This document shows positions 1 to 64,000 of a stretch of 64,000 bases of DNA, piece after piece. Position 1 is the stretch's first letter; every line of letters starts with the position of its first letter. The stretch is from contig OZ253580.1 in assembly GCA_965263035.1 (NCBI GenBank), positions 5,920,001-5,984,000 of the forward strand, read 5' to 3'. A program made the position numbers and the translations under genes. This DNA comes from Acidobacteriota bacterium (GTDB lineage Bacteria > Acidobacteriota > UBA6911 > RPQK01 > JAJDTT01). The notes beneath the pieces are model-generated. The model ran no database searches and was not told the origin of the DNA. It was given only the letters and a program-made list of their open reading frames with translations.

Positions 1-70
1 CTTCGTTACTCCCCAGGAGCCGTACAGCGTCCTGGATCGAGGTTGGGTTGGCATATTCGAAGGCTTGCAT
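1..70 (-). CDS. Xanthine dehydrogenase family FAD-binding subunit, N-terminal part (runs off the window edge)
   Basis: Manual translation MQAFEYANPTSIQDAVRLLG is a typical CoxM/YagS-type N-terminus; its ATG overlaps the TGA of the Mo subunit (TGATG). Confidence 0.8.
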   Translation of the reverse strand, partial: MQAFEYANPTSIQDAVRLLGSNE

Positions 71-2202
71 CAGGCAGCTCCTCCTCTCTCAAGGGCTTCC
101 AACACCCGATTGGGGGTAACGGGCATGTATGGAACGCGTACACCGATGGCGTTGGCCACGGCATTGGCCACAGCCGCGCCGGTGGAAATCACCGGAGGCT
201 CACCCAATCCGATCACGCCCCGCTTTTCGTATTCGGGGCCCGTCATCATGTGCACGACCAATTCGCCGATGTCCCCGATCCCGGGCAGCTTGTAGAATTC
301 CATGTCTGGATTCAACATCTTGCCGCTCACCGGATCCAGAACCTTCTCTTCGGTCAAGGCGTAGGCGATTCCCATGATCAAGGAACCATAGACCTGGCTC
401 TCGGCAAGCTTCATGTCGATGATCAGGCCACAGTCCTGAACGGCCACGACCTTGTTGATCTTGACGATCCCCGTCTCCACGTCGACGGAAACATCCGCCA
501 TCTGAACACCGCCCACGCCGCTGTCGCTGAGCTTGCCGGGACCGGGATTACTTCCCGACGCGCTCAGGGGGCTGGGACCGATGCGGGCCGCCGCCTGTCG
601 CCAGGAAAGACTGCGGGCCGGATTCCCCTTGACCCGAACCCGTCCGCCAACGGCCTCCAGTTGATCGGCGGGGACTCCCAGGGACGGAGCCACCCGTTCC
701 AGTAGCTGCTCCAGCGCGTTGACCGCCGCCCGGCGGGTCGAGGAGGTCACGCCCCCGACGGTGGTGCTTCCTCCGGAACCGCCCGAGGCGGGAAACCGGC
801 TGTCGCCGATTCTCACGTTCACGGCTTCGATGGGGAGGCTCAAGGTCTCGCCCAGAATCATGGCGATGACCGTAATGGTGCCGGTGCCCAAATCCTGACT
901 CCCCAACCGTGCCTCCACGTTTCCGTCGGGAAAGATCACGACTTCGCAGTTGCTCTGATGAGCTCTCCCGCCCCAGGTATGAATACCCAGTCCGAGCCCC
1001 CGCTTGACGGGGCCGCGTCCGCTGTCTCCCCGGGGATGCCAGTTCCGTTCCCAATCCATGAGCGCGGCCGCCACTTCCAATTCCTCGGCATAGGTGTCGG
1101 CTCGGGGTCCGGTAATGGAGACGTTCTTGAGAAACAGACCCAGGGGATCCATCTTCAACCCGGCAGCCAGGTCCTCCAGGGCACTCATGGTCAGGAAGCA
1201 AGCCTGAGGATGGTTGGGCGCCCGCCAGGCTCGTGCCGTGGCTTTGTTGATGACGATCGAATGGTGTGTCTGCTTCCGGTTGGGAATCTGGAAGATATAG
1301 GGGACGGGCGGACTGCCGCGCGAACCGGAGATCCCGCCGGACCCCCACGATTCCGAGGACCACGCCACGATGGTTCCGTCCGATTTGGCGCCGACCTCGA
1401 TCTCGGCGTAAGCCGAGGGACGGTCTCCGGCAATGGCCAACTCGGCGTCCCGCTCCAGGAACAGTTTGACGGCGGCATTTTCCTGCCGGGCCAGCTCGGC
1501 ACACTCGATGCCCCAGCGATCGGCGCTGAACTTGCTCCCGAATCCACCGCCCATGTATGGAGTGATCACCCGCACGTTTGCGGTAGGCAGGCCCAGCTTG
1601 TCTGCAAACTGCCCGGGCAGACCCGATACGGCCTGGGTGGAGCACCAGGCATTGAGCTTGTCTTCGCCTTCCCACTCGCAGACTTGACCATGGGGCTCCA
1701 TACAGCAATGAGTGATGGCAGCAATGCCGTAGAAACCCTTGCTGCGGACATCCGCTGATGCCATGGCCCCCACCGGGTCTCCTTCGGTCTCCTCCTTGGC
1801 AACCTCCTGGTCCGGAGCCCGGTCCCGATCCTCTTCCGTGACGAAGTGGGAAAGCACCTCGTAGTCGACTCGGATTGCCCGGACCCCATCCTCAGCCGCC
1901 TCTTCGGTCTCGGCGGCGACGGTCGCCACCTCGTCCATCTCCCACTTGATCTCGGAGCCTACCCCTTGAACTACCCGGACTGTCTTGACACCGGGTACGG
2001 CCTCAGCGGCCGAGGTGTCCAGGCCCGTGATCCGAGCGTGTGCATGAGGACAGTGCAGGATCTTGGCGAACAGCATCCCGGAGCGGTTGACGTCGTAGGA
2101 GTACTTGGCAACTCCCGTTACCTTGAGAGGACCGTCCAGACGGGAGACGCGCTTTCCGATGAGCGTCCTCTTGGAAGCTTCCGGCCATGAGTAATCAGCC
2201 AT
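70..2202 (-). CDS. Xanthine dehydrogenase family molybdopterin-binding subunit
   Basis: Motifs RLDGPLKVTG, MGGGFGSK, AWRAP, QDLGTG, SGGS and GLGEPP; 710 aa. Confidence 0.95.
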   Translation of the reverse strand: MADYSWPEASKRTLIGKRVSRLDGPLKVTGVAKYSYDVNRSGMLFAKILHCPHAHARITGLDTSAAEAVPGVKTVRVVQGVGSEIKWEMDEVATVAAETEEAAEDGVRAIRVDYEVLSHFVTEEDRDRAPDQEVAKEETEGDPVGAMASADVRSKGFYGIAAITHCCMEPHGQVCEWEGEDKLNAWCSTQAVSGLPGQFADKLGLPTANVRVITPYMGGGFGSKFSADRWGIECAELARQENAAVKLFLERDAELAIAGDRPSAYAEIEVGAKSDGTIVAWSSESWGSGGISGSRGSPPVPYIFQIPNRKQTHHSIVINKATARAWRAPNHPQACFLTMSALEDLAAGLKMDPLGLFLKNVSITGPRADTYAEELEVAAALMDWERNWHPRGDSGRGPVKRGLGLGIHTWGGRAHQSNCEVVIFPDGNVEARLGSQDLGTGTITVIAMILGETLSLPIEAVNVRIGDSRFPASGGSGGSTTVGGVTSSTRRAAVNALEQLLERVAPSLGVPADQLEAVGGRVRVKGNPARSLSWRQAAARIGPSPLSASGSNPGPGKLSDSGVGGVQMADVSVDVETGIVKINKVVAVQDCGLIIDMKLAESQVYGSLIMGIAYALTEEKVLDPVSGKMLNPDMEFYKLPGIGDIGELVVHMMTGPEYEKRGVIGLGEPPVISTGAAVANAVANAIGVRVPYMPVTPNRVLEALERGGAA

Positions 2203-2830
2203 TGGTCCCTCCTTTCAGGACCCCTGCCGCCTGCATTACGGCCGGGCGAATTCCGACGTAGGTTCCACAGCGACAGAGATTGCCCCCCAGACCCGTATTG
2301 ATCTGTTCCAGCGTGGGATTGGGATGGCGGTCGAGGAATGCCTTGCAGGCGACGACGAATCCGGGCGTGCAGAATCCGCACTGCTGGGCGTCGTGGTCGA
2401 CGAATGCCTCCTGAACAGGATGCATTCGCTCCGGGGTCCCCAGTCCCTCCACGGTGACAATGTCCTTGCCTTGGGCCTCGATGGCCAGGGTCGAACAGGA
2501 GTAGACCGGGTTTCCGTCCACCAGGACCGTACAGGAACCGCAGGTTCCCCGATCACAGATCTTTTTCGCTCCGGTCAGGTCCAGATGGTTTCGGAGCGCA
2601 TCCAGCAGGGTCGTTCTGGGCTCCAGCTCGACCCGATGTCTGCGTCCGTTCACCTGGAGCTTCATGCTCAAGGCTCCCGGACCCTCGACCCCATGGCCCG
2701 ACATCGCCGACGGAGCGCCGCTGATGCGCTGCAGCAGTCCCGTGGTTACCGCGCCGGCGGCGCCTCCTCTCAAGAAGTCACGCCGCGAAACGTTCGCGGT
2801 TACGTGTTCTTCTTCCCTCTCTTTGTTCAT
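2195..2830 (-). CDS. (2Fe-2S)-binding small subunit of the molybdoenzyme, with a Tat-like leader
   Basis: CDRGTCGSC, QCGFCTPG and GNLCRC; N-terminal SRRDFLRG twin-arginine motif. Confidence 0.95.
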   Translation of the reverse strand: MNKEREEEHVTANVSRRDFLRGGAAGAVTTGLLQRISGAPSAMSGHGVEGPGALSMKLQVNGRRHRVELEPRTTLLDALRNHLDLTGAKKICDRGTCGSCTVLVDGNPVYSCSTLAIEAQGKDIVTVEGLGTPERMHPVQEAFVDHDAQQCGFCTPGFVVACKAFLDRHPNPTLEQINTGLGGNLCRCGTYVGIRPAVMQAAGVLKGGTNG

Positions 2831-3080
2831 GTAGCCTCCTTCACCACTTTGTCGCTGTCGGCAGGAACTTCGCTCACACTATAGAGCCTGTTTCCCTCCC
2901 CATGCAAGCCTTTGGAGCCTCAATTCCGGGCATCTCCGGTCCGAGGCGCACTGAGGCTCCCGGTGCGAAGCGGAGACACGTGAGAGCAGGAAAAAATGCT
3001 TCGTCAGCTGGCGGACGAAGTCTGTTTGCCGCGAGGAGTGAAGTTTCCCGAAACGCCAAGGCGGAATTCGTTGACCGCGC

Positions 3081-3173
3081 TTACTTGGAGTGGGAGTTCT
3101 TGCGGATCTGGTGACGGCGCTTGCGGCGAAGCTTCCCGCGCCGTTTCTTCTTCTTCTTGAGTACGCTACCCAT
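3081..3173 (-). CDS. 30-aa basic microprotein, bS22 / AURKAIP1-COX24-like ribosomal protein
   Basis: MGSVLKKKKKRRGKLRRKRRHQIRKNSHSK resembles bS22 (MGSVIKKRRKRM...RHQRR). It appears only as the tail of a longer ORF in the track. Confidence 0.7.
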   Translation of the reverse strand: MGSVLKKKKKRRGKLRRKRRHQIRKNSHSK

Positions 3174-3433
3174 GATGGAATCTAACGCCGTGATAATAGC
3201 AGATGACGGCGTTTCTCCACAACTCGGACCGTTCGACCGGATTCCAGGCTGTTCCAACCCCAAAGGATTTTTGGGAACGCCGCTCGCTCCATCCCGGAGG
3301 GGTCTCCATACGTCTGCTATGATGAGCACTCCTACCGACTCCTCCGATGCCACGTCGATCCGCATAGCTGCGACGGCGCAGTCGGGACGTCGCCCGGAAG
3401 GTAAACCGGACATCGAGCGCGGGGAGCAGATCA

Positions 3434-3931
3434 ATGACAAGGGGTGCAGCATCCCAGACTGTTTCCGGCGATGTGGAGGTCGTTCTGTATACCGACGGTG
3501 CCTGTAGCGGCAATCCCGGACCAGGCGGTTGGGCATTCATCCTGGAGCACCGGTCGTCGGGCAAGACGCTGGAGGACAGCGGTGCGGAATGGCAGACGAC
3601 CAACAATCGAATGGAGCTTCAAGCAGTCATTGAGGGTCTCGCCAGGATCACCCGCCGCACCCGTGTCCACGTGGTGACGGACAGTTCCTACGTCCAACAG
3701 GGGGCAACCGATTGGATCTACCGATGGAAGGCCCGAGGATGGAAGAGAAAGACCTCCTCCGGCAAGGAGCCGGTCAAGAACCAGGATCTCTGGGAGCAAC
3801 TGGACCGGATTCGGAACGAGCATGAGGTGAGCTTCGAGCGGGTTCGCGGCCATGCCGGACACGCCATGAACGAGCGTTGCGACCAACTGGCGGTGGCGGC
3901 ATACCAACGGCTCAAGGGGGGCCGGCTGTGA
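3434..3931 (+). CDS. rnhA: Ribonuclease HI
   Basis: YTDGACSGNPGPGGW, TTNNRMELQA, TDSSYV, VKNQDLW, GHAGHAMNERCDQLA. Confidence 0.97.
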   Translation: MTRGAASQTVSGDVEVVLYTDGACSGNPGPGGWAFILEHRSSGKTLEDSGAEWQTTNNRMELQAVIEGLARITRRTRVHVVTDSSYVQQGATDWIYRWKARGWKRKTSSGKEPVKNQDLWEQLDRIRNEHEVSFERVRGHAGHAMNERCDQLAVAAYQRLKGGRL

Positions 3932-4184
3932 ATGGGTACGTTACCGTCCGCGTTTGGTGACGTGCGTACGCCGGCTTATTTGAGCTGGGAGCCTGCGCGG
4001 CAGAAATTGATCTACTGCGAAAGCGGTAGAATCGGTCCATATTTCCCCGATTTCTCGGCGAATAGAACAACTATGCACCTCCAAATCGAGAAAATCTGGC
4101 CTCGATTCCCCACTTTCTCGCTACGATCATTCCTACCGCGCAGACTCCTGGAAGACCGTCCGGCCAGTTACCCAGACCATGCCT

Positions 4185-5420
4185 TCAGAGAGACCGGAGG
4201 AAGGCCAGCAGCGCCTCGCGTTCCTCCGTGGTCAGGGCTTCGAACAGGGTTCGGCTGTCTTCGGCCTCGACGCGGTGTCTCAGAATCGCCGCCTCGATGG
4301 TTGCCGCGGAGCCGTCGTGCAAATACGGGGCCCGAGCCGCGACCCCCCACAGGGGCGCCGTCCGGATCTCCGTCGGGCCGGCGTCTCCGTCCTGGATGCC
4401 GTCTCCGGTTCCGACATCATGGAGCAGAAAGTCCCCAAACGGTCTGAATGTCCTGTTGCTGAGGGCTTCGAACGGACTGGACCCCGTCTCTAGAGTCGGC
4501 ACGTGACAGGAGGAACATCGAACCTCCTCGAAGAGTTCTTCCCCCCTTCGCGTCCGGTCGTTTTCCGCACCTCTCGGCGGCGGTCCCAGCAGGCGCATGA
4601 AATTGGCGAAGTTGTCGATCCCCCGCAGGCCCGTGGACGGGTCAGGCCCATCCTCAGGATCGGCGACCGCGTCGATGAGTTCCAGCGGCTCGCAGTCTCC
4701 AGCAGGACACATCTCGTTGAGGAACAGATCGCTGGTGATCCCCATTTCGTTGCGGTAGGCCTCTGCCCCGAAGGTGAACAGGGATGATTGCTGCGCCTTC
4801 CAACCGAAGCGCCCGGCGCGAGTCTCCCCCGAGTCCCGATCCACGACCCAATGGACACGCCCACTGACCCCGTCCCCGTCCTGGTCTTCCGGATCCTCCA
4901 AAGCCGCCAGGACCTCATCCGGAACCGATTCCACCAGACCGTCTCCGAACAGGGGGATCGGCTGCCGCCTGGCCACCACGTTGGCGCCCTCGGGGACCGC
5001 GGCCTGGATCGCATGGTCGGGGATGGAGAAGAGATGGATCAGGGACCCTCCCGGCGGGTCCTGAAAGGTTCCGTCAGCGTGCAGAGTCCCGGCCCGGACC
5101 TCGGTGATGGTGCTGGTCCCCCCGATGGCGGGAGTGGCGTGGCATTCGGCGCATGAGCGGCCGTTGTACAGGGGCCCCAGTCCTTCATCCGCGTCCTCCA
5201 CTTCCAGGAAGTCTTCGAGTCCCAGGCGGAAGAGTTCGAACTCCACGCCTCCTATTCCCTGGATGGGTTCGCCGAACTCGGTCCCCTGAACGGCGGTTCC
5301 CTGTCCGGCCCCCGGACCGGCCATCGCCGCAAGGACCAACATCATCGCCAGGATGGTTCCCCATTTCACCACCCCGGGTTGTTTCCACACGCCAATCCCT
5401 CCGCAGGCCTTATTCCACAA
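4185..5420 (-). CDS. Di-heme oxidoreductase (DHOR / thiol oxidoreductase) family, exported
   Basis: GLGPLYNGRSCAECH, GRFGWKA, CSSCH, DFLLHD, RTAPLWG, YLHDG, AILRH; hydrophobic N-terminal leader. Confidence 0.9.
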   Translation of the reverse strand: MWNKACGGIGVWKQPGVVKWGTILAMMLVLAAMAGPGAGQGTAVQGTEFGEPIQGIGGVEFELFRLGLEDFLEVEDADEGLGPLYNGRSCAECHATPAIGGTSTITEVRAGTLHADGTFQDPPGGSLIHLFSIPDHAIQAAVPEGANVVARRQPIPLFGDGLVESVPDEVLAALEDPEDQDGDGVSGRVHWVVDRDSGETRAGRFGWKAQQSSLFTFGAEAYRNEMGITSDLFLNEMCPAGDCEPLELIDAVADPEDGPDPSTGLRGIDNFANFMRLLGPPPRGAENDRTRRGEELFEEVRCSSCHVPTLETGSSPFEALSNRTFRPFGDFLLHDVGTGDGIQDGDAGPTEIRTAPLWGVAARAPYLHDGSAATIEAAILRHRVEAEDSRTLFEALTTEEREALLAFLRSL

Positions 5421-5793
5421 TGATGGTTCCCCGCATCATGGTGTGGCCGGCGCCGCAAGGACGGGAGCATTCGAACGGATAATTCCCCGCCTTCCGAGAT
5501 CGGAATCGGATCTTGATCTTTCCCTGACCCCGCGCCGGAATCGTGACGTCGATCTCGGCCTTGGGTATGCGAAAACCGTGGAACGTGTCCTGGCTGCTCA
5601 ACTCAATCTCCAGCAGCGTGCCCCTCTTGACCCGAATCCTGGAGGGAATGAAATGAAACCTCTCCGCGGAGATTCGGACCCTCTGAACCTTCGACTCACC
5701 ATTTTTCTTCTCTTTGGGAAGGGCCGGAACCAGAGCCGCTCCCAGCCCGATCAGGAGCAATGCGAGACCCCATGGGATCATCCGGTAATTCAC
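5410..5793 (-). CDS. Exported cupredoxin with a CuA-type ligand set
   Basis: HGF...CSRPCGAGHTMM matches H...CxxxCxxxHxxM; signal peptide; AGGAGG before the GTG start. Confidence 0.88.
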   Translation of the reverse strand: MNYRMIPWGLALLLIGLGAALVPALPKEKKNGESKVQRVRISAERFHFIPSRIRVKRGTLLEIELSSQDTFHGFRIPKAEIDVTIPARGQGKIKIRFRSRKAGNYPFECSRPCGAGHTMMRGTIIVE

Positions 5794-5803
5794 GGCGCAC
5801 CTC

Positions 5804-7231
5804 CTAAAACCACCAGCCGATGCCCAGGTTCCACCGGTTGCGGGCCCGGACGATCCGGCTGGCGTTCTTCATGAAGTTGTAGTCCAGCTTCAGGACCACG
5901 TCCGGGTGGGGAAAGTAGGAAAGACCCAGAACGTGGGCCGAACGGTCGAACTGGCTCAGCGGGAAGAACCCTTCAGCCATTCTGTGCTGGGTGTCGAAGT
6001 TCTCGTAGCGAAAAAAGCCGACCACGTCATGGCTGGAACCGGACGGCACCAGGCTACTGGAGCCTTCCAGGTAGAATCCTCGCATTCCTCGGGCAATGTT
6101 GGGGTTGATTCCGGCGCTGCGGCGAATCGAAGCGTTGACTTCAGCCGCCTGGTCCAGATGGGTCAGGGCATACTGCCCCCGAGCCTCGAAGCGATCGAAC
6201 CGATACCTGCCGTCGAACTCGAAGATCCGCAATCGGGCGTCCAGATCCCTGAAATGGAATCCGGTCTCTCCGGTCCAGAAGCTGGTGCCCAGATTCAGTC
6301 CCGGAAGCGGCCCGTATTCGACTCGCCCGACCCAGGCCAGATTGCGAGCGTTCTCCAGAAATGATTTTTGCCTTCCCTCCCGGAAACCCTCCTCTGCGGA
6401 AAAGAGGGAACCGTCCACCGAACTCATGACATAGGTCTTGTAGGAGAAACCTCCGCCCAAGTCTCCCACGAAGCCTCCGCCGCCGGCGAACCAGGTCGTG
6501 GGAAGGATTACCTCATCCACGAAGGGACGTTCCACCCCGTGAAACGCAGTCGGCTCATGCCTTTCGTTGATGATTCCCACCGGGGTCAGCAAAATCCCGG
6601 CCCGAAAGTTGAATCGCGGGTCGATGAGGAAGTCCAGGTAGGCCTGTTCCAACTCCAACTCACCGGTGGGAGCGCCGCCCTCGATCAAACCGTGCTCCAA
6701 TTCCAGTTCCGACCAGAACCGGATCCGATCCCCGAACCTGTGGCCCAGGTTCAGAACGAAACGGTGAAAGTCGAAAGTGGTCGGGTTCAAACCGTCGTGG
6801 TTGACGTGCATCTCCATGTACCCGGACATGGGTATGCTGCCGCCGAACAGTCCCGCCGACGCGTCGGGGCCGTCAGGCGCCGCGACCACCTCGGCGACCA
6901 CCAACGCTTCCACCTCCGGGACCGCTTCTTCTTCCGGAGCCGGATCCTCGACCCGGGACGCCTGCCGGCGAATCGTCTTCAACTCATCGGCCAGAGACTC
7001 CAGCTGCCTTTTCACATCCTCGCCGACAGTGCCTTCCAGCGCGGCGGCCAAGAGTCCGATCAACCGCTCCAGATTGGACTCCACCCGGTCGAGACGGTCT
7101 ACAAGGGACTCGTCCTGGGGTGTGGCGATCACCGGCACGGTCCCGATCCCGACCAGGACGACCGCCAGTAGCAGTATCGGGAGGTTAGGGCCAAGGCGCG
7201 CCGCCGTGCCGACGAGTGTGAAATATTCCAT
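5804..7231 (-). CDS. Outer-membrane porin-like beta-barrel with an N-terminal coiled coil
   Basis: DFHRFVL, SELELEH, ELEQAYLDF and NERHEPT motifs; C-terminal LGIGWWF beta-signal. Start moved to ATG 7231 because the upstream stretch is promoter/operator. Confidence 0.8.
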   Translation of the reverse strand: MEYFTLVGTAARLGPNLPILLLAVVLVGIGTVPVIATPQDESLVDRLDRVESNLERLIGLLAAALEGTVGEDVKRQLESLADELKTIRRQASRVEDPAPEEEAVPEVEALVVAEVVAAPDGPDASAGLFGGSIPMSGYMEMHVNHDGLNPTTFDFHRFVLNLGHRFGDRIRFWSELELEHGLIEGGAPTGELELEQAYLDFLIDPRFNFRAGILLTPVGIINERHEPTAFHGVERPFVDEVILPTTWFAGGGGFVGDLGGGFSYKTYVMSSVDGSLFSAEEGFREGRQKSFLENARNLAWVGRVEYGPLPGLNLGTSFWTGETGFHFRDLDARLRIFEFDGRYRFDRFEARGQYALTHLDQAAEVNASIRRSAGINPNIARGMRGFYLEGSSSLVPSGSSHDVVGFFRYENFDTQHRMAEGFFPLSQFDRSAHVLGLSYFPHPDVVLKLDYNFMKNASRIVRARNRWNLGIGWWF

Positions 7232-7241
7232 GCCACTAAGT

Positions 7242-7273
7242 TTAAGTTTAGCTCCGTCTAAACTTAAGGTCAA
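7242..7273 (-). promoter_or_regulatory. Sigma70-type promoter overlapped by a palindromic operator (MntR/TroR/DtxR-like)
   Basis: Minus strand TTGACC-17 bp-TAAACT; perfect inverted repeat TTAAGTTTAG-ctccgt-CTAAACTTAA at 7242-7267. Confidence 0.75.
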
Positions 7274-7370
7274 CGCGTAGGGCGCTAGCTTCGGACCGAG
7301 CGGAAAGAAAGGCGCTCGGTCTCAAGCAGCCCCGGACTTAGGAGGGACGAAATAAATCCCCGGTATGCCG

Positions 7371-9797
7371 TCAGGTGCCGGGTGCGGTTTCGATAACGAT
7401 CTGCTCGTAGACGCGACGGGCATGATCGTAGGCCCTGCGTGCCGCGTCCTTCTCCGAGTCGCGGATCCTGGCGCGCTTCATCTTCCAGCATCGATCCACG
7501 GCCTCACGACACCATTCGGCGCTTCTGCGTGAAGCCCGGACCGGCTTGTCGCCCACCAGGACGAAGATGGGATTGGTGTGGGAACTGGCAAGGACCCGCA
7601 GAGCGACCCAACTGGACCGGGTGAGCTCATGATCGAACTCGATCTCGTTCCAGTCGCCGTCAGCCGTCACGACTCGAGTCTCCACGGACTGACCGTTGAC
7701 CACCAGTTCCACGGGAACCTCCCGGCTGGTTCCCCTGCGGGCCCGCTCCAGATGCCAATAGGGAGGCTGAGTCAAGCCTCGGGACGCAATCACCGCGCCC
7801 ACGTCATCCTGTCGTTCCGAAAGGTAGGCAGCGACTCGGGCTTGGACCTTCACCCTGCCGGGAGCGGCCAGTCGGAGCTCACTTCCCTGGGTACCCAGTT
7901 CCCGGTCCTGCACCTGAAAGCCGATGATGTGGGATCGGCCGTCGGAGACGTAGCTCCTACCGGCGCGGATCTGCTCCATGTAGCGGTCGAAGTCCAACTC
8001 GCCTTCCAGCTTCGCGTAGCTGCGAGCCATCCCGATGCGGTCATCGTAGATGCACGGGAAATCCGTCTCTCCACTGATGCGGGTTCGGAACCCGGAGTTC
8101 AGGGCGTGGTACCAGATGTTCAACTCCCAGGGCAACGGTGTGTCTCCGGCGGAGATGAAGTCCACCGCGTCGTGGGTCACCGACACGATGTATTCATTGG
8201 CGCCGATTCCGTCGAATTTGGCCATCACGTAGTTGGGCAGCTCGGTGGTGAACTCCATCGGCTCCAGGCCCCAACCCGAGTGGGAGTAGCCGACGACGGC
8301 TCCCTGACCTTGACCCCACTGGAGGACGGGAAGGGTCCAACTGGGCCATTGCTGAACCCGGGTCGTCCCGGGGTAGTCGTCTTCCCGGAGCCGCAGAAGA
8401 CAGAGATGGCCCGCGTGCGAGGAGGGAAAGCCGGAAACCTCCACGTCATAACGCATCAGGTTGTTCCGGGTGGAGAGGGAGTGCACCCGACCCTCGAAGT
8501 TCTGTTTCTGGTGATACCAGCACGGTCCCCAGGTCAGGACGCAGGCGATGTTCAAGTCTTCACCCAGCGCCTGGCGCCACATGTGAGACGGCTGGACGCC
8601 CTCGTCGGGACTCTCGTAATGGCTGCACCCGGCCGCATGGACATGGTGGTCGGCGCTGTACCAGCCGAGAGCCGCCAAATGCGTCCAGCGCTCCAGCCGG
8701 AAACCGATCTCCTGCTCTTCGACACCGGGACGAACGCGGACTCTTCTGTTCTGAACCAGGTATTCGGGACCGCGGCTGACGCGAATTTCGTACTCGCCCG
8801 CCGGCAGGAACACATGCTCCCCGTCAGCACGGTAGACCTGCGGGTGGAAGTAGAAATCAGGATATTCTCCGCGGGAGAGCCGCCGCGACGGCAGTGGATA
8901 GACCCCCACCAGACGGCCGACGGGGGACGGTGTGTCGCCGATGCCCCGGGTCCGGTCCCACGGACGCCTCAGCGCCCGCGCCAACCGGTAGTCGGAGGGC
9001 AACCGATTCAACTCCGGTTCTTCGATCACCCGTTCGATGCCGTCGGTGATGACGAACGAGGCCATGGTGGGAGTACCGTCGTGATCCTTGACCCGGAGCC
9101 GGACCCGGACCGCAGGACGGCAGTCGAAGAGGACGTCCACGCTGTTGCGAAAGCCCAGATCCTGGGTCCCCTGCCCCACGTGGAATCCGATCTTGGCTTC
9201 GCGCAACCCTTGTTCCCGAGTGTAGATCTGGATGATGGCGTACTCCAGCTTCAGACCCGAAAGATGGCTCCGCAGGGGGCGGCGGCCATAGACGGCCAGC
9301 TCCAGGAAACGATTGGCCACGTCTCCGTCCGAGAGCACGTTCACCGGTTTGACCCGTTTCGCCCCCGTCGACTTGTGAAACAGCGGCAGCGCGTTGGGGC
9401 TTTCGGCGTGGAGCTGGGCGTTGACGGCGGCGTCGTTTTCTATCTTGACCATAAAGCTGGTCCACCCGCCCTGGACCAGAAGCGGAGCCGCCGGGCCGCG
9501 CAACACTTTGACCCGAGCCTCCGGGTTGATGGACACCATGGCCAGGCAATACGGATCCAAGAGGGTCTGGATTTCACGAACCACCGAGTCGGAAGGAGCC
9601 TGATCCCTCAAGGCCTGGATCCGCTCCCAGTCCCGGCTGTTCAAACGGCTGCCCAGGAACGAGAGAGCTTCCCCCAAGCGGACGACCTGCGCCACCAGAG
9701 GCTGGGGCTCGACGTCCTGAACCAGTGGAAGCGCCTGTCCCGGGAGAAATGACGGAAACGATGCAGAGAGGACGATCAACGCCAGGGCCTGTTTCAC
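7371..9797 (-). CDS. CehA/McbA family (PHP-like) exported metallohydrolase
   Basis: WYSADHHVHAAGCSHY, SSHAGHL, SGETDFPC and C-terminal SSHTNPI; signal peptide; AAGGAGG RBS. Confidence 0.85.
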   Translation of the reverse strand: MKQALALIVLSASFPSFLPGQALPLVQDVEPQPLVAQVVRLGEALSFLGSRLNSRDWERIQALRDQAPSDSVVREIQTLLDPYCLAMVSINPEARVKVLRGPAAPLLVQGGWTSFMVKIENDAAVNAQLHAESPNALPLFHKSTGAKRVKPVNVLSDGDVANRFLELAVYGRRPLRSHLSGLKLEYAIIQIYTREQGLREAKIGFHVGQGTQDLGFRNSVDVLFDCRPAVRVRLRVKDHDGTPTMASFVITDGIERVIEEPELNRLPSDYRLARALRRPWDRTRGIGDTPSPVGRLVGVYPLPSRRLSRGEYPDFYFHPQVYRADGEHVFLPAGEYEIRVSRGPEYLVQNRRVRVRPGVEEQEIGFRLERWTHLAALGWYSADHHVHAAGCSHYESPDEGVQPSHMWRQALGEDLNIACVLTWGPCWYHQKQNFEGRVHSLSTRNNLMRYDVEVSGFPSSHAGHLCLLRLREDDYPGTTRVQQWPSWTLPVLQWGQGQGAVVGYSHSGWGLEPMEFTTELPNYVMAKFDGIGANEYIVSVTHDAVDFISAGDTPLPWELNIWYHALNSGFRTRISGETDFPCIYDDRIGMARSYAKLEGELDFDRYMEQIRAGRSYVSDGRSHIIGFQVQDRELGTQGSELRLAAPGRVKVQARVAAYLSERQDDVGAVIASRGLTQPPYWHLERARRGTSREVPVELVVNGQSVETRVVTADGDWNEIEFDHELTRSSWVALRVLASSHTNPIFVLVGDKPVRASRRSAEWCREAVDRCWKMKRARIRDSEKDAARRAYDHARRVYEQIVIETAPGT

Positions 9798-9991
9798 GGT
9801 GGGCCTCCTTTCAGGGTAAGAATTGCGGTTTCAGGCTACCACAGGGGAAAGGGACGACTCCTCCGATTCCTTGAAATGCCCCTCGGCGGCCGATATTCTT
9901 CTGGCGGAACGGCCGGCGGCGCCACGCCGCCGGACACGGCGGCAACCGCCGTCCAAGATCCGTCCAACGCCAGTGAAAGGAGCAACGAGTC

Positions 9992-10885
9992 ATGCCCGAC
10001 GCAGACCGGCCAAGTGAAGCCAAGGAATTCTATACCGATATCCCCGCAACCAATAAACCCTTCTTTCTGAAGGGATCCAACGCTCTGGATTGGGGAATGC
10101 AGAACCGCCTCTCGCGGATCTTCAATCCGGCCTCGGGGCGCACCGTCATGCTGGCCGTCGACCATGGCTACTTCATGGGGCCGACCACCGGCCTGGAGCG
10201 GATCGATGTTCGCATCGTCCCCCTCCTGGACTATTGCGACGCCCTGATGCTGACCCGGGGGATCCTCCGCACCACCATCCCCTCCAGTTTCGGACGGGGC
10301 ACCGTGCTCCGTGCCAGCGGCGGCCCCAGCATCCTCAAGGAGCTTTCAGATGAGCAACTCGCCCTGGACATCGAGGATGGCCTCAGAGTCAACGCCGCGG
10401 CCCTGGCGGTCCAGGTCTTCATCGGAGGCGAGTACGAGAGCCAATCGGTCCTGAACATGACCCGATTGGTGGATCTGGGCAACCGCTACGGAATGCCGGT
10501 TCTGGCGGTGACGGCGGTGGGCAGAGAGATGGAGCGGAACGCCAAGTATTTTCGTCTTGCCTGCAGGATGTGCGCCGAGCTGGGAGCTCATATCGTCAAG
10601 AGTTACTACATTCCCGACGGTTTTGAGACCGTGACCGCCTCGTGCCCCGTCCCCATGGTCATGGCCGGCGGAAAGAAGCTCCCCGAGTTGGATGCCCTCA
10701 CCATGGCGCACAACGCGGTGCAGCAGGGAGCTTCGGGCGTGGACATGGGCCGAAACATTTTCCAGAGCGACACTCCACGAGCCATGATCAAGGCGATCCG
10801 CCAAGTGGTCCACAACCAACTGAAACCCAGCCAGGCCTACGAGCTCTACCAGGACCTGAGAGCGGAAAGTCTGGCCTCGGCCTGA
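9992..10885 (+). CDS. lsrF: LsrF-type class I aldolase/thiolase (DeoC/FbaB family)
   Basis: [60 protein letters not shown]. Confidence 0.9.
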
Positions 10886-11000
10886 CCTTCTGCCGGCGGC
10901 TGGACGCAGACCTGTTTTTCCATCGGCTTGGCACCAACGATCCGATTACGCCCGGCGGCCGCTGGGGCCGGGACGGTCCGGAACACACGGAACACGGAAC

Positions 11001-13109
11001 ATGCAAAGCCGTTGGTCCGACCAGGAGGCCGAGCGGTTCGTCGCTCGGTACGCTCGCCGCTGGGGCCGGGACCTGGCGCTGAGAACGTATGCTTCGCGCC
11101 TCCTGGGGCGGGCGCCGGCCCTCGTGCTTCACGGAGGCGGCAACACCTCGGTCAAGACCCGGATCAGGAATCTGCTGCAAGACCGAATCTCCGCCCTCAT
11201 GGTGAAGGCCTCCGGGCACGACCTGGCTCGGATCGAGCCCGAGGGACATACGGGACTGGACCTGAGCTACCTGGTCCGCCTTCAGGGTCTGGATCAGCTT
11301 GACGACCGGGAGATGGTGGACCAGTTCATGACCCACCGGCTGGATCCCCGGTCCCAGGTCCCTTCCATCGAAACCCTGGTGCATGCGTTCCTTCCTCCCA
11401 AATTCATCGATCACTGTCACGCCGACGCTATTCTGGCGTTGACCAACCAACCCAATGGAGAAGCACTGGTCCAGGAAGCTCTCGGCGACGATGTTCTGGT
11501 CCTGGACTACTTCGAACCGGGGTTTTCCCTGGCCAAGGCGTCGGCCGCGGCGTTTCGCCAAGCTCCGAACCGGACGGGCATGGTCTGGATGCGGCACGGT
11601 CTGGTCACCTGGGGGGAGACGGCCCGGGAGTCGTACGAAACCACCATCGATCTGGTGAGTCGTGCCGAAGCCTTCCTGGCCGGAAAGACATCTCGATCCC
11701 TCTCGTTGCGGGTCCACACCTCCCAGGAGACGGCGCATTCCAGATGGAATCGGGTGGCGCCGATCCTGAGAGGGCTTCTGGCCCGGGCAACGGGTCATCC
11801 CGACCGGCCCTGGGAGCGCGTGATCCTGATTCCTCTCCTTTCCCAGGGCACATTGGACCTGCTGAGCTCTGATGAAGGCAGGTCTCTTGCCGTCACCCCG
11901 CCCCTGACCGCGGACCACTTGATCCGAATCCGGAATCTACCGCTCTGGATCGAACCGCCGGAAAACGACGATTCCCACGCCTGGAAGGAACATATTCCCA
12001 AGGCCCTGAGCGAATACTCCGAGGGGTACGAGGCATTCGTGCAACGCCACCAAAGGCCGGGCTCGGCGGCCGAGTCCGGCGCTGACCTCTCGCCTCGCCT
12101 CATCCTGATTCCCGGAATCGGGGCTGCCTGTGCCGGACGAGACGTCAAGGCGGCGAGAATCGCACGGGACATCGCCCGGCAGACCTTCATGGTCAAGGCC
12201 CGAATCGCCCGCATGGGAGGAAGTTACCAGGGACTTGACGAGTCTCATCTGTACCTGATGGAGCACCGCGGCATCCAACAGGCCAAGCTGTCCGGCGGGG
12301 AAAGACCTTTGCGCAGCCATGTCGCCGTCGTGACCGGCGCCGCAGGAGCCATCGGTTCGGGCATCAGCCGGGGCCTGCTGGAGGAGGGCTGCCACGTGGC
12401 CGTGACGGATCTCCCCGGCGCTCGGCTGGATGGCCTGGCCGCAGAGTTGAACGGGAAGTTTCCCAATCGGGTGATGGCCGTGCCCTTGGACGTTACCAGT
12501 GCCGGATCCGTCGCCGAAGCCTTCGACTCGATCGTTCTCCAATGGGGAGGCGTCGATCTCGTCGTCATCAATGCCGGCGTCGCCCTGACCGGTTCGCTCG
12601 CCGAGATGGACAGCGGGGAGTTTCGGAAATCGGAGAGAGTCAACGTCGAGGGGACGCTTCACCTGCTGTCACGGGCCGCTCGCCACTTTCGGCTCCAGGG
12701 TACCGGCGGAGACGTGGTCCTGGTCTCCACCAAGAACGTCTTCGCTCCCGGGGCCGGCTTCGGCGCCTACAGCGCCACCAAGGCGGCCTCCCACCAGTTG
12801 GCTCGCATCGCCAGCCTGGAGTTGGCCGAAATGGATGTCCGAGTCAACATGGTGGCTCCGGACGCCGTTTTCTCTGATGGAAACCGAAGATCAGGCCTCT
12901 GGGAGCAGGTCGGACCCGACCGCATGCGCGCCCGGGGACTGGATCAGGAAGGCTTGGAGGAATACTACCGGACGCGAAACCTCCTCCAGGCCCGGGTCAC
13001 CGCGGATCACGTGGCCCGCGCGGTCCTCTTCTTCGCTTCCCGCCAGACGCCCACCACCGGGGCGACCCTTCCGGTGGACGGAGGGTTGCCCGACGCCACT
13101 CCCAGGTGA
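11001..13109 (+). CDS. Bifunctional class II aldolase / short-chain dehydrogenase
   Basis: LVLHGGGNTSVK, PSIETLVHA and DHCHAD aldolase half; TGAAGAIG and YSATK SDR half. Confidence 0.92.
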   Translation: MQSRWSDQEAERFVARYARRWGRDLALRTYASRLLGRAPALVLHGGGNTSVKTRIRNLLQDRISALMVKASGHDLARIEPEGHTGLDLSYLVRLQGLDQLDDREMVDQFMTHRLDPRSQVPSIETLVHAFLPPKFIDHCHADAILALTNQPNGEALVQEALGDDVLVLDYFEPGFSLAKASAAAFRQAPNRTGMVWMRHGLVTWGETARESYETTIDLVSRAEAFLAGKTSRSLSLRVHTSQETAHSRWNRVAPILRGLLARATGHPDRPWERVILIPLLSQGTLDLLSSDEGRSLAVTPPLTADHLIRIRNLPLWIEPPENDDSHAWKEHIPKALSEYSEGYEAFVQRHQRPGSAAESGADLSPRLILIPGIGAACAGRDVKAARIARDIARQTFMVKARIARMGGSYQGLDESHLYLMEHRGIQQAKLSGGERPLRSHVAVVTGAAGAIGSGISRGLLEEGCHVAVTDLPGARLDGLAAELNGKFPNRVMAVPLDVTSAGSVAEAFDSIVLQWGGVDLVVINAGVALTGSLAEMDSGEFRKSERVNVEGTLHLLSRAARHFRLQGTGGDVVLVSTKNVFAPGAGFGAYSATKAASHQLARIASLELAEMDVRVNMVAPDAVFSDGNRRSGLWEQVGPDRMRARGLDQEGLEEYYRTRNLLQARVTADHVARAVLFFASRQTPTTGATLPVDGGLPDATPR

Positions 13110-13184
13110 TCCCAGGCGAATCCCGCCATCGAAACACTCGGAACGGACTTTCCTCAGGACCAGTAATGGGCTTCCCGGCTATAG

Positions 13185-13343
13185 TAGCCCGTGGCAAAAG
13201 TCATCGCGGCATTCGACCGTCCCTGCATCGTGCGCGGACTGCGTTGCTATCGGCTCACATACTCCCGGTATGCTCCCTCATCGCGCCTTGTCCGGCGGGC
13301 GCAGGAACGGTCTCGGTGCTCGCGCGACTTTCACCACGGACTG
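13185..13343. mobile_element. MITE copy 1 (~159 bp fold-back element)
   Basis: Ends tAGCCCGTGGCAAAAGTC ... GACTTTCACCACGGACTG; flanks ATAG/CTAG; homologous to the copies at 19617 and 33795. Confidence 0.85.
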
Positions 13344-15171
13344 CTAGATCCAGCCCGGAGGAGTCCGGATCCGGAGAGGCCTCCACGGCTCGAGGCTCCA
13401 GAGACAATGGGGTCCGGGAACGGCTCAAACGGTCCCGAAGTTTGCTGCTGGCTTCGAGATCCAGATCCTCACCAGCGGATCGGAGCACCACGCCATACTC
13501 GGAACGCGCCTTTTCGACGCTCACCTTACCTTGCCGGACGTCTTCCCGTACGGCCTCCGGGTCCCGGCACAGGGGATCGCCGTAGCCTCCGCCTCCGGCC
13601 TGGACCAGATGGTAGACGTCCCCCTCCTTCATGCGAAGCAGGAATTTGGAAGGCAGCGCTCTGGCTTCGGTGGCGGGATTGAGCGTGTTGCGAGTGGGTG
13701 TCCCCGGGCTCCCGCCCTGGTTGCCCCAGGGAAGGAAACGCGTCCGGTCCGACCGGACTTGCAGCGTCGCTTCCGGAGCCAGCAGCTGAAACTCCCGGAC
13801 CATCCCCAGACCGCCTCGATACCGGCCCGCCCCCCCGGAATCGGTCACGAATCCATAGCGCCGGATCAGGAGCGGCTGATCGGCCTCGATGGTCTCCACC
13901 GGAGTGTTGGCCATGTTGGTGATGGGGGCGGTCACTCCGTCGGCGCCGTCGGCTGAGGGACCGCCGCCGCGAGGTCCGTCATTGTTGAATTCCAGATAGA
14001 CGAAGGGCTTCCCGTCCGGATAGTAGCCCCCGACGCTGATGCCGACGTCTCCTCCACCCCAGGCCGCCGGCACCCGATGGGGCAGCGCCTTTGCGAAGGC
14101 GCCGAAAACGGCGTGGCCGACCCGGAACCCGCCGAGACCTCGGGCCGCCACCGCCCCGGGATGCCGCGGATTGACGAAACAGCCCTCCGGCGCCACCACG
14201 TGAATGGGCCGGAAGAAACCCGCGTTGGCGTTGATGCCAGGGTCCGTCAAGCACTTGAAGACCGCGTAGACCGTGGACCGGGTGAAGGCGAAATTGGGGT
14301 TTATGGAGCCGCGAGCCTGCGGCGAGGTGCCGGTGAAATCCACCACCATCTCATCGCCGTCGACGGTGATTCGAACTCGTATGGCGATGGGATCGGGGTC
14401 CAGGCCGTCGCTGTCGATGTAGTCCTGAAACTCCCACGAACCGTCAGGCAGCTCCCGGATCTCGGCTCGGGTCAGACGCTCCGTGTGGTCGATAATGCCG
14501 CGCATGTGCTCCTGGAGGCGATCGATGCCGTACTCCCGGGCCAAACGGAGCAGCTCCTTTTCCCCCTGCGCCAAGGCGGAGATCTGAGAGCGGAGATCTC
14601 CCAACACCTTGTCCGGAACCCTGACGTTGCGTGCCACGATGCTCCAGACGGCCTGATTCAGAGAACCGGCCTCGACGAGCTTGAGGGGAGGAAGCCTCAA
14701 TCCCTCCTGATAGATCTCGGTGTTGTCACAGGCGTTCCCCCCGGCAACCCGCCCCCCGATGTCGGTGTGGTGAGCGATCACGCAGGCCCATGCCAGGAGT
14801 CGACTTTCCAGAAAGATCGGCTTGAACAGAAAGATGTCGGGGAGATGGCTGGCTCCGTCATAGGGATCGTTGTTGGCGAAGATGTCTCCGGGTAGAACGT
14901 CGTTCCCGAACCGGCGGCGAACCGCAGCCAGAGCCGGTTGCATGGCGCCCATATGGAATGGGAGCGTCAATCCCTGGGCGACCTGTTGCCCCTCCGGGTC
15001 GAAGATGGCGGTGGAGAAGTCCATCCCGTCCTTGACCACGGACGACGACGCCGTTCGCACCACCGTAACGGCCATGGTATCGGCGGCGCTGTAGAGATAA
15101 TTCTTGACGATCTCCCGGGTCCACGGGTCCCGGGACGATTCCCGACCAGCCTTCACGCTCCTGCTATTCAT
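13255..15171 (-). CDS. Hydantoinase B / oxoprolinase family protein
   Basis: NNDPYDGASHLPD, AHHTDIGG, IYQEGL, DSGGAGRYRGG, GGGGYGDP; the last ~30 codons lie inside MITE copy 1. Confidence 0.93.
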   Translation of the reverse strand: MNSRSVKAGRESSRDPWTREIVKNYLYSAADTMAVTVVRTASSSVVKDGMDFSTAIFDPEGQQVAQGLTLPFHMGAMQPALAAVRRRFGNDVLPGDIFANNDPYDGASHLPDIFLFKPIFLESRLLAWACVIAHHTDIGGRVAGGNACDNTEIYQEGLRLPPLKLVEAGSLNQAVWSIVARNVRVPDKVLGDLRSQISALAQGEKELLRLAREYGIDRLQEHMRGIIDHTERLTRAEIRELPDGSWEFQDYIDSDGLDPDPIAIRVRITVDGDEMVVDFTGTSPQARGSINPNFAFTRSTVYAVFKCLTDPGINANAGFFRPIHVVAPEGCFVNPRHPGAVAARGLGGFRVGHAVFGAFAKALPHRVPAAWGGGDVGISVGGYYPDGKPFVYLEFNNDGPRGGGPSADGADGVTAPITNMANTPVETIEADQPLLIRRYGFVTDSGGAGRYRGGLGMVREFQLLAPEATLQVRSDRTRFLPWGNQGGSPGTPTRNTLNPATEARALPSKFLLRMKEGDVYHLVQAGGGGYGDPLCRDPEAVREDVRQGKVSVEKARSEYGVVLRSAGEDLDLEASSKLRDRLSRSRTPLSLEPRAVEASPDPDSSGLDLAVRGESRASTETVPAPAGQGAMREHTGSM

Positions 15172-15180
15172 GACGACCGA

Positions 15181-17301
15181 TCAAGCCTCCCGTTCCAGGA
15201 TAATGTTCAACCGCCGGTCGAGGCGGGCGCTCCAGCCACTCGGGACCAGGGTCGTGGAGTCGTATTCTTCGATCAGTGCGGGACCGTAGAGGTTCTTCCC
15301 TTCCAACTCCAATCGGCCCAGGACGGGTGCTTCGATCCACTCCGATTGCGACGGCCCCTGATAGATCCGCCGGGACCGCTCCCTGGGCCGAAAACCGTCG
15401 CTGGACAGAGAGAGGGTCTCGGGAACTCGAGCCACCTGGTCCAGACCGCGCGCCCGGACCCGGAGATTGACCAGTTCCAGCTCGGAATCCAGACCATAAC
15501 CGTAGTTGGCCTCATGCTCCCGGTGGAACGCAGCCTCCAGCGCCTCCAGACCGTTCCGATCCAGGTTCGGACCCTCGAATCGCACGCTCAAATGAGAGGT
15601 CTGCCCCTTGTACTTCAAGTCCGCTTCGGTCACCAACTGCTGGCGGCCGGCTGCAAACCCTTCCTGCTCCAAGAGGCCGCAGGCCTGCTCCCTCAGGCGG
15701 TCCAGCGTCCGGTTCATGGACACGAGCCCCAATTGGGAGAGGGACTTCACCTGGGCCTGCACCAGGTGGTGCTCCACGTCCGAGAAGAGGAGGCCGAAAC
15801 AGCTGAACACCCCGGGTGACGGAGGGATGATGATCCGGGTCATTTGCAACAGCTGAGCCAGACCCGCAGCGTGGATGGGCCCCCCGCCGCCGAAGGCCAT
15901 GAGGGTGAAACGGCGCGGGTCGCGGCCTCGTTCGCTGGAGACGGCGGCGACGGCCCGGGCCATGTTGGAATTGGCCAGCTGATGAACACCCCAGGCCGCT
16001 TCGACGGTGGAGACACCGAGCGGGGCCGCGAGCCGACGCTCGATGACCGCCCGCGCTTGGTCCGCGAAGATCGGGAAATCTCCGCCCAACAGGTACCGAT
16101 TGTTGAGAAACCCCAAGACCAGATTGGCATCGGTGACCGTGGGGAGGTCGCCTCCCTGGCCATAACAAGCGGGACCGGGAACCGCCCCCGCGCTGTCGGG
16201 CCCGCAGGCCAATGCCCCTCCCTTGTCCACTCGGGCCACACTGCCGCCGCCGGCACTCACTTCCGCCAGATCGATGGAGGGAACCCTCAGGATATAGCCG
16301 GAGCCTTTCAGCAATCGATGTCCCGAGCTCATTCCCCCGCCGACCTCGTACTCACGGGAAAACAGGAGGTCCCCCTCCTCGATGATGGAGGATTTTGCCG
16401 TGGTGCCCCCCATGTCCAGAGTCAGGACGTTGGGCAGGTTCAGTCTCGCCGCCAGATGATGGGCGCCAACCACGCCGGCGGCGGGCCCCGACTCGACACA
16501 ATGAATCGGCTCCTCCGCAGCCCGCCGGACCGATGCCCTTCCCCCGTTGGATTGCATCACCGTCAGGGGGACACCGACTCCCAGGTCTCGAAGCCCCTGA
16601 TCGAGGCGTCCCAGGTAGCGAGCCACGATGGGACGGATGTAGGAGTTGATCACCGTGGTGCTGGTTCGCTCATACTCTCCGGTTTCGGCCAGAAGCCGGC
16701 TGGAGAGAGACAGGCTCAGGCCGGGGATCTTCTCCTCCAGGATTTCTCCGATCCGGGTCTCGTGACGAGGATTGGCGTAAGAGTGAAGGAGACAGACCGC
16801 CACCGAACGAATCCCCTCATCCAGCAGCACTTCGGCCGCTTTCTCCACGTCGGACTCCACCAGAGGCGCCAGCACGTCGCCCCGGTAGTCCGTGCGCTCC
16901 CGGACTTCCAGCCGCAGACGGCGTTCCACCAGTGGGGGAGGCTTGCGATAGTAGAGATCGTAGAGACGCGGCATTCGGAGACGCGAGATCTCCAGAACGT
17001 CCCGGAATCCTTCGGTCGTGATCAACGCGGTCTTTACTCCTCGACCCTCCAGGATGGCATTGGTGGCCAAGGTGAAGGCGTGGCTCACCTCGGAAAGACG
17101 GTCGGCCTTCGTTTCCAAATCCCGCAGGCCTGCGTCTAGAGATTCAAGTACGGCCCGACTGTAGTCGTCGGGCGTGCTCACGATCTTCTTGACGTGGACA
17201 TCTCCCCGGTCCGAAAGGAACACCACGTCGGTGAAGGTCCCCCCGATATCCACTCCCACCCGGTATCCGGGCGTGTCGGACCTGACGCTCTTCTTCTGCA
17301 T
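15181..17301 (-). CDS. Hydantoinase A / oxoprolinase family protein
   Basis: GVDIGGTFTD, EYERTSTT, SGPAAG, DMGGTT, SAGAVPGPACYG, FGGGGPIHA. Confidence 0.95.
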   Translation of the reverse strand: MQKKSVRSDTPGYRVGVDIGGTFTDVVFLSDRGDVHVKKIVSTPDDYSRAVLESLDAGLRDLETKADRLSEVSHAFTLATNAILEGRGVKTALITTEGFRDVLEISRLRMPRLYDLYYRKPPPLVERRLRLEVRERTDYRGDVLAPLVESDVEKAAEVLLDEGIRSVAVCLLHSYANPRHETRIGEILEEKIPGLSLSLSSRLLAETGEYERTSTTVINSYIRPIVARYLGRLDQGLRDLGVGVPLTVMQSNGGRASVRRAAEEPIHCVESGPAAGVVGAHHLAARLNLPNVLTLDMGGTTAKSSIIEEGDLLFSREYEVGGGMSSGHRLLKGSGYILRVPSIDLAEVSAGGGSVARVDKGGALACGPDSAGAVPGPACYGQGGDLPTVTDANLVLGFLNNRYLLGGDFPIFADQARAVIERRLAAPLGVSTVEAAWGVHQLANSNMARAVAAVSSERGRDPRRFTLMAFGGGGPIHAAGLAQLLQMTRIIIPPSPGVFSCFGLLFSDVEHHLVQAQVKSLSQLGLVSMNRTLDRLREQACGLLEQEGFAAGRQQLVTEADLKYKGQTSHLSVRFEGPNLDRNGLEALEAAFHREHEANYGYGLDSELELVNLRVRARGLDQVARVPETLSLSSDGFRPRERSRRIYQGPSQSEWIEAPVLGRLELEGKNLYGPALIEEYDSTTLVPSGWSARLDRRLNIILEREA

Positions 17302-17313
17302 CCTTTTTCCCGA

Positions 17314-18840
17314 CTAGCGTCTCCAGGCGAACCAGCGGGACAGGATTCGCCGCGCCCGGGGAGTGAGCCGGGTTCGATTGTACGCATCGCCGACCTGCTT
17401 GATCGCCTCGGCCTGCGTCGGATATGGGTGGATCACCTGAGAGAGGGTACCGAGGCCCAGCCCGGCGACCATGGCCAAGGTGATCTCGTTGATCATCTCA
17501 CCGGCATGACGGGCGACCACGGTGGCGCCGAGAATCTTGTCGGTCCCCTTCGCCACCAGGACGCTGACCATACCCTCTTCCTCACCATCGGTGATCGCCC
17601 GGTCCACTTCTGCGAATTCCCGTACGAAGAGGTCGTATTCGATCCCCTGGCGAGAAGCCTCCCGGCAGTTCAGGCCCACATGGGCCACCTCCGGATCGGT
17701 GTAGGTGCACCAGGGAATGGTGAGGGTGCTGGCCTTCTTCCGTCCCATGAAGAGAGCGTTCTGGATGACGATTCGAGCCAGGGCATCGGCGGCGTGGGTG
17801 AACTTGTACTGGGAGCAGACGTCCCCGGCGGAGTAGATCCGTTTGTTGCTGGTCTGCAGCTGATCGTTCACCAGGACACCCCGTCGCCGATCGTAATCGA
17901 CGCCGGCCGCCTCCAGGCCCAGCCCCTCCACGTTGGGGGCCCGCCCGGCGGCCACCAGGACCTCGTCGACTGCGACCTGCCGAGTCTGCCCGTTGCACTC
18001 GAGATGAACCTGCTTCTCCCCTGCCCGGCTCTCCACTCGAAACACGCTCGAGTCGAGAAAGAGTTGGATCCCTTCTCGACGGAACGCGTCCTGGACCCGT
18101 CGGCCGGCTTTTGCATCTTCCCGGTCCAGGATCTGCGGATGGCACTGGAAAACGGAAACCTGGGATCCGAAGCGCTGGAACGCCTGGGCCATTTCGCACC
18201 CGATGGGACCGCCACCGATGACTCCCAACCGCGGGGGCAGCTCAGTCAAGGAAAACAGCGTCTCGTTGGTGAGATAGCCGGCTTCCGCCAGACCCTCGAT
18301 GGGTGGCGCCGCCGCCCGTCCTCCGGTGGCGATCACCGCCCGCGCGAAGCGCAACGTGTGCCCTCCCACCTGAACCGCATCCGGGCTCACGAACCGGGCC
18401 TTTCCCAGAAACACATCCACGCCGAGCTTCCGGAAACGCTCGGCCGAGTCGTGCGCGGCGATCCCGGAGCGCAGTCGGCGCATGCGCTCCATGACCGATG
18501 CGAAGTCCACTTCCGTTGCCATGGAAACGTCGACGCCGAAAGCGCCCGCCTCGCGGGCATCGGCGACAGCCCGGGAGGACCGGATGAGAGCCTTGGAGGG
18601 AACGCAACCTACGTTGAGACAGTCTCCTCCCAACAGGTGCTTCTCGATCAGGGCACAGCGGGCTCCGAGGCCGGTTGCCCCCGCCGCCGAGACCAGCCCC
18701 GCCGTTCCGCCTCCGATGGCCACCAGATTGTAGCGAGGCTCCGGCTCGGGGTTGGTCCAATCCCCCGGATGGACCCGGGAGACCAGGAGCCGGTTATGGG
18801 AATCCAGGGGTAGAACTTCAACAGATTTCGATTCAGGCAT
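17314..18840 (-). CDS. MerA-like pyridine nucleotide-disulfide oxidoreductase (no C-terminal Cys pair)
   Basis: GGGTAG, GGDCLNVGCVPSK, GGGPIGCE, HPYPT; ends WFAWRR. Confidence 0.88.
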   Translation of the reverse strand: MPESKSVEVLPLDSHNRLLVSRVHPGDWTNPEPEPRYNLVAIGGGTAGLVSAAGATGLGARCALIEKHLLGGDCLNVGCVPSKALIRSSRAVADAREAGAFGVDVSMATEVDFASVMERMRRLRSGIAAHDSAERFRKLGVDVFLGKARFVSPDAVQVGGHTLRFARAVIATGGRAAAPPIEGLAEAGYLTNETLFSLTELPPRLGVIGGGPIGCEMAQAFQRFGSQVSVFQCHPQILDREDAKAGRRVQDAFRREGIQLFLDSSVFRVESRAGEKQVHLECNGQTRQVAVDEVLVAAGRAPNVEGLGLEAAGVDYDRRRGVLVNDQLQTSNKRIYSAGDVCSQYKFTHAADALARIVIQNALFMGRKKASTLTIPWCTYTDPEVAHVGLNCREASRQGIEYDLFVREFAEVDRAITDGEEEGMVSVLVAKGTDKILGATVVARHAGEMINEITLAMVAGLGLGTLSQVIHPYPTQAEAIKQVGDAYNRTRLTPRARRILSRWFAWRR

Positions 18841-18889
18841 GACGCGGTTCCATCTCGGATACGGAATGCTTCAAGTTCGCCGCGAACGG

Positions 18890-19600
18890 CTACGATACTC
18901 TCTTGTCCAGGGCCCGGCGGGCCAGTCGGGTCACTTGGATGGTTACGGCCAACGCCGCCAGAAAGCCGACGACATAGAAGACCGATTCCTCCGTCGTCCG
19001 GGTTCGTCCTTCCTCTCCCAGCGTCGCGAGATCGCCCGCCAGGGAACCGATATATACATAAAGTATCGTCCCCGGAAGCATGCCCAGCCAGGACGCCAAC
19101 ACGTAATGTCGAACCTTGACCTGAGTGATTCCGAACGCGTAGTTGAGCAGATTGAAGGGAAACACGGGCGAGAGCCGAGTCAATCCCACGATCTTCCAGC
19201 CTTCGCTGGCGACCGCTTCGTCGACAGCGGAAAAACGGGGGTAGGCGCGCATCTTTCCGGCCACCCAGTCGCGGGCCAGGTGGCGGCCGACCAAGAAGGA
19301 TGCCGTCGCTCCCAAAGTTGACGATACGGAGACCAATACCGTGCCCCAGCCCAGCCCGAAGACGAATCCGGCCCCCAGGGTGAGTATGATCCCCGGAAGC
19401 AGCAGGACCGTCGCCGCCACGTAGACCAGAAGAAAGGCTATGGGACCCCAGGGACCAAGTTCGGCAACGGTCTGCAGTACCGTTCTCAGAAACGAAGTGA
19501 CGTCGTTCCGGATCACCAGAAGTCCGGCGACGACCAGCGCGGCCACCAGCAATTTCCATAAGTGATTTCGTTTTCCCGGCGACGAGTCGTGTTGAGCCAT
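18890..19600 (-). CDS. TVP38/TMEM64 (DedA-like) membrane protein
   Basis: LTLGAGFVFG, RLSPVFPFNLLNYAFG, GMLPGT. Confidence 0.92.
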   Translation of the reverse strand: MAQHDSSPGKRNHLWKLLVAALVVAGLLVIRNDVTSFLRTVLQTVAELGPWGPIAFLLVYVAATVLLLPGIILTLGAGFVFGLGWGTVLVSVSSTLGATASFLVGRHLARDWVAGKMRAYPRFSAVDEAVASEGWKIVGLTRLSPVFPFNLLNYAFGITQVKVRHYVLASWLGMLPGTILYVYIGSLAGDLATLGEEGRTRTTEESVFYVVGFLAALAVTIQVTRLARRALDKRVS

Positions 19601-19616
19601 CACTTCCTTTCCTTAA

Positions 19617-19774
19617 CAGCCCGTGGCAAAAGTCATCACGGCATTCGACCGTCCCTGCATCCCGGCGGACGGCGTTGCGATTCGGGCACATACTCCCGGT
19701 ATGCACCCGAATCGCGCCTTGTCCGGCGGGCGCAGGAACGGTCTCGGTGCTCGCGGGACTTTCACCACGGACTG
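19617..19774. mobile_element. MITE copy 2 with TTAA target duplication
   Basis: TTAA at 19613-16 and 19775-78; imperfect 18-bp terminal inverted repeats. Confidence 0.9.
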
Positions 19775-20691
19775 TTAACTGCTTGAGCGGATTCCCAACG
19801 GATCCGCTCGCCGTGCGCATAGACGTTGAATCGGCCCGGACGCACGAACCCCACCAGCGTCATCCCGAAGTCGCGGGCGAGTTCCGCAGCCAAGCTGGAG
19901 GGAGCGCTCACCGCCACCACCATGGCGATTCCGGCCATCACCGCCTTCTGAAGGATTTCGAAGCTGGTCCGCCCACTGACCATCATCAGACGGTCCTCCA
20001 GGGGCAGCTGGCCTCCCAGAACCTCTCGGCCGATCAGCTTGTCGACGGCGTTGTGCCGGCCCACGTCCTCCCGCAGCGAGAGAAGATTCCCGCCCGAATC
20101 GAACAACCCGGCCGCGTGCAGGCCTCCCGTCTGCCGGAACACCTTTTGTCCGGCCCTCAACGTCGGGCCCAGCCCTTCGATCACCCGGCTGTCCACTCGG
20201 GGACGATCCGCCAGGATCTTCCGAGACGGGTGGACCCGCAGAGTCTGGAGCGAAGCCTTCCCGCAAACACCGCAACTGGAGGTGGTGTAGAAGTGCCGGT
20301 CGAGCTGCGTGTCGTCGAATTCGACTCCGGGCCGCAGGTCGACCCGGACCCCGTTGTGAAGATCTCCCTCCGAATTCCTGGAAGGAAAGACTCCCTCGAT
20401 GTCCCGCGGTTTGAGGACGATTCCCTCGGTGTAGAGGAATCCGGCCGCCAACTCCCGGTCGTGCCCCGGTGTGCGCATGGTGATGGAAAGGGTCTTCTCC
20501 AAGCGTCTCCCCTGAGAATAGTATCCCAGGAGAATCTCCAGGGGCTCCTCGACCGCCAGAAGGTCCGACTCAAGCCGGACCGAGCCCTTTTTCACCTTTT
20601 GGACCTGCACGAACCGGACCCGGGCAGGGCGGACTGTGGAGTTCTCCGGACGCTTTAAGTCGGGCGTTCGGTTCGGATCATCCAACTGCAT
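19762..20691 (-). CDS. fdhD: Formate dehydrogenase accessory sulfurtransferase
   Basis: EEPLEI, MRTPGHD, SSCGVCGK, TGGLHAA, EDVGRHNAVDK, SAPSSLA. Confidence 0.95.
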   Translation of the reverse strand: MQLDDPNRTPDLKRPENSTVRPARVRFVQVQKVKKGSVRLESDLLAVEEPLEILLGYYSQGRRLEKTLSITMRTPGHDRELAAGFLYTEGIVLKPRDIEGVFPSRNSEGDLHNGVRVDLRPGVEFDDTQLDRHFYTTSSCGVCGKASLQTLRVHPSRKILADRPRVDSRVIEGLGPTLRAGQKVFRQTGGLHAAGLFDSGGNLLSLREDVGRHNAVDKLIGREVLGGQLPLEDRLMMVSGRTSFEILQKAVMAGIAMVVAVSAPSSLAAELARDFGMTLVGFVRPGRFNVYAHGERIRWESAQAVNSPW

Positions 20692-20847
20692 GTTTCGTCC
20701 ATCACCCGCGATTGGCCGGTCACACCATCGCACCCATCATAACAATCCTCGGCTTGACGGAGTGTCCCCAAGGCGCGGGCCGGAAGGCCTCCGAGCTCCC
20801 GCTCCGCACCCTCCTCAAGTTCGGAACCGGGCTGATAGACTCGGCTC

Positions 20848-21225
20848 GTGGTCGTGCGCCTGGACAAGTGGCTGCAGGTGGCCCGAGTCTTCAAGACTCG
20901 GAGCCAAGCCACCCGGGCCTGTGCTCTGGGAAGGGTCCGAGTAGGAGGTGTCGTTGCCAAGGCCCACCGAAAGGTAGCGGTGGATGATCGCATCGAGGTA
21001 CGCCAGAAGGGCCGAACCCGGGTCCTCCAAGTCAAGGAACTCCAGAGCAAGCCGGTTCCCAAAGCCCACGCACGCACCCTTTACGAAGATCTGAGCCTTG
21101 AGCCGCCCCCGGCCGCTTTCGACCCTTTCTCAGAGACGCCGCCGCTGGGACGAGCCGTCAAGGGCCGACCGACCAAGAAAAACCGAAGGCGAATCGACCG
21201 CTGGCGCCGGGGCTCTTCTTCGTGA
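20848..21225 (+). CDS. S4-domain RNA-binding protein (Hsp15/HslR-like)
   Basis: RLDKWLQVARVFKTRSQA, LYED and GRPTKKNRR. Confidence 0.9.
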   Translation: MVVRLDKWLQVARVFKTRSQATRACALGRVRVGGVVAKAHRKVAVDDRIEVRQKGRTRVLQVKELQSKPVPKAHARTLYEDLSLEPPPAAFDPFSETPPLGRAVKGRPTKKNRRRIDRWRRGSSS

Positions 21226-21250
21226 GTTGGGGGGGCTCGGCTTTGGGACC

Positions 21251-21880
21251 CTACCCTGCCTGATACGCGAGCAGACCCTCCGGCTCCGGTTCCTCCCACT
21301 GCGAGACTCTCAAGCGCGCCGCGTCCAGGTCCATGCTGGCGATGTAAGGAAGATTGCGGTATCGGTCCTGGTAGTCCAGACCGTATCCGATCAAGAACTG
21401 CTCGCTGGCGCGAAACCCGACGTACCCGATAGGAATCTCCACCAGCCGAAGATCGCGCCGATCCAAGAGTGTGCAAAACGTGATGGACGCCGGTTCCCGG
21501 CGGGACAGCAGCGTAAGCAGGAAGTGGGCCGTCAGGCCCGTGTCGATAACGTCCTCGACCAGCAACAGGTGTATTCCGGCGATCTCTTCCTGAAGGTCCT
21601 TGAGAAGTCTGACCCGGCCCTGATCCCGCCCGGGGTGGTAACGGCTCACGGAGATGAAATCGAGCCCGACGGGAGAGGAGATACTTCGGATCAGGTCACA
21701 GGTAAAGACGAAGGCGCCCTTCAGGATTCCGACGACCATGAGATCCCTTCCCCGGTAGTCCGATTCGATCTGACGACCCAACTCGCCGACCCGGTTCAGA
21801 ATGGTGGTCTCGTCATAGACGACCTCTCTTACGACCGATGACGACGTCTCCGCCGCCGCGGGCGGGAGAGTCTGGCTCAT
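21251..21880 (-). CDS. hpt: Hypoxanthine phosphoribosyltransferase
   Basis: GILKGAFVF, VEDVIDTGLT, FLIGYGLDY, YRNLPYI. Confidence 0.93.
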   Translation of the reverse strand: MSQTLPPAAAETSSSVVREVVYDETTILNRVGELGRQIESDYRGRDLMVVGILKGAFVFTCDLIRSISSPVGLDFISVSRYHPGRDQGRVRLLKDLQEEIAGIHLLLVEDVIDTGLTAHFLLTLLSRREPASITFCTLLDRRDLRLVEIPIGYVGFRASEQFLIGYGLDYQDRYRNLPYIASMDLDAARLRVSQWEEPEPEGLLAYQAG

Positions 21881-22221
21881 GCCAGGACTCCGAACTTGAA
21901 GAGAAGTTTCCGATAATCCCGGCCATAGAGAATTTTGAGCTTCAGATCGGGATACAACTGGCGCATCTGCCGTATTTTCCGGTTCTTTGGAGTCACCAGG
22001 CTCTGTTTCATGGTGGTCAGTTCTACATAGAGCTCGAACTGCGGGAGGTAGAAATCCGGCGTAAAGCTGCGGATGACCCTGCCCTCGGCATCACGGACCA
22101 AGGGGAAACAGACCGGCTCGTAACGCCACTCGATCCGGTAGAAGTCCAGAAAACGAGCGAAGTTGGCCTCACTCTCGTGAGCAAAGTTCAGGTCTCTTAC
22201 AGGGACGCCTGCCTTGGGCAT
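21877..22221 (-). CDS. Small PD-(D/E)XK-like protein coupled to hpt
   Basis: SE..FA..LD....W.YEP ... FTPDFYLP...YVELTT pattern; ATGA overlap with hpt. Confidence 0.7.
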   Translation of the reverse strand: MPKAGVPVRDLNFAHESEANFARFLDFYRIEWRYEPVCFPLVRDAEGRVIRSFTPDFYLPQFELYVELTTMKQSLVTPKNRKIRQMRQLYPDLKLKILYGRDYRKLLFKFGVLA

Positions 22222-22267
22222 TCTGGCTACTTGTTTTTACCAAAACGCTCTGACGGCTCTTGGGAAC

Positions 22268-25200
22268 TCAGTTCCCGGAGGAAGGCGGAACCGACGAAAG
22301 AAAGGTGCGCCCGTTCCCGAACAGTTGCTGGGCGACCACTCTGCCTGGCGTGGACTCCAAAACCACGAATCCGCCCAGGAGGCCCCGGGATTGAGGAACC
22401 AGGTTCTGGATCAGCTCGGAGAATCTGGCTTTCGGCTGCAAGGGTCTCCTGAAGGCCTCACCTTGGAGGGTTCCCTGCGAGTCGAACACCTTGAGGGCCA
22501 CTTCCGTGGTGACGTCGCCCGGATTGAAGACCGCGATCCCCGTAAATATCGGTGGCAATGGATCTCCAGGCTCTCGCTCGCCATTGGCCACGTGGCTGAA
22601 GACGGCCCGTCTGAGGGGATCGGTCTGCAGTGTCAGGGCAGCCGCGTATTCCCCGCCGTCGGGGTCTCCGAAAATGACGTCACCGATCAATCCGGGACGG
22701 GTGCTGTCGACGCCGACGGAACCGACGAGAATGGATTCCGGCTGTGATTCGAGGCCAAAGATCTCGGATGCGATGCCCTGGAAGCTCTCCTGGGGTGCGA
22801 GCCGAAGCTGGTAGGACCGGCCCAATCTGTTCCCGTCCGAGAGATAAGCAGCCAGTTGAACCTCCGCCGCCTCATCGCCCGAGTTGATCAGCTTGATGCT
22901 GGTGAAGTACCCCCCGGCGTCTCCGGTCCCTTCCCCGCTGGCCAATTGGGCCGAGTAGAGCTCTTGGGCCTGACCGGTTTCGGAGGCATTGAGTCCCAGG
23001 ACCGTGTCCCCCAGCTCGATCAATTCGAAGCCGGCCACACCGGGACCCTCCGTGACTTCGACCTGGACGTGACCATGGGAGACCGCCCCCAGAGGACCGA
23101 AAAGGTCCGTAATTGATCCTACCAGCCGGCTACGCCCGGCTATGCTGAAGTCTTCCGGTCCTCCCAGCGGAGTTCCGTCCGATCCATACAGGGTCAGACG
23201 TACTTCAGTCGGTTGATCCGTGGGATTCGCCAAGGCCAGAGTCGTCCGCGCGGTTTGATCGCTGCTTCCGGAAGGGAACGTCCCCGGACCTTCGAAGATG
23301 CGGGTGAAATAGAGCAGCCGGGACCCGGAGGAGAACGCCACCGCTCCATCCATCTTGGTGGGCGGTCCGGAGAGGCCGTTGCTATACAGGAAAAAGCCGG
23401 CCAACTCGGGGGTCGAGGATCGTATCCGCATCCAGCCCTCACGACGTGCGTTCAGCCGGGCCTCGAAGAACTCCCGGCCCAGCCGCGCCAACTGTTGACC
23501 GGCCCCCACCCGGTGGACGCTGGGGCTCAAGGGAAAGAGTGGATCACCCTGGTCCGAGAACACCTCCACCGCCATGACGGCGTCGGTCTTGGAATCGTTG
23601 GTGACGGCGAATCCGCTGAAGTCGTTCAGGTCTCCTCGATAGAAGGGAAAGAGCAGCTCGCGGCCGGGGGCGGTGAAGAGGACCTGCCGACCGGACAGAT
23701 CGAAGTCGTATTCCGAGAAAACCTGGTAGAGACCTGACGGTCCGAACTCGTAAGCCACCGGGTCCTCGCTGAAGTCGACGGGCCGTGCCGAGGCACCGGA
23801 ACCGGGAGTGATGCCCACAATGGCCTGGATATCCTCCGGGTCCGGCGTCACGTCCACCTCCCCGTAATCCAGGAGGATGTCGCCGTTGGAGAACAGGGTC
23901 ACGGCAAAATCGTTTTCGGGACGGGTCCCCGCCAAGGTGAACTCCGGAACACCGTCCCAGATGAAGGTCAAAGACCCTGCGCCGGCCTCGGCCCGGACCT
24001 CGCCGCCGGCCTCTGGGTCCAGATCGCTGAAGAAAAGGGCGATACGAGGAGGCCCGGAGAGGAAGCGCCTTCGGCTTCGGCTGACTCCCGCCTGGCTGTC
24101 CCCGATCCCGAACGTCAGGTTCCCATCGCTGTTGACCACGACCTGAGTGTAGGTGGTTCCAAAGAACGGGAAGGAGAATCCTTCCGGGAACTCGAAAATC
24201 ATCTCGCCGTCGTCCTCGAGGAGCGAGAGCTGGTTGACTTCTTCGTTGGTCTGCAGGTCGATTCCCGAGACCACCTCGCCGGCACCGACCTCCACGACCA
24301 ACTTCTCCGAAGGATCGTCCTCCGACGATCCCGACTCACCGGCGCCGTTGTAGTAGTCCTTGGGAAAACCGGTGAATCGGATTTCGTGAGGACCCACCGA
24401 GCTGCCCTCCGTGAAATCCGGGTCCAGCGGCTCGATGAAGACCACGTAGCTTCCGGACGGCAAACCCGGCAACTGGTAGGCGCCGTCGTCGGTGATCAGG
24501 AAATCGGAGACCACCCCCACCTGCTCACCCGGGATTTCCATCAGATTTCCATCCGAGTCGCGTTGCACCGCCGCGGCCACGACGTTGGCGCCGAGGACGG
24601 GGGCTCCGGTCCGCCTCAGCACCCGGCCCCTTATGGTTCCGGTCTCCGCAGCAAAGGATTCCTCCGGATACAGCCAGGAGATCCAGATCGCATCGTCCCG
24701 CAACGGTTCATCCGGTCCAAAGAAAGAGCCCACGGGATACATGACCGGAACGAAGGCGACATCCCCGAGTTCGTCGCTTTCGAACCATTCCCTGCCCGCC
24801 TGGGTATGGTCCAATCCCAGGAGGTGGCCGATCTCGTGCATGGTCACACGGTAGAAATTGTCCGGCCGGGATGCCGAACTGTTGCCGATCACGGTGTACC
24901 CGAACGAATACTCCAGAGCTTCTTCGTCGACAAACCGGATAGTGGCGAACCCCAGAACGTTATCGCCGGCCCCCTCTCCCAGAATACTGTCGGTGATCTC
25001 GCCGTCTTGATCGAAGATGATGAGGTTCTCCCGGCGCGGACGACCGACATATTCGGAGAAGTTGGAACCATCGACGTTTTGGTCCAGATACCGCGGCTCG
25101 GGATTTCGAACCCGGAGCGACGAGGTCCCCACGTCCTCCCACACCTGAAACGCCTCGTGGACCCGCCTTCCCAGATGGGCCCATCGAGTTTCGGAAAACT

Positions 25201-25378
25201 CCTGATCGATCAGGTACAGGACCGGCCGGCCGGGGTTCCACTTGAAGACGCGGCCTCCCGGGAGAACGTCTCGGGGACCGCCGCCGAAGAGGGACGATCC
25301 CAGCGTGAGAACCAGTCCAGTGACCAGGACGGCGCCGAAAGCTGGAGCCGGACGGGCGTCGACGTCCCGAGCCGTCAT
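22268..25378 (-). CDS. Large secreted matrixin/metzincin-like metalloprotease with C-terminal beta domains
   Basis: HEIGHLLGLDH zinc motif and VMYP Met-turn; carboxypeptidase-regulatory-like segment; ATGA overlap with the upstream gene sets the start at 25378. Confidence 0.85.
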   Translation of the reverse strand: MTARDVDARPAPAFGAVLVTGLVLTLGSSLFGGGPRDVLPGGRVFKWNPGRPVLYLIDQEFSETRWAHLGRRVHEAFQVWEDVGTSSLRVRNPEPRYLDQNVDGSNFSEYVGRPRRENLIIFDQDGEITDSILGEGAGDNVLGFATIRFVDEEALEYSFGYTVIGNSSASRPDNFYRVTMHEIGHLLGLDHTQAGREWFESDELGDVAFVPVMYPVGSFFGPDEPLRDDAIWISWLYPEESFAAETGTIRGRVLRRTGAPVLGANVVAAAVQRDSDGNLMEIPGEQVGVVSDFLITDDGAYQLPGLPSGSYVVFIEPLDPDFTEGSSVGPHEIRFTGFPKDYYNGAGESGSSEDDPSEKLVVEVGAGEVVSGIDLQTNEEVNQLSLLEDDGEMIFEFPEGFSFPFFGTTYTQVVVNSDGNLTFGIGDSQAGVSRSRRRFLSGPPRIALFFSDLDPEAGGEVRAEAGAGSLTFIWDGVPEFTLAGTRPENDFAVTLFSNGDILLDYGEVDVTPDPEDIQAIVGITPGSGASARPVDFSEDPVAYEFGPSGLYQVFSEYDFDLSGRQVLFTAPGRELLFPFYRGDLNDFSGFAVTNDSKTDAVMAVEVFSDQGDPLFPLSPSVHRVGAGQQLARLGREFFEARLNARREGWMRIRSSTPELAGFFLYSNGLSGPPTKMDGAVAFSSGSRLLYFTRIFEGPGTFPSGSSDQTARTTLALANPTDQPTEVRLTLYGSDGTPLGGPEDFSIAGRSRLVGSITDLFGPLGAVSHGHVQVEVTEGPGVAGFELIELGDTVLGLNASETGQAQELYSAQLASGEGTGDAGGYFTSIKLINSGDEAAEVQLAAYLSDGNRLGRSYQLRLAPQESFQGIASEIFGLESQPESILVGSVGVDSTRPGLIGDVIFGDPDGGEYAAALTLQTDPLRRAVFSHVANGEREPGDPLPPIFTGIAVFNPGDVTTEVALKVFDSQGTLQGEAFRRPLQPKARFSELIQNLVPQSRGLLGGFVVLESTPGRVVAQQLFGNGRTFLSSVPPSSGN

Positions 25379-26067
25379 CTTGAGGTGGGCTCCTGCTTGG
25401 CCCAATAGCGGCCGATTCTCCGAACCACCGACTCGAACCGATCCAGGGAGATCGGCGCTCCGGGCCGCAATGCCGCCTGCTCCTCGGAGCTGAGAGTCGA
25501 ACCGCGAATCTGCAGGGAACTGGCGCGATGAAGGAGATTGGCGTTTCCCACCCGGTTCAGCACCGTCCGGCCCCCTCGGCCACCCTTTCCGACCCGGAAC
25601 ATGCCCTGAGCCAGACCCACGGGACTGGTGAGGCCCAGCCGGCTGTCAGGATAGAGAAACAGGAGGATTTCCTGGCCGCGGGAAAATTCCGGCAGGCCAC
25701 GGACGGCGCCGGTCGGGCCGCCGCTCAATTGCCGAAACCGGATGGACTCCGCAGCTTGGGTGCCCTTGATCCCGCGAAGGACCTCGAAAGTATAGGTCGT
25801 CACAGGAAGACCGGTGGAGGGTTCCCGTCCCGGCTCGGTCTGGAGACACCTGCCCCAGAAGATGCGGTCTGCGGCGCGGACCATTTCGAAAAGATTGATG
25901 CGATCGACGCTCGCGGCTCCAAGCCCGGAAAACCAAAGCAGGAGAATGGCGGTGATCCAGCAGACCGACAGAACCAGAGTTCGAGCCCGCCTGACGCCAA
26001 CCGACCCTCGAATCGGACCTGCCGCCACCATCTTGTCTCGGACGTTTCCATTTCCTATGCTGACCAT
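25375..26067 (-). CDS. Exported hypothetical protein, prodomain-like partner of the protease (start uncertain)
   Basis: Hydrophobic leader; 'AD.I..G.C...T.YTF.V...KG...GLP.F..G.E.LLFL...SPVGL.QG.F' pattern; translationally coupled to the protease. Confidence 0.7.
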   Translation of the reverse strand: MVSIGNGNVRDKMVAAGPIRGSVGVRRARTLVLSVCWITAILLLWFSGLGAASVDRINLFEMVRAADRIFWGRCLQTEPGREPSTGLPVTTYTFEVLRGIKGTQAAESIRFRQLSGGPTGAVRGLPEFSRGQEILLFLYPDSRLGLTSPVGLAQGMFRVGKGGRGGRTVLNRVGNANLLHRASSLQIRGSTLSSEEQAALRPGAPISLDRFESVVRRIGRYWAKQEPTSR

Positions 26068-26159
26068 GTCGCTTGTCCTGATTCCGTCCCGCTTCGCCCA
26101 ATGCCATACCTATAGATTCTATTACTGATGCATTCCGCAGGAGCCGGTTTCAAATTTCC

Positions 26160-27416
26160 ATGACCGAACCTACCCTGGAAGAGACGGCTCAGAGGATCTT
26201 TGGAACCGAAGACCCGTCCGCAGTCGCCCATTGGATCGAGTACTGGAATCAGGGGCGCGAGCGCAACTACGAGCTGCTCACGGCCTTCGAGGAGGTGTTC
26301 CTTCTGGACCTTGGCAAGCGGCGGGTCCTGGATGCCGGCTGCGGCGTCGGCAGCATGGGGGAAGTCCTCCGGGAACGTTGCGGCCACTACCTCGGCGTGG
26401 ATGTGAATCACCATGTCCTCCGATTCTCGGCCCCGGCGGCCCGGAGATCGTACGTTCAAGCCAGCGGTCTGTCGCTCCCCTTCGTAGAGCGTTCATTCGA
26501 TTGCATCTTCGCGTTCGACGTCCTGGAGCATCTCCCGGGGGGACTCCCGGATCAGGTTCGTTTCCTGACCGAGCTGCGGCGGGTCCTCAGACCCATGGGG
26601 ACCATTCTCTTCACGACTCCCAACTTCTGGTATCCCTACGACGCCCATTCCCGCAGCTACTTCGCACACTATCTTCCGGTGCGGCTGGCCGACTGGATCC
26701 ATCGGCGCCGCCGTCCGGCTTTCCTGAAGGAGCACGGTTCGACTGCCAACATTCCACTCCTGACTCCCCGCCGTCTCCGGAAGGGTATCGACGCCAGCGG
26801 TCTCGGCCTCTTGCACGAGCTGCCCTGCTGCCTGGATCGCGACCAGCTGTCCCAGTTGTCACCGCTGAAATCCATCCCCGCGTATCTGGGCCTGGGATGG
26901 TACCCCCATGCCGAGTTCTGGGGCATCCTCTGCCGTCCCGACGCCCGCTCCGGACTGCGTCTGAAGCTCAAAACCCGGCTGGTTCAGTTGGACGGGGACT
27001 CGTCCCAGGTCGTGTGGCAGGACTTCGAATCCAGGATCGACTTCGCGCGGAAATCCTTTTCCCATCAGCTGGACCGGGGCTGGTACACCCACGAGCCAGG
27101 TCCCCCGGGTTATCGGTGGATCGGACGGGAAGCGGTCTGCTTTCTCCAGCTCGGAGGACCGGTCTCGCGGCTCCGGGTTCGAGGCTTCAGTCCTCAGGGG
27201 AATCGAATCCGGTTCTGGGTCGGCGAGAATTGCGTGGGCGAACATCCGATGCACCCGAAAAGCAGATTCGATCTCACTTTTTTCCTTCCTTTCACACCAC
27301 CTGAGGACAGAATGGTAAGGGTTCTTCTCAGCTGTGACCGGACCTATCGTCTGGAAGAATCAGACGACCGGAGGGACCTGGGAGCCGTCGTCTCGTCCAT
27401 AGAGCTGTTGCCATGA
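26160..27416 (+). CDS. Class I SAM-dependent methyltransferase with a C-terminal beta domain
   Basis: VLDAGCGVG, LPF, DVLEHL, RVLRPMG, TTPN. Confidence 0.88.
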   Translation: MTEPTLEETAQRIFGTEDPSAVAHWIEYWNQGRERNYELLTAFEEVFLLDLGKRRVLDAGCGVGSMGEVLRERCGHYLGVDVNHHVLRFSAPAARRSYVQASGLSLPFVERSFDCIFAFDVLEHLPGGLPDQVRFLTELRRVLRPMGTILFTTPNFWYPYDAHSRSYFAHYLPVRLADWIHRRRRPAFLKEHGSTANIPLLTPRRLRKGIDASGLGLLHELPCCLDRDQLSQLSPLKSIPAYLGLGWYPHAEFWGILCRPDARSGLRLKLKTRLVQLDGDSSQVVWQDFESRIDFARKSFSHQLDRGWYTHEPGPPGYRWIGREAVCFLQLGGPVSRLRVRGFSPQGNRIRFWVGENCVGEHPMHPKSRFDLTFFLPFTPPEDRMVRVLLSCDRTYRLEESDDRRDLGAVVSSIELLP

Positions 27417-29719
27417 TCGTCAAATTCCTCTTGTGGCTGGGCCTGTTGCCCGTGCAGTTGGGGTTGGGCCTGCTACTGATCCTCACGGATCTGGCGCGCC
27501 ATCTCGGGCTGAGATCGGCCAGGCGCTCGGGACAGACGGACTCGTCACCGGACTCCGGACTCTGCTCCATCGTCGTGCTCAACCACAACGGAAAGGCATT
27601 GCTGCAGGAGAGTCTTCCCGCTCTGGAACGAGCCGTGGCCTACACGGAGAAACCTCATGAGGTGATCCTGGTGGACAACGGAAGTTCGGATGGCAGTGTC
27701 TCCTGGGTGAGGAATGATCTGCCCCGAATCCGCATCCTGGAGCTGGACTCCAATTTGGGGTTCGGTGAAGGCAACAACCAAGGAGTTTCTCTGGCACGGC
27801 ACGAAATCGTGGTTCTCCTTAACAACGACATGGTGGTCGAGGAGAATTTCCTTCAGCCACTGCTGGAACCGTTTTCGGACCAGCAGGTGTTCGCCGTTTC
27901 CAGCCAGATCCACTTTCCCCCGGAAAAAAGGCGAGAGGAAACGGGGAACACGCAGGCCCGGATGCACCGAGGTTTTCTCCACTTGTCTCACGAGCCGGTG
28001 AGGAAGTCCCACCGGACCCGGAAAACCCTTCCGGTCTTCTGGGCGGGCGGCGGCTCCTCGGCTTTCCGCCGCTCCCGGTTTCTGGAACTGGGCGGATTCG
28101 CTCCCATCTTCTCTCCCGCCTATCTGGAAGACACGGATTTGAGCTATCGGGCCTGGCGGCGGGGCTGGACCGTCCTCTTGGCCGCCGAGAGCCGGGTCCT
28201 CCACCGCCACCGGAGCACCAGTTCCCGACTGTACTCACCCGGGTCCCTGGCGCGACTCCTGGGTGAGCGGAAACTGTGGTACCTGTGGAAGAACTTCCAG
28301 CTCCGGACCCTCCTGCCACACCTCCTGCTCTATCCCTGGCATCTGGGGAAGGAGTTGAGCCCGGGAGATTATCTCCGGGCTTTCAGGAGGATTCCGGACA
28401 TCCTGCGGCTCCGGTGGCGCGAACCGCGCCGCCGGCAATCGGACCGCGCCCTCATTGACCTTTGTCGAAGGCCCTTAACCTATGTGCATCGGCGGGTCGA
28501 ACGCTCCACCCGGTCCGCCACGCCTCCGGACTTTCTCAAGATACTGCTGGTCAGCGCCTATCTTCCCCTTCTGGGACGCCACGGAGGAGCCGGCCGCGTC
28601 TTCCAATTCCTCAGCCGCGTCTCGGCACGGCACCAGATTCATCTCCTCTCATTCGTGGAAAGCGATGACGAGACCGAGGGCATCGATCAGGTGCGCCCCT
28701 ATTGCACGAGGTTGGAGTTGGTTCCCCGGAGAGGTTTCGAGCCGGTCTCCCCCTATCCCTATGAACCCTTCGAGGAATTCAACTGCCCTGATTTCCGCCG
28801 CCGATTCGAAAAGGTTCTGGAAGAGGAGGAGTTCGACCTGGTTCACTACGAATGGCCCCAGATGGCCCAGTACGATGACCTGGTTCCGTTCTGGGTTCCC
28901 AAGATCCTCACGGAGATGGAAGTCAACTATGCCGCCCACTACAGCCGCGTGCGCCTGGCCTCCGATTTCTTCTCCAGACTCAAGAGACACTACGATACGT
29001 TGCAGACTCTTTTTCGGGAGGTGGGGCTGTGCCGGCGCATGGACCAAGTGGTCTGCGTCACTTCCGTCGACCGCACCTACCTGGAAGGATTCATGCCGGG
29101 AGCGAGACTGAAGGTCTTGCCCACGGGCGTCGATACCTCCTACTTCATTCCCGGCACGGGCAGGGTCGAGCCCAACAGCATTGTCTACGTCGGCGCCTTC
29201 CGCCATGAACCGAACGTGGACGCCATGCTGTTTTTCGTCAACCAGGTTCTGCCACTGCTGCAGGAGGAGATTCGGGAGACACACCTCTATATCGTGGGGT
29301 CCTCTCCCACACCGGAGATCCTGGCCATGGACGACCACCCGGCCATCACCGTCACCGGATTCGTGCCCGACCTGCGGGAGTACTATGCTCGCGCTCAGGT
29401 CGTGGTGGTTCCCGTTCGTACAGGCGTCGGGATACGAGGAAAGGTCCTCGAAGCGTGGGCCTGCGGGAAGGCGGTCGTGGGGACTCCACTCGCCTTCCAG
29501 GGAATTCGCGCCGTCCACGGGCAGAACGCCCTCGTTGCCGAGACCCCCCGGGAGTTTGCCATTTGGATCTCGGCTCTCATGAGGAACCCGGCGTTCACGG
29601 CTCATCTGGCGGAATCAGGCCGCCGCACCGTGACCGAACACTACGATTGGGAACCGCTGGCTGAACGTCTGGCAGACCTCTACGAGGAAACTGCGCAATT
29701 CAAGAAGAGTGGGAACTGA
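27413..29719 (+). CDS. GT2 + GT4 glycosyltransferase fusion
   Basis: VDNGSSDGS, NLGFGEGNN, LNND and EDTDL (GT2); PTGVD, GFVPDL and KVLEA (GT4). Confidence 0.92.
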   Translation: MIVKFLLWLGLLPVQLGLGLLLILTDLARHLGLRSARRSGQTDSSPDSGLCSIVVLNHNGKALLQESLPALERAVAYTEKPHEVILVDNGSSDGSVSWVRNDLPRIRILELDSNLGFGEGNNQGVSLARHEIVVLLNNDMVVEENFLQPLLEPFSDQQVFAVSSQIHFPPEKRREETGNTQARMHRGFLHLSHEPVRKSHRTRKTLPVFWAGGGSSAFRRSRFLELGGFAPIFSPAYLEDTDLSYRAWRRGWTVLLAAESRVLHRHRSTSSRLYSPGSLARLLGERKLWYLWKNFQLRTLLPHLLLYPWHLGKELSPGDYLRAFRRIPDILRLRWREPRRRQSDRALIDLCRRPLTYVHRRVERSTRSATPPDFLKILLVSAYLPLLGRHGGAGRVFQFLSRVSARHQIHLLSFVESDDETEGIDQVRPYCTRLELVPRRGFEPVSPYPYEPFEEFNCPDFRRRFEKVLEEEEFDLVHYEWPQMAQYDDLVPFWVPKILTEMEVNYAAHYSRVRLASDFFSRLKRHYDTLQTLFREVGLCRRMDQVVCVTSVDRTYLEGFMPGARLKVLPTGVDTSYFIPGTGRVEPNSIVYVGAFRHEPNVDAMLFFVNQVLPLLQEEIRETHLYIVGSSPTPEILAMDDHPAITVTGFVPDLREYYARAQVVVVPVRTGVGIRGKVLEAWACGKAVVGTPLAFQGIRAVHGQNALVAETPREFAIWISALMRNPAFTAHLAESGRRTVTEHYDWEPLAERLADLYEETAQFKKSGN

Positions 29720-29766
29720 GAAGGAAGAAATCGGAAGCAGGCGGAGACCGTCTTCGCCGCTGCTTC

Positions 29767-30159
29767 CTAATTGAAGGGATCAGGAGAGGAATGGAAGTGA
29801 GTGAGTTTCCATTCTCCGTTCTCTCGCTGATAAATCTCGGTCCAACGCCCCGTCTCCCGCTGGAGCCGTCCCTTGGCCTGATACGCCATCAGATACTGGG
29901 AAGTGATCCATCCGACGTCCCCGCTGAACTCGATTTGTATGTTGTCGGTGAGCAGGGTAATGTCGTGGACTCGGCTGAAATACTGATGGAGCGTATTCTC
30001 GAATGTCTTGAAATCGGAGAAGCGGGGCGGCGGCACCTTTTCGAAAACGACTGCCTGTTCGGCATAGACGCCTCTTAAAGTCAACATATCCTTCTGTTGC
30101 CAGCCGCTGACATGCTGTCGATGCATGTTCAACAGAAGTTCTCTCGGGTTATTGCGCAT
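29767..30159 (-). CDS. SnoaL/NTF2-like protein
   Basis: GRWTEIYQRENGEWKLTHFHSS C-terminus; 130 aa. Confidence 0.8.
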   Translation of the reverse strand: MRNNPRELLLNMHRQHVSGWQQKDMLTLRGVYAEQAVVFEKVPPPRFSDFKTFENTLHQYFSRVHDITLLTDNIQIEFSGDVGWITSQYLMAYQAKGRLQRETGRWTEIYQRENGEWKLTHFHSSPDPFN

Positions 30160-30242
30160 AAATTATCTGCAACAATACCATAATTGTCTGACTAGTGCCT
30201 AATAGGCCGTGGCCGGCGCGCCCACGGCCTATTTTATTCGGA

Positions 30243-31349
30243 TCATCTCATCGAGTCCGAGTCCCCCGCCAGCGCCTCCAATACTTTTTCGGCCATGACC
30301 CGCGTCCCGATAGAGTCCTTTCCGGCCGGCACCAGGTCAGCGGTCCGATGGCCCTGGCGCAACGACAGCTCCACTGCCGCGTCGATCTGACCGGCGATGT
30401 CCTCCCGTCCCAGGGAATAACGAAACATCAGCGCCACACTGGAGATGGCGGCGAGGGGATTCGCCCGTCCCCGTCCGGCAATGTCCGGCGCCGTACCATG
30501 AACCGGTTCGTAGAGCCCCTTCCGCACGCCTTCGTTCGGAGCGCCCAGACTGGCGGACGGCAACAGACCGATGGAACCGGCCAGCACGGCCGCCTCGTCA
30601 CTGAGAATGTCCCCGAACAAGTTGGTGGAAAGAAGCACGTCGAAGTGTCTGGGCCGCGATATCAACTGCATGGAACAGTTGTCCACCAACATGTGCTCCA
30701 ACGCCACGTCCGGAAACTCCTGTGCGACCTCTTCCACCACCGTACGCCAGAGCAGCGAACTCTCCATGACGTTGGATTTGTCCACACTCGTCAAGCGGCG
30801 ATTCCGTTCCCGGGCCAACTGGAAGGCGACCCGGGCAATCCGCTCGATCTCATAGTCGTAGTAGATCTCCATGTTGTAGGCGCATCTTCCGCTGGAACGC
30901 CGCTCCGCGCCCCGGGGCTCGCCGAAATAGATCCCGCCCGTCAGCTCTCGAACGATCATTATGTCGACGCCTTCGATCACGGATTCCTTCAGCGGCGACG
31001 TGCCCAACAGAGACGGATGAGTCTTGATGGGCCGAAGATTGGTGAACAGCCCCAACTCCTTGCGAAGCCGGAGCAGGGCTTGCTCCGGACGCATCCGGGC
31101 GGGACAGGCGTCAAACCGGGCGTCCCCCGCGGCGCCAACCAGGATGGCGTCCGCTTCCTTGCAGGCGGCGAGAACGAAATCGGGCAGGGGGTCGCCGTAG
31201 CGCTCGATGGCGACTCCTCCCGCGGGGAGGCTCCGAACCTCCAGTTGCAGTTCGTGGTTCCGTCCACACCACTTCAGCACCTCGACGGCCGCAGAGATCA
31301 CCTCTGGACCGATGCCGTCCCCCGGCAACGCAACGATCACGTGGGTCAT
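30243..31349 (-). CDS. leuB: 3-isopropylmalate dehydrogenase
   Basis: PGDGIGPE, RELTGGIYFG, DKSNV, NLFGDILSDEA, EPVHGTAPDIAG. Confidence 0.96.
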   Translation of the reverse strand: MTHVIVALPGDGIGPEVISAAVEVLKWCGRNHELQLEVRSLPAGGVAIERYGDPLPDFVLAACKEADAILVGAAGDARFDACPARMRPEQALLRLRKELGLFTNLRPIKTHPSLLGTSPLKESVIEGVDIMIVRELTGGIYFGEPRGAERRSSGRCAYNMEIYYDYEIERIARVAFQLARERNRRLTSVDKSNVMESSLLWRTVVEEVAQEFPDVALEHMLVDNCSMQLISRPRHFDVLLSTNLFGDILSDEAAVLAGSIGLLPSASLGAPNEGVRKGLYEPVHGTAPDIAGRGRANPLAAISSVALMFRYSLGREDIAGQIDAAVELSLRQGHRTADLVPAGKDSIGTRVMAEKVLEALAGDSDSMR

Positions 31350-31516
31350 GGCTCATCCTCTCCCGCTGGCTCCCTCGGAACGGAGGGAGACTACCATACA
31401 GCGTCCCAGGAGCCGGACTCCCTTCCGGCGGGTGCTATACTGTGGCGTCTCCGGCCGGATTTCCTGCTCCGGCCGGCATCGATCGGCAAGAAAATCGGAG
31501 TTGGACAGACCAGGAT

Positions 31517-32191
31517 ATGGCGGCCAGTACGACAGCGGTGATCAGCCGCGCAATGGAAGATTACCTCAAGGCCATCTACCAGTTGGCCGCCGGAGACTCG
31601 CCGGTCACGACCTCCAGGGTTGCCGCCGCCATGTCGTGCAGGCCGGCCAGCGTGACCAACATGGTCCAGCGGCTTTCCGACCTCAAGCTGGTGGAATACC
31701 AGCGCTACAAGGGAGTCCGCCTGACCGCGGCCGGAATCCGGATCGCACTCGAGATCATCCGGCATCACCGGCTATTGGAACTGTACCTGTCCGAGGTTCT
31801 CGGCTACACCTGGGACAAGGTGCACGAGGAAGCGGAAGTCCTGGAACACGTCATCTCCGAGGAGTTCGAGGAAAAGATCGATCAGGCTCTCGGATACCCC
31901 CGAAAGGACCCCCACGGCGATCCCATTCCCACCAAGAAAGGTGAGATCGACGTGGAGCGGCTCGGAAAACTCTGGGATATGGTTGCGGGACAGGAAACGC
32001 GGGTGCGGAGGGTCAGTGACAAAGACCCCAATGTCCTGCGCTACCTGGCCTCCATCGGCATCTTCCCCGACGTCAAGCTGAATCTGGTGCGGCGGGACCC
32101 GTTTGACGGACCCGTCTACATTCGGGTCAACGGAATCGAGCACGGACTCAGCGAGGAACTGGCCCGCCAGATCTTCGTCAGCCTGCCATGA
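31517..32191 (+). CDS. DtxR/MntR family metal-dependent repressor with a FeoA-like C-domain
   Basis: EDYLKAIY, RHHRLLE, VHEEAEVLEHVIS, DPHGDPIP. Confidence 0.95.
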   Translation: MAASTTAVISRAMEDYLKAIYQLAAGDSPVTTSRVAAAMSCRPASVTNMVQRLSDLKLVEYQRYKGVRLTAAGIRIALEIIRHHRLLELYLSEVLGYTWDKVHEEAEVLEHVISEEFEEKIDQALGYPRKDPHGDPIPTKKGEIDVERLGKLWDMVAGQETRVRRVSDKDPNVLRYLASIGIFPDVKLNLVRRDPFDGPVYIRVNGIEHGLSEELARQIFVSLP

Positions 32192-33747
32192 GGGTGCCTC
32201 TCACTCCCTTGCGGTTCCTGTACCGTGCCAGGGACCAATTCGGGGCCAAGGTGGGCATTATCGACGGCGGACGAAGCTGGACCTACCGGGATTTTTCGCG
32301 GCGCTGCCATCGTCTGGCCGCCATCCTCTCGTCCAGGCGGCTTCCCGCCGGCTCCCGGGTCGCTCTCCTCTCGTACAACCAGCACCCGCTCCTGGAAGCC
32401 TATTACGGAGTCCCCCTGGCCGGTTGTATCCTCCTTCCTCTGAATACCCGGCTCCGGGCCGGCGACTTCCGCCACATCCTCAACGACGCGGAAGCACGGG
32501 TCCTCATATTCCATCCCGACTTTCTCCCCATCGTCGAGGAGATTCGGCAAGATCTCCACAGCGTCCGGCGTTTCCTGGTTCTGGAGCCCGGTCCATCCCG
32601 CGACTGGATCGAACCGGTCTCCTACGAGCATCTGATGGAGACCGGCGAGAGCGCGGCGGACCGGGACATCGCCGAGGTCGACGAGGAGGAGGTCGCCGAG
32701 CTGTTCTACACCTCGGGCACCACGGCTCTTCCCAAGGGCGTCATGCTTACCCATCGCAACCTCTACCTTCACGCCCTGGAGGTGTCCCTGGCGCTGGGGA
32801 TCCGGGAAGAGGACACCCAACTGCACACCATCCCCCTGTTCCACGTCAACGGTTGGGGAACGCCCCAGTTCCTGACCTGTCTGGGAGGGCGCCACGTCCT
32901 CATGAAACGCTTCCACCCCGGAGAAGCGTTTCGCCTGATCCAGGAACATGGCGTCACGTTCTTTTTTCTGGTTCCGACCATGGCCATTTCGCTCCTGAAC
33001 CATTCCGAACGGGATCGATTCGACACTTCTTCGGTCCGGTTGATCAATCTGGGCGGGGCAGCCGCCAATCCCAGACTCGTGGAGCAATTGGAGAAGGCCT
33101 TCGATTGCCGGTGTGTCGCCGGCTACGGTCTCACCGAATGTTCGCCCGTGGTGACGCTCTCTTTTCCAAAGAGCCATCTTGCGGTCCAGGGCGAGCGCCG
33201 TCTGGCGCTCCAGTCCATGACCGGCTACCCCATCCCCGGCGTGGAGCTGGCGCTGCTGGACCAGCAGGGCCGTTCCCTTCCCTGGAACGGCAGCGATCTG
33301 GGGGAGATCGCGATCCGGGGAGATGGTGTCATGAAGGGCTATTGGGGACAGACGGAGACGGAGCCGACGGCCCGGAACTGGTTGCGGACCGGTGATCTGG
33401 CCACCATCGACCCGGACGGCTACGTTCAGATCGTCGATCGCAAGAAGGACATCATCGTCAGCGGCGGCGAGAATATCTCCAGCCTGGAGGTGGAACGGGT
33501 GCTGCTTTCCCATCCCGGCGTCCTGGAGTGCGCCGTGATTCCGGCTCCCGACGAGCACTGGGGAGAGATCCCCAAGGCGGTGGTCGTGCCCAGAACTCCG
33601 GGCCGCGTCACCGGGAAGGAACTCGTCTCCTACTGCCGGCGCCGCCTGGCCCCCTTCAAGGTGCCTCGGATCGTCGAACTCGTGTCCGACCTGCCCAAGG
33701 GCGGAACCGGCAAGATTCTGAAGAGGGAGCTCAGGAAGCGGGGCTGA
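32188..33747 (+). CDS. Acyl-CoA synthetase (AMP-binding, long-chain fatty acid-CoA ligase-like)
   Basis: YTSGTTALPKG, GYGLTE, TGDL, DRKKDIIVSGGENI, GKILK. Confidence 0.94.
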   Translation: MRVPLTPLRFLYRARDQFGAKVGIIDGGRSWTYRDFSRRCHRLAAILSSRRLPAGSRVALLSYNQHPLLEAYYGVPLAGCILLPLNTRLRAGDFRHILNDAEARVLIFHPDFLPIVEEIRQDLHSVRRFLVLEPGPSRDWIEPVSYEHLMETGESAADRDIAEVDEEEVAELFYTSGTTALPKGVMLTHRNLYLHALEVSLALGIREEDTQLHTIPLFHVNGWGTPQFLTCLGGRHVLMKRFHPGEAFRLIQEHGVTFFFLVPTMAISLLNHSERDRFDTSSVRLINLGGAAANPRLVEQLEKAFDCRCVAGYGLTECSPVVTLSFPKSHLAVQGERRLALQSMTGYPIPGVELALLDQQGRSLPWNGSDLGEIAIRGDGVMKGYWGQTETEPTARNWLRTGDLATIDPDGYVQIVDRKKDIIVSGGENISSLEVERVLLSHPGVLECAVIPAPDEHWGEIPKAVVVPRTPGRVTGKELVSYCRRRLAPFKVPRIVELVSDLPKGGTGKILKRELRKRG

Positions 33748-33794
33748 AACCGCCTGTCCCACTCTGCGGGACGTTGGGTCGGACAAACTCTTAA

Positions 33795-33954
33795 CAGCCC
33801 GTGGCAAAAGTCGTCACGGCATTCGACCGGGGCTGCATCGTGCGCGGACTGCGTTGCTCCCCGGTCACATACTCCCGGCATGCTCCCTCGGAGCGCCTTG
33901 TCCGGCGGGCGCAGCCCCGGTCTCGGTGCTGCGTGGGACTTTCCCCACGGACTG
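33795..33954. mobile_element. MITE copy 3 with TTAA target duplication
   Basis: TTAA at 33791-94 and 33955-58; the right-hand TTAA contains the trxB stop codon. Confidence 0.9.
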
Positions 33955-34878
33955 TTAACCCGAATGGGCCAGATTCTCCAGATACTTCTCGGCGTCAATG
34001 GCCGCCCGGCAACCTGCCCCGGCAGCGGTGACGGCCTGCCGGTAGACATGGTCGTGGATGTCCCCGGCGGCGAAGACTCCCTCGACGCTGGTCCGGGAGC
34101 CGCCGTGGACGGAGATGTAGCCGCCGTGGGTCTTCACCTTGTCCCGAAAGGCCTCGGAGTTGGGCGTGTGACCGATGGCGATGAACACTCCTTCCATGGG
34201 GAGCTGACTCTCCTCGCCGGTCTTCACGTTTCGGAGCCGGATCGACTCGACCCGTTTCTTTTCCGGGTCCAGGATATCGGTCACGACCGTGTCCCAGAGG
34301 AAATTGATCCTGGGATGGCTCAGGGCGCGGGCCGCCATGATCTTGGATGCTCTCAGTTCGTCCCGCCGGTGGATGATGGTCACGCTCTCGGCAAACTTGG
34401 TGAGGAAGAGAGACTCCTCCATGGCGCTGTCGCCCCCTCCGACCACGGCGACGCGCTGACCCCTGAAGAAGAAGCCGTCACACGTCGCGCAGGTGGAGAC
34501 GCCGTAGCCGATGAGCCGCTTCTCCGACTCCAGCCCTATGAGCCGGGCCGATGCTCCCGAAGCGATGATCAAGGAGAGAGTCCGATAGGAGGCCGCTTCC
34601 GTTCGAACCGTGAAGGGATGGTTCAAATCCGCCTCGACCACGGTTTCCATCCGGTATTCGGCCCCGAACCGCTGGGCCTGCTCCTTCATTCTCTGCACCA
34701 GGTCCGGACCATCGATCCCATCGGGAAAGCCAGGGTAGTTCTCGACCAGAGTGGTCAGCGAGAGCTGTCCTCCCGGCTCATGTCCTTCCACGACAAGGGG
34801 AGACAAGTTGGCTCTGGCAGCGTAGATGGCGGCCGTCGAACCGGCGCAGCCCGAACCCAGAATGATCACGTTGTACAC
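33955..34878 (-). CDS. trxB: Thioredoxin-disulfide reductase
   Basis: GGQL...VENYPGF, CATCDG, GGGDSAMEE, YRQAVTAAG; GTG start after GAGGGAGG. Confidence 0.96.
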   Translation of the reverse strand: MYNVIILGSGCAGSTAAIYAARANLSPLVVEGHEPGGQLSLTTLVENYPGFPDGIDGPDLVQRMKEQAQRFGAEYRMETVVEADLNHPFTVRTEAASYRTLSLIIASGASARLIGLESEKRLIGYGVSTCATCDGFFFRGQRVAVVGGGDSAMEESLFLTKFAESVTIIHRRDELRASKIMAARALSHPRINFLWDTVVTDILDPEKKRVESIRLRNVKTGEESQLPMEGVFIAIGHTPNSEAFRDKVKTHGGYISVHGGSRTSVEGVFAAGDIHDHVYRQAVTAAGAGCRAAIDAEKYLENLAHSG

Positions 34879-35090
34879 GGAATCGCCCCTCCCTCGCTCA
34901 TCCGGCGAATTTGCTCTTGTTCTGCCCCATACCCCCGCGGCCGTCCCTTGAAACGGGACACCAACTTCAGAGCGGGGTACGATAAAATAACGGATGGTGC
35001 TACGGCTTGGCAACGGTGCGGCGGCGGCCGGCGATCGCTCCGGACGGCGCAGCGCAGTTGGGCCGTGTCCATTCAGGGAAGGCTGAAGCG

Positions 35091-36176
35091 ATGTTCGATC
35101 AAGATTGGATGGCTCCCATAGACACGCTGCTTCAGAGCTTGACCGAAATGTCGGTCGCGCGAATCTTGTGGGCGCTGCTGATCGCTTCGATCGGACTCGT
35201 GTCGGGCCGTATCGTCGACAAGGTGGTCACCAAGCTGCTCTACCGGTTGACCCAGCGCACCAAGACCGAGCTGGATGACCTCCTCATCGAGCATCTCCAC
35301 CGTCCCGTCATGCGGAGCACGGTTCTCCTCGGTTTCTACATAGCCCTTAAAGTGTCCGGCCTGCACGACCAGGTGGTGAATCTCCTTGCTCACTTGATCC
35401 AGACCCTTGCCGTCCTGATCTGGCTGTTTGCGGCGATGCCGCTCGCCGGACTCGTCTTCCGATGGATGAGCCAACATCAGACCCGGTTTCGGGCGATCCA
35501 GCCGGCAAGCCTTCCCCTGTTTACCATCGGAAGCCAGGTCGTGCTCGTCAGCGCCGCCGTCTATGTGGGAATGCAGGCCTGGGAGATCGACATCGCGGCC
35601 TGGGTGGCTTCGGCTGGAATCCTGGGTCTCGCCGTCGGTTTCGCCGCGCGCGACACCCTGGCCAATCTATTCGCGGGCGTCTCCATTCTCGCCGACGCCC
35701 CCTACAAGATCGGCGACTACATCGTGCTCATCGACGGGAACAAACGGGGCATGGTGACGCAGATCGGACTCCGCAGCACCCGGATCCTGACGCGTGACGA
35801 CATCGAGATCACGATTCCCAACGCCGCCATCGCCAATTCGACTCTCGTCAACGAGAGCGGGGGGCCCTCGATTCACCAGAGAGTTCGCCTGCGGGTCTCC
35901 GTGGCCTATGGATCGGACGTGGACCAGGTGCGCGACCTGCTCCTGGCCGTGGCCCAGGACGAACCCATGGTCCGCCCCGAACCCACGTCTCGGGTGCGGT
36001 TCCGCGAGTTTGGAGAATCGGGATTGAGCTTCGAGCTCCTCTGCTGGATTGCGGAAGCGGAACTGCGGGGCAGGGCCATCGACGCCCTCCACACCCGAGT
36101 CTACAAGGCCCTGGGAGACGCAGGAATCGAGATTCCGTTTCCCCAGCGCGACGTCAATATCAGACCGTCACCGTGA
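35091..36176 (+). CDS. Small-conductance mechanosensitive channel (MscS family)
   Basis: GLAVGFAARDTLANLFAG, IGLRST, IPNA, VAYGSD, GIEIPFPQR. Confidence 0.93.
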   Translation: MFDQDWMAPIDTLLQSLTEMSVARILWALLIASIGLVSGRIVDKVVTKLLYRLTQRTKTELDDLLIEHLHRPVMRSTVLLGFYIALKVSGLHDQVVNLLAHLIQTLAVLIWLFAAMPLAGLVFRWMSQHQTRFRAIQPASLPLFTIGSQVVLVSAAVYVGMQAWEIDIAAWVASAGILGLAVGFAARDTLANLFAGVSILADAPYKIGDYIVLIDGNKRGMVTQIGLRSTRILTRDDIEITIPNAAIANSTLVNESGGPSIHQRVRLRVSVAYGSDVDQVRDLLLAVAQDEPMVRPEPTSRVRFREFGESGLSFELLCWIAEAELRGRAIDALHTRVYKALGDAGIEIPFPQRDVNIRPSP

Positions 36177-36252
36177 AGGTCTCCGGGAAATCGAAATCAC
36201 CGCCAGCGGCCTGCTCTGGTTCGAACCTCAGCCACCTGTCGAGCCCTGCGGG

Positions 36253-37296
36253 TCAGATCGCATCGAGCTCGGACAGCTTGACGGGCCGGCCTTCCCGGGC
36301 AGACAGATCCGCCGCGAACACCACCTTGTGACTTTCCCACGCCTCCCGGACCCCCGTCAGCGGCATGGCCCGGCCCTCCCCCACGCTGTCCACGAAGGCC
36401 TGGAACTGGGGCTCGTAAGGATGGTGGCTCACATCTCCCGAATCGATCAGCTGAGTCGCCAGAGTGCTCCAGACCTCCTTGCTCAAGCCCTTGAGTTTCG
36501 CGCTGTAGATCCGGTTGTCCAGCAGGCTTCCTTCACTCCCAACCAGGTGGATATGGAAGTAGTAGGGCTGGAGGCAATCCACCACCGAGGCGACCTTGCC
36601 CAGCCGGCCGTCCTCGAATCTGAGGAGGGTGACACTGGTGGTATCGTACTCGTAGGGAGCGAAAACGGAGTTGGAGGAACGAGTCCCGTGGGACACCACC
36701 TCCTCGACCCGGCCTCCCATGAACATCAGCAGCCCGTCCAAGGCGTGGCAGCCGGCCGTGAGCAGGCTGCTTCCCGCATACCTCTGCTTGACGTTCCACT
36801 CGAATTGGCCATACCAGGGTCCGATCCCGTGATAGTAGTCCACTTCCCCGTAGTGGACCCGGCCCAGGAGACCTTCCGACAGACAGGACCGGATCATGGT
36901 GAAATGCTCGCTGAAACGGCATTCGAAGCAGACACAGACCCCGACGCCGGCGTCTTCGATGGCCCGCTTCATGGCTGCCAGATCCTCGACCGTCAGACAT
37001 AGGGGTTTCTCGATGATGAGGTGCTTTCCCGCCCGGGCCGCCGCGATGGACTGCTCGGCGTGCAGATGGTGCGGGGTGCAGATGTCCACGATGTCGATTT
37101 CAGGATCGGACAACATCTCCTCGTAGCTGCCGTAGACCTTCAGCGGGACACCATAGGTGGCCTCCAGCTCCGACTCATCCAGCCGGCGCCTGGAGGAGAC
37201 GCCGCTGACACGCGCGCCCGAGACCGTCTTGAAGGTTTCGATGTGGGCTCCCGCGACCCATCCCAGTCCCACGATTCCGACGTTCAATTCGCTCAT
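36253..37296 (-). CDS. Gfo/Idh/MocA family oxidoreductase
   Basis: [20 protein letters not shown]. Confidence 0.92.
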
Positions 37297-37491
37297 TTTC
37301 ACTCCCTCCGGATCTGATGGGATCGAATTCGCACCGGTGACGCTTGCTCCTTTGAAGTCCCGCGCCTCAGGGTGCAAGAGATTGGACGATATCTGCTATA
37401 TTTGGACCTTAAACAGAAAAATACAACCGGATAGCGTTGCAAAAGACTCCCCGATAGCGGAACTGTGGAGACGCGGAAGCCCACCCTTCAG

Positions 37492-38247
37492 ATGACGACA
37501 CCGGGAATCGTCAACCAGAACCCGCCACGCTCCGCCGGCCGGTCAGCCGGGATCGGACTCCTCCCGATCCTGGGAATCCTGGCCGGGTTGACCGCGCTGA
37601 CACTCGCCGGCCTCTACCTCGACGACCGCTTCCAGACACTGGAGGAGCGGATTTCCGTGAATCGGGAATACCTTCACGCCGAGCGGGAGGAGATGAAACG
37701 TCTCAGTTCACGGTTGCTGGGCCTCAGCGGCGACTCCCAACGATTGGAGGGGGAGCTGGAAAAGGAGGACCAGAAGCTTCGGAACACCGTCAGGTCCAGT
37801 TTTCAGCAGGCTCGGAATAAAATCGAGGAAAGCCGCGGGGATATCGAGAAGCTGATTTCCGCCTTGGAGGCTCTGGCCGTCACGGTGGAACAACTGAACC
37901 AAAGCCACCAGGACGCCGTGGCTCAGTCCCAGGCTCGGCACACGGAAACAGAGAAGAATACCGAGTCGAACCGAGCAGCGGTCAGTACCGTCAGGACCAA
38001 TGTGGAGCGGATCCGGGGCCAGTTGCGAACCCACCTCGAACGGATGAACCGGCTGGGCAAGACGCTGGAGGGTCTGAGCGCTCAGGTGCAGTCCGTGGAA
38101 GAGTCCAACAAGAGCACTCTGGTGTCATTGGAATCCAATCTTCAGGCCCTCTCGGAGCGGGTCAGTCTGGCTCTCAACGACTCCCGGGCCCGCTTGGACG
38201 ACTTGACCGCCAAATTGGACCGGCTGCGCGGCCAGGAAGTGTTTTAA
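37492..38247 (+). CDS. Membrane-anchored coiled-coil hypothetical protein
   Basis: One N-terminal TM helix followed by ~200 aa of heptad-rich, helix-favouring sequence. Confidence 0.7.
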   Translation: MTTPGIVNQNPPRSAGRSAGIGLLPILGILAGLTALTLAGLYLDDRFQTLEERISVNREYLHAEREEMKRLSSRLLGLSGDSQRLEGELEKEDQKLRNTVRSSFQQARNKIEESRGDIEKLISALEALAVTVEQLNQSHQDAVAQSQARHTETEKNTESNRAAVSTVRTNVERIRGQLRTHLERMNRLGKTLEGLSAQVQSVEESNKSTLVSLESNLQALSERVSLALNDSRARLDDLTAKLDRLRGQEVF

Positions 38248-38267
38248 CGCACCGTTGTCGGCGCCCC

Positions 38268-39410
38268 TCAATCAATCGTCACCCACTCCAGGTTCTGGGC
38301 GGAACGGAGAACCGCTTCCTGGGTTTTCTGGGTGGCCAGCGCCTCCCGGAAGCTGGGATGGGTTCCCTCGCCTGATTCCAAACCCTTCAGGAAATCGGCC
38401 AAGGCGTTGATGAAGGTGTGCTCGTAGCCGATCACGCAACCCGGAACCCACCAGTTCTTCATGTAGGGGTGTTCGAAGGCGGTCACCAGGATGGTGCGCC
38501 AACCTTGGAGGTGGGACGGGTCGTCGTGATTGAAGTACCGGAGCTGGTGCATGTTCTCCAGGTCGAAGTAGAGCGAACCCTTCTCCCCGTTGATCTCGAA
38601 CGAGTTCTTGTTCTTGCGTCCGCGAGCGTAACGGGTGGCTTCGAAGGTCCCGTTGGACCCGTTGGAAAAGCGGGCCATGAAGGTGCAGACATCGTCGATC
38701 TCCACGGCCTTCCGCTCCGTCGGACTTCCCTGCACCGGGCGCTCCTTGACGAAGATCTCCGTCATCCCCGACACCGACTCGACAGGGCCGTTGAGCCAGA
38801 TTGCGGTGTCGATGCTGTGGCTCGCCAGATCTCCTGAGACGCCGGCCCCGGCGACTTCCTTTTCCAGGCGCCAGAGAGTGGGGCCTCCCAGCGGTACGTC
38901 TTCCGATATGGTCCAGTCCTGCAGGTAGGTGGACCGGTAGTGGTAGATTCGTCCCAGGCGGCCCTCATCGATCAACTGGCGGGCCAACGCGATGGCCGGA
39001 ACCCTGCGATAGTTGAACCAGACCATGTTGGCGACTCCTGCACTTTCCACGGCCTCCACCATCTCCACGGCCTCATCCACATCGATGGCCAGCGGTTTCT
39101 CGCACAGCACCATCTTTCCCCGGCTCGCGGCGGCCAGAGCGATCTCATGATGGGTGTTGTTGGGACTGCAGATGTCGATGACGTCGATGTCGTCCCGCTC
39201 CACCAGACGCCGCCAGTCGGTCTCCGTCGATTCCCAGCCCCAATTGCGGGCGAACGGCTCCAACTTGTCCGAGTTCCGGGCCGCCACTGCCTTGAGGACG
39301 CAGGTCCGGTCCAGATCGAAGAACTGGTTGACCTTCCGGTACGCGTTGGAGTGGGCTCGACCCATGAATCCGTAGCCGATCATTCCTACATTCAGCGTCT
39401 TCGTTGCCAT
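38268..39410 (-). CDS. Gfo/Idh/MocA family oxidoreductase
   Basis: GYGFMGRAHSNA, CEKPLA, FNYRRVPA, YLQDW, IGYEHTF. Confidence 0.93.
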   Translation of the reverse strand: MATKTLNVGMIGYGFMGRAHSNAYRKVNQFFDLDRTCVLKAVAARNSDKLEPFARNWGWESTETDWRRLVERDDIDVIDICSPNNTHHEIALAAASRGKMVLCEKPLAIDVDEAVEMVEAVESAGVANMVWFNYRRVPAIALARQLIDEGRLGRIYHYRSTYLQDWTISEDVPLGGPTLWRLEKEVAGAGVSGDLASHSIDTAIWLNGPVESVSGMTEIFVKERPVQGSPTERKAVEIDDVCTFMARFSNGSNGTFEATRYARGRKNKNSFEINGEKGSLYFDLENMHQLRYFNHDDPSHLQGWRTILVTAFEHPYMKNWWVPGCVIGYEHTFINALADFLKGLESGEGTHPSFREALATQKTQEAVLRSAQNLEWVTID

Positions 39411-39601
39411 GAGATTTCTCCGGATCCGCTCCGAGGCCGGCTCACCTGTCCCACCATGACCTGACGAAGCCAAGCCCTCACCCTCTGGTGCAGAGAGAGT
39501 ACGCCCGCACCGATCTGGGCCGCAAGCCCGTGGGGGGTGGCGTCACGCCCACGACGGGTGGGACAATCGGGACCGTCGCCGGCATGGGGGATATCGTGAA
39601 C

Positions 39602-40441
39602 ATGCGTGTGGGAATGAATCTGCTCCTCTGGACGACCGAAGTCGGACCGTCCCATCGAAAACTGCTGAAGCAGATTCGCGACTGGGGCTTCGACGGCGTC
39701 GAGATCCCCATTTTTTCGCCCCATCCTCAGCGCGCACGGGATCTCGGCCTGCTTCTGGACGATCTGGGACTGGAGCGCACGGCCGTCACCGTCGTTCCGC
39801 CGGACGCCAATCCCATTCACCCGGATCCATCCGTCCGGACCAAGGCCCTGGAGTACTTGAAGTCGGTGGTGGAGGCCTGCCATCTCGCCGGAATCCGTCT
39901 CCTCGCAGGCCCGCTCCACTCCCCCGTCGGTCTCCTGGCGGGCCGCAGCCGCACCCAGGAGGAATGGCGATGGGCTCTGGAAATCCTGCAACAGACGGCG
40001 GATCTGGCCCGGTCCGCGCGGATCACGCTGGCTCTGGAATTCCTGAACCGGTTCGAATCCTATTTCCTGAACTGCGCCAAGGACACCGTCGAGTTCACGG
40101 CTCAGGCCGATCGGCCCAATCTGGGGATTCTCTACGACACCTACCACGCCCATCTGGAGGAGAAGAACGTCTCCACGGCGATTCGGTCCTGTGCGGGCGC
40201 CCTTCGCCACGTCCACATCAGCGAGAACGACCGGGCGACCCCCGGCGAGGGTCAGGTCCGCTGGCAGGAGACCTTCGACACTCTCAAGGACGTCCGGTAT
40301 GCGGACTGGCTGGTCATCGAGGCCTTCGGGCAGGCGATGCCGGAACTGGCCGCCGCCACCTGCATCTGGCGGCGCATGTTCCCGTCAGAAGAGCATCTGG
40401 CGCGAAACGGACTGGAATGGATCCGCTCCAACTGGGATTGA
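39602..40441 (+). CDS. Sugar phosphate isomerase/epimerase (ketose 3-epimerase-like TIM barrel)
   Basis: GFDGVEIP, EFLNRFE, YDTYH, HVHISENDR, IEAF. Confidence 0.9.
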   Translation: MRVGMNLLLWTTEVGPSHRKLLKQIRDWGFDGVEIPIFSPHPQRARDLGLLLDDLGLERTAVTVVPPDANPIHPDPSVRTKALEYLKSVVEACHLAGIRLLAGPLHSPVGLLAGRSRTQEEWRWALEILQQTADLARSARITLALEFLNRFESYFLNCAKDTVEFTAQADRPNLGILYDTYHAHLEEKNVSTAIRSCAGALRHVHISENDRATPGEGQVRWQETFDTLKDVRYADWLVIEAFGQAMPELAAATCIWRRMFPSEEHLARNGLEWIRSNWD

Positions 40442-40457
40442 TTTCCGCCTGAAAAAC

Positions 40458-40542
40458 GTAGGGGCACCCCTTGTGGATGCCCTCTTTCGTCCGAACCTCG
40501 GTTGCCAGCCCGGACGAGGGCGACCACGAGGGTCGCCCCTAT
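40458..40542. repeat. REPIN-like doublet of inverted GTAG-type REPs
   Basis: GTAG-GGGCACCCCTTGTGGATGCCC ... GGGCGACCACGAGGGTCGCCC-CTAT. Confidence 0.8.
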
Positions 40543-40589
40543 GAGACGAAGAACCAGCATCTGCCGGCAGTGGTGTTTCGGAGAGCTCT

Positions 40590-40689
40590 CCCTATCGATC
40601 CCGGAACCGCTCGGCCGTGTCCTGCGGCTCGTAATCCCAGGTCCCGCCGAGCGTTGTCCAGAGACCGATAGTTCCACTTGTTGTCGGAG
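40590..40689 (-). pseudogene. Orphan 3' end of the NAD-dependent epimerase gene (copy of 42485-42583)
   Basis: Aligned by eye: 5 substitutions plus a 1-bp insertion; the ~55 bp next to 40689 are identical. Confidence 0.9.
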
Positions 40690-40698
40690 GACCGAATG

Positions 40699-40994
40699 AG
40701 GGGACAGTCTATTTTTCCGTGCTTGCTGGATTTGGTGGCGGGGACGGCCTGTCCCTTGGTCGGGATCGGTTCAGCCTCACCGGATGTGCGCGGCTCGAAT
40801 AGTCTCAGACGGCTCACGTCCGGATCTCCAGGAGGCTGAAAAAGGGGACAGTCTATTCTTCCGGGACGAGTTGCACCGGATGTCGGGAGAGCTGCCCGGG
40901 CCTTCCAAACCCTGCGGCGCGGCCCGCGCTCAGCCGTCAGGCACCGGCTCTTGACCCATTCAGGAGGGGAAAAAGGGGACGGTCTATTTTTCCG
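40699..40994 (+). repeat. Three spaced direct repeats AGGGGAC(A/G)GTCTATT(T/C)TTCCG
   Basis: Copies start at 40699, 40843 and 40974; copies 2 and 3 share about 40 bp. Confidence 0.85.
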
Positions 40995-41194
40995 GGACGG
41001 GAGGCACAGGGCGGACCACAAAGGTGTCGGCTCCTTCGTCTGCAAAGACAACTGAGGTGGCGACTTGGTCACGTTTCCTCGGATGCTTCCGGGAACGCGA
41101 GATTTGCTGATTTTCTTGAGTTTCCTTCGCCTTTCTCAGATCTGAATCGTTGTTGTCATCAGGGGTGCGAACCGATTCACCGAGGACAATGGCC

Positions 41195-42130
41195 ATGGCC
41201 CGAGGCGCGCGACACAAAAGCACAGAGGCCGCTTTCTATCACCTCACCAATCGAGTCGCCGGTCGGGCCGATTGGTTCCCCTTTGAAGACCGCCAAGCCC
41301 GGAGCAAACTCCTGGACATGATGTTGTTCTACGTCAATGCCTACCGGTGTCGTTTGGCCGCTTTCCAGATCATGGGTAATCACTTCCACTTCATCGTCCA
41401 TTTTGAGAAACCTCGCCCCTTGTCCCGCGAGGAATTGATGGAGAGCGCCCACAAGCTTTATGGACGAAAGGCAGAGGTGAAAACCGACGGTTGGACCGAC
41501 GCCCAGTGGGAGGCTTTCAACCAGCGTCTATTTGACGTGTCGAAACTGATGGCGAACTTGGACGGGCTCTATGCCCGGTGGATCAACCGTAAGTTCGTAC
41601 GACGAGGCCATTTTTGGAGTGATCGCTTCAAGAACCCGGAACTATTGGGAAGCGAAGCCGTCCAGGACGCCCTCCTCTACGTGGAACTCAATGCCGTCCG
41701 GGCCGGACTGGTCAAACGACCCGAGCAGTGGAAGTGGGGCTCGGCCCGTTGGAGACTCACCGGCAAGGATCAAGATCTGATACCACTGGAGGAACTGTTC
41801 CCCTCGGATCCCGGAACCGACGTGTACAGCAGTTACCGGGCTCGCTTGTACTATCGAGGAGCCGTCCCCACCCGGGAGAACCAGGCCGCGATCCCCCGGT
41901 GGATCCTCCATCAGGAGCAGCGACGTGGATTTACCCGTGCCGGAGCATTTCGCCGGCGTTTGCGATTTCTGACGGACGGATTGGCCGTCGGGCCGGCAGA
42001 GAAGGTGGCGCAACTGCTGGCGACGTATCGGCAGCAAGGTCGATATCGACGTCGCCAACACCCCATCCCTCAACTGGGCGGAGTGCTGTTTTCCCTGCGG
42101 GAGCAGCGCTCGAACGCCTTCGTCTCGTAG
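41195..42130 (+). CDS. Y1/HUH tyrosine transposase, RAYT-like (IS200/Y1_Tnp fold)
   Basis: MARGAR, YHLTNR, IMGNHFH (HUH), GHFWSDRFK, YVELNAVRAG (catalytic Tyr), WKWGS. Confidence 0.9.
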   Translation: MARGARHKSTEAAFYHLTNRVAGRADWFPFEDRQARSKLLDMMLFYVNAYRCRLAAFQIMGNHFHFIVHFEKPRPLSREELMESAHKLYGRKAEVKTDGWTDAQWEAFNQRLFDVSKLMANLDGLYARWINRKFVRRGHFWSDRFKNPELLGSEAVQDALLYVELNAVRAGLVKRPEQWKWGSARWRLTGKDQDLIPLEELFPSDPGTDVYSSYRARLYYRGAVPTRENQAAIPRWILHQEQRRGFTRAGAFRRRLRFLTDGLAVGPAEKVAQLLATYRQQGRYRRRQHPIPQLGGVLFSLREQRSNAFVS

Positions 42131-42389
42131 ACTCGCCTGATCTCCGACTGTCGATTCTGCCACTGTGGCACGGAACGACCCAGATCACTGGAACCGCCCA
42201 ATAGACTGAATTGTCCTCTTAGTGTGTGGAAAGTCCTCCGGACTTCCATCCATTTGCCATAGGTTCACTGCTCTGCTTCCGCAATCTGTTCTCGAGACTG
42301 TCCCTTTCTGTTTCTTTCTGTCCTTTCTGTCTCGGAATTCCGTCGAGACGCTCCATCCCGACCCTTCCGCGTGAAAAACCGTGAAAAAC

Positions 42390-42474
42390 GTAGGGGCACC
42401 CCTTGTGGGTGCCCTCTTTCGTCCGAACCTCAATTGCCAGCCCGGGCGAGGGCGACCACCAGGGGTGCCCCTGC
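42390..42474. repeat. Second REPIN-like doublet
   Basis: GTAG-GGGCACCCCTTGTGGGTGCCC ... GGGCGACCACCAGGGGTGCCC-CTGC; the spacer is nearly identical to that of the 40458 copy. Confidence 0.8.
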
Positions 42475-42486
42475 GAACGGTGTCCC

Positions 42487-43245
42487 CTAGCCGTCCCGGA
42501 ACCGTTCGGCCGTGTCCCGCGGCTCGTATCCCAGGTCCCGCCGAGCGTTGTCCAGAGACCGATAGTTCCACTTGTTGTCGGAGACCACGTAGTAAACCCC
42601 GAACTTCAGATCCTCGGGCGCGTCGATGCAGCGGCGGATCATCTGGGCGATGTCCGCGTGGCTGCACCAGACCGAGAAATCCCGAACCTCGTTGGGCCGG
42701 TCGTTCAAGTGGACACGGCCGATACGGAGGCAGATCATGGACAGGTCCCATTCGTCGGAGAAGAAGCGGGCCAACGTTTCACCGAACGCCTTGCTGCATC
42801 CGTAGAGGCCGTTGGGCCGAATCAGCGAGGTGTCCAGCACGTCCCAACCGGTCGCCTCCTCGTAACGTCCCTCGACCAGGGCATTGTAGGGCGCATGCTG
42901 CTCCCACTCGCTGACGGCGGCCCCGCTGCTGGCGAAGATGACCCTCTCGACACCCGCCGTCCGGGCCGCTTCGAACACGTTGTAGGTCCCGATGATGTTG
43001 TGCGGGAGCACGTCCTCCCAGGTGGGATCCCCCTGGGCCATGGCGGCCAGGTGGACGACGGTTTCCACTCCGTCGAAGGCGGGCCGGATGCCCTCCAGAT
43101 CGGCGATGTCCGCCTGCAGGCAGCGGAACCCCTCCACCGGGCGCCGGTTCAAGGCGCTCAGTTCGTACGAATCCCCCAGTTCCCGCCGGCAGACCTGCCC
43201 GATGAGTCCGCTCATCCCCGTGATCAACACTCTCTTTTTTCCCAT
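42487..43245 (-). CDS. NAD-dependent epimerase/dehydratase (uronate dehydrogenase-like)
   Basis: ITGMSGLIG, VHLAA, FASS, YGCSK, CLRIG. Confidence 0.9.
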   Translation of the reverse strand: MGKKRVLITGMSGLIGQVCRRELGDSYELSALNRRPVEGFRCLQADIADLEGIRPAFDGVETVVHLAAMAQGDPTWEDVLPHNIIGTYNVFEAARTAGVERVIFASSGAAVSEWEQHAPYNALVEGRYEEATGWDVLDTSLIRPNGLYGCSKAFGETLARFFSDEWDLSMICLRIGRVHLNDRPNEVRDFSVWCSHADIAQMIRRCIDAPEDLKFGVYYVVSDNKWNYRSLDNARRDLGYEPRDTAERFRDG

Positions 43246-43384
43246 GCCGCGATTCTACCGCAGGGCATCCCGACTCCGCTTTCCGGGTTTCCCCCGTCGG
43301 TTCTAATTTCCATATCCAGACTTTATGATGGGTTCTCGTTTCGACATTGGAGAAATCGGCATCCGGCAAATTAGGAGTGGAGAC

Positions 43385-44119
43385 ATGTTTCGAAACAAAA
43401 TTCTGGAGAGAATCAAAAGAGGCGAGAAGGCTCTGGGCCTGTTCATGTCGGACCCTTCCGAAGAACTGGTGGAAATGGCCGGGCGCATGGGGCTGGATTT
43501 CGTCGGATTCGACGGCCAACACTCGCCCCTCACCCCGGAGCGCGTCGGCACTTTGTGCACCATCGCGGACGGGTTCGACGTCACGCCCACCATGCGGGTC
43601 CCGGATGGGAACGAGAGCACGCTTCTGTCCTATCTGGACAGGGGAATCAGAGGCATCACCGTTCCCAACATCCAGACCCGGGAAGAAGCCGAACAACTGG
43701 TCAAATACACCTATTTCGCACCGCTGGGCCTGCGCAGCTCCACCAGCTACCGCATGGTCATGAACCAGGAGGGAAAGGACCGCAACACCCTCTTCCAGGA
43801 AGTCAACGCCAACCTGATGATCGTCCCCCAACTGGAGAGCGTGACTTCAATCCGGAATTTGGACGAGATCCTTCAGGTGGAGGGAATCGACTATTTCGGA
43901 GGCGGCCCCGAAGACATGGCCCAGTCCATGGGCATTCCGGGACGGCACGACGATCCCAGGGTGACCCGGATCTACCAGGAGATGGAGCAGAAAGTCCATG
44001 CCGCCGGAAAGTTCATGGCGGGAGACTACATAGAGTCGGTGAACGTCTTCTGGAACGTCAAGGGCGCGTTGGAGCAACTGCTTGAAAACCACGGCCGCCG
44101 CTCTCGCATGACCTGGTAG
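43385..44119 (+). CDS. HpcH/HpaI aldolase family protein
   Basis: FDGQHS, RVP, LDRG, QLES, GPEDMAQSMG. Confidence 0.85.
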   Translation: MFRNKILERIKRGEKALGLFMSDPSEELVEMAGRMGLDFVGFDGQHSPLTPERVGTLCTIADGFDVTPTMRVPDGNESTLLSYLDRGIRGITVPNIQTREEAEQLVKYTYFAPLGLRSSTSYRMVMNQEGKDRNTLFQEVNANLMIVPQLESVTSIRNLDEILQVEGIDYFGGGPEDMAQSMGIPGRHDDPRVTRIYQEMEQKVHAAGKFMAGDYIESVNVFWNVKGALEQLLENHGRRSRMTW

Positions 44120-44135
44120 TGAAGAGCCCCACCCC

Positions 44136-45089
44136 GTGAAGTTCGTCGTCAATCTGCCCATCGCCGGTCCTCTGGCGGCTCCCCGCAGTCTCTCGGCTCT
44201 CGCTCGAACCGCCGAGGCCCAGGGAGTCGACATCATCTCCTCCAGCGAGCGCCTGGTCCTGCCCCGCTCCGTCGAGACCCGCTACCCGTACGGCGCCACG
44301 GGCAAGTTTCCCGGCGGAACCGGCGGCCAGAAGAGCCTGGAGATGCTGATGACCCTGGCCTTTCTCTGCGGCCAGACCTCGCGGGTCCGCATCCTGACCT
44401 CGGTCCTGGTCCTGCCCTACCGGGATCCGATCCTGGCGGCCAAGATGCTGGCCACCCTGGACGTCCTCTCCCACGGCCGGCTCATCGTGGGCTGCGGCGT
44501 CGGCTGGATGCGGGAGGAGTTCGAAGCCCTGGGCCTGCCGGTCCGATTCGAGGACCGGGGCCGAGCCTCGGAAGAGTACCTGAGGGGCATGCAGGAACTC
44601 TGGTGTAGCGAGAACCCTGAGTTCAAAGGCAACCACGTCCGTTTTTCCGGGATCGAATTCCATCCCCAGCCGGTGCAGCGGCCTCATCCGCCCTTCTGGT
44701 TCGGCGGAGAGAGCACCGCGGCCCTCCGGCGCGTCGCCCGCTTCGGAGACGGATGGATGCCCATCGCCGGAAACCCGCGCCATCCGCTGGACAACGACGG
44801 GCTACTCGTCCGGGCGATTGAAAGACTGCGCCGAATGGTGGAGGCCGAAGGCCGGGATCCGGACAAGATCCACGTCCGGTTCGGCGGAGGATGGAACGAA
44901 TCCCCGCGCCGGGGCCCGGGAGGAGAGAGACTGCCCATGAGCGGCACGGTCCAGCAGGTGGCCGGAGACATCCGCCGCTATCAGGATCTGGGAGTCGACC
45001 ACATGGGAGTGGGCCTGCTGACCGATGACTTGTCCGAGAGTCTGGAACGGATCGAGCGCTTCATGACCAGTGTCGTGCCCTTGGTCTAG
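44136..45089 (+). CDS. LLM-class (F420/flavin-dependent) oxidoreductase
   Basis: YPY, TSVLVLPYRDP, LDVLSHGRL, GVGWMREEF, WFGGES, GDGW. Confidence 0.92.
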   Translation: MKFVVNLPIAGPLAAPRSLSALARTAEAQGVDIISSSERLVLPRSVETRYPYGATGKFPGGTGGQKSLEMLMTLAFLCGQTSRVRILTSVLVLPYRDPILAAKMLATLDVLSHGRLIVGCGVGWMREEFEALGLPVRFEDRGRASEEYLRGMQELWCSENPEFKGNHVRFSGIEFHPQPVQRPHPPFWFGGESTAALRRVARFGDGWMPIAGNPRHPLDNDGLLVRAIERLRRMVEAEGRDPDKIHVRFGGGWNESPRRGPGGERLPMSGTVQQVAGDIRRYQDLGVDHMGVGLLTDDLSESLERIERFMTSVVPLV

Positions 45090-45239
45090 GAGCTTGCGCC
45101 GTGGGAGATTTGTGGGACGAGTCGGGCGGTTGACCGTGGCTTCGACGAACCTTGCCGTCGGAAAACCTTCGGCCGGCAGGTCAGAGGAGCGCCCGTGGCT
45201 CCACAATCTCGAGGGAAAAACCGGTTTCCGCCAGCGATG

Positions 45240-45612
45240 ACATTGTCGAATGGTTCATCCAGTAACGATGGCTGGAAGAAGTCTGCTGTCCTCATTGCGG
45301 CTCCGTGAACGTCCAGAGCGGGGCCAAGCACAATTCCATGCCGTTTCGGTGCCGGGACTGCCGTCGGCGTTTCAACACCAAGCCCGGAACGCCCATGCAG
45401 TCTTCCAATCTGCGCTATCAGACGGGGCTCTACGCCAGCTATCTGCTCTCCACCAACCTGAAGAACCTATCCAGTATAAAGCCCGACAGAGAACTGGAGA
45501 TCCCCCAGACGTCAGCTTGGCATCTCGCCCAACGCATCCGCCGTGCCTGGAACCTGGATACAGAAGAGCCGTTTGAAAGGCCCGTCGAAGCCGACGAGAC
45601 TTACATGGGAAG
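45240..45612 (+). pseudogene. IS1595-family transposase remnant
   Basis: WF..*RW...CPHCGS...RCRDCRRRF zinc ribbon, SAWHLAQRIR and VEADETYMG; in-frame stop; truncated after the first catalytic Asp. Confidence 0.85.
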
Positions 45613-45622
45613 CTTGTGCGAT

Positions 45623-46855
45623 TCACAATCTCAGGAAGATCCTCTGCCGATACATCCACCAGCAGACCAGCCAGAACGTGAGCCCCACCGTCACCGACTC
45701 GAGGGCGGGCTCATTGGCGGCTCCCCAGAGTTGGAAGATGTTCTGCCCCAGGTGTGTCCGCAAGGTTGCTGCGGTCCAACTGGGTAGAAGCATGCTCATC
45801 GAGTAGATCGCTATGGAGTTGGTGCCCACCACCACCAGAGGGAAGGTCCAGCGACGGATCCTGGCCACGTCAATTAGAACGTAGAGTCCTCCCAGGATCA
45901 GGCAGCACCAGCCCGTCGAAAAGATTGCCCAGGAGGGTGTCCAGATCCGCTTGACAAGTGGACAGACACCCGTCCAATCGAGGATCAGTCCTACGGTCAG
46001 ACCAAGAATCCCCGCTCCCAGAAGTGTTCTGAGCTTGGTTTGGGCCGAGCGGTGCGAGCGCAGGAACCCGCCCACCATCAGGCCGAAAAGCATGGTGGCC
46101 AGGGAGGGAATGAAGTTGATGGTCTGATACCCTCCTCCGTTGTGGACGAACGGCTCCTGGCGTGGCAGCTGGTTCAGCAGCCAGCCGTCAACGGCATGAC
46201 CGACGTTGGCGTTCTTATGCCAGGCTGGAGACACTTCCGCCAGATGTCGCTGAGCCCACTCCGGTTGAACACCCACCTCAAGCGAGCCGCTCGGAAGCTC
46301 GACACCGGCTCCGGGATACAGGACGTACAACATCCACGTCAGGATCAGGACGAACACTGCCCCAAGGGACTGACTTCGAAGTCTTCGACGGCAGAACAAA
46401 AAGAGGAAAGTGTAGCCCAGCCCGATCTGCGTCAGGACATTCATCAGTGACCAACTGGTGCTGGAGAGCGAATCGGAAATCAGGAAGATGCCCAGAAGGA
46501 TGAGGACGGTGGATCTCCCGAGGGCGTGGCGCAGCATCTTGCCGTACGAGTGCCCCAGTCCGGATCGTTTGGCATAGGAGTAGGCCATCGACACTCCCAC
46601 CATGAACATGAAGGAGGGTTGGATCAGATCCCAGTAGCCACATCCGGTCCAGGGGACGTGGGAAAACTGGTAATGAACCGTCTGCCAGAAGGAAGAGTCT
46701 GGATTTGTTGCCAGATGATTCTCGGCCGTCTCCCTGAGACCGAAACCCTTGAAGGCGAGGGAGACCATGATCAGTCCACGATAGGCGTCAAGAGACAGCA
46801 ACCTCTGTTGCTGCCGGTTGCTTTTTGCGACCTCGGATTCACTGTGGGATCCCAC
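45623..46855 (-). CDS. HGSNAT/NagX-like (DUF5009) membrane acyltransferase
   Basis: RLLSLDAYRG, WDLIQPSFMFMVG, KRIWTPSW, GTNSI. Confidence 0.9.
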   Translation of the reverse strand: MGSHSESEVAKSNRQQQRLLSLDAYRGLIMVSLAFKGFGLRETAENHLATNPDSSFWQTVHYQFSHVPWTGCGYWDLIQPSFMFMVGVSMAYSYAKRSGLGHSYGKMLRHALGRSTVLILLGIFLISDSLSSTSWSLMNVLTQIGLGYTFLFLFCRRRLRSQSLGAVFVLILTWMLYVLYPGAGVELPSGSLEVGVQPEWAQRHLAEVSPAWHKNANVGHAVDGWLLNQLPRQEPFVHNGGGYQTINFIPSLATMLFGLMVGGFLRSHRSAQTKLRTLLGAGILGLTVGLILDWTGVCPLVKRIWTPSWAIFSTGWCCLILGGLYVLIDVARIRRWTFPLVVVGTNSIAIYSMSMLLPSWTAATLRTHLGQNIFQLWGAANEPALESVTVGLTFWLVCWWMYRQRIFLRL

Positions 46856-46994
46856 GAACGCCCTTCCGTTGAGTCGATATCAACAATCTACGATGATCAG
46901 CATGCTGGCACCGTTCACATGGTGATTCAACTGACCATAGATGGCCTTTCTGCTGCTCAGTATCCCGGTGTGGGGAGCCTTGCTATGCCATTAG

Positions 46995-47548
46995 CCCCAA
47001 TTTCTCATCACCGACACGAAAATCGGTTTTTTTAACCGCATTTCAGTGGTTTTCTTAGCCATATGAACTCAAGAGCTGTCCTGCCGACTCGAATGCGGTG
47101 ATGAAAACCGAAATCCGGCGATGTCCAGGGGCATTTGACTTCTCGCGGGCACTCGTGAGCGATGGTTCTCCCCCAAGAGCCGGCTCCAGCGCAGAGTCCG
47201 TCCCGCAGACTTCCAACTTGGCTTCTTCCCACCAGCGGGTTCGTGGTAACAGCGAAGCGGATGGGTTTGCACTCGGGCCAGAACCGTCCGCAACCATGCC
47301 GCGTACGGGTAGCTCTCGGAAAACGACAACCAGACCTTGCGCTTGGTGACCCGGACCTGAGCGCTGATCTTCTTGTACTCTGGCTCCGGACCCTCGAGGG
47401 GAGTCAACTCCAGCCGGGTCAGGGTGCTCTTGCCCGCCAGCGGCTTGCCCCGATCCGCCTCCAGGCGCCGGAACTCCCCCGTCAGGTCGTCCCGGTCACA
47501 CAGCACGGCCAGCAGCCGGTCCCGGCACAACTCGTCGTGGTCACACAG
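46995..47548 (-). pseudogene. IS1380-family remnant with an internal deletion
   Basis: DHDEL..D.LLAV...DRGKPLAGKSTL.RLE...YKKI is joined directly to the C-terminal AQVRVTKRKVWLSFSESYPY; possible right end TGAGAAATTGGGG near 46995. Confidence 0.7.
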
Positions 47549-47657
47549 AGAGAAGGTGACTGTCCCCTTCTCACTCTTGCGCACTCTTGCGCGCTTCCGG
47601 CGAAAAATCACACTAACCAATGTCGGGACGATCCAAACCATGAAGGGGGTACACGCC

Positions 47658-48227
47658 ATGAGAAGTCTGACCAGAAAGAATGGAGGATGGCTCAGGAAAA
47701 CCACGGTTACGGGGTTATTGCCATTGCTGTTTCTAGCGAGTTTTCCAGGTTGCACCGCGAAGCATATGCCAGACTGGTCCAAGGTGCAGGCCGTAGTCCC
47801 TGACACTAAGACCGAGGTACAGCTTCACGAAGAAGAGGCCCTGCCGGAGGACAACGAGAATATCGAGGGCCGATTTGATACGGCCACAGCTGATTCCTTG
47901 ACGTTGAAGTTCGAGGATGGGCGAACGGACACTTTCCAGAAACAGTATGTGCGCAAGGTGTCGACTCACCGTCCCATATGGAAGCGCTGGCCGGGATGGA
48001 TCACCCTAGTGGCGGCCTCTGTGGCAATGGGCATCGTGGCCACCTCTGAAGACATCGACGTGGCTCCATATGGGTTACTCTTGCCAGTAGGTCTGCCGAC
48101 GCTCCTTGCCTTTTACGGCTCATCGCCAACGGAAAGAGTTTACGAAGTCGCGCCCAAGCACACAGATCCCATGTGGTCGACAGGTCCGTCGGCAACCGAG
48201 GCTAAGAAGCCGACCAAGTCGAAGTAA
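47658..48227 (+). CDS. Hypothetical lipoprotein-like membrane protein
   Basis: Basic N-terminus, hydrophobic stretch ending FPG-C, two C-terminal hydrophobic segments; AAGGGGG RBS; less GC-biased codons. Confidence 0.65.
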   Translation: MRSLTRKNGGWLRKTTVTGLLPLLFLASFPGCTAKHMPDWSKVQAVVPDTKTEVQLHEEEALPEDNENIEGRFDTATADSLTLKFEDGRTDTFQKQYVRKVSTHRPIWKRWPGWITLVAASVAMGIVATSEDIDVAPYGLLLPVGLPTLLAFYGSSPTERVYEVAPKHTDPMWSTGPSATEAKKPTKSK

Positions 48228-48300
48228 CTGCGAATTGGGATGTCCTTGGGGGTCCGCCTACCTCCGTTAACTGAAATTAACGGCCGCACGGCCGCTCGGC

Positions 48301-48442
48301 CCAGCAGGTGGCCGGGGACATCCGCCGCTACCAGGATCTGGGAGTCGACCACCTGGGAATGGGTCTGTTGACGGATGACCTGTCCGAGAGTCCGGACCGA
48401 ATCGAGGGCTTCATGACCACCGTGGCGCCGCTGGTCCAGTGA
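48301..48442 (+). pseudogene. Orphan 3' end of the LLM oxidoreductase gene (copy of 44951-45089)
   Basis: 19 mismatches in 139 bp by manual count, frame intact (QQVAGDIRRYQDLGVDH...), with its own TGA. Confidence 0.9.
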
Positions 48443-48443
48443 A

Positions 48444-49664
48444 TCAGACCGACGCGACGGATTCCCGCCGGCAGATTCCGGCCAAGCGCCCTATCCCCTC
48501 CCGAATGACCTGGGGCGAATCGTAACCGAAACAGAGCCTGGCGCAATTGTGTCCCGAGTTACCCTCGGGCGACAGGCGTATGCCGGGAAAGATGAGAATG
48601 CCCTCGCGAAGCGCCTGGTCGGCAACCGCCTGCATGTCGACTCCGGGAGCCAACGTCAGCCAGATGAACAGGCCGCCGCGGGGACGGCTCCAGGTAGCTC
48701 CGGAGTCCGACGGCTCTCCGAACCCCTCCTCCAATCCCGCCAGCATGGCGTCCCGCTTGCGGCCAAGGATGCGGCTGGCGGACCGGATGTGCTCCTCCAG
48801 GTGGCTCACAGCGTAACGATGAATCGCCAACGCGGCCAACTGGCTCACTCCGCCTCCACTCTTGATGGCCGAGATCCGGTCCAGGAGCGGTGAGGGTCCG
48901 GCCAGGTAGCCGAGGCGGACTCCCGGGCCGATGATCTTGGAGAAGGAACCGACGTACACTACCACTCCCCCGGTATCGAGGGCGGCGATCGCCGGCACCG
49001 GATCGCCCTCGTAGCGAAGGTCCACGTAGCAATCGTCTTCCAGAACGGCGATCCCGTGCCGTTGGGCCGTTTCCAGCAGGTGTATTCGGCGTTCCAGGCT
49101 CATGACCCATCCCAGGGGATTCTGGAAGGTGGGAATCGTGTAGATGAGCTTGACCCGTTTCCCCTCGCCGGCCACGCTTCGGACCGCCCCTTCCAGGGCA
49201 TCGGGCAAGAACCCTTCCTGGTCGCACTCCACCCCGCGGATATCCGCACCGAATCGTCTCAGGATGCCCAGCGTCCCCGGGTAGGTGAACTCCTCGGTCA
49301 GGACCACCTCGCCCGGATTCACCAGCGCCTCGATGATCATGTAATTGGGCTGGCTGGACCCGTCGCCCAGGATGATGTCTTCGGCTGAAACCGAAAGACT
49401 TCGGTCCCGCGCCAATTTCGCCGCTATGTACTCGCGCAAGGGCGGATATCCCGAGGGATGGGGGTATTTGGCCAATTCCCGTCCTTCCTCTTCCAGACCC
49501 ACGCGAAGGCCCGCTGCCAACTCCGCCAAAGGCAGGGAGTCGGGATCGGGATAGGCCACACCGAAGTCGTAGGTTGCGCCGGGATGGGCCTGCCGCGGCC
49601 CCGGCTGTCGCGGCATGGAACGGGAAAAAACGTCGGCCTGGGCGAACAAGCTTCGTTTCGACAT
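48444..49664 (-). CDS. PLP-dependent aminotransferase class I/II (2-aminoadipate transaminase-like)
   Basis: YTIPTFQNP, EDDCY, GSFSKIIGPGVRLG, GGLFIW; AGGAGG before ATG 49664. Confidence 0.92.
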   Translation of the reverse strand: MSKRSLFAQADVFSRSMPRQPGPRQAHPGATYDFGVAYPDPDSLPLAELAAGLRVGLEEEGRELAKYPHPSGYPPLREYIAAKLARDRSLSVSAEDIILGDGSSQPNYMIIEALVNPGEVVLTEEFTYPGTLGILRRFGADIRGVECDQEGFLPDALEGAVRSVAGEGKRVKLIYTIPTFQNPLGWVMSLERRIHLLETAQRHGIAVLEDDCYVDLRYEGDPVPAIAALDTGGVVVYVGSFSKIIGPGVRLGYLAGPSPLLDRISAIKSGGGVSQLAALAIHRYAVSHLEEHIRSASRILGRKRDAMLAGLEEGFGEPSDSGATWSRPRGGLFIWLTLAPGVDMQAVADQALREGILIFPGIRLSPEGNSGHNCARLCFGYDSPQVIREGIGRLAGICRRESVASV

Positions 49665-49754
49665 GGTTGGATCCTCCTGGCGGCCGAGCCGAGGCCGCTT
49701 GCGGCGTCCGCTCCCCTCTGCCATTCTGCCAGACCATCGACGATTGCCGATGAA

Positions 49755-51773
49755 ATGTCCAGCAGCAGGTTGACAGTCCTCCCTTCCCTCCTGGCCTTGG
49801 GGACCCTCTGCTGCCAACCTTATCCTGGACCCGAAGCGTCCGATTCTTCGCCCTACCTGATCTACGAAGAGACCCCGCAAGGGGCCGAGATCGTCCTGGA
49901 TCCCGAGCGCCGGCCCCGCCGATTCCAGGAGGCCCCGGTGCTGGCCCGCCTGGTGGCTCAGGGCGAGCTTCCACCGGTGGAGGAGCGCCTCCCGGAGAAT
50001 CCGCTGGTCCTCCATCCCATCCACTCCATCGGCCGGTACGGAGGGACCCTGCGATCCGGCATGATCGCCAAGGGCCTCAACGAGGAGATGAACCGGATCA
50101 TGGGAATGGAGAAATTCCTCTTCTACGACGCGTCCGGGACTCGGATCGTTCCCAGCGTGGCGGAAGACTGGAACCAGAGCGAGGACGGCCGTTGGATCCG
50201 AATTCACCTGCGGCGGGGCATGCGATGGTCCGACGGCCATCCCTTCACCTCGGAGGACGTCCGTTTCTACTGGGAAGACCTGCACGCCCACCCCGACGTG
50301 TTTCCCTTTCCCGATCCGGACCTGGTGGTCAACGGCAAAGGGATGCGGTTCCAGGTCTTGGACCGCCACACGGTGCGCTTCGGGTTTGACGATCCCTATC
50401 CCCGGCTCCTGGAAGTCATGGCCTCCGCGTTCAGCCGGTTCGGGGGTGGCGTCTTCGGAGAGTTCCTCTGGGGACCCTACGCACCGGCACACCATCTCAA
50501 ACAATTCCATCCCCGCTACGTTTCTCGCCAGGACCTGGACCGTAAGGTGCGGGAATCGCAGCAGGAAGACTGGGTCGGACTGATGAAGCTCCGGAACAAC
50601 TATGCCTTGAACACGGAACTGCCGGTCCTGATGCCCTGGATGACGGTCCAGGCGCGGGACACGTCGGCGTGGGTCCTGGAGCGGAATCCCTATTTCTGGG
50701 AGGTGGACACCGAGGGCAATCAGCTTCCCTACATCGATCGCTGGGTTCTGACCAAGGCCACGGACCGGGAGGTCATCAACCTGCGGGCCATCGCCGGCGA
50801 ATACGATTTCTTGTACCGATATCTGGATCTTCAGAACCTGCCCGTCTTTTTGCAGCATGCCGAAGAGGAGAACTACAACGTCTATCTCAACCCGTCCCCG
50901 TCGGGGATGCTCTTCGGCTGCTACTTCAATCTGGGGTGGGAGGGAGATCCCGAGATCTCCAGATTGATTCAGGATGCAAACTTCCGCCGTGCCCTTTCCC
51001 TGGGTCTCCGCCGCTCCCAATTCAGTGACGCTTTTTACTTCTCCTTGGCCACCCCCAGCGCCCCCGGACCCAGCCCGGCACATCCCGAGCACCCGGGTGA
51101 GCGCTACCGGACTCTCTGGTCCACCTACGATCCGGACCGGGCCAATGTCATGCTGGACGACCTGGGACTGGAACGGCGGGACGAGGAGGGCTACCGGATG
51201 CGAAGCGACGGGCGCGGGCGGCTCCGAATCGAGATTCCGGCGCCCTCCGATCGCATGGAGGTCCTCAAATTCCAGATGTTGGAACAACAGCTCGAAGACC
51301 TGGGAATCGCCGTGGACGTTCCCATCCTGGGACGAACCCTCTGGTGGGAGGAGATGCGGGCCAACCGCGCGCAAATCACCTGCTGGACCCACCCGACCCA
51401 ATCCATCTGGGGCAGCCAGGCCCTGTATGTCCTTCCCGTCAGCCGGATGTCTCCCATCGGTCCTCTCTTCGGCCTCTGGTTCTCCAGCAACGGAAGACTG
51501 GGGGAAAAACCCACCGACCCGCAGATTCTCCGGGCCCAGGAGCTCTATCGCCTCGGCCGAACCCGGACCGCTCGGGAAAGGACCCGGATCGGGCGGGAGA
51601 TCTGGGGGATCGCCATCCGTGAGCAGTGGATGATGAGCACCGTGGGACGGGCGCCCAGTTCGGTGCGCATCTCCGACCGGCGGTTGGGCAACGTCCCAGC
51701 CGGGCTCTGTACCCAAGACGATTGCCGCACTCCTTCCACGGGCCGCCTGGAGACCCTGTATTGGAAGCAGTAA
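49755..51773 (+). CDS. ABC transporter substrate-binding protein, family 5
   Basis: LPPVEERLP, GRYGG, WSDGHPFT, RNPYFW.VD.EGNQLPYID; lipoprotein-like leader. Confidence 0.92.
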   Translation: MSSSRLTVLPSLLALGTLCCQPYPGPEASDSSPYLIYEETPQGAEIVLDPERRPRRFQEAPVLARLVAQGELPPVEERLPENPLVLHPIHSIGRYGGTLRSGMIAKGLNEEMNRIMGMEKFLFYDASGTRIVPSVAEDWNQSEDGRWIRIHLRRGMRWSDGHPFTSEDVRFYWEDLHAHPDVFPFPDPDLVVNGKGMRFQVLDRHTVRFGFDDPYPRLLEVMASAFSRFGGGVFGEFLWGPYAPAHHLKQFHPRYVSRQDLDRKVRESQQEDWVGLMKLRNNYALNTELPVLMPWMTVQARDTSAWVLERNPYFWEVDTEGNQLPYIDRWVLTKATDREVINLRAIAGEYDFLYRYLDLQNLPVFLQHAEEENYNVYLNPSPSGMLFGCYFNLGWEGDPEISRLIQDANFRRALSLGLRRSQFSDAFYFSLATPSAPGPSPAHPEHPGERYRTLWSTYDPDRANVMLDDLGLERRDEEGYRMRSDGRGRLRIEIPAPSDRMEVLKFQMLEQQLEDLGIAVDVPILGRTLWWEEMRANRAQITCWTHPTQSIWGSQALYVLPVSRMSPIGPLFGLWFSSNGRLGEKPTDPQILRAQELYRLGRTRTARERTRIGREIWGIAIREQWMMSTVGRAPSSVRISDRRLGNVPAGLCTQDDCRTPSTGRLETLYWKQ

Positions 51774-51867
51774 TATTGCTCCGGGGAGCCGCCAATGCCT
51801 CCCACACGGATCCTCTGCAAACCACCGTCCGGCGCTTGGATCGCGGGCTCGCACGAGAAGACCGATC

Positions 51868-52860
51868 ATGGCTGCCTATCTGCGCCGCCGCCTGCTCCAG
51901 GCGGCACTGACGATCTGGGCCGTCAGCATTCTTTCGTTCGTTCTCATCGAGTTGCCGCCGGGGGATTTCGTCACCGCCTACGTGGACCGGCGCGCCTCCC
52001 AGGGAATTCCCCTGCCGCCTGAGGAAATCCAGGTCCTGAGAGTCCGCTACGGCCTGGACCAACCCGCGGCCCAGCGCTATCTGATCTGGATGGGACGGCT
52101 GCTCCGAGGCGATCTCGGCGTCTCCTGGATCCGGGGGCAGCCCGTTTCGGAGATCATCTCCGATCGCCTCTGGCTGACCATGACCGTGTCTCTGGCCGCC
52201 ATCCTGTTCACCTGGGCGGTGGCTCTGCCCCTGGGAGTCTATTCGGCCATCCGCCAATATTCCGCGGGAGACTACCTGTTCACTCTGCTCTGCTTCGCCG
52301 GCGTCGGCGTGCCCAACTTCCTGCTCGGTCTTCTGGTCATGTACCTGGGATTCGTCTGGTTCGACGCGGATGTGGGAGGGCTGCTCTCGACTCAGTACGC
52401 GGACGCCCCCTGGAACCTCGCCAAGCTCTGGGACCTGGTCAAGCATCTGCCGCTGCCGGCCCTGGTGCTGGGGGTGGGGGGAACGGCTCACATGATCCGG
52501 ATCCTCCGGGCCAATCTGCTGGATGAACTGTCCAAGCCCTACGTTCTCACCGCCCGGGCCAAGGGGCTCTCGGAGGTCCGGCTCCTCCTCAAATACCCCC
52601 TGCGCGTGGCCCTGAACCCGTTCGTCAGCACGGCCGGATACCTGCTTCCCTACCTGGTGTCGGGCAGCGTCATCGTCTCCATGGTCATGAGCCTTCCCAC
52701 CGTGGCGCCGGTGTTGTTGTCGGCCCTCATGGACCAGGATCTCTATCTGGCCGGGACCCTGGTGCTCCTCCTGGGCGTGCTCACCGTGGCGGGAACGCTG
52801 GTTTCGGATCTGCTCCTGCTCTGGATCGATCCCAGAATCCGGTTCCGGGGACAGTCATGA
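51868..52860 (+). CDS. ABC transporter permease (OppB/DppB-like)
   Basis: PPGD, GDLG, TARAKGL, DPRIR. Confidence 0.93.
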   Translation: MAAYLRRRLLQAALTIWAVSILSFVLIELPPGDFVTAYVDRRASQGIPLPPEEIQVLRVRYGLDQPAAQRYLIWMGRLLRGDLGVSWIRGQPVSEIISDRLWLTMTVSLAAILFTWAVALPLGVYSAIRQYSAGDYLFTLLCFAGVGVPNFLLGLLVMYLGFVWFDADVGGLLSTQYADAPWNLAKLWDLVKHLPLPALVLGVGGTAHMIRILRANLLDELSKPYVLTARAKGLSEVRLLLKYPLRVALNPFVSTAGYLLPYLVSGSVIVSMVMSLPTVAPVLLSALMDQDLYLAGTLVLLLGVLTVAGTLVSDLLLLWIDPRIRFRGQS

Positions 52861-54008
52861 ATTCGGAGGTCACGGGGACGGTCACGGGGACAGTCACGAA
52901 TCCGGAGCCGGACGAGCTTGGGTTCCAGCTCGAAACGGCGTCCTCCTGGCAACTGACCTGGAGACGATTCCGCCGGCACAAGCTGGCCGTCGTCTCCCTG
53001 ATCCTCCTGGGATTCCTGTACCTGGTGGTCCTGCTGGCCGATTTCGTGGCCACTGCCGACCCCAACCGAATCGATGCCAGCCGGGCCTACCTGCCCCCCC
53101 AACCCATCCACCTGAAGGACGACAGCGGATTCAACCCCCATGTGCACCCGGTGTCCGGGGAGTGGGACCACAACATTTTCCGAAAGGTCCATCGCACCGA
53201 TCCGGATCGGAGGCTCCCGGTCCGCCTGCTGGCCCGAGGCTACGAATACGACTTTCTGGGTCTGGTTCCGACCGATCTTCACCTCGTCGGCGTGGCAGGT
53301 GGAACCCGGGCCCTGGCGTTGCTGGGGACGGACGGGCTGGGGCGCGACCTCTTCTCCCGCCTGGTCCACGGCACCCGGACCTCATTGACCATCGGTCTGG
53401 TTGGAGTCGCCCTGAGCTTGGTCCTCGGGGTCGTGCTGGGGGGAATCTCCGGGTTCTACGGAGGCGCGGTCGACACCGTGATCCAGCGAATCATCGAGAT
53501 CCTTCTCTCCATCCCCACCATTCCCCTGTGGCTGGGTCTGGCCGCCGCCATGCCCCGGGATTGGGGAGTGCTCCGCGTCTATTTCATCCTCACCGTCATC
53601 CTGTCGCTCATCGGATGGACCCGCCTGGGCCGGGAGGTCCGCGGCCTTTTCCTGGTGCTCCGGCAGGAAGACTACGTCCTGGCCGCCGAATTGATGGGCG
53701 CCAGCCGGGCCTCCATCATCCGGCGCCACCTGGTGCCCGCCATCAGCAGTCACGTCATCGCCACCGCAACCCTGGCGCTCCCGGCGATGATCATCGCCGA
53801 GACCTCCCTCAGCTTTCTGGGACTGGGCCTTCGTCCGCCGGCCATCAGCTGGGGAATCCTGCTGCAGGGAGCCCAGCAGGTACAGGTCCTGGCGCTGAGA
53901 CCCTGGTTGCTGGCTCCCGCGGCTCCGGTCATCGTGGCCATCCTGGCCTTCAATTTCGTGGGAGACGGCCTTCGTGACGCCGCGGACCCCTACGCCCGGA
54001 GAACCTGA
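52857..54008 (+). CDS. ABC transporter permease (OppC/DppC-like)
   Basis: LGTDGLGRD, ETSLSFLGLG, SWG, GDGLRDAADP. Confidence 0.93.
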   Translation: MNSEVTGTVTGTVTNPEPDELGFQLETASSWQLTWRRFRRHKLAVVSLILLGFLYLVVLLADFVATADPNRIDASRAYLPPQPIHLKDDSGFNPHVHPVSGEWDHNIFRKVHRTDPDRRLPVRLLARGYEYDFLGLVPTDLHLVGVAGGTRALALLGTDGLGRDLFSRLVHGTRTSLTIGLVGVALSLVLGVVLGGISGFYGGAVDTVIQRIIEILLSIPTIPLWLGLAAAMPRDWGVLRVYFILTVILSLIGWTRLGREVRGLFLVLRQEDYVLAAELMGASRASIIRRHLVPAISSHVIATATLALPAMIIAETSLSFLGLGLRPPAISWGILLQGAQQVQVLALRPWLLAPAAPVIVAILAFNFVGDGLRDAADPYARRT

Positions 54009-54012
54009 TCTC

Positions 54013-55134
54013 ATGGCTGAGAACTGGATCCTCTCGGTCAGGGACCTGAAGACTCATTTCTTCACTCGGGAGGGGGTCGTCCGGGCGGTGGACGGTGTCG
54101 GCTTCGACCTCGCTCCCGGACAGGTGCTGGGCATCGTCGGGGAAAGCGGCTGCGGCAAGAGCGTCACCGCCCTGTCCATCCTGGGCATCGTGGATCATCC
54201 GGGACGCATCATCGACGGTCGAATCCTGCTCCGCCCGGCGCAGGGAGGTCCTCCCGTGGATCTGGCTCGTCTGGACCCCAAAGGACGCCGGATCCGATCG
54301 ATCCGAGGCGGAGAGATCGCCCTCATCTTCCAGGAACCGATGACCTCGTTGAGTCCGGTGCACACCATCGGCCAGCAGGTCTCGGAGACCATTCGGCTGC
54401 ATGGCCGCAGGGGCCGGCGACAGTCCCGGGAACAGGCGGTAGAGGTTCTGCGCTCCGTGGGCATCCCCGATCCCGAGCGGGGGGCGAAGCTCTACCCGTT
54501 CCAACTCAGTGGCGGGCTTCGCCAGCGCGCCCTCATCGCCCAGGCCCTGGCCGGCGAACCCCGGGTCCTCATCGCCGACGAACCGACGACAGCCCTGGAC
54601 GTGACCACTCAGGCCCAGATTCTGGATCTGCTCCGGGATCTCCAGAAGCGGAGAGGGATGGCCGTCATTCTCATTACCCACGACCTGGGTGTCATTGCCG
54701 AGATGGCAGACCAGGTCCTGGTGATGTACCTGGGGAAGGGCGTGGAGAGAGCGCCGGTCGATCGCATCTTTCATTCGCCCGAGCATCCCTACACCCGTGC
54801 CCTCCTGAGCTCCATGCCCGGTCTGGGAGCCGCCGCGAAGCAGGCGCTTCCCAGCATCTCCGGTTCCGTGCCGCCCGCCTTCCGGCGGCCCGCCGGGTGC
54901 TCATTTCATCCCCGTTGCCTGGAGTTCCTGGATGGGACCTGCAACCGAGCGGAACCGGAACCGGTCAGGGTGCAACCGGGTCACGAGGTGCTCTGCCTGC
55001 GCCGGGAGCCGGAAGAGCCCGGTCACCCATCTTCGCTGGAGAAACTGTCCGAAAACGGACAGTTTGTATCGAAACCGGACACTTTGTCCCGAAATCGGAC
55101 ACCTCACTCCCGAACAGAGAAGAGAAAAGATTGA
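54013..55134 (+). CDS. ABC transporter ATP-binding protein (OppD-like)
   Basis: GESGCGKS, LSGGLRQR, DEPTTALD, HPYT. Confidence 0.94.
   Translation: MAENWILSVRDLKTHFFTREGVVRAVDGVGFDLAPGQVLGIVGESGCGKSVTALSILGIVDHPGRIIDGRILLRPAQGGPPVDLARLDPKGRRIRSIRGGEIALIFQEPMTSLSPVHTIGQQVSETIRLHGRRGRRQSREQAVEVLRSVGIPDPERGAKLYPFQLSGGLRQRALIAQALAGEPRVLIADEPTTALDVTTQAQILDLLRDLQKRRGMAVILITHDLGVIAEMADQVLVMYLGKGVERAPVDRIFHSPEHPYTRALLSSMPGLGAAAKQALPSISGSVPPAFRRPAGCSFHPRCLEFLDGTCNRAEPEPVRVQPGHEVLCLRREPEEPGHPSSLEKLSENGQFVSKPDTLSRNRTPHSRTEKRKD
55042..55104. repeat. Three tandem 20-bp palindromic units
   Basis: TGTCCGAAAACGGACA / TGTATCGAAACCGGACA / TGTCCCGAAATCGGACA; 55042-55065 has perfect 10-bp arms. Confidence 0.7.
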
Positions 55135-56159
55135 ATCCTGAGATTTTTCTGGACGTCAGGAACCTGACGAAGCACTTCCCGGTCCGTTCCGGTCCCTTCC
55201 AGCGGCCGAGCGGCAAGGTCCAAGCCGTCACCGATGTCAGTTTTCACCTGAGCCAGGGAGAGTCCCTGTCACTCGTGGGAGAGAGCGGTTGCGGAAAGAC
55301 CACGCTGGCCCGGACTCTTCTCCGGGGCTACGAGGCGACGGCCGGATCGGCCTGGTTCCGCACCGAAGAGAATGAGGTTGTCGACTTGCTGACCCTGCCC
55401 CGCCGACGGCTCAAGCCCTTGCGCCGGCAGCTGCAGATGGTCTTCCAGGATCCCTACTCCTCCCTGAATCCCAGGATGACGGTCCAGCGGATCATCGACG
55501 AGCCCTTGCGAATTCACGGCGAGGAACTGGGAATCACCACCCGCGACGACCGGCGGGATCGCGTCCGCCAACTGCTGTTGCAGGTGGGGCTCCGGCCCGA
55601 AGCGGCCCGGCGCTATCCCCACGCCTTCAGTGGCGGGGAAAGACAGCGAATCGGCATCGCCCGTACTCTGGCCACACGGCCCCGGCTGGTGGTGGCTGAC
55701 GAGCCGGTCTCCGCCCTCGACGTCTCCGTGCAGGCCCAGATCCTCAACCTGATGTTGGAACTGCAAGGTCGGTACCGGATCGGTTACCTGTTCCTCACTC
55801 ACAACCTGATGGTGGTCCGTCACGTCAGCGACCGGGTTGCCGTCATGTACCTGGGACGGATCATGGAGACGGCCCCCACCGAAGCCCTCTTTACGAGTCC
55901 CGCACACCCCTACACGGCGGCTCTTCTCGACGCCATACCCCGGCCCGATCCCCGGGTCCGGAACCGGTCCAGGATCCGGCTGAGCAGCGAGGTTCCCAGT
56001 CCGCTGAATCCACCGATCGGATGCCCGTTCCACCCCCGTTGCGCCCACGCTCAGGATCTATGCCGCAACGAACTGCCGGCCCTGGAGGACGTCGCGTCCG
56101 GGCACCGTGTCCGCTGCCACCTTTGGCAAGAGCTGGATCTGAAAGGAGCGCGCTTCTAG
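55131..56159 (+). CDS. ABC transporter ATP-binding protein (OppF-like)
   Basis: TTG start overlaps the upstream stop; GESGCGKT, FSGGERQR, DEPVSALDVS. Confidence 0.93.
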   Translation: MNPEIFLDVRNLTKHFPVRSGPFQRPSGKVQAVTDVSFHLSQGESLSLVGESGCGKTTLARTLLRGYEATAGSAWFRTEENEVVDLLTLPRRRLKPLRRQLQMVFQDPYSSLNPRMTVQRIIDEPLRIHGEELGITTRDDRRDRVRQLLLQVGLRPEAARRYPHAFSGGERQRIGIARTLATRPRLVVADEPVSALDVSVQAQILNLMLELQGRYRIGYLFLTHNLMVVRHVSDRVAVMYLGRIMETAPTEALFTSPAHPYTAALLDAIPRPDPRVRNRSRIRLSSEVPSPLNPPIGCPFHPRCAHAQDLCRNELPALEDVASGHRVRCHLWQELDLKGARF

Positions 56160-56319
56160 CCGCCGGACGGGCCTATTTAAACAGACAAGCGGCGGTTTCC
56201 AGCCGCCGAACTCCAGTGTCGCCATGCTCAACGAGGGAACGGGCGACTGGAAGTCGCCCCTCCGAGCCACTCTTTCGAGGGAACGGGCGACTGGAAATCG
56301 CCCCTCCGAGCCACTCTTT
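56145..56319. repeat. GGAG-type REP-like cluster with a 44-bp tandem duplication
   Basis: 56232-56275 and 56276-56319 differ at one base, each with a GGGCGACTGGAA(G/A)TCGCCC-CTCC hairpin; related CGGCGGTTTCCAGCCGCCG at ~56190. Confidence 0.7.
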
Positions 56320-56351
56320 AGTTTGGGATTTGAGATTATCGCGCAACGGAA

Positions 56352-56428
<77 letters not shown>

Positions 56429-56507
56429 ACGCGACAGACAGGCGGAGTTTAGCAGAACCGCTCCGCAAATGAGAATGAACCGGCTGCGGAAGCAGGGGAA
56501 TCGGAGA

Positions 56508-56582
56508 CGTCCCCAACGGGATTTGAACCCGTGTTGCCGCCTTGAAAGGGCGGTGTCCTAGGCCAGGCTAGACGATGGGGAC
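56508..56582 (-). tRNA. tRNA-Glu(TTC)
   Basis: GTCCCCATCGTCTAGCCTGGCCTAGGAC, arm CCGCC-CTTTCAA-GGCGG, GGTTCAAATCC; CCA not encoded. Confidence 0.95.
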
Positions 56583-56637
56583 GTCAGATATGAAGCGCGC
56601 ATTCTAGCAGTCGCTGCCGAGGCCTGTCCACCGGCCC

Positions 56638-56871
56638 TCACCCCTCTGTGGGACCCGTGTGACCGCCCGAATTCTCGCGACTCTCGACCTCATCCGTCTG
56701 CGCTTCGACCAGTGGAAAGGCGCATTGCCGGCACCGCCGCCGCCGCCGAGCGTTGAGAATGCCGCACTCCGGGCACCGGCGGTACATGACCCGGGCGAAG
56801 AGCTGAGTCAGAAGTGCGCTTCCGCCCAGTATCGCCACAACCAGCAGCACGCTCAGAATCGTCTCTGCCAT
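56638..56871 (-). CDS. Small membrane protein with a C4 zinc ribbon
   Basis: TM helix then CPEC-x10-CRQC; starts 5 nt downstream of the chelatase-like gene. Confidence 0.65.
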   Translation of the reverse strand: MAETILSVLLVVAILGGSALLTQLFARVMYRRCPECGILNARRRRRCRQCAFPLVEAQTDEVESRENSGGHTGPTEG

Positions 56872-56876
56872 GGGGA

Positions 56877-57875
56877 CTACCGGAGGGGAGAGGGTGTCCT
56901 GGGCCCGGCGGAATCGGAACGTCGAGAGTTGGATGAGTGAATCGGAGGAAAAGGACTGGACCATCCCGCCCGCAGAAAGCAGTCCCGGGCCTGCTCCCGC
57001 AACCACTGGGTCACGTTTCGATGGGGGAGCAGTCCCCTTCCGTCGGCGCTGTAGTCCAATCCCTCGAGAACCTTTCCGTAGGGCCCGAATCCGAATACTC
57101 GGAACGGAACCACCAGCACGCGTCCCTTCCGGCTCTGTTTCGAGACGAAACCCCGGATCCGCTCCACGGCCACTCTGCGCTTGGCTTCCCAGTCTTCTCT
57201 CAGGGTCTCGACCCGGACCTCCCGAAACGGGCCCAGGACCTTCAGTCCCCGAGTCAAGCTCTCCATCCGGGCCTTCCAGTACCGGTCACGGGCATCGGAT
57301 TCGACGCCGTGCCCGATGATGAGCACCGACTCGGCCGCCGGAGATTCGCTCAATGCCCGGACCCGGTCCAACAGCACACCCCCGGCCAGCCGTGAGTCCA
57401 GCAGACCCGCAGCGCTCAGAATGACTTGGGATTCCAGCTCGATGGGAGGGGGGATCTCCGACCCTCTCAGCAGCCGGACTGCATCGCGGGACATTTTGTG
57501 GTGGTGATGATCGTGGTGCAGGAAGAAGGGGGGAGGCTGGACCCTCACGCCCAACAGGTATTCGGTCTGGGACAGAAAGGATCTGCCGTCCAGGAAGAGC
57601 CGGACCACGGCGATCTTCCGAACACCCTGCTCTTCGAGCCGCGCGATGCCCTTTCGTAAGGGTTCCCGCTGTGCCATTCCATAAGCCACAACCACCGGAC
57701 AAACCTTCTCCAGCGGGGCCACGGCATCCTTGACGGCCCGGTTCCATTGCTCGTCGCCACCGTGAGCCATGATCAGCAGACCGACTTCGCCGGACGCGCC
57801 GGCCGGACTCGGGACCCAGGCGGTTCCAGCTCCCATCAACAAAACGCCAATCCACACCCATCGCCTCATGGCCAT
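56877..57875 (-). CDS. Exported CbiX/SirB-like chelatase-domain protein
   Basis: LLIMAHGG and LIIGHG duplicated domains, HHDHHHH tract, signal peptide. Confidence 0.75.
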   Translation of the reverse strand: MAMRRWVWIGVLLMGAGTAWVPSPAGASGEVGLLIMAHGGDEQWNRAVKDAVAPLEKVCPVVVAYGMAQREPLRKGIARLEEQGVRKIAVVRLFLDGRSFLSQTEYLLGVRVQPPPFFLHHDHHHHKMSRDAVRLLRGSEIPPPIELESQVILSAAGLLDSRLAGGVLLDRVRALSESPAAESVLIIGHGVESDARDRYWKARMESLTRGLKVLGPFREVRVETLREDWEAKRRVAVERIRGFVSKQSRKGRVLVVPFRVFGFGPYGKVLEGLDYSADGRGLLPHRNVTQWLREQARDCFLRAGWSSPFPPIHSSNSRRSDSAGPRTPSPLR

Positions 57876-58165
57876 ACCCTTCGTCTATTCGAACTCCCTG
57901 CCGAATGCGATTTTGCCAGACGGCCCATTTTTCGAACCGTTTCCATTCCAGGTTTTCGTCGGGGCGCCATGATGGAACAGAACCCTCGCGAGATCAATAT
58001 TGCGGGATCAGTCTTGGCGACCTGCCCCGCAGATCCCACCAAGTTGCAGCATACCGAATGAAGTCAATTCTGTGTTCAAGACCCTGTCGGCTCTATAATC
58101 GAGCCTTCCGGGGCAAGTACCATGACGGGCGGGTCACCCGGTGAAGAAAGGGGGTAAAGAGACGA

Positions 58166-58537
58166 GTGCCGATCGTTCGCCTGAAACTCCTTGTTCGAAA
58201 CGACGCCGAGCGCCTCGGAAAGGACACTCTGCAGGTGTTGGCCGACGAGCTCGGCAGATATTTCGAGTCGGAAACGGCGGGCACGTGGGTCGAGGCCGAA
58301 TATCTTCCGATCGAGCAGTATGCGGAAAACTCACGCGAACTTGCCGAGGACGTGAGACCAACACTCGTGTACGTATTGAGGCACCACCTGCCGGCCCCGG
58401 AAGAACTCGCCCAGGAAGCCATGGATCTCGCCCGGATCGTGGCGAAGCGGTTGCAGCGGCCCCGGCGGAACACGCACATTGTCTACGAGCCGCCCGGCAA
58501 GGGTCGCGTTGCCTTCGGCGGCACGCTGGTCAGGTAA
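58166..58537 (+). CDS. Tautomerase-superfamily-like protein
   Basis: Pro-1 after the initiator, 123 aa, C-terminal HIVYEP..GR.AFGG. Confidence 0.6.
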   Translation: MPIVRLKLLVRNDAERLGKDTLQVLADELGRYFESETAGTWVEAEYLPIEQYAENSRELAEDVRPTLVYVLRHHLPAPEELAQEAMDLARIVAKRLQRPRRNTHIVYEPPGKGRVAFGGTLVR

Positions 58538-58731
58538 CCTCCGCGTCGGGCAGAATCAGCACCGGCTTTCGGGCTCGCTCTCTCAACCTCAAGCCCGCAA
58601 TTCGTTCTTGCCAACCTGTTATCCACGAAGTGGAAACCTGACAGGTGCGGGACCCGCGCACTTCATTGCTTGATATCAGGCTTCCTTGCTATAGTGGCGC
58701 CCTCAACGGGTCCAGCACAAGGAGCACGAGA

Positions 58732-59097
58732 ATGACCTACATAGTGACCGAACGATGCGTTGACAACCGATACACCGACTGTGTCGCCGACTGTCCAGTC
58801 GACTGCTTCTACGAGATTGAAGATCCTCACATGCTGATCATCAATCCGGACGAGTGCATCGACTGCGACGCCTGCGTCTCGTTGTGCCCGGTCAACGCCA
58901 TCTACCCCGAGTCCGAGGTGCCGGAAGAGTTCGAAGAGTGGATCGACATGAATGACGAGGAACTCTGCACCGACGACAATCGGATCACCGACACCGACGC
59001 GCCGCTGGACTCGGCCATCACCATCGATGAGGTGAAGGCCAGGGAGGAAGAGGATTTCGGCGAGGCACTGGAGGATCCATCCAGCGCCGCACACTGA
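58732..59097 (+). CDS. Ferredoxin (FdxA/7Fe-type) with an acidic tail
   Basis: MTYIVTERC...YTDCV..CPVDCFY, INPDECIDCDAC...CPVNAIY; AAGGAG RBS; upstream TGnTATAGT. Confidence 0.93.
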   Translation: MTYIVTERCVDNRYTDCVADCPVDCFYEIEDPHMLIINPDECIDCDACVSLCPVNAIYPESEVPEEFEEWIDMNDEELCTDDNRITDTDAPLDSAITIDEVKAREEEDFGEALEDPSSAAH

Positions 59098-59465
59098 ATG
59101 CTTTCCCTCGCTGCTGGAGAGTCGATCCCGGCTTCCCGGATCCCCGACCGCGTTTTGCCTGGGGTCCCCCGGGATCGGGAGGAGGAGGTTCGAAGAGTAT
59201 CCGGAGCGGAACCTGATCCGCTTGCGTTTCCCGTCCCAGATCATGTCGTTTCCAGGCTACGCGCCGGCTTTCGTGGCCCCACGTGGGTAGTGGAGGGCGC
59301 AATCTGCCGTCAGAATCCGGCGTTGGACCTCCTTGTTTCCCCCTCGCAGATCCTCTGCCCCTTCCCTGCAATCGGTCCAATCTTTCCCGGAGGTGCAACC
59401 CTCAGGCCCGGTCGTAGTAGACTGGGCGGAGGGCGCGCGAACCGGCTGACAGGAGACAACGAGAG

Positions 59466-60278
59466 ATGAAGCGGAACAAGCTGAGAGAGGCGCTGAAGGC
59501 CGGAAGGCCCACGGTCGGAACCCACATCCAGAGCTCCTGGCCGTCGGTGGTGGAGATCATCGGCCATACGGGCGTCTTCGACTACATCGAATTTGTTGCG
59601 GAGTATGCCCCATTCGACCTCTTCTCCCTGGAAAATCTGTGCCGGGCGGCAGAGCTGATGGGGCTTTCCTCCATGATCAAGCTGGACCAGGAACCCCGGC
59701 GCTTTCTGGCTCAACGGTCCATCGGAGCAGGCTTCGACAGTGTCCTGTTCGCCGACTGTCGAACTCCGGACGACGTGCGAGAGTGCGTTCGGGCGGTGAA
59801 GCCGGAAACTCCCGCCGCCGGCGGCTACCACGGGGTCGGCGTGCGCCGAAGCAGCTACGTGCATGGTTCCGGACAACCGGATTACGCTCAGCAGTTGGAC
59901 GACGTCGTGATCGCGTTCATGATCGAGAAGCGTTCCGCGGTCGATGCGCTCGACGAGATCCTGGCCCTCGGAGGGGTGGACATGATTCAGTGGGGTCCCG
60001 CCGACTACGCCCTGAGCATCGGCCGCCCCGGTGAATTTCATGCTCCCGACGTTCGGGAAACGGAGCGCCGCGTCATCGCCACCTGCCTCGCCGCAGGGGT
60101 TCCGCCCCGGGCAGAGATCGAGAGCGTGGACAGGGCCAAGTACTACCTGGATCTGGGGGTTCGTCACTTCTGTCTGGGCACCGACATCATGATTCTGTAT
60201 CAGTTTCTGAGAGACCAAGGAGAGAAGCTGCAGGACGAGCTGGGAGAGACGCTCGGGAACGCGCTGGCGGGGAGTTGA
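59466..60278 (+). CDS. HpcH/HpaI aldolase family protein
   Basis: NKLREAL..G, MIEK, GPADYALSIG. Confidence 0.85.
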   Translation: MKRNKLREALKAGRPTVGTHIQSSWPSVVEIIGHTGVFDYIEFVAEYAPFDLFSLENLCRAAELMGLSSMIKLDQEPRRFLAQRSIGAGFDSVLFADCRTPDDVRECVRAVKPETPAAGGYHGVGVRRSSYVHGSGQPDYAQQLDDVVIAFMIEKRSAVDALDEILALGGVDMIQWGPADYALSIGRPGEFHAPDVRETERRVIATCLAAGVPPRAEIESVDRAKYYLDLGVRHFCLGTDIMILYQFLRDQGEKLQDELGETLGNALAGS

Positions 60279-60356
60279 CCCTCCCCGCGGCGGTATCGGC
60301 CCCGGATTTGGGGGCGAGGTGAAAGGCTGGCCGTTACAGACTCACGGGAGGAGACA

Positions 60357-61430
60357 ATGCATCGATTCAAATCCGCCGTTCCAAGTCATCGGTTCTCTTG
60401 GACCCTGACCGCCGCTCTCCTTGCCGGCCTGGGGGGATGCGCCCCGGCCCCTCCACCCGCCGAGGAACCGGCCCCGCAGTGGTCTGAATTGGCCGGCTAC
60501 GAGGCCATGGCCGTGCCGGACGACAATCCCATGACGGTCGCCAAGATCGAATTGGGGAAACAGCTCTACTACGACGCCCGGCTCAGCGGAGACGGCGTAC
60601 GGTCCTGCTACGGATGCCATCTGAACGAACACGGCCTGACCGACGGCAAACCCCTGGCCATCGGGGCTTTCGACAAGACCCTGACCCGGTCCAGCCCGAC
60701 GCTGTGGAACATCGGATACCACTCCGAGCTCTACTGGGACGGACGCACCAAGGGCCTGGAAGCTCAGGTGAAGGGTGCCTGGCGCGGTGGAAACATGGGC
60801 GCCTCGGGTAAGGACGGCGCCCCCAGCATGGACGATGTCTGTGCCAAGCTGAACGAGATCACCGGTTACGGGGAGCAATTCCAGGAAATCTTCGGCGGCG
60901 AAGCCAATCCGGACCGCGTCGCCATGGCCGTGGCCTCGTTCATGCGGACCATCGTCGCCGTGGGCTCTCCCTGGGTTCGTTTCCGGGAAGGGGACGAATC
61001 CGCATTGAGCGAAGCGGCCCGGCGCGGCTACACCATTTTCAGCGAGAAGGCCAAGTGCACCAACTGCCACGACGGCCTGCTCCTGACCGACCTCCAGTAC
61101 CACAACCTGGGCATCGGAATGGACGCCGAGTCTCCTGACATCGGCCGGGCCAAGGTCTCCGGAGACGAAAAGGACACCGGCGCCTTCAAGACCCCCACGC
61201 TTCTGGACATCGCGGAATCGGGGCCCTATTTCCACAACGGGAGCGCCGCGTCCCTGGAAGACGCGGTTCAGGTGATGCTCGACGGGGGAAAGCCCAATCA
61301 GTGGCTGGACGAGGAGAACCTTCGGGAGACCAAGGAAGCCGAGCTGACCGAAGAAGAAGTGGCGGACCTCCTGGCCTTCCTGCGCGAGCTCAACGTCGAC
61401 TACGACGTCAGCCAGCCGGAACTTCCTTGA
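60357..61430 (+). CDS. Di-heme cytochrome c peroxidase / MauG family lipoprotein
   Basis: LGKQLYYDARLS, CYGCH, WDGR, CTNCH, FKTPTL, PYFHNG. Confidence 0.92.
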   Translation: MHRFKSAVPSHRFSWTLTAALLAGLGGCAPAPPPAEEPAPQWSELAGYEAMAVPDDNPMTVAKIELGKQLYYDARLSGDGVRSCYGCHLNEHGLTDGKPLAIGAFDKTLTRSSPTLWNIGYHSELYWDGRTKGLEAQVKGAWRGGNMGASGKDGAPSMDDVCAKLNEITGYGEQFQEIFGGEANPDRVAMAVASFMRTIVAVGSPWVRFREGDESALSEAARRGYTIFSEKAKCTNCHDGLLLTDLQYHNLGIGMDAESPDIGRAKVSGDEKDTGAFKTPTLLDIAESGPYFHNGSAASLEDAVQVMLDGGKPNQWLDEENLRETKEAELTEEEVADLLAFLRELNVDYDVSQPELP

Positions 61431-62205
61431 CCGGGATGCCGAGCAGACAGTCGTCGTTTTCCGGAACGATGGGTGTGAAATCCCGGTGAGCGATCCATTC
61501 GGGCCGTTTGAACCTGCGGATGTGATTGCTCACTTCACAGAGGCTCAGGTAGATGATCGTCCGGTTCCAGGGGCTGATGTTGGACGGACTGGCGTGGACC
61601 AGATTTCCGTGAAACATGATGACGGATCCGGGCGGTCCGAGCGGCGCCTCGATCCCTCCCTCGTCGGCCAGCCGGGTGATGGTCGCCCGATCCAAGGTCC
61701 AGAGCGGATAGCTCGTACTCGCCAGATCGTGCCCCGCTTGCAGGACACCCAGTTTGTGACTTCCGGGAATGAACATGAGGGGGCCGTTGGCCGCCGTGAC
61801 CGGGTCCAGAAAGACGGCGATGTTCATGGCCCGAGCCTCCGGCATGTCGTCGTCCCGCTTCCAGGTTCCGTAGTCCTGATGCCATTGCCAGACGTCGCCA
61901 TCGAAGGCGGCCTTGGCGTTGACCTTGTATTGGTGCATGTAAACCGGACCGCCCAGAATCTGCATGACCGGCTCGATGAGCCGCGGATGGGCGCCCAGCA
62001 GACGAAACGGCTCGCTGTAGGTGTGGGCGGCGAAGGCCGTCCGGGCGGCGCCGCTGCTCTCCCGCCAGACCTCGGGCCGGTCCAGCCCGTAAATCCGGTG
62101 TGCTTCCGTACGCAACGGAGCCACTTCCTCCTCCTGGAAACGGCCAGGCAGAAAGAGGTATCCGTCCTTGCGGAAGGCGTCCAACTGCGCGGAAGTGAGT
62201 CTCAT
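61408..62205 (-). CDS. PhyH-family 2OG/Fe(II) dioxygenase (proline/ectoine hydroxylase-like)
   Basis: HQYKVNAK, WQWHQD, NGPL.FIPGSH, LVHAS, R.IIY. Confidence 0.9.
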   Translation of the reverse strand: MRLTSAQLDAFRKDGYLFLPGRFQEEEVAPLRTEAHRIYGLDRPEVWRESSGAARTAFAAHTYSEPFRLLGAHPRLIEPVMQILGGPVYMHQYKVNAKAAFDGDVWQWHQDYGTWKRDDDMPEARAMNIAVFLDPVTAANGPLMFIPGSHKLGVLQAGHDLASTSYPLWTLDRATITRLADEGGIEAPLGPPGSVIMFHGNLVHASPSNISPWNRTIIYLSLCEVSNHIRRFKRPEWIAHRDFTPIVPENDDCLLGIPVKEVPAG

Positions 62206-62336
62206 CTCGTTGGAATCTACCACAGTCCCCGGGGAACTGGAACGGCCCCCGGAGGCCGGCCAAGTCGAGCCCAGTCAGGCGCCGGCGGCGTTCCGGACCG
62301 GACCGGGAACAGCCCGGGCTGAGGGCAGGAGGACCC

Positions 62337-63977
62337 ATCGCCAAGCATCCCATCAGCGGAAATGTCCAAGGCATCCGGGCGTCTCAACGCCGGATGCTGG
62401 AGCGCACCTATCGCCGCCGTGTACCGCCCCAGCAAGCCATAACCCCCGAACTGGCTCGACATCTGGCTTCTGCGTCTCATGACCTGGGCCGCGAAGTCGG
62501 GGTCCTGATCGGGCGCGACGGCATCGTTCGAAACGTGATCGTCGGCCACGCCACCGGACTCATGTTGCCGGACATTGGCCGTCTCCGGGGCGGGACCGGG
62601 CGGTTTCGCGGACTGCGGCTGCTGCATACGCGCCTCCGGGGTTCGACCCTCAACCACGACGACCTGAACGACCTGGTCCTGCTTCGCCTCGATCTCGTCG
62701 CCGTCATCGAGGTGTTGGATGGGGGTTGGCCGGGAAGGCTGGAAGCCGCCTATCTCGATCCCGGATCCCTGGCCGGCAGCGGCAACGGGGATTCAGCGGC
62801 CGAACCCTTCCTGCGAATCCGGTCCCGTTCGGTGCACGACCTGGACCTGGATTTCCAGGCCACGATCCAGGCGCTGGAGCGGGAGTTCGCCCGCCTGGCC
62901 CGAAGGACCCGGGGACCGAAAGGCGCCGAGCGGGTCATGGTCGTCGGCCTTCGACCCGACGACACCTATTTTGCCGAGACTCTGGAACTGGTCCGTTCCG
63001 CCGGCGCCACCATCGCAGGCCGGATGCGCCAACGCCGGCCCCGGATCCATCCGCGCACCGTCCTGGGCAAGGGGAAGCTGGAGGAGCTGGTCCTGGAGAG
63101 CATGCGCTGCAACGCCACCGCGGCCGTCTTCGACATCGATCTGAAACCGGCGCAGGCACGGGCGTTCGAAGACCTGACCGGCCTCAAAGCGGTGGATCGG
63201 ACCCAACTGATCCTGGACATCTTCGCCCAACGAGCGCGCAGCGCCGACGGCAAGCTCCAGGTCGAGTTGGCTCAACTGAAGTACTCCTTGCCCCGCCTGA
63301 CCGAGAAGGACGAGGGGTTGTCCCGTCTGACCGGCGGCATCGGGGGACGAGGCCCGGGCGAAACGGTCATGGAGATCGGGCGGCGCCGGATTCGAACGCG
63401 AATCCGGCGGCTTGAGAAGCGGGTCGAACACCTCTCGCGTCAGCGCGAGCTCCGGCGAAGGCGGCGGCGCCGTCGGGGGCTTCCGGTGCTTTCCATCATC
63501 GGCTACACCAACGCCGGCAAGAGCACTCTCCTGAACGCCCTCACCAACAGCGTCGTGGAGGCCCGGGACAAGCTCTTCATGACCCTCGACCCCACCAGCC
63601 GGCGCCTGCGTTTTCCCCGCGAGGGGGAGGTTCTCATCACCGACACGGTCGGATTCATCGCCGAGCTGCCTCCGGACCTGATCTCCGCCTTCCGGGCGAC
63701 ACTGGAAGAGCTTTCGGACGCCAACCTCCTGCTCCATGTCATCGACGCCGCGGACCCGGAGATGGACGACAAGATCCGGGCGGTGGAAATGCTGCTGGTC
63801 GATCTGGATCTGAATCGGATCCCGCTGGTGAAGGTGCTCAACAAGATCGATCTGTTGCCCCCGGAACAGGTGAATGCCCTGTGCGGCCGGATCGGTGGAC
63901 TGGCGGTGAGCGCAACTCGGCGTGAGGGGCTGGAGGAATTGGTGAAAACCGCCGAGGACCGATTGTCCCGGCCTTAA
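62337..63977 (+). CDS. hflX: GTPase HflX, long form; start probably ATC 62337 (first ATG is 62394)
   Basis: DRTQLILDIFAQRA, GRGPGE, GYTNAGKS, DTVGF, NKID. Confidence 0.95.
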   Translation: MAKHPISGNVQGIRASQRRMLERTYRRRVPPQQAITPELARHLASASHDLGREVGVLIGRDGIVRNVIVGHATGLMLPDIGRLRGGTGRFRGLRLLHTRLRGSTLNHDDLNDLVLLRLDLVAVIEVLDGGWPGRLEAAYLDPGSLAGSGNGDSAAEPFLRIRSRSVHDLDLDFQATIQALEREFARLARRTRGPKGAERVMVVGLRPDDTYFAETLELVRSAGATIAGRMRQRRPRIHPRTVLGKGKLEELVLESMRCNATAAVFDIDLKPAQARAFEDLTGLKAVDRTQLILDIFAQRARSADGKLQVELAQLKYSLPRLTEKDEGLSRLTGGIGGRGPGETVMEIGRRRIRTRIRRLEKRVEHLSRQRELRRRRRRRRGLPVLSIIGYTNAGKSTLLNALTNSVVEARDKLFMTLDPTSRRLRFPREGEVLITDTVGFIAELPPDLISAFRATLEELSDANLLLHVIDAADPEMDDKIRAVEMLLVDLDLNRIPLVKVLNKIDLLPPEQVNALCGRIGGLAVSATRREGLEELVKTAEDRLSRP

Positions 63978-64000
63978 GCTCCAGGGTCGGACACTATTTC

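Follow-up and report, generated by a model that had tools for sequence, protein, structure and literature searches.

Transposases of the IS200/IS605 group are known to act on single strands and not to make target duplications; insertion without target-site duplication and the lack of terminal inverted repeats define the group. HUH (Y1) transposons are in this sense the textbook case of insertion without target duplication. Integrase islands and prophages enter gene 3' ends, such as those of tRNA genes or of icd in E. coli, and carry a replacement end. Their integration relies on a site-specific recombinase and a single fixed target, a copy of which travels with the element.

Cases of a further class, 'insertion with long target duplication', have been on record since 2000, with no mechanism to explain them. 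The class was first described by Nobusato et al. 2000, as cited in Furuta et al. 2010 (PMC2853133). Excerpts of the latter paper report direct repeats of 46-423 bp around the insert, which align to a single copy in the insert-free genome and some of which overlap gene 3' ends. The inserts are restriction-modification (RM) genes 'with no other mobile elements', and the same excerpts suggest double-strand breakage by the RM enzymes. Replitron-1 of Chlamydomonas is an HUH transposon whose de novo insertions 'induce variable-length target-site duplications', according to part of the text of Craig 2023 (PMC10288648); that text also mentions variable read-through sequence at the right end and gives a duplication size of 2 bp. 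The REP-associated tyrosine transposases (RAYTs) are domesticated relatives of the IS200/IS605 enzymes, each flanked by its own REP/REPIN family. RAYTs are typically single-copy, as stated in an excerpt of a preprint (bioRxiv 10.1101/119735).

Here we describe a bacterial locus where two stray gene ends mark two insertions, separate and of different age, each between genes that meet tail to tail. Our preferred reading, to which we assign a probability of about 0.6, is that both junctions between convergent genes underwent insertion with long target duplication and that the left insertion is Y1-associated. The window analysed is a 64,000-nt stretch of an Acidobacteriota genome (G000, a single 6.2-Mb contig). 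It was compared with eight congeneric relatives (G001-G008), giving nine genomes with G000.

Gene content and conservation of the trio

The centre of the locus is a block of three genes. An intact NAD-dependent epimerase/dehydrogenase gene (42487..43245, minus strand) is followed on the plus strand by an HpcH/HpaI-type aldolase gene (43325..44119) and an intact F420-dependent LLM-class oxidoreductase gene (44136..45089). To the left, a xylose-isomerase-like TIM-barrel gene (39488..40441, plus strand; Pfam AP_endonuc_2, E 8e-40) converges on the epimerase gene, and this pair is split by a Y1 element. To the right, a class I/II aminotransferase gene (48444 to approximately 49820, minus strand) converges on the LLM gene, and that pair is split by a second insert. 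Pfam matches (Epimerase, HpcH_HpaI, Bac_luciferase, Y1_Tnp and Aminotran_1_2) confirmed the gene identities given in a preliminary description of this DNA. The LLM gene also exceeds the TIGR03619 cut-off, and the top NCBIfam match of the epimerase, under cut-off, is Azf-like. The orphan gene ends noted earlier at both borders exist as described.

Synteny of the trio is kept in all eight congeneric genomes. Identity to these relatives is 90-96% for the trio and 86-92% for the flanks; for G006 and G007, the trio reaches 93-96%, compared with 92% for the left flank and 89-90% for the right flank. Judged from these identities, the trio is not foreign, its divergence from the relatives being no greater than that of the flanks. 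It is probably an ordinary three-gene block, inherited vertically, whose two convergent junctions were split by target-duplicating insertions.

Left border and Y1 element

The 3' terminus of the intact epimerase gene (42485-42583) recurs at 40590-40689. The segment 40634-40689 is 100% identical to 42528-42583 over 56 nt; the remaining 44 nt match at 89%, with an indel of 1 nt. The extent first given for the left orphan, 40590-40689, thus covers the repeated epimerase end, but the whole duplication is larger and also spans a REPIN-like palindromic repeat (40450-40540 and 42382-42472, 92% identity). The full repeated block comprises 40450-40689 and 42382-42583 (240 and 202 nt, with a 37-nt indel). 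In the outer copy (40450..40689), the REPIN-like repeat is followed by a 49-nt spacer and by the orphan epimerase end, which is frameshifted by a 1-nt insertion. The inner copy (42382..42583) combines the REPIN-like repeat with the 97 nt that form the functional end of the epimerase gene. Across the G000 genome, the REPIN-like unit is dispersed in more than 20 copies.

The Y1 element occupies the 1,692 nt between the two copies (40690..42381, plus strand). It contains a transposase gene and has inverted GGGGACAGTC motifs at its ends, with three copies on the left-hand side (40694-40735, 40838-40879 and 40969-41010) and one inverted copy on the right at 42296. Three further copies of the element, about 90% identical, are found in G000. 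The minimal element was defined from a 99.2%-identical pair in G002. The ends of the element carry inverted copies of AAGGGACAGTC. The sequence AGGGGACAGTC occurs 61 times in the genome, compared with about 4 expected, and the end motif also stands alone some 60-100 times. By a crude stem count, at least 5 contiguous pairs are present in 25% of 102 end-motif copies and in 11% of shuffles, and only one of the four window copies folds convincingly (-4.2 kcal/mol). We therefore speak of a motif rather than a proven hairpin.

The transposase gene (41195..42130, plus strand) encodes 311 amino acids from the conserved start, in a reading frame open from 41150. Its match to Y1_Tnp (PF01797) scores 36.2 bits, above the curated cut-off of 23. 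A genome scan also recovered it, at 34.1 bits, with its neighbours in frame. The score against the NCBIfam family REP_Tyr_transpos (NF047646), 52.9 bits, is below the RAYT cut-off of 80. We found 552 homologues with E <= 1e-10, and some sources label homologues 'REP element-mobilizing transposase RayT'. Residues N62, H63, H65, Y162, E164, L165, N166 and R169-V173 are invariant in nine homologues down to 54% identity; the HUH histidines and the tyrosine motif Y-x-E-L-N-x-x-R-A-G-L-V are thus unchanged. In line with the family, we take these histidines to be metal-binding and the tyrosine to be catalytic. Conservation extends over the C-terminal half of the protein, beyond the roughly 120-position Pfam domain. 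Counted directly in six genomes, the element has 4 copies in G000 and 6-11 in G001-G005.

The left site is empty in G004 and G008, which have no element, no orphan and one epimerase end. In G008, the stop codons of the isomerase and epimerase genes overlap in CTAG. A metagenome contig (run X2) joins 40467 to 42333. At the orthologous junction of G001, the element is accompanied instead by a 136-nt duplication of the isomerase end, 97% identical. In G000, both copies of the left duplication bear G000-specific states. The earlier view that the orphans are the displaced original ends agrees with these data: they keep the stop-to-stop contact with the convergent neighbour seen in the empty allele of G008.

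Right border

The last 149 nt of the LLM gene (44941-45089, plus strand) form the left copy of a second duplication and are repeated, ungapped and at 85% identity, at 48291-48439. The orphan (48291..48442, plus strand) is an open 50-codon LLM C-terminus with a TGA at 48440-48442, 1 nt away from the stop codon of the aminotransferase gene (48444-46). Orthologous orphans, whole or partial, are found in seven of the eight relatives. Between the two LLM ends, the insert (45090..48290) begins with a G000-specific dispersed-repeat/IS remnant (45090-45600), followed by a gene for an acyltransferase-3/NagX-like membrane protein (45623-46855, minus strand) that is found in all eight relatives. Then come fragments of a DDE (IS1380-type) element (46991-47542), one putative GACTGTCCCC hairpin motif at 47558 and a lipoprotein-like ORF (about 47640-48227, plus strand). 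The IS fragments of this insert are present in G000 and absent from G001.

Y1 remnants were sought in this insert with tblastn (E <= 10), and nothing meaningful was obtained in any of the nine genomes; HUH involvement at the right border, as proposed earlier, thus finds no support there. In the relatives, Pfam assigned the right-hand cargo to Ig-like/peptidase proteins, a hybrid histidine kinase and HTH proteins, with no recombinase. The statement that no integrase is present extends to the inserts of the window and to the right-hand cargo of the relatives.

In a tree of LLM ends, the intact ends form one clade (100/99) and all five full-length orphans fall outside it, on longer branches. In a sister genus (g2), homologues of the oxidoreductase, epimerase, LLM, aminotransferase and acyltransferase genes are scattered over different contigs, and the acyltransferase gene does not adjoin an LLM gene. 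As read from the tree and from its distribution, the LLM orphan is the trace of a single ancient event, genus-wide, that predates the radiation of the genus. On the same evidence the right border is a separate, much older insertion, with the architecture of the left one and no transposase. The search for an empty allele recommended in the preliminary description succeeded for the left border (G004 and G008) and gave none for the right border among 30 relatives.

Duplications around the element family

The proposed survey of transposase neighbourhoods did reveal an enrichment of gene-end duplications. Direct duplications of 86-258 nt flank 18 of 63 element copies in eight genomes, at 7 loci (12/45 in G000-G005 and 6/18 in G006/G007). 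As a chance control, 5 of 400 random genome sites show such direct repeats across a 1-kb insert. In G000, three of the four copies have flank duplications, of 205-240 nt. The duplications cover the 3' end of one or both neighbouring genes, and 30 of the 45 copies classified in G000-G005 lie between convergent genes. In the 17 measured cases, the two duplicates are 1,364-2,024 nt apart; the first end motif is at most 34 nt from the left copy in 13 and the last is at most 34 nt from the right copy in 10.

At a second locus (1.83 Mb in G000), two copies of a 205-nt target surround the element; in G005, G003 and G001 the element is absent and the target is single-copy. The duplicated targets differ at the 7 loci, each with its own local duplicate. 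The insertion was earlier called 'homology-targeted', but the duplicated DNA is the local target, different at each locus, and is held in single copy by the empty alleles of the second locus. At locus L039 of G004, a 129-nt duplication covers a pair of abutting stops, taking in 55 nt of gene A and 74 nt of gene B, and leaves one orphan on either side of the element. Such two-sided orphans are predicted by target duplication and not by a circle carrying flanking DNA. An orphan on each side is also found at G005 L022 and G005 L024.

A long duplication is not obligatory, since 45 of the 63 copies are without one, including the youngest-looking copy (G002 L052, 99.2% identical to L051). None was found at the 19 testable loci of distant transposase homologues (43-58% identity; two further loci had flanks too short for the test) or at the two loci of G023. 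Other lengths occur: the flanks of G006 L108 are repeated over 1.4 kb, G007 L063 has a tandem repeat of 1.2 kb, and this wide spread does not look like the product of a fixed staggered cut. The family occupies about 14 recurrent flank groups in the eight genomes, largely common to several species. Because Y1 genes nevertheless group by genome in the gene tree, and because duplication boundaries vary between species at one locus, insertion events are not cleanly countable or datable. In about half of the cases, one boundary coincides with the stop/stop junction, which is unexpected from random placement unless orphans erode. At the 0.80-Mb locus, polarisation of the differences between the duplicate copies with outgroups favoured neither copy, with 5 derived in the attached copy and 4 in the orphan.

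Proposed mechanism and alternatives

In the preferred reading, the Y1 element would have entered the isomerase/epimerase junction, with the resident REPIN-like repeat and the last ~100 nt of the epimerase gene as target. The inner target copy completes the epimerase gene, and the outer copy is the orphan. We infer that insertion opens the two target strands some 90-330 nt apart and that fill-in copies the opened interval on both sides, giving a long target-site duplication of variable length. Insertions would persist only where the duplicated interval spans the stop codons, so that both genes stay intact, and the non-functional orphans would erode afterwards. On the right, the older insertion has the same architecture: a 149-nt LLM end is duplicated, the orphan abuts the aminotransferase stop, and the insert now contains an acyltransferase gene with variable cargo. 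More tentatively, the Y1/HUH family may itself make long variable target duplications (~90-330 bp, possibly more), a mode undescribed for IS200/IS605-type enzymes, and such chemistry may also have worked in trans, on DNA bounded by the motifs, and so have placed the acyltransferase island beside the LLM gene.

The preliminary description favoured a single homologous donor segment of 7.6 kb (40690-48300) that took the place of some 2.4 kb of the resident trio and was joined at two non-homologous junctions. The outward-facing orphan ends of both outer trio genes do suggest this picture. However, the trio is syntenic in all relatives, and its flanks are no closer to them than the trio itself. Moreover, the two borders do not have one common age: the right orphan and the LLM-adjacent acyltransferase gene are common to the genus, the left orphan is specific to G000 and its duplication shows G000-specific states, and the right orphan is present in two species that are empty at the left. 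The left structure is also accounted for by an element showing the same pattern at 6 other loci. The donor segment is thus already contradicted and very improbable; the second alternative offered with it, in which two insertions took place separately and each restored a gene end, holds. An assembly artefact, by chimerism of two strains or by a mis-resolved repeat, is extremely improbable. Short-read contigs leave the 56-nt exact repeat unphased, and the de Bruijn graph also permits an empty locus plus a 1.9-kb circle; junction 40689/40690 rests on the assembly itself because unitigs end 30 nt inside this repeat, so that the Logan contigs do not bridge it. Against an artefact, the genome is one contig, Logan contigs of runs X15 and X19, independent of the assembly, have 0 differences from the stretch and bridge junctions 45089/45090 and 48290/48291, unitig depth in X15 is even (32-34 across the region), and analogous structures are found in 7 other genomes, assembled independently.

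Two other explanations were considered. The duplication may post-date the insertion, if the element first entered the junction without one, the element and adjacent flank were later duplicated, by read-through one-ended Y1 copying or ordinary tandem duplication, and the loss of one element copy then left flank copies on both sides. Tandem arrays of the end motif, some with a few target bases, two complete elements in tandem at G007 L066 and the 1.2-kb tandem repeat of right end plus flank at G007 L063 point in this direction, as do the frequent boundary at the gene junction, the unduplicated state of the youngest-looking copy and the 'fuzzy' read-through right ends described for Replitron-1, also an HUH element, in part of PMC10288648. 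Such a history nevertheless requires two or three steps per locus at all 7 loci and fails to give the two-sided orphans of G004 L039, G005 L022 and G005 L024, and the G007 L063 repeat has its boundaries within the element rather than at its end; we regard this explanation as unlikely. Import of the element with a gene end from another strain, by transformation or similar, would orphan the resident end through a Campbell-type single crossover of a circle, or through one-sided homology and an illegitimate join. The element is polymorphic among populations, as the empty alleles of G004, G008 and run X2 show. The attached 54-nt epimerase end of G005 is more diverged than its own orphan, as if it came from elsewhere, which counts against the preferred reading. 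The two G001 isomerase ends have three linked differences, each matching alleles of other species. Illegitimate joins should, however, be random, whereas the actual ones cluster within 34 nt of an end motif as given above; in G000 the two copies share G000-specific states at two loci, and import does not account for the orphans on both sides of the element at G004 L039. Import is therefore, in our view, less probable still.

If the Y1 family itself makes the duplications, copying of the stop region would let an element enter overlapping ends of convergent genes without harm, and recombination between the copies would restore the empty site, so that insertion would be reversible. The missing enzyme would also be supplied for the unexplained class of insertions with long target duplication. 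With 86-258-nt target copies on both sides of more than a quarter of its members, the Y1 family links this class to the HUH transposons, and the question becomes testable with one protein and a 1.4-kb element. Overlapping gene tails would offer mobile DNA a route into gene-dense genomes that destroys neither gene. For annotation, short orphan ends beside convergent neighbours may be read as insertion footprints rather than as gene replacement or chimeric assembly.

Comparison with known systems

Our literature search found no report tying the known class of insertions with long target duplication to a Y1 transposase. The element shares with IS200/IS605 and RAYTs the Y1_Tnp domain, the HUH histidines and the catalytic tyrosine motif. 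As in RAYTs, a short repeated motif, which is also dispersed alone, stands in inverted copies on both sides of the gene; in contrast to RAYTs, there are 4-11 copies per genome and not one, and the RAYT NCBIfam cut-off is missed. Its inverted AAGGGACAGTC ends and the 86-258-nt flank duplications of 18/63 copies depart from the definition of IS200/IS605.

Integrase islands resemble the locus in their outcome: a substituted end keeps the gene intact, and the displaced end is left as an orphan across the insert. They differ in that no tyrosine or serine recombinase was found here and that 7 different loci each have their own local duplicate. Replitron-1, as far as the text available from its description goes, is likewise an HUH-endonuclease transposon with variable-length target duplications, but it is eukaryotic, has a Rep-class HUH enzyme and direct terminal repeats, and is unrelated to gene ends.

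The class of Furuta et al. is similar in that direct repeats above 30 bp flank the insert (240/202 nt on the left, 149 nt on the right) and that the target is single-copy in insert-free genomes (G008 and G004 for the left border; G005, G003 and G001 for the second locus). The right-hand insert, like those of that class, has no mobility gene. The left insert differs from them: it is a transposase-bearing element, recurrent at convergent junctions, and thereby provides a candidate enzyme.

Gene order and orphan gene ends

The genome that contains the window (G000) is a single contig of 6.2 Mb, C1. A GFO/IDH/MocA oxidoreductase gene (-) lies to the left of a xylose-isomerase-like TIM-barrel gene (39488-40441, +), hereafter the isomerase. 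Then come a Y1_Tnp transposase gene (41150/41195-42130, +) and a trio encoding an NAD-dependent epimerase (42487-43245, -), an HpcH aldolase (43325-44119, +) and an F420-type LLM oxidoreductase (44136-45089, +). An acyltransferase-3/NagX-like membrane protein (45623-46855, -) is encoded next, and IS debris and a lipoprotein-like ORF separate it from a class I/II aminotransferase gene (48444 to about 49820, -). Two truncated dispersed repeats of this region are missing here in most relatives. One (45248-45600) resembles roughly a dozen genome copies (~70% identity) and has no Pfam match; the other (46991-47542) is 83-89% identical to about 17-20 genome copies, with a partial DDE_Tnp_1_4 match under the cut-off.

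Alignment to the intact gene ends confirmed the two orphans, that is, stray duplicates of gene 3' ends, of the preliminary description. The epimerase end is duplicated at 40590-40689 (56 identical nt plus 44 nt at 89% with a 1-nt indel) and the LLM end at 48291-48439 (85% identity). The LLM orphan still translates as the LLM C-terminus, with a stop codon 1 nt away from that of the aminotransferase. The left duplication also contains a REPIN-like palindromic repeat (40450-40540 vs 42382-42472, 92%) that has more than 20 further copies in the genome. The duplication is thus bigger than first reported, and only 40690-42381 (1,692 nt) lies between its copies.

Logan contigs of sequencing runs X15 and X19, which like run X2 may include the source sample and hence are not independent proof, bridge both right-hand junctions with 0 differences over an 8.3-kb stretch. 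At the left junction, the 56-nt repeat prevents phasing of these contigs.

The two borders are separate events

The locus was compared with that of eight congeneric genomes (G001-G008). The trio is syntenic in all eight and shows no sign of import: its identity to the relatives is 90-96%, against 86-92% on the isomerase side and 86-90% on the aminotransferase side. The LLM gene is directly followed by the acyltransferase gene in seven of the eight; in G008, each of the two genes is at the end of a different contig. A 510-nt stretch (45090-45599) is an addition specific to G000.

Beside the aminotransferase stop, a full-length LLM orphan is found in G001, G006 and G007 (two copies) and a partial one in G003, G004, G005 and G008; none was detected in G002. 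Derived characters are common to all LLM orphans. In a tree of a 149-nt LLM stretch, a single clade (100/99) unites the nine intact ends; the five full-length orphans fall outside it, on longer branches. The shared characters and the tree indicate that the right-hand event is older than the radiation of the genus. In G007, the second orphan (L018:15885-16058) lies within an enlarged right-hand insert of ~14 kb. G007 also has a second partial copy of the acyltransferase gene (L018:18660-19226, 97.5% to 8633-9199). The acyltransferase gene of the window shares 84% (nt) and 83% (aa) identity with its sister-genus homologue (L010 of G009). Neighbouring genes are only 68-75% identical to their sister-genus homologues, which are located elsewhere there. 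These identities suggest either a more recent transfer of the acyltransferase gene between genera or a very strong constraint.

At the left border, element and orphan are both absent from the isomerase/epimerase junction of G004 and G008; in G008, the palindrome CTAG contains the overlap of the two stops. The orphan and the intact epimerase end of G000 have G000/G006-specific states in common. The left duplication is therefore young, or was homogenised within the lineage, and the two borders are separate events. These ages and the lack of import signs in the trio lead us to reject the replacement of the resident genes by a single 7.6-kb donor segment (40690-48300). The alternative offered with it, two insertions that each regenerated a gene end, is retained, and the suggested search of relatives did yield an empty left-border allele (G004, G008).

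A metagenome contig of run X2 (depth ~5) shows a further, third allele type for this junction. It joins 40467 to 42333 with 2 extra letters, lacks the orphan and the Y1 element, and retains 49 nt before the inner REPIN-like repeat. The "empty" junction of G004 (L014:2697-2830) holds a 134-nt insert between 22-nt inverted repeats, exactly at the CTAG of the G008 stop overlap and with GCTAGCC on either side; it looks like a miniature element. Adjoining the same Y1 hotspot, the G005 isomerase gene contains an internal 458-nt tandem repeat (L015, oriented 2478-2935 vs 2977-3434, 99.3%).

The Y1 element

The transposase counts 311 residues from its conserved start. It scores above the cut-off of Pfam Y1_Tnp and below that of NCBIfam RAYT, and the HUH histidines and the tyrosine motif are invariant among homologues down to 54% identity. 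Homologues number 552 at E <= 1e-10. By these sequence criteria, the protein is a member of the Y1/HUH transposases. G000 has three further copies of the gene (~90% identity) and G001-G005 have 6-11 copies per genome. Alignment of element copies delineates a unit bounded by inverted motif copies, often in short arrays. The motif carried at both ends is AAGGGACAGTC; the left end is AAGGGGACAGTCT(A/G)TTTTTCC, the right one GAGACTGTCCCTTTC. A minimal element was derived from the closest pair (L051/L052 of G002, 99.2% over 1,369 nt). In the window, the motif occurs at 40701, 40845 and 40976 (+) and at 42296 (-), the first copy being 12 nt after the orphan breakpoint 40689/40690.

Two Y1 copies (L059, L060) were also found in G023, from another family of the same order, with ~82% DNA identity to the window's copy; the remaining genes of this 3.4-Mb genome are barely alignable. 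This suggests that the element spread horizontally. Neither G023 copy has a flank duplication.

G000 contains two more, unrelated Y1_Tnp-domain genes (C1 3478135-3478365, +, and 2482924-2483100, -). They are candidate movers of the REPIN-like repeat at 40450-40540 or of a palindromic motif family. A palindromic variant of the element's motif, GAGAAGGGGACAGTCACCTTCTC, has one copy in the window (47558) and forms clusters of 6-10 copies, ~0.2-5 kb apart, in three other G000 regions (C1 2290565-2310780, 4263594-4271189 and 5548270-5558916). Its stem covaries between copies (GAGAAGG/CCTTCTC vs GAAAA/TTTTC).

Recurrent duplication of flanking DNA

The 2.5-kb left flank of each element copy was blasted against its own right flank; in G000-G005, a duplication had to span at least 80 nt and lie within 800 nt on both sides. 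Direct flank duplications were found at three of the four G000 copies (240, 205 and 235 nt), at 12/45 copies in G000-G005 and at 6/18 in G006/G007. Overall, this makes 18/63 copies, against 5/400 random G000 sites treated identically; the 18 are not independent, since they represent 7 loci, and by flank similarity the 63 fall into about 14 groups. For the left border, the earlier proposal of a link to the HUH transposase holds.

In G000-G005, 30 of the 45 classified copies lie between convergent genes. The junction region of the converging genes is included in every duplicated stretch. The first motif is at most 34 nt from the left duplicate in 13 of 17 measured cases and the last motif at most 34 nt from the right duplicate in 10 of 17; the distance between duplicates is 1,364-2,024 nt (17 cases). 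At the 0.80 Mb locus of G000, the duplicate is 232 nt of the left gene's end; at 1.83 Mb, it is ~205 nt of the right gene's end. In G004 (L039), the 129-nt duplication comprises 55 nt of one gene and 74 nt of the other around abutting stops, so that both genes are whole and the element has one orphan on each side. At the isomerase/epimerase junction, the element of G001 is accompanied by a 136-nt duplicate of the isomerase end (97%), and G005 has a 54-nt epimerase orphan. G005, G003 and G001 lack the element at the 1.83-Mb locus and have the 205-nt target once; G000 has it twice.

The right border has the same architecture as the left, with an intact gene end, an insert and an orphan abutting the stop of the convergent neighbour. 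No Y1 remnant was found there in any of the nine genomes, no recombinase in the relatives' variable cargo, and no empty allele among the relatives and the sister genus. A related motif, GGTGACTGTCCCCTTCTC, is within the insert in six of the nine genomes; this motif type is also dispersed through the genome. By analogy, we interpret the right border as an old insertion that duplicated a long piece of its target.

Possible origin of the duplications

Repeatedly, the element lies between two copies of target DNA of which empty alleles have one, and the duplicate keeps the interrupted genes intact. We infer that insertion itself produces the duplication, in the form of a long target-site duplication. 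The target strands would be opened about 90-330 nt apart and then filled in, which would give variable lengths. Insertions would survive selection only if the duplicated interval spans the stops. Useless orphans would erode later, and recombination between the duplicates would recreate a perfect empty site such as that of G008. Erosion would account for the many copies without detectable duplication, for species differences at one locus and, if one of two orphans survives, for a duplication boundary that is often exactly at the junction.

Two other origins were considered. Duplication of the element with its flank after insertion, followed by loss of one element copy, is unlikely, and import from another strain, via a single crossover or a half-illegitimate join, is more improbable still. 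Orphans on both sides and junctions close to the element ends disfavour both and lead us to prefer target duplication at insertion. Several observations stand against a simple form of this preferred model. No duplication accompanies the youngest-looking copy (G002 L052) or distant transposase homologues (0/19 testable loci). Lengths reach 1.4 kb in G006, where the Y1 gene of L108 lies between 1,402-nt direct repeats (97.4%). In G007, L063 has a 1.2-kb tandem repeat (oriented 3796-4965 vs 5011-6137) made of the element's right end and ~0.9 kb of the neighbouring gene. In G005, divergence is greater in the attached epimerase end than in its orphan. Finally, Y1 genes group by genome though loci are common to species, which suggests concerted evolution or repeated re-seeding, so that insertion events are not datable.

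Comparison with known systems

The result of interest is that this element family is systematically associated with long duplications of the target where convergent genes meet; the enzymology is a proposal. In full-text searches of openly accessible main texts, we came across no report in which long flank duplications or regenerated gene ends are tied to a Y1/IS200-like or RAYT-like element. The element departs from typical IS200/IS605 members and from typical RAYTs alike. The literature knows a class called "insertion with long target duplication" (Furuta et al. 2010, PMC2853133). The cases in that paper have 46-423-bp repeats, carry RM genes and have "no other mobile elements", and double-strand breakage is the suggested cause. 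Among HUH transposons, Replitron-1 is described as generating target duplications of variable length (PMC10288648).

Follow-up and report, generated by a model that had tools for sequence, protein, structure and literature searches.

The locus analysed here is probably one copy of a TIRtron-type transposon of ~1.4–2.0 kb with a RAYT-like Y1/HUH transposase (TIRYT-like), inserted between two convergent genes in the window, i.e. the whole 64-kb stretch of DNA under study. Judged by sequence, its flanking sites are not of a new type but belong to a class already described in 2013, and the long target duplications associated with the element are a new signature relative to the available text of the published TIRYT descriptions. 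The genus offers a way into the mechanism of DNA movement by RAYT-like and TIRYT enzymes.

Organization of the element and its motif array

The left neighbour, a xylose-isomerase-like TIM-barrel gene (39488–40441, + strand; Pfam AP_endonuc_2, E 8e-40), converges with an NAD-dependent epimerase/dehydratase gene on the right (42487–43245, − strand; Pfam Epimerase, E 2.7e-21), and the stop codons of the two genes overlap in a relative whose site is empty. Repeat search placed the left copy of a ~240-bp target direct duplication, to which no strand applies, at 40443–40689 and the right copy at 42365–42583. The 1675 bp between the duplicated segments (40690–42364, + strand), delimited by repeats, copy comparison and the duplication bounds, constitute the element proper, which contains, in order, a motif array, a 5′ leader, the Y1 gene, a 3′ region and an inverted end motif. 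The left duplication copy comprises a GTAG-type REP hairpin pair (40457–40545) and the dead last ~100 nt of the epimerase gene (40590–40689), while the right copy comprises a GTAG REP hairpin pair (42389–42475) and, beyond it, the genuine 3′-end of the epimerase gene, which stays intact thanks to the duplication.

A left junction had been noted close to the first motif, and it is real: the duplication of flanking DNA ends at 40689 and the first core starts at 40700, with motif copy 1 positioned 10 nt from the junction, and 40634–40689 is 100% identical to 42528–42583 by repeat search. The junction was bridged by public reads in the form of assembled contigs, from two DNA-type and two RNA-library runs, that span 40654/40660 to 41003–41129 and bear out the array as well. 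‘Skip’ joints in such contigs (40864>41100 and 40719>41100) were considered as signs of excision and rejected, as they represent a paralogous copy.

Repeat search also confirmed the three direct repeats spaced by 144 and 131 bp upstream of the gene. They are 42-nt units on the + strand, i.e. the outermost copy 1 (40694–40735, core 40700–40709), copy 2 (40838–40879, core 40844–40853) and the gene-proximal copy 3 (40969–41010, core 40975–40984), which share 67%, 100% and 86% identity, respectively, with the middle copy, and all three lie inside the duplication-bounded element. With at most one mismatch, GGGGACRGTCTATT occurs three times in the 64-kb window versus 0.02 expected, and three or more occurrences were obtained in none of 100 shuffles. 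The core of copy 3 carries one A>G change and is followed by the start codon ~220 nt further on; its position class is common to the other three genomic copies and to most of the 64 copies found in the genus. At the other end, the inverted copy AGACTGTCCCTTTC was verified by inverted-repeat search as the downstream-end motif (42295–42308, − strand; 13-nt arms, 92%). A degenerate inverted version of the upstream motif, with 5 nt inserted, exists as well, but sequence and copy comparison put it at about 42190–42211 (− strand) and not at 42200–42220; it is internal, 60–80 nt past the stop codon. Of the four copies in this genome, three have it conserved and one has it in part.

Reading the flanking motifs as hairpins was largely rejected, given that only copy 3 folds in the window and that the site averages are near those of shuffles. 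The arms of copy 3 (GGAAAAA/TTTTTCC) form a 7-bp stem (dG −4.2 kcal/mol, z −1.72), while the 5′ and 3′ arms of copy 1 are not complementary and make no hairpin (z +1.49), and copy 2 yielded z +0.99. The small palindrome GGGAC-N5-GTCCC is indeed present within spacer 1 (40741–40755, + strand), but shuffles fold about as well (dG −4.7 kcal/mol, z −0.52). Averaged over 93 upstream and 114 downstream sites, the ssDNA folding energy was barely below that of mononucleotide shuffles. The original prediction of a mostly non-palindromic site distinct from GTAG REPs holds, the motif being mostly linear and weakly palindromic, but its novelty does not, such sites having been described in 2013. An Rfam scan of 38000–45000 at E up to 1 returned no family, a promoter scan of 40400–42600 no sigma-70-like promoter, and the two terminator-like matches in the latter interval are the GTAG REP hairpins. 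RNA-library contigs do cover the array, but DNA carry-over is possible and transcription is not thereby shown.

The spacers had been proposed to be captured DNA, which was not borne out, as spacer 2 (40865–40968) is sequence of the orthologous locus. It was found at the same locus in two of the eight other genus genomes (94% and 84% identity), and it keeps the leader of a gene still present there in two relatives; copy 2 together with spacer 2 is orthologous to a motif plus spacer at one relative's locus. Spacer 1 matched nothing, neither in the eight other genomes of the genus nor at any further place in this one. It is possible that the spacers are scars of repeated insertion, as had also been suggested. 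In some genus copies a downstream-type motif lies just upstream of an upstream-type motif, and the arrays of one relative are partly tandem duplications.

The transposase and its homologues

The gene (41195–42130, + strand; Pfam Y1_Tnp, E 6.5e-9) encodes a Y1/HUH tyrosine transposase of 311 aa. In agreement with the RAYT-like nature first assigned to it, its AF2 model (pLDDT 80.6, pTM 0.82) had the E. coli REP-associated transposase as the top Foldseek match (4er8_A, E 1.7e-6), followed by the IS200 and IS608 TnpA, and the NCBIfam profile REP_Tyr_transpos (NF047646) aligned over residues 6–181 with profile positions 3–145 of 146, scoring 53.1 bits, under the curated cut-off of 80. A sequence search of the PDB gave chance-level matches only (E 0.13). 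The predicted HUH motif is H63-F-H65 and the predicted catalytic tyrosine Y162, all three residues being invariant in the 28 aligned homologues. The window protein has NHFH as its HuH motif, and most of the 28 have NH[YF]H; in all of them GHFW is followed by S, A or G; and the Tyr motif YVELNA is the same as YIELNP at four of six positions, with V for I and A for the final P. The C-terminal ~120 aa are conserved, with no known domain detected in them, and residues 186–311 met no named family in the ESM atlas, where the best score was 0.89 and the clusters were unnamed. Intact ORFs were found in 58 of the 64 genus copies, and the gene is under purifying selection (median dN/dS 0.30 over 60 random pairs).

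Four gene copies with ~90% amino acid identity, which is lower than in typical active insertion sequences, are present in this genome, and 3–12 matches occur in each of eight other genus genomes. In a CDS tree the copies group by genome and not by locus, and identical or near-identical pairs exist within genomes. No close relatives turned up in a plasmid collection: of 15 records, the best had 29.6% identity over 57% of the protein.

Co-distribution of motif and gene

The inward-facing arrangement predicted to recur near homologues was found across the 64 genus copies, often with two to six motif copies per end. The upstream end has one to several direct copies of ..AAGGGGACAGTCTRTTTTTCC.. at ~110–330 nt before the start codon, and the downstream end, in nearly every copy, inverted copies of ..GAAAGGGACAGTCTCGATTCC.. 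at +156 to +320 nt past the stop codon; these consensus sequences, built from the 93 upstream and 114 downstream sites, share the core GGGGACAG(TC). Among ten homologues at 42–58% identity, nine have GGGGACAG or GGGGACAC 100–275 nt upstream, and eight have, downstream, an inverted repeat containing or overlapping the core; in a second sample of distant homologues, the upstream core was present in 8 of 16.

By genome-wide count, the 12-mer AAGGGGACAGTC occurs 51 times in this 6.2-Mb genome, versus none for the reversed-pattern control, and 22–104 times in all nine genus genomes. Genome G023, which is from another family and has 81%-identical genes, contains it 57 times, and the other 31 genomes contain it 0–11 times (reversed control 0–2). 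Only in genomes with close homologues does the motif rise far above background.

Target duplications and recurrent insertions

Direct target duplications of 82–264 bp were identified immediately outside the motifs in 18 of the 64 copies, compared with 1 of 300 random controls (28% versus 0.3%), and in none of the 18 were motifs found inside the duplicated segments. The gap from duplication to outermost motif was 8–171 nt upstream and 5–245 nt downstream, with junction positions taken from BLAST alignment ends and so approximate. The window copy is one of the 18; its duplication has 78% identity over one gapped alignment of 240 bp, composed of blocks with 92%, 100%, 89% and 93% identity and a 37-bp indel, and is absent from two relatives that have the element at the same locus in the same orientation. 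By these alignments, it is old or composite. No duplication of at least 80 bp was found within the 800-bp flanks of the remaining 46 copies, nor any long one in 16 of 16 more distant homologues at a threshold of 40 bp, so the duplication may be confined to this lineage, may be short-lived or may not come directly from the transposase.

The TIM-barrel/epimerase locus is filled in seven of nine genus genomes, four in one orientation and three in the other, and empty in two. For another copy (copy B), two relatives have a single-copy empty site, and a third carries in that neighbourhood an independent insertion ~240 bp away, in the opposite orientation and with its own 196-bp duplication. A further locus shows one flank segment upstream of the element in a single genome and on its downstream side in three others. 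In all, 57 of the 64 copies have flanks in common with copies from other genomes and form 11 shared-flank groups across species, which long-term residence with gene conversion also fits; both orientations occur within four of these groups. Insertions recur independently at the same neighbourhoods and in both orientations, and those examined hit convergent genes at their 3′-ends.

Comparison with known systems

TIRtrons, whose transposases are the TIRYTs, are RAYT-like genes between inverted repeats with the consensus GGGGWSAS (Di Nocera, De Gregorio and Rocco 2013, PMC3733652; PMC6006769). As described there, the 64 copies have a RAYT-like Y1 gene between inverted repeats and not GTAG REP hairpins, the core GGGGACAG fits GGGGWSAS, the repeats are sometimes clustered and make up moderately abundant genomic families, and PMC3733652 singles out an acidobacterial group, the related loci here being from Acidobacteriota. 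On the other side, the available text of PMC3733652 does not speak of long duplications of the target, of upstream and downstream ends that form separate classes, of insertions that return to the same loci or of co-transfer of gene and motif family, and a C-terminal HTH domain, reported for most published TIRYTs, was not detected in any of the 28 proteins here.

Twenty of 26 TIRYTs fall in TnpAY1 subclass 2.1 (Quentin et al. 2018, PMC6006769). This subclass equals the Group 1 RAYTs (Bertels et al. 2017, PMC5581495) and is, among RAYTs, the group that most resembles insertion sequences. The proteins here resemble that group in being long Y1 proteins with an NH[YF]H HuH motif, a YIELNP-like Tyr motif and no REP hairpins. 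Table 1 of PMC6006769 gives for subclass 2.1 an HuH motif of NHVH or NH[YF]H, a W motif of W[EQ] or FQ and a Tyr motif of YIELNP or Y[IV]HLNP; the NHFH found here agrees with the first, W followed by S, A or G departs from the second, and YVELNA shares four of six positions with YIELNP but ends in A instead of P. Moreover, the HTH-like domain that characterizes the C-terminus of subclass 2.1 in that source (Bac_DnaA_C, HTH_23, HTH_28) was not detected by hmmscan at E up to 1 in the C-terminal 120 aa of any of the 28 members, and the mean copy number given for the group is 1.9, versus 3–12 matches per genome here.

The predicted fold is best matched by the REPtron enzyme of E. coli (TnpA-REP, PDB 4er8), and REPtrons, too, have cognate short repeats in inverted orientation on either side of the gene as well as scattered through intergenic DNA. 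REPtrons, however, have GTAG-footed hairpin sites and an about single-copy gene, neither of which applies here; the GTAG REP pairs beside the element belong to the duplicated target and lie outside the element, and the score of 53.1 bits is below the 80 bits that delimit canonical RAYTs (NF047646). With IS200/IS605 elements (IS608, ISDra2) the protein shares the Y1/HUH catalytic core and presumably the ssDNA chemistry. Those elements have near-identical copies and same-strand hairpins, in contrast to ~90% amino acid identity and inverted ends here, and their enzymes, which are not known to make target duplications, have ~150 aa, in contrast to a protein twice as long (311 aa) with YVELN and long duplications. 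A TnpA of ~150 aa, a Y---Q Tyr motif and subterminal hairpins on one strand define IS200/IS605 (see also PMC6006769, Table 1). TnpAY1 class 3 of Acidobacteria and Planctomycetes, with a Y----Q Tyr motif and a CnGA-footed hairpin (PMC6006769), is similar in its occurrence in Acidobacteria, in being multi-copy in some genomes and in mixing IS-like and REPtron-like traits, as described in that source, but differs from the Y-V-E-L-N Tyr motif and the core GGGGACAG found here. The replitron paper was considered as a precedent for long duplications and set aside, its available text describing something different. In the literature searched, the TIRYT class is named only in comparative papers, and no biochemical or in vivo evidence for cleavage, binding or transposition by any TIRYT was found there.

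Proposed mechanism and alternative explanations

A TIRtron-type element could have produced the observed structure as follows. The Y1 enzyme would nick ssDNA at or beside the core and form a 5′-phosphotyrosine link; because one end is inverted relative to the other, their cores are on different strands, and the two target joinings would likewise occur on opposite strands. If these joinings fell ~100–250 nt apart in transiently single-stranded DNA, as at a replication fork or in a zone of convergent transcription, fill-in synthesis would duplicate the target stretch between them, and, owing to the landing in 3′-ends of convergent genes, the duplication would rebuild an intact gene on one side; the direct repeats left behind could later delete the element by homologous recombination. 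Such an undescribed route of HUH transposition, with opposite-strand cores, joins 80–260 nt apart, gene-regenerating duplications and clean loss, is put forward tentatively, as one that we consider possible rather than probable; as a part of it, the same enzyme may seed the 50–100 solitary core-bearing hairpins that are concentrated in accessory regions. If true, the target duplications would be tens of times longer than those of classical transposons and the insertion strategy would be ‘harmless and reversible’, which would explain the decades-long puzzle of the persistence of RAYT-like genes. Since this genus has many diverged, mostly intact copies whose ends are clear, along with empty sites and an insertion signature that can be measured, the mechanism is directly testable with a defined protein and defined 25-nt sites.

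The duplications might instead have arisen without the transposase, by Campbell-type integration of a circle together with adjacent DNA, or by later rearrangement or recombination between alleles, with selection keeping the events that leave genes intact. That the window duplication is a mosaic of identities (100/92/89%) with an indel and is missing where relatives have an element at this locus in the same orientation, that lengths vary four-fold, that none was seen in 16 distant homologues and that IS200/IS605 enzymes are not known to make any would all agree with such an origin. Against it stand the enrichment over controls, the position of the segments, which always abut the outermost motifs and contain none, and the two independent insertions in one neighbourhood, each with a ~200-bp duplication; and since the local sequence differs by locus, the element cannot carry the homology beforehand. 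We regard this origin as doubtful but worth serious consideration. If made by the enzyme, the duplications would represent an outcome of transposition new to HUH enzymes and explain cost-free residence in gene ends, while otherwise the locus would be an ordinary member of the class described in 2013.

The transposon interpretation was also weighed against a domesticated, vertically inherited RAYT-like system, in which loci are fixed and undergo gene conversion, the motifs serve the host as REP/REPIN equivalents and transposition of the unit has ceased. This would account for the 11 shared-flank groups, for flank identity (88–93%) exceeding CDS identity (82–88%) at one five-genome locus, for the clustering of copies by genome that gene conversion predicts, for the purifying selection, for the dispersed motif and for plasmids without close relatives. 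It is nonetheless unlikely in view of the single-copy empty sites, the two independent insertions in one neighbourhood that differ in junction, orientation and duplication, the differing junction positions at another locus, both orientations within four groups, the near-identical copy pairs within genomes, the 81%-identical gene with 57 motif copies in another family, and 3–12 matches per genome, where domesticated RAYTs have about one (PMC5581495). Very improbable is a motif acting as a regulatory element, i.e. as an operator or promoter of the Y1 gene or as an RNA hairpin within a transcript, and not as a DNA-processing site: the gene-proximal copy does keep a constrained distance (−110 to −330) and a fixed orientation, and RNA-library contigs, possibly from DNA carry-over, cover the array, but an inverted copy follows nearly every gene copy, solitary copies take every arrangement relative to neighbouring genes, the scans of 40400–42600 and 38000–45000 gave neither a sigma-70-like promoter nor an Rfam match, and the gene-flanking sites have weak pairing potential.

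Solitary motifs elsewhere in the genome

In a genome-wide census with gene calls from a crude script, 78 of 89 family-like motif sites were outside predicted genes. The solitary copies occur in all four arrangements relative to their neighbouring genes, so a promoter or terminator role was rejected. One sub-class in this genome contains 46 solitary hairpin-type copies, and such copies are probably non-autonomous sites for the same enzyme. Same-orientation clusters consist of motif units of only ~23–40 nt without wider conservation, and an integron reading of them was rejected on the integrase test, no integron-type integrase lying beside the array: the recombinase at 5547290–5548480 of genome G000 scored 53 bits on TIGR02249 (cut-off 265) and is XerC/D-like, also under those cut-offs. 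Separately, at least one solitary core-bearing hairpin sits at a rearrangement breakpoint.

The Y1 transposase gene and its motif array lie between two convergent genes

The ORF listing and sequence inspection of 40300–42700 placed a 311-aa Y1 transposase ORF (41195–42130, + strand; Pfam Y1_Tnp, E 6.5e-9) between two convergent genes, a TIM-barrel sugar isomerase-like gene (39488–40441, +) and an NAD-dependent epimerase gene (42487–43245, −). The three direct repeats of the original prediction were recovered by a repeat search as a 42-nt unit repeated at 40694, 40838 and 40969, with the predicted spacings of 144 and 131, and so was the predicted inverted motif copy downstream, as a 13-nt inverted match between 40842–40854 and 42295–42307; the 14-mer GGGGACRGTCTATT occurs three times in the window versus 0.02 expected. 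Contigs assembled from public runs confirmed the junction and the array, and in two runs they showed 0 differences; both features are also covered by RNA-library contigs, which does not in itself establish transcription. The predicted left junction is a real boundary; its nature, the end of a duplicated block, had only been hinted at. Block 40443–40689 recurs as a direct repeat at 42365–42583, in pieces 92%, 89% and 100% identical with a 37-bp indel.

The NCBIfam REP-associated tyrosine transposase model aligned end to end with residues 6–181 of the protein, at 53 bits versus a cut-off of 80, and homologue searching of a 5.8-billion-protein collection yielded 558 proteins at E <= 0.001 from 2432 candidates, some homologues carrying the name ‘REP element-mobilizing transposase RayT’ in one source. 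Among 28 aligned homologues, with identities reaching down to 52%, H63 and H65 (HUH) and Y162 are invariant and conservation spans the full protein length including the C-terminal 120 residues; similarity to Pfam HTH or DnaA-C was found in none of the 28, and residues 186–311 matched no named family in the ESM atlas. The AlphaFold2 model (pLDDT 80.6, pTM 0.82) best matched the E. coli REP-associated transposase with REP hairpin (4er8_A, E 1.7e-6), followed by the IS200 and IS608 transposases.

The gene and its inverted motifs form a conserved, repeatedly inserted unit

The window's genome (6.2 Mb, one contig) harbors four copies of the element with ∼90% aa identity, each of the eight other genus genomes has 3–12 transposase matches, and some match was detected in 29 of 41 related genomes, a tally that includes the unpublished G016, on which no conclusion relies. 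By taking 60 further copies with 800-bp flanks, 64 copies were analysed, of which 58 retain intact ORFs, with a median dN/dS of 0.30 over 60 random pairs. Most of the 64 carry motifs at both ends, namely one to six ‘+’ copies at −110 to −330 (consensus aAgAAGGGGACAGTCTgTTTTtCcgg, 93 sites) and one to six inverted copies at +156 to +320 (consensus gAAAGGGACAGTCtCGATT.ccg, 114 sites), and therefore the three-copy array of the window is ordinary for the family. The predicted association held for more distant homologues too: GGGGACAG or GGGGACAC lies 100–275 nt upstream in nine of ten homologues at 42–58% identity, eight of these ten have an inverted downstream repeat holding or overlapping the core, and the upstream core was present in 8 of 16 homologues of a second such sample. 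Gene and inverted motifs constitute one conserved unit that has undergone repeated insertion, and the distribution of the motif family follows that of the gene. Single-strand folding of the end motifs is weak (mean −3.5 versus −3.0 kcal/mol for shuffles upstream, −4.3 versus −4.0 downstream), and a 7-bp stem is formed in the window by copy 3 only.

Many insertions are flanked by long target duplications

A 205-bp direct repeat (95% identity), present only once in the empty sites, flanks copy B, another copy of the element; the corresponding repeat is 235 bp at copy C (96%), ∼240 bp at the window copy and 196 bp at the insertion of a third relative. A same-strand repeat of at least 80 bp between the 800-bp flanks was identified in 18 of the 64 copies (82–264 bp, 70–98% identity), compared with 1 of 300 random positions of the same geometry. 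With junctions taken from BLAST alignment ends, all 18 duplications lack the motif and lie directly outside the outermost motifs, at gaps of 8–171 nt upstream and 5–245 nt downstream, enclosing 1364–2024 bp. In the inspected cases one gene of a convergent pair has its 3′ end duplicated, so one intact gene copy survives. The target gene would thereby escape damage from the insertion, and recombination between the repeats could potentially undo it. Target-site duplications of this kind were not found described in the literature for tyrosine transposase, IS200, RAYT or HUH elements; a Replitron paper considered as precedent describes something else.

How such duplications arise can be pictured from the arrangement of the ends. 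The Y1 domain would nick ssDNA at or near the core; since inverted ends put the cores on opposite strands, the two joinings to the target would likewise take place one on each strand, at points about 100–250 nt apart in transiently single-stranded DNA, and fill-in would then produce the long duplication. As the chief alternative for this step, the duplications would stem from recombination-based integration or a later rearrangement; long flanking repeats were seen in none of the 16 distant homologues, and within the genus they abut the outermost motifs at varied gaps. For the element as a whole, the main rival is a domesticated resident system homogenised by conversion. In a maximum-likelihood tree built from the 64 coding sequences, copies cluster by genome of origin instead of by locus, with some within-genome pairs identical or near-identical, and 57 of the 64 have flanks common to copies in other genomes, falling into 11 groups, four of which contain both orientations. 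The copy B neighbourhood is a single-copy empty site in two relatives and in a third, at a distance of about 240 bp, an oppositely oriented element has inserted independently; elsewhere, one genome has a 96-nt flank segment on the upstream side of the element, and three others have it on the downstream side. These sites favour repeated insertion over conversion alone.

The TIM/epimerase junction itself is filled in seven of nine genus genomes and empty in two; four of the seven elements share the orientation of the window copy and three are inverted, and in one of the empty genomes the TIM and epimerase stop codons overlap at CTAG. One ‘empty’ site (locus L039 of genome G004) contains a 139-bp insertion with ∼20-nt inverted ends and CTAG on both sides, whose sequence suggests a separate small element also using the overlapping stop codons.

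Spacer 2 is a gene remnant

The original prediction held that the spacers might be captured DNA. Neither has a second match in the window's genome. Spacer 1 matched none of the eight other genus genomes, and spacer 2 lies at the orthologous locus in two of them (94% over 78 nt, 84% over 104 nt). In two relatives a 386-aa enolase-superfamily gene of the mandelate racemase/muconate lactonizing enzyme family (MR_MLE domains; locus L034, 2562–3722, in G006, and the corresponding position in G007) sits between the distal and proximal motif copies, and may either be carried by the element or have resided there earlier. The window has lost this gene and kept its leader, which ends in AGGAGG directly before motif copy 3; thus spacer 2 is a remnant, not captured DNA.

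GTAG REPs belong to the target, and the element resembles TIRtrons

The final ∼100 nt of the epimerase gene lie in the duplicated block together with paired GTAG-footed REP-like hairpins, and therefore the canonical-looking REPs next to the element are part of the target. The pairs, REPIN-like and located at 40457–40545 and 42389–42475, belong to a dispersed family with about 30 BLAST matches in the window's genome; the 990-bp left flank holding the pair gave 7–51 matches per genus genome. Read on the minus strand, the first hairpin and its T-run have the form of an intrinsic terminator of the epimerase gene. GTAGG-footed hairpins also occur close to two other Y1_Tnp genes of the genome, near genome positions 3,478,135 and 2,482,924, which may be the cognate RAYTs of these pairs.

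RAYT-like genes with terminal inverted repeats in place of REPs have been termed ‘TIRtrons’ encoding ‘TIRYTs’, with GGGGWSAS common to many of their repeats, some clustered and some forming genomic repeat families, and with special mention of an acidobacterial group (Di Nocera et al. 2013, PMC3733652). Twenty of 26 TIRYTs were assigned to TnpAY1 subclass 2.1, in which the motifs are NH[YF]H and YIELNP, an HTH-like domain lies at the C terminus, REPs are absent and copy number averages 1.9 (Quentin et al. 2018, PMC6006769). This subclass is the same as Group 1 in Bertels et al. 2017 (PMC5581495), whose members are the most IS-like among the RAYT groups. In a full-text literature search the two names occurred only in PMC3733652 and PMC6006769. 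The core GGGGACAG fits GGGGWSAS exactly. The window protein has NHFH and YVELNA, the latter identical to YIELNP at 4 of 6 positions; it has W-S where subclass 2.1 has W-E/Q, and no detectable HTH. By its sequence features we therefore file the element as a TIRtron/TIRYT whose placement in subclass 2.1 is not secure.

The motif co-distributes with the enzyme lineage

The window's genome holds 102 instances of GGGGACAGTC and 51 of AAGGGGACAGTC; 89 sites have the family-typical purine-rich prefix, 78 of them outside genes predicted by a crude caller (4624 genes, 87% coding). Further GGGGACAGTC matches belong to an unrelated GGAGG/GTAGG-footed REP hairpin family. Across 41 genomes, 12-mer counts were 22–104 in nine genus genomes, 57 in G023 (an other-family genome carrying 81%-identical genes) and 0–11 in the remaining 31, compared with 0–2 for the reversed control. 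The anticipated genome-wide enrichment is thus real, tracking genomes with close homologues, as expected if enzyme lineage and motif belong together.

About 50 of the 57 G023 12-mers (3.4-Mb genome) lie in one ∼70-kb region (contig 1, 1,420,000–1,490,000; loci L113–L115) that also has one of its Y1 genes, including non-coding arrays of 12–17 motifs over 1.5–2.2 kb, partly tandem duplications of 140–337-bp units. G029, lacking a Y1 match to this query, has eleven 12-mers, eight forming four inward-facing pairs 53–73 bp apart that look like gene-less motif doublets.

Forty-six of the 89 sites form a distinct near-palindromic class, GAGAAGG-GGACAGTCA-CCTTCTC (window example at 47558, dG −8.9 kcal/mol, z −2.0), which clusters, in a single orientation per cluster, in accessory regions with toxin-antitoxin genes, insertion sequences and a XerC-like recombinase. 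Clusters of 6–13 motifs at 2,278,000–2,311,000, 4,263,000–4,272,000 and 5,548,000–5,559,000 are interspersed with toxin-antitoxin, insertion-sequence transposase and miscellaneous enzyme genes, the third also with a XerC/D-like recombinase, and many of their motifs have a partial half-site about 12 nt upstream. At 47543–47575 (−) a near-perfect 23-nt palindromic variant adjoins the truncation point of an IS1380-like (DDE_Tnp_1_4) transposase copy; IS1380-like homology ends at 47542 and other repeats start at 47595. The variant may mark a rearrangement breakpoint. At 52847–52895, GGGGAC(A/G)GTCAC occurs three times in tandem within ORFs predicted on both strands, one each; it is probably a coding repeat with no relation to the element.
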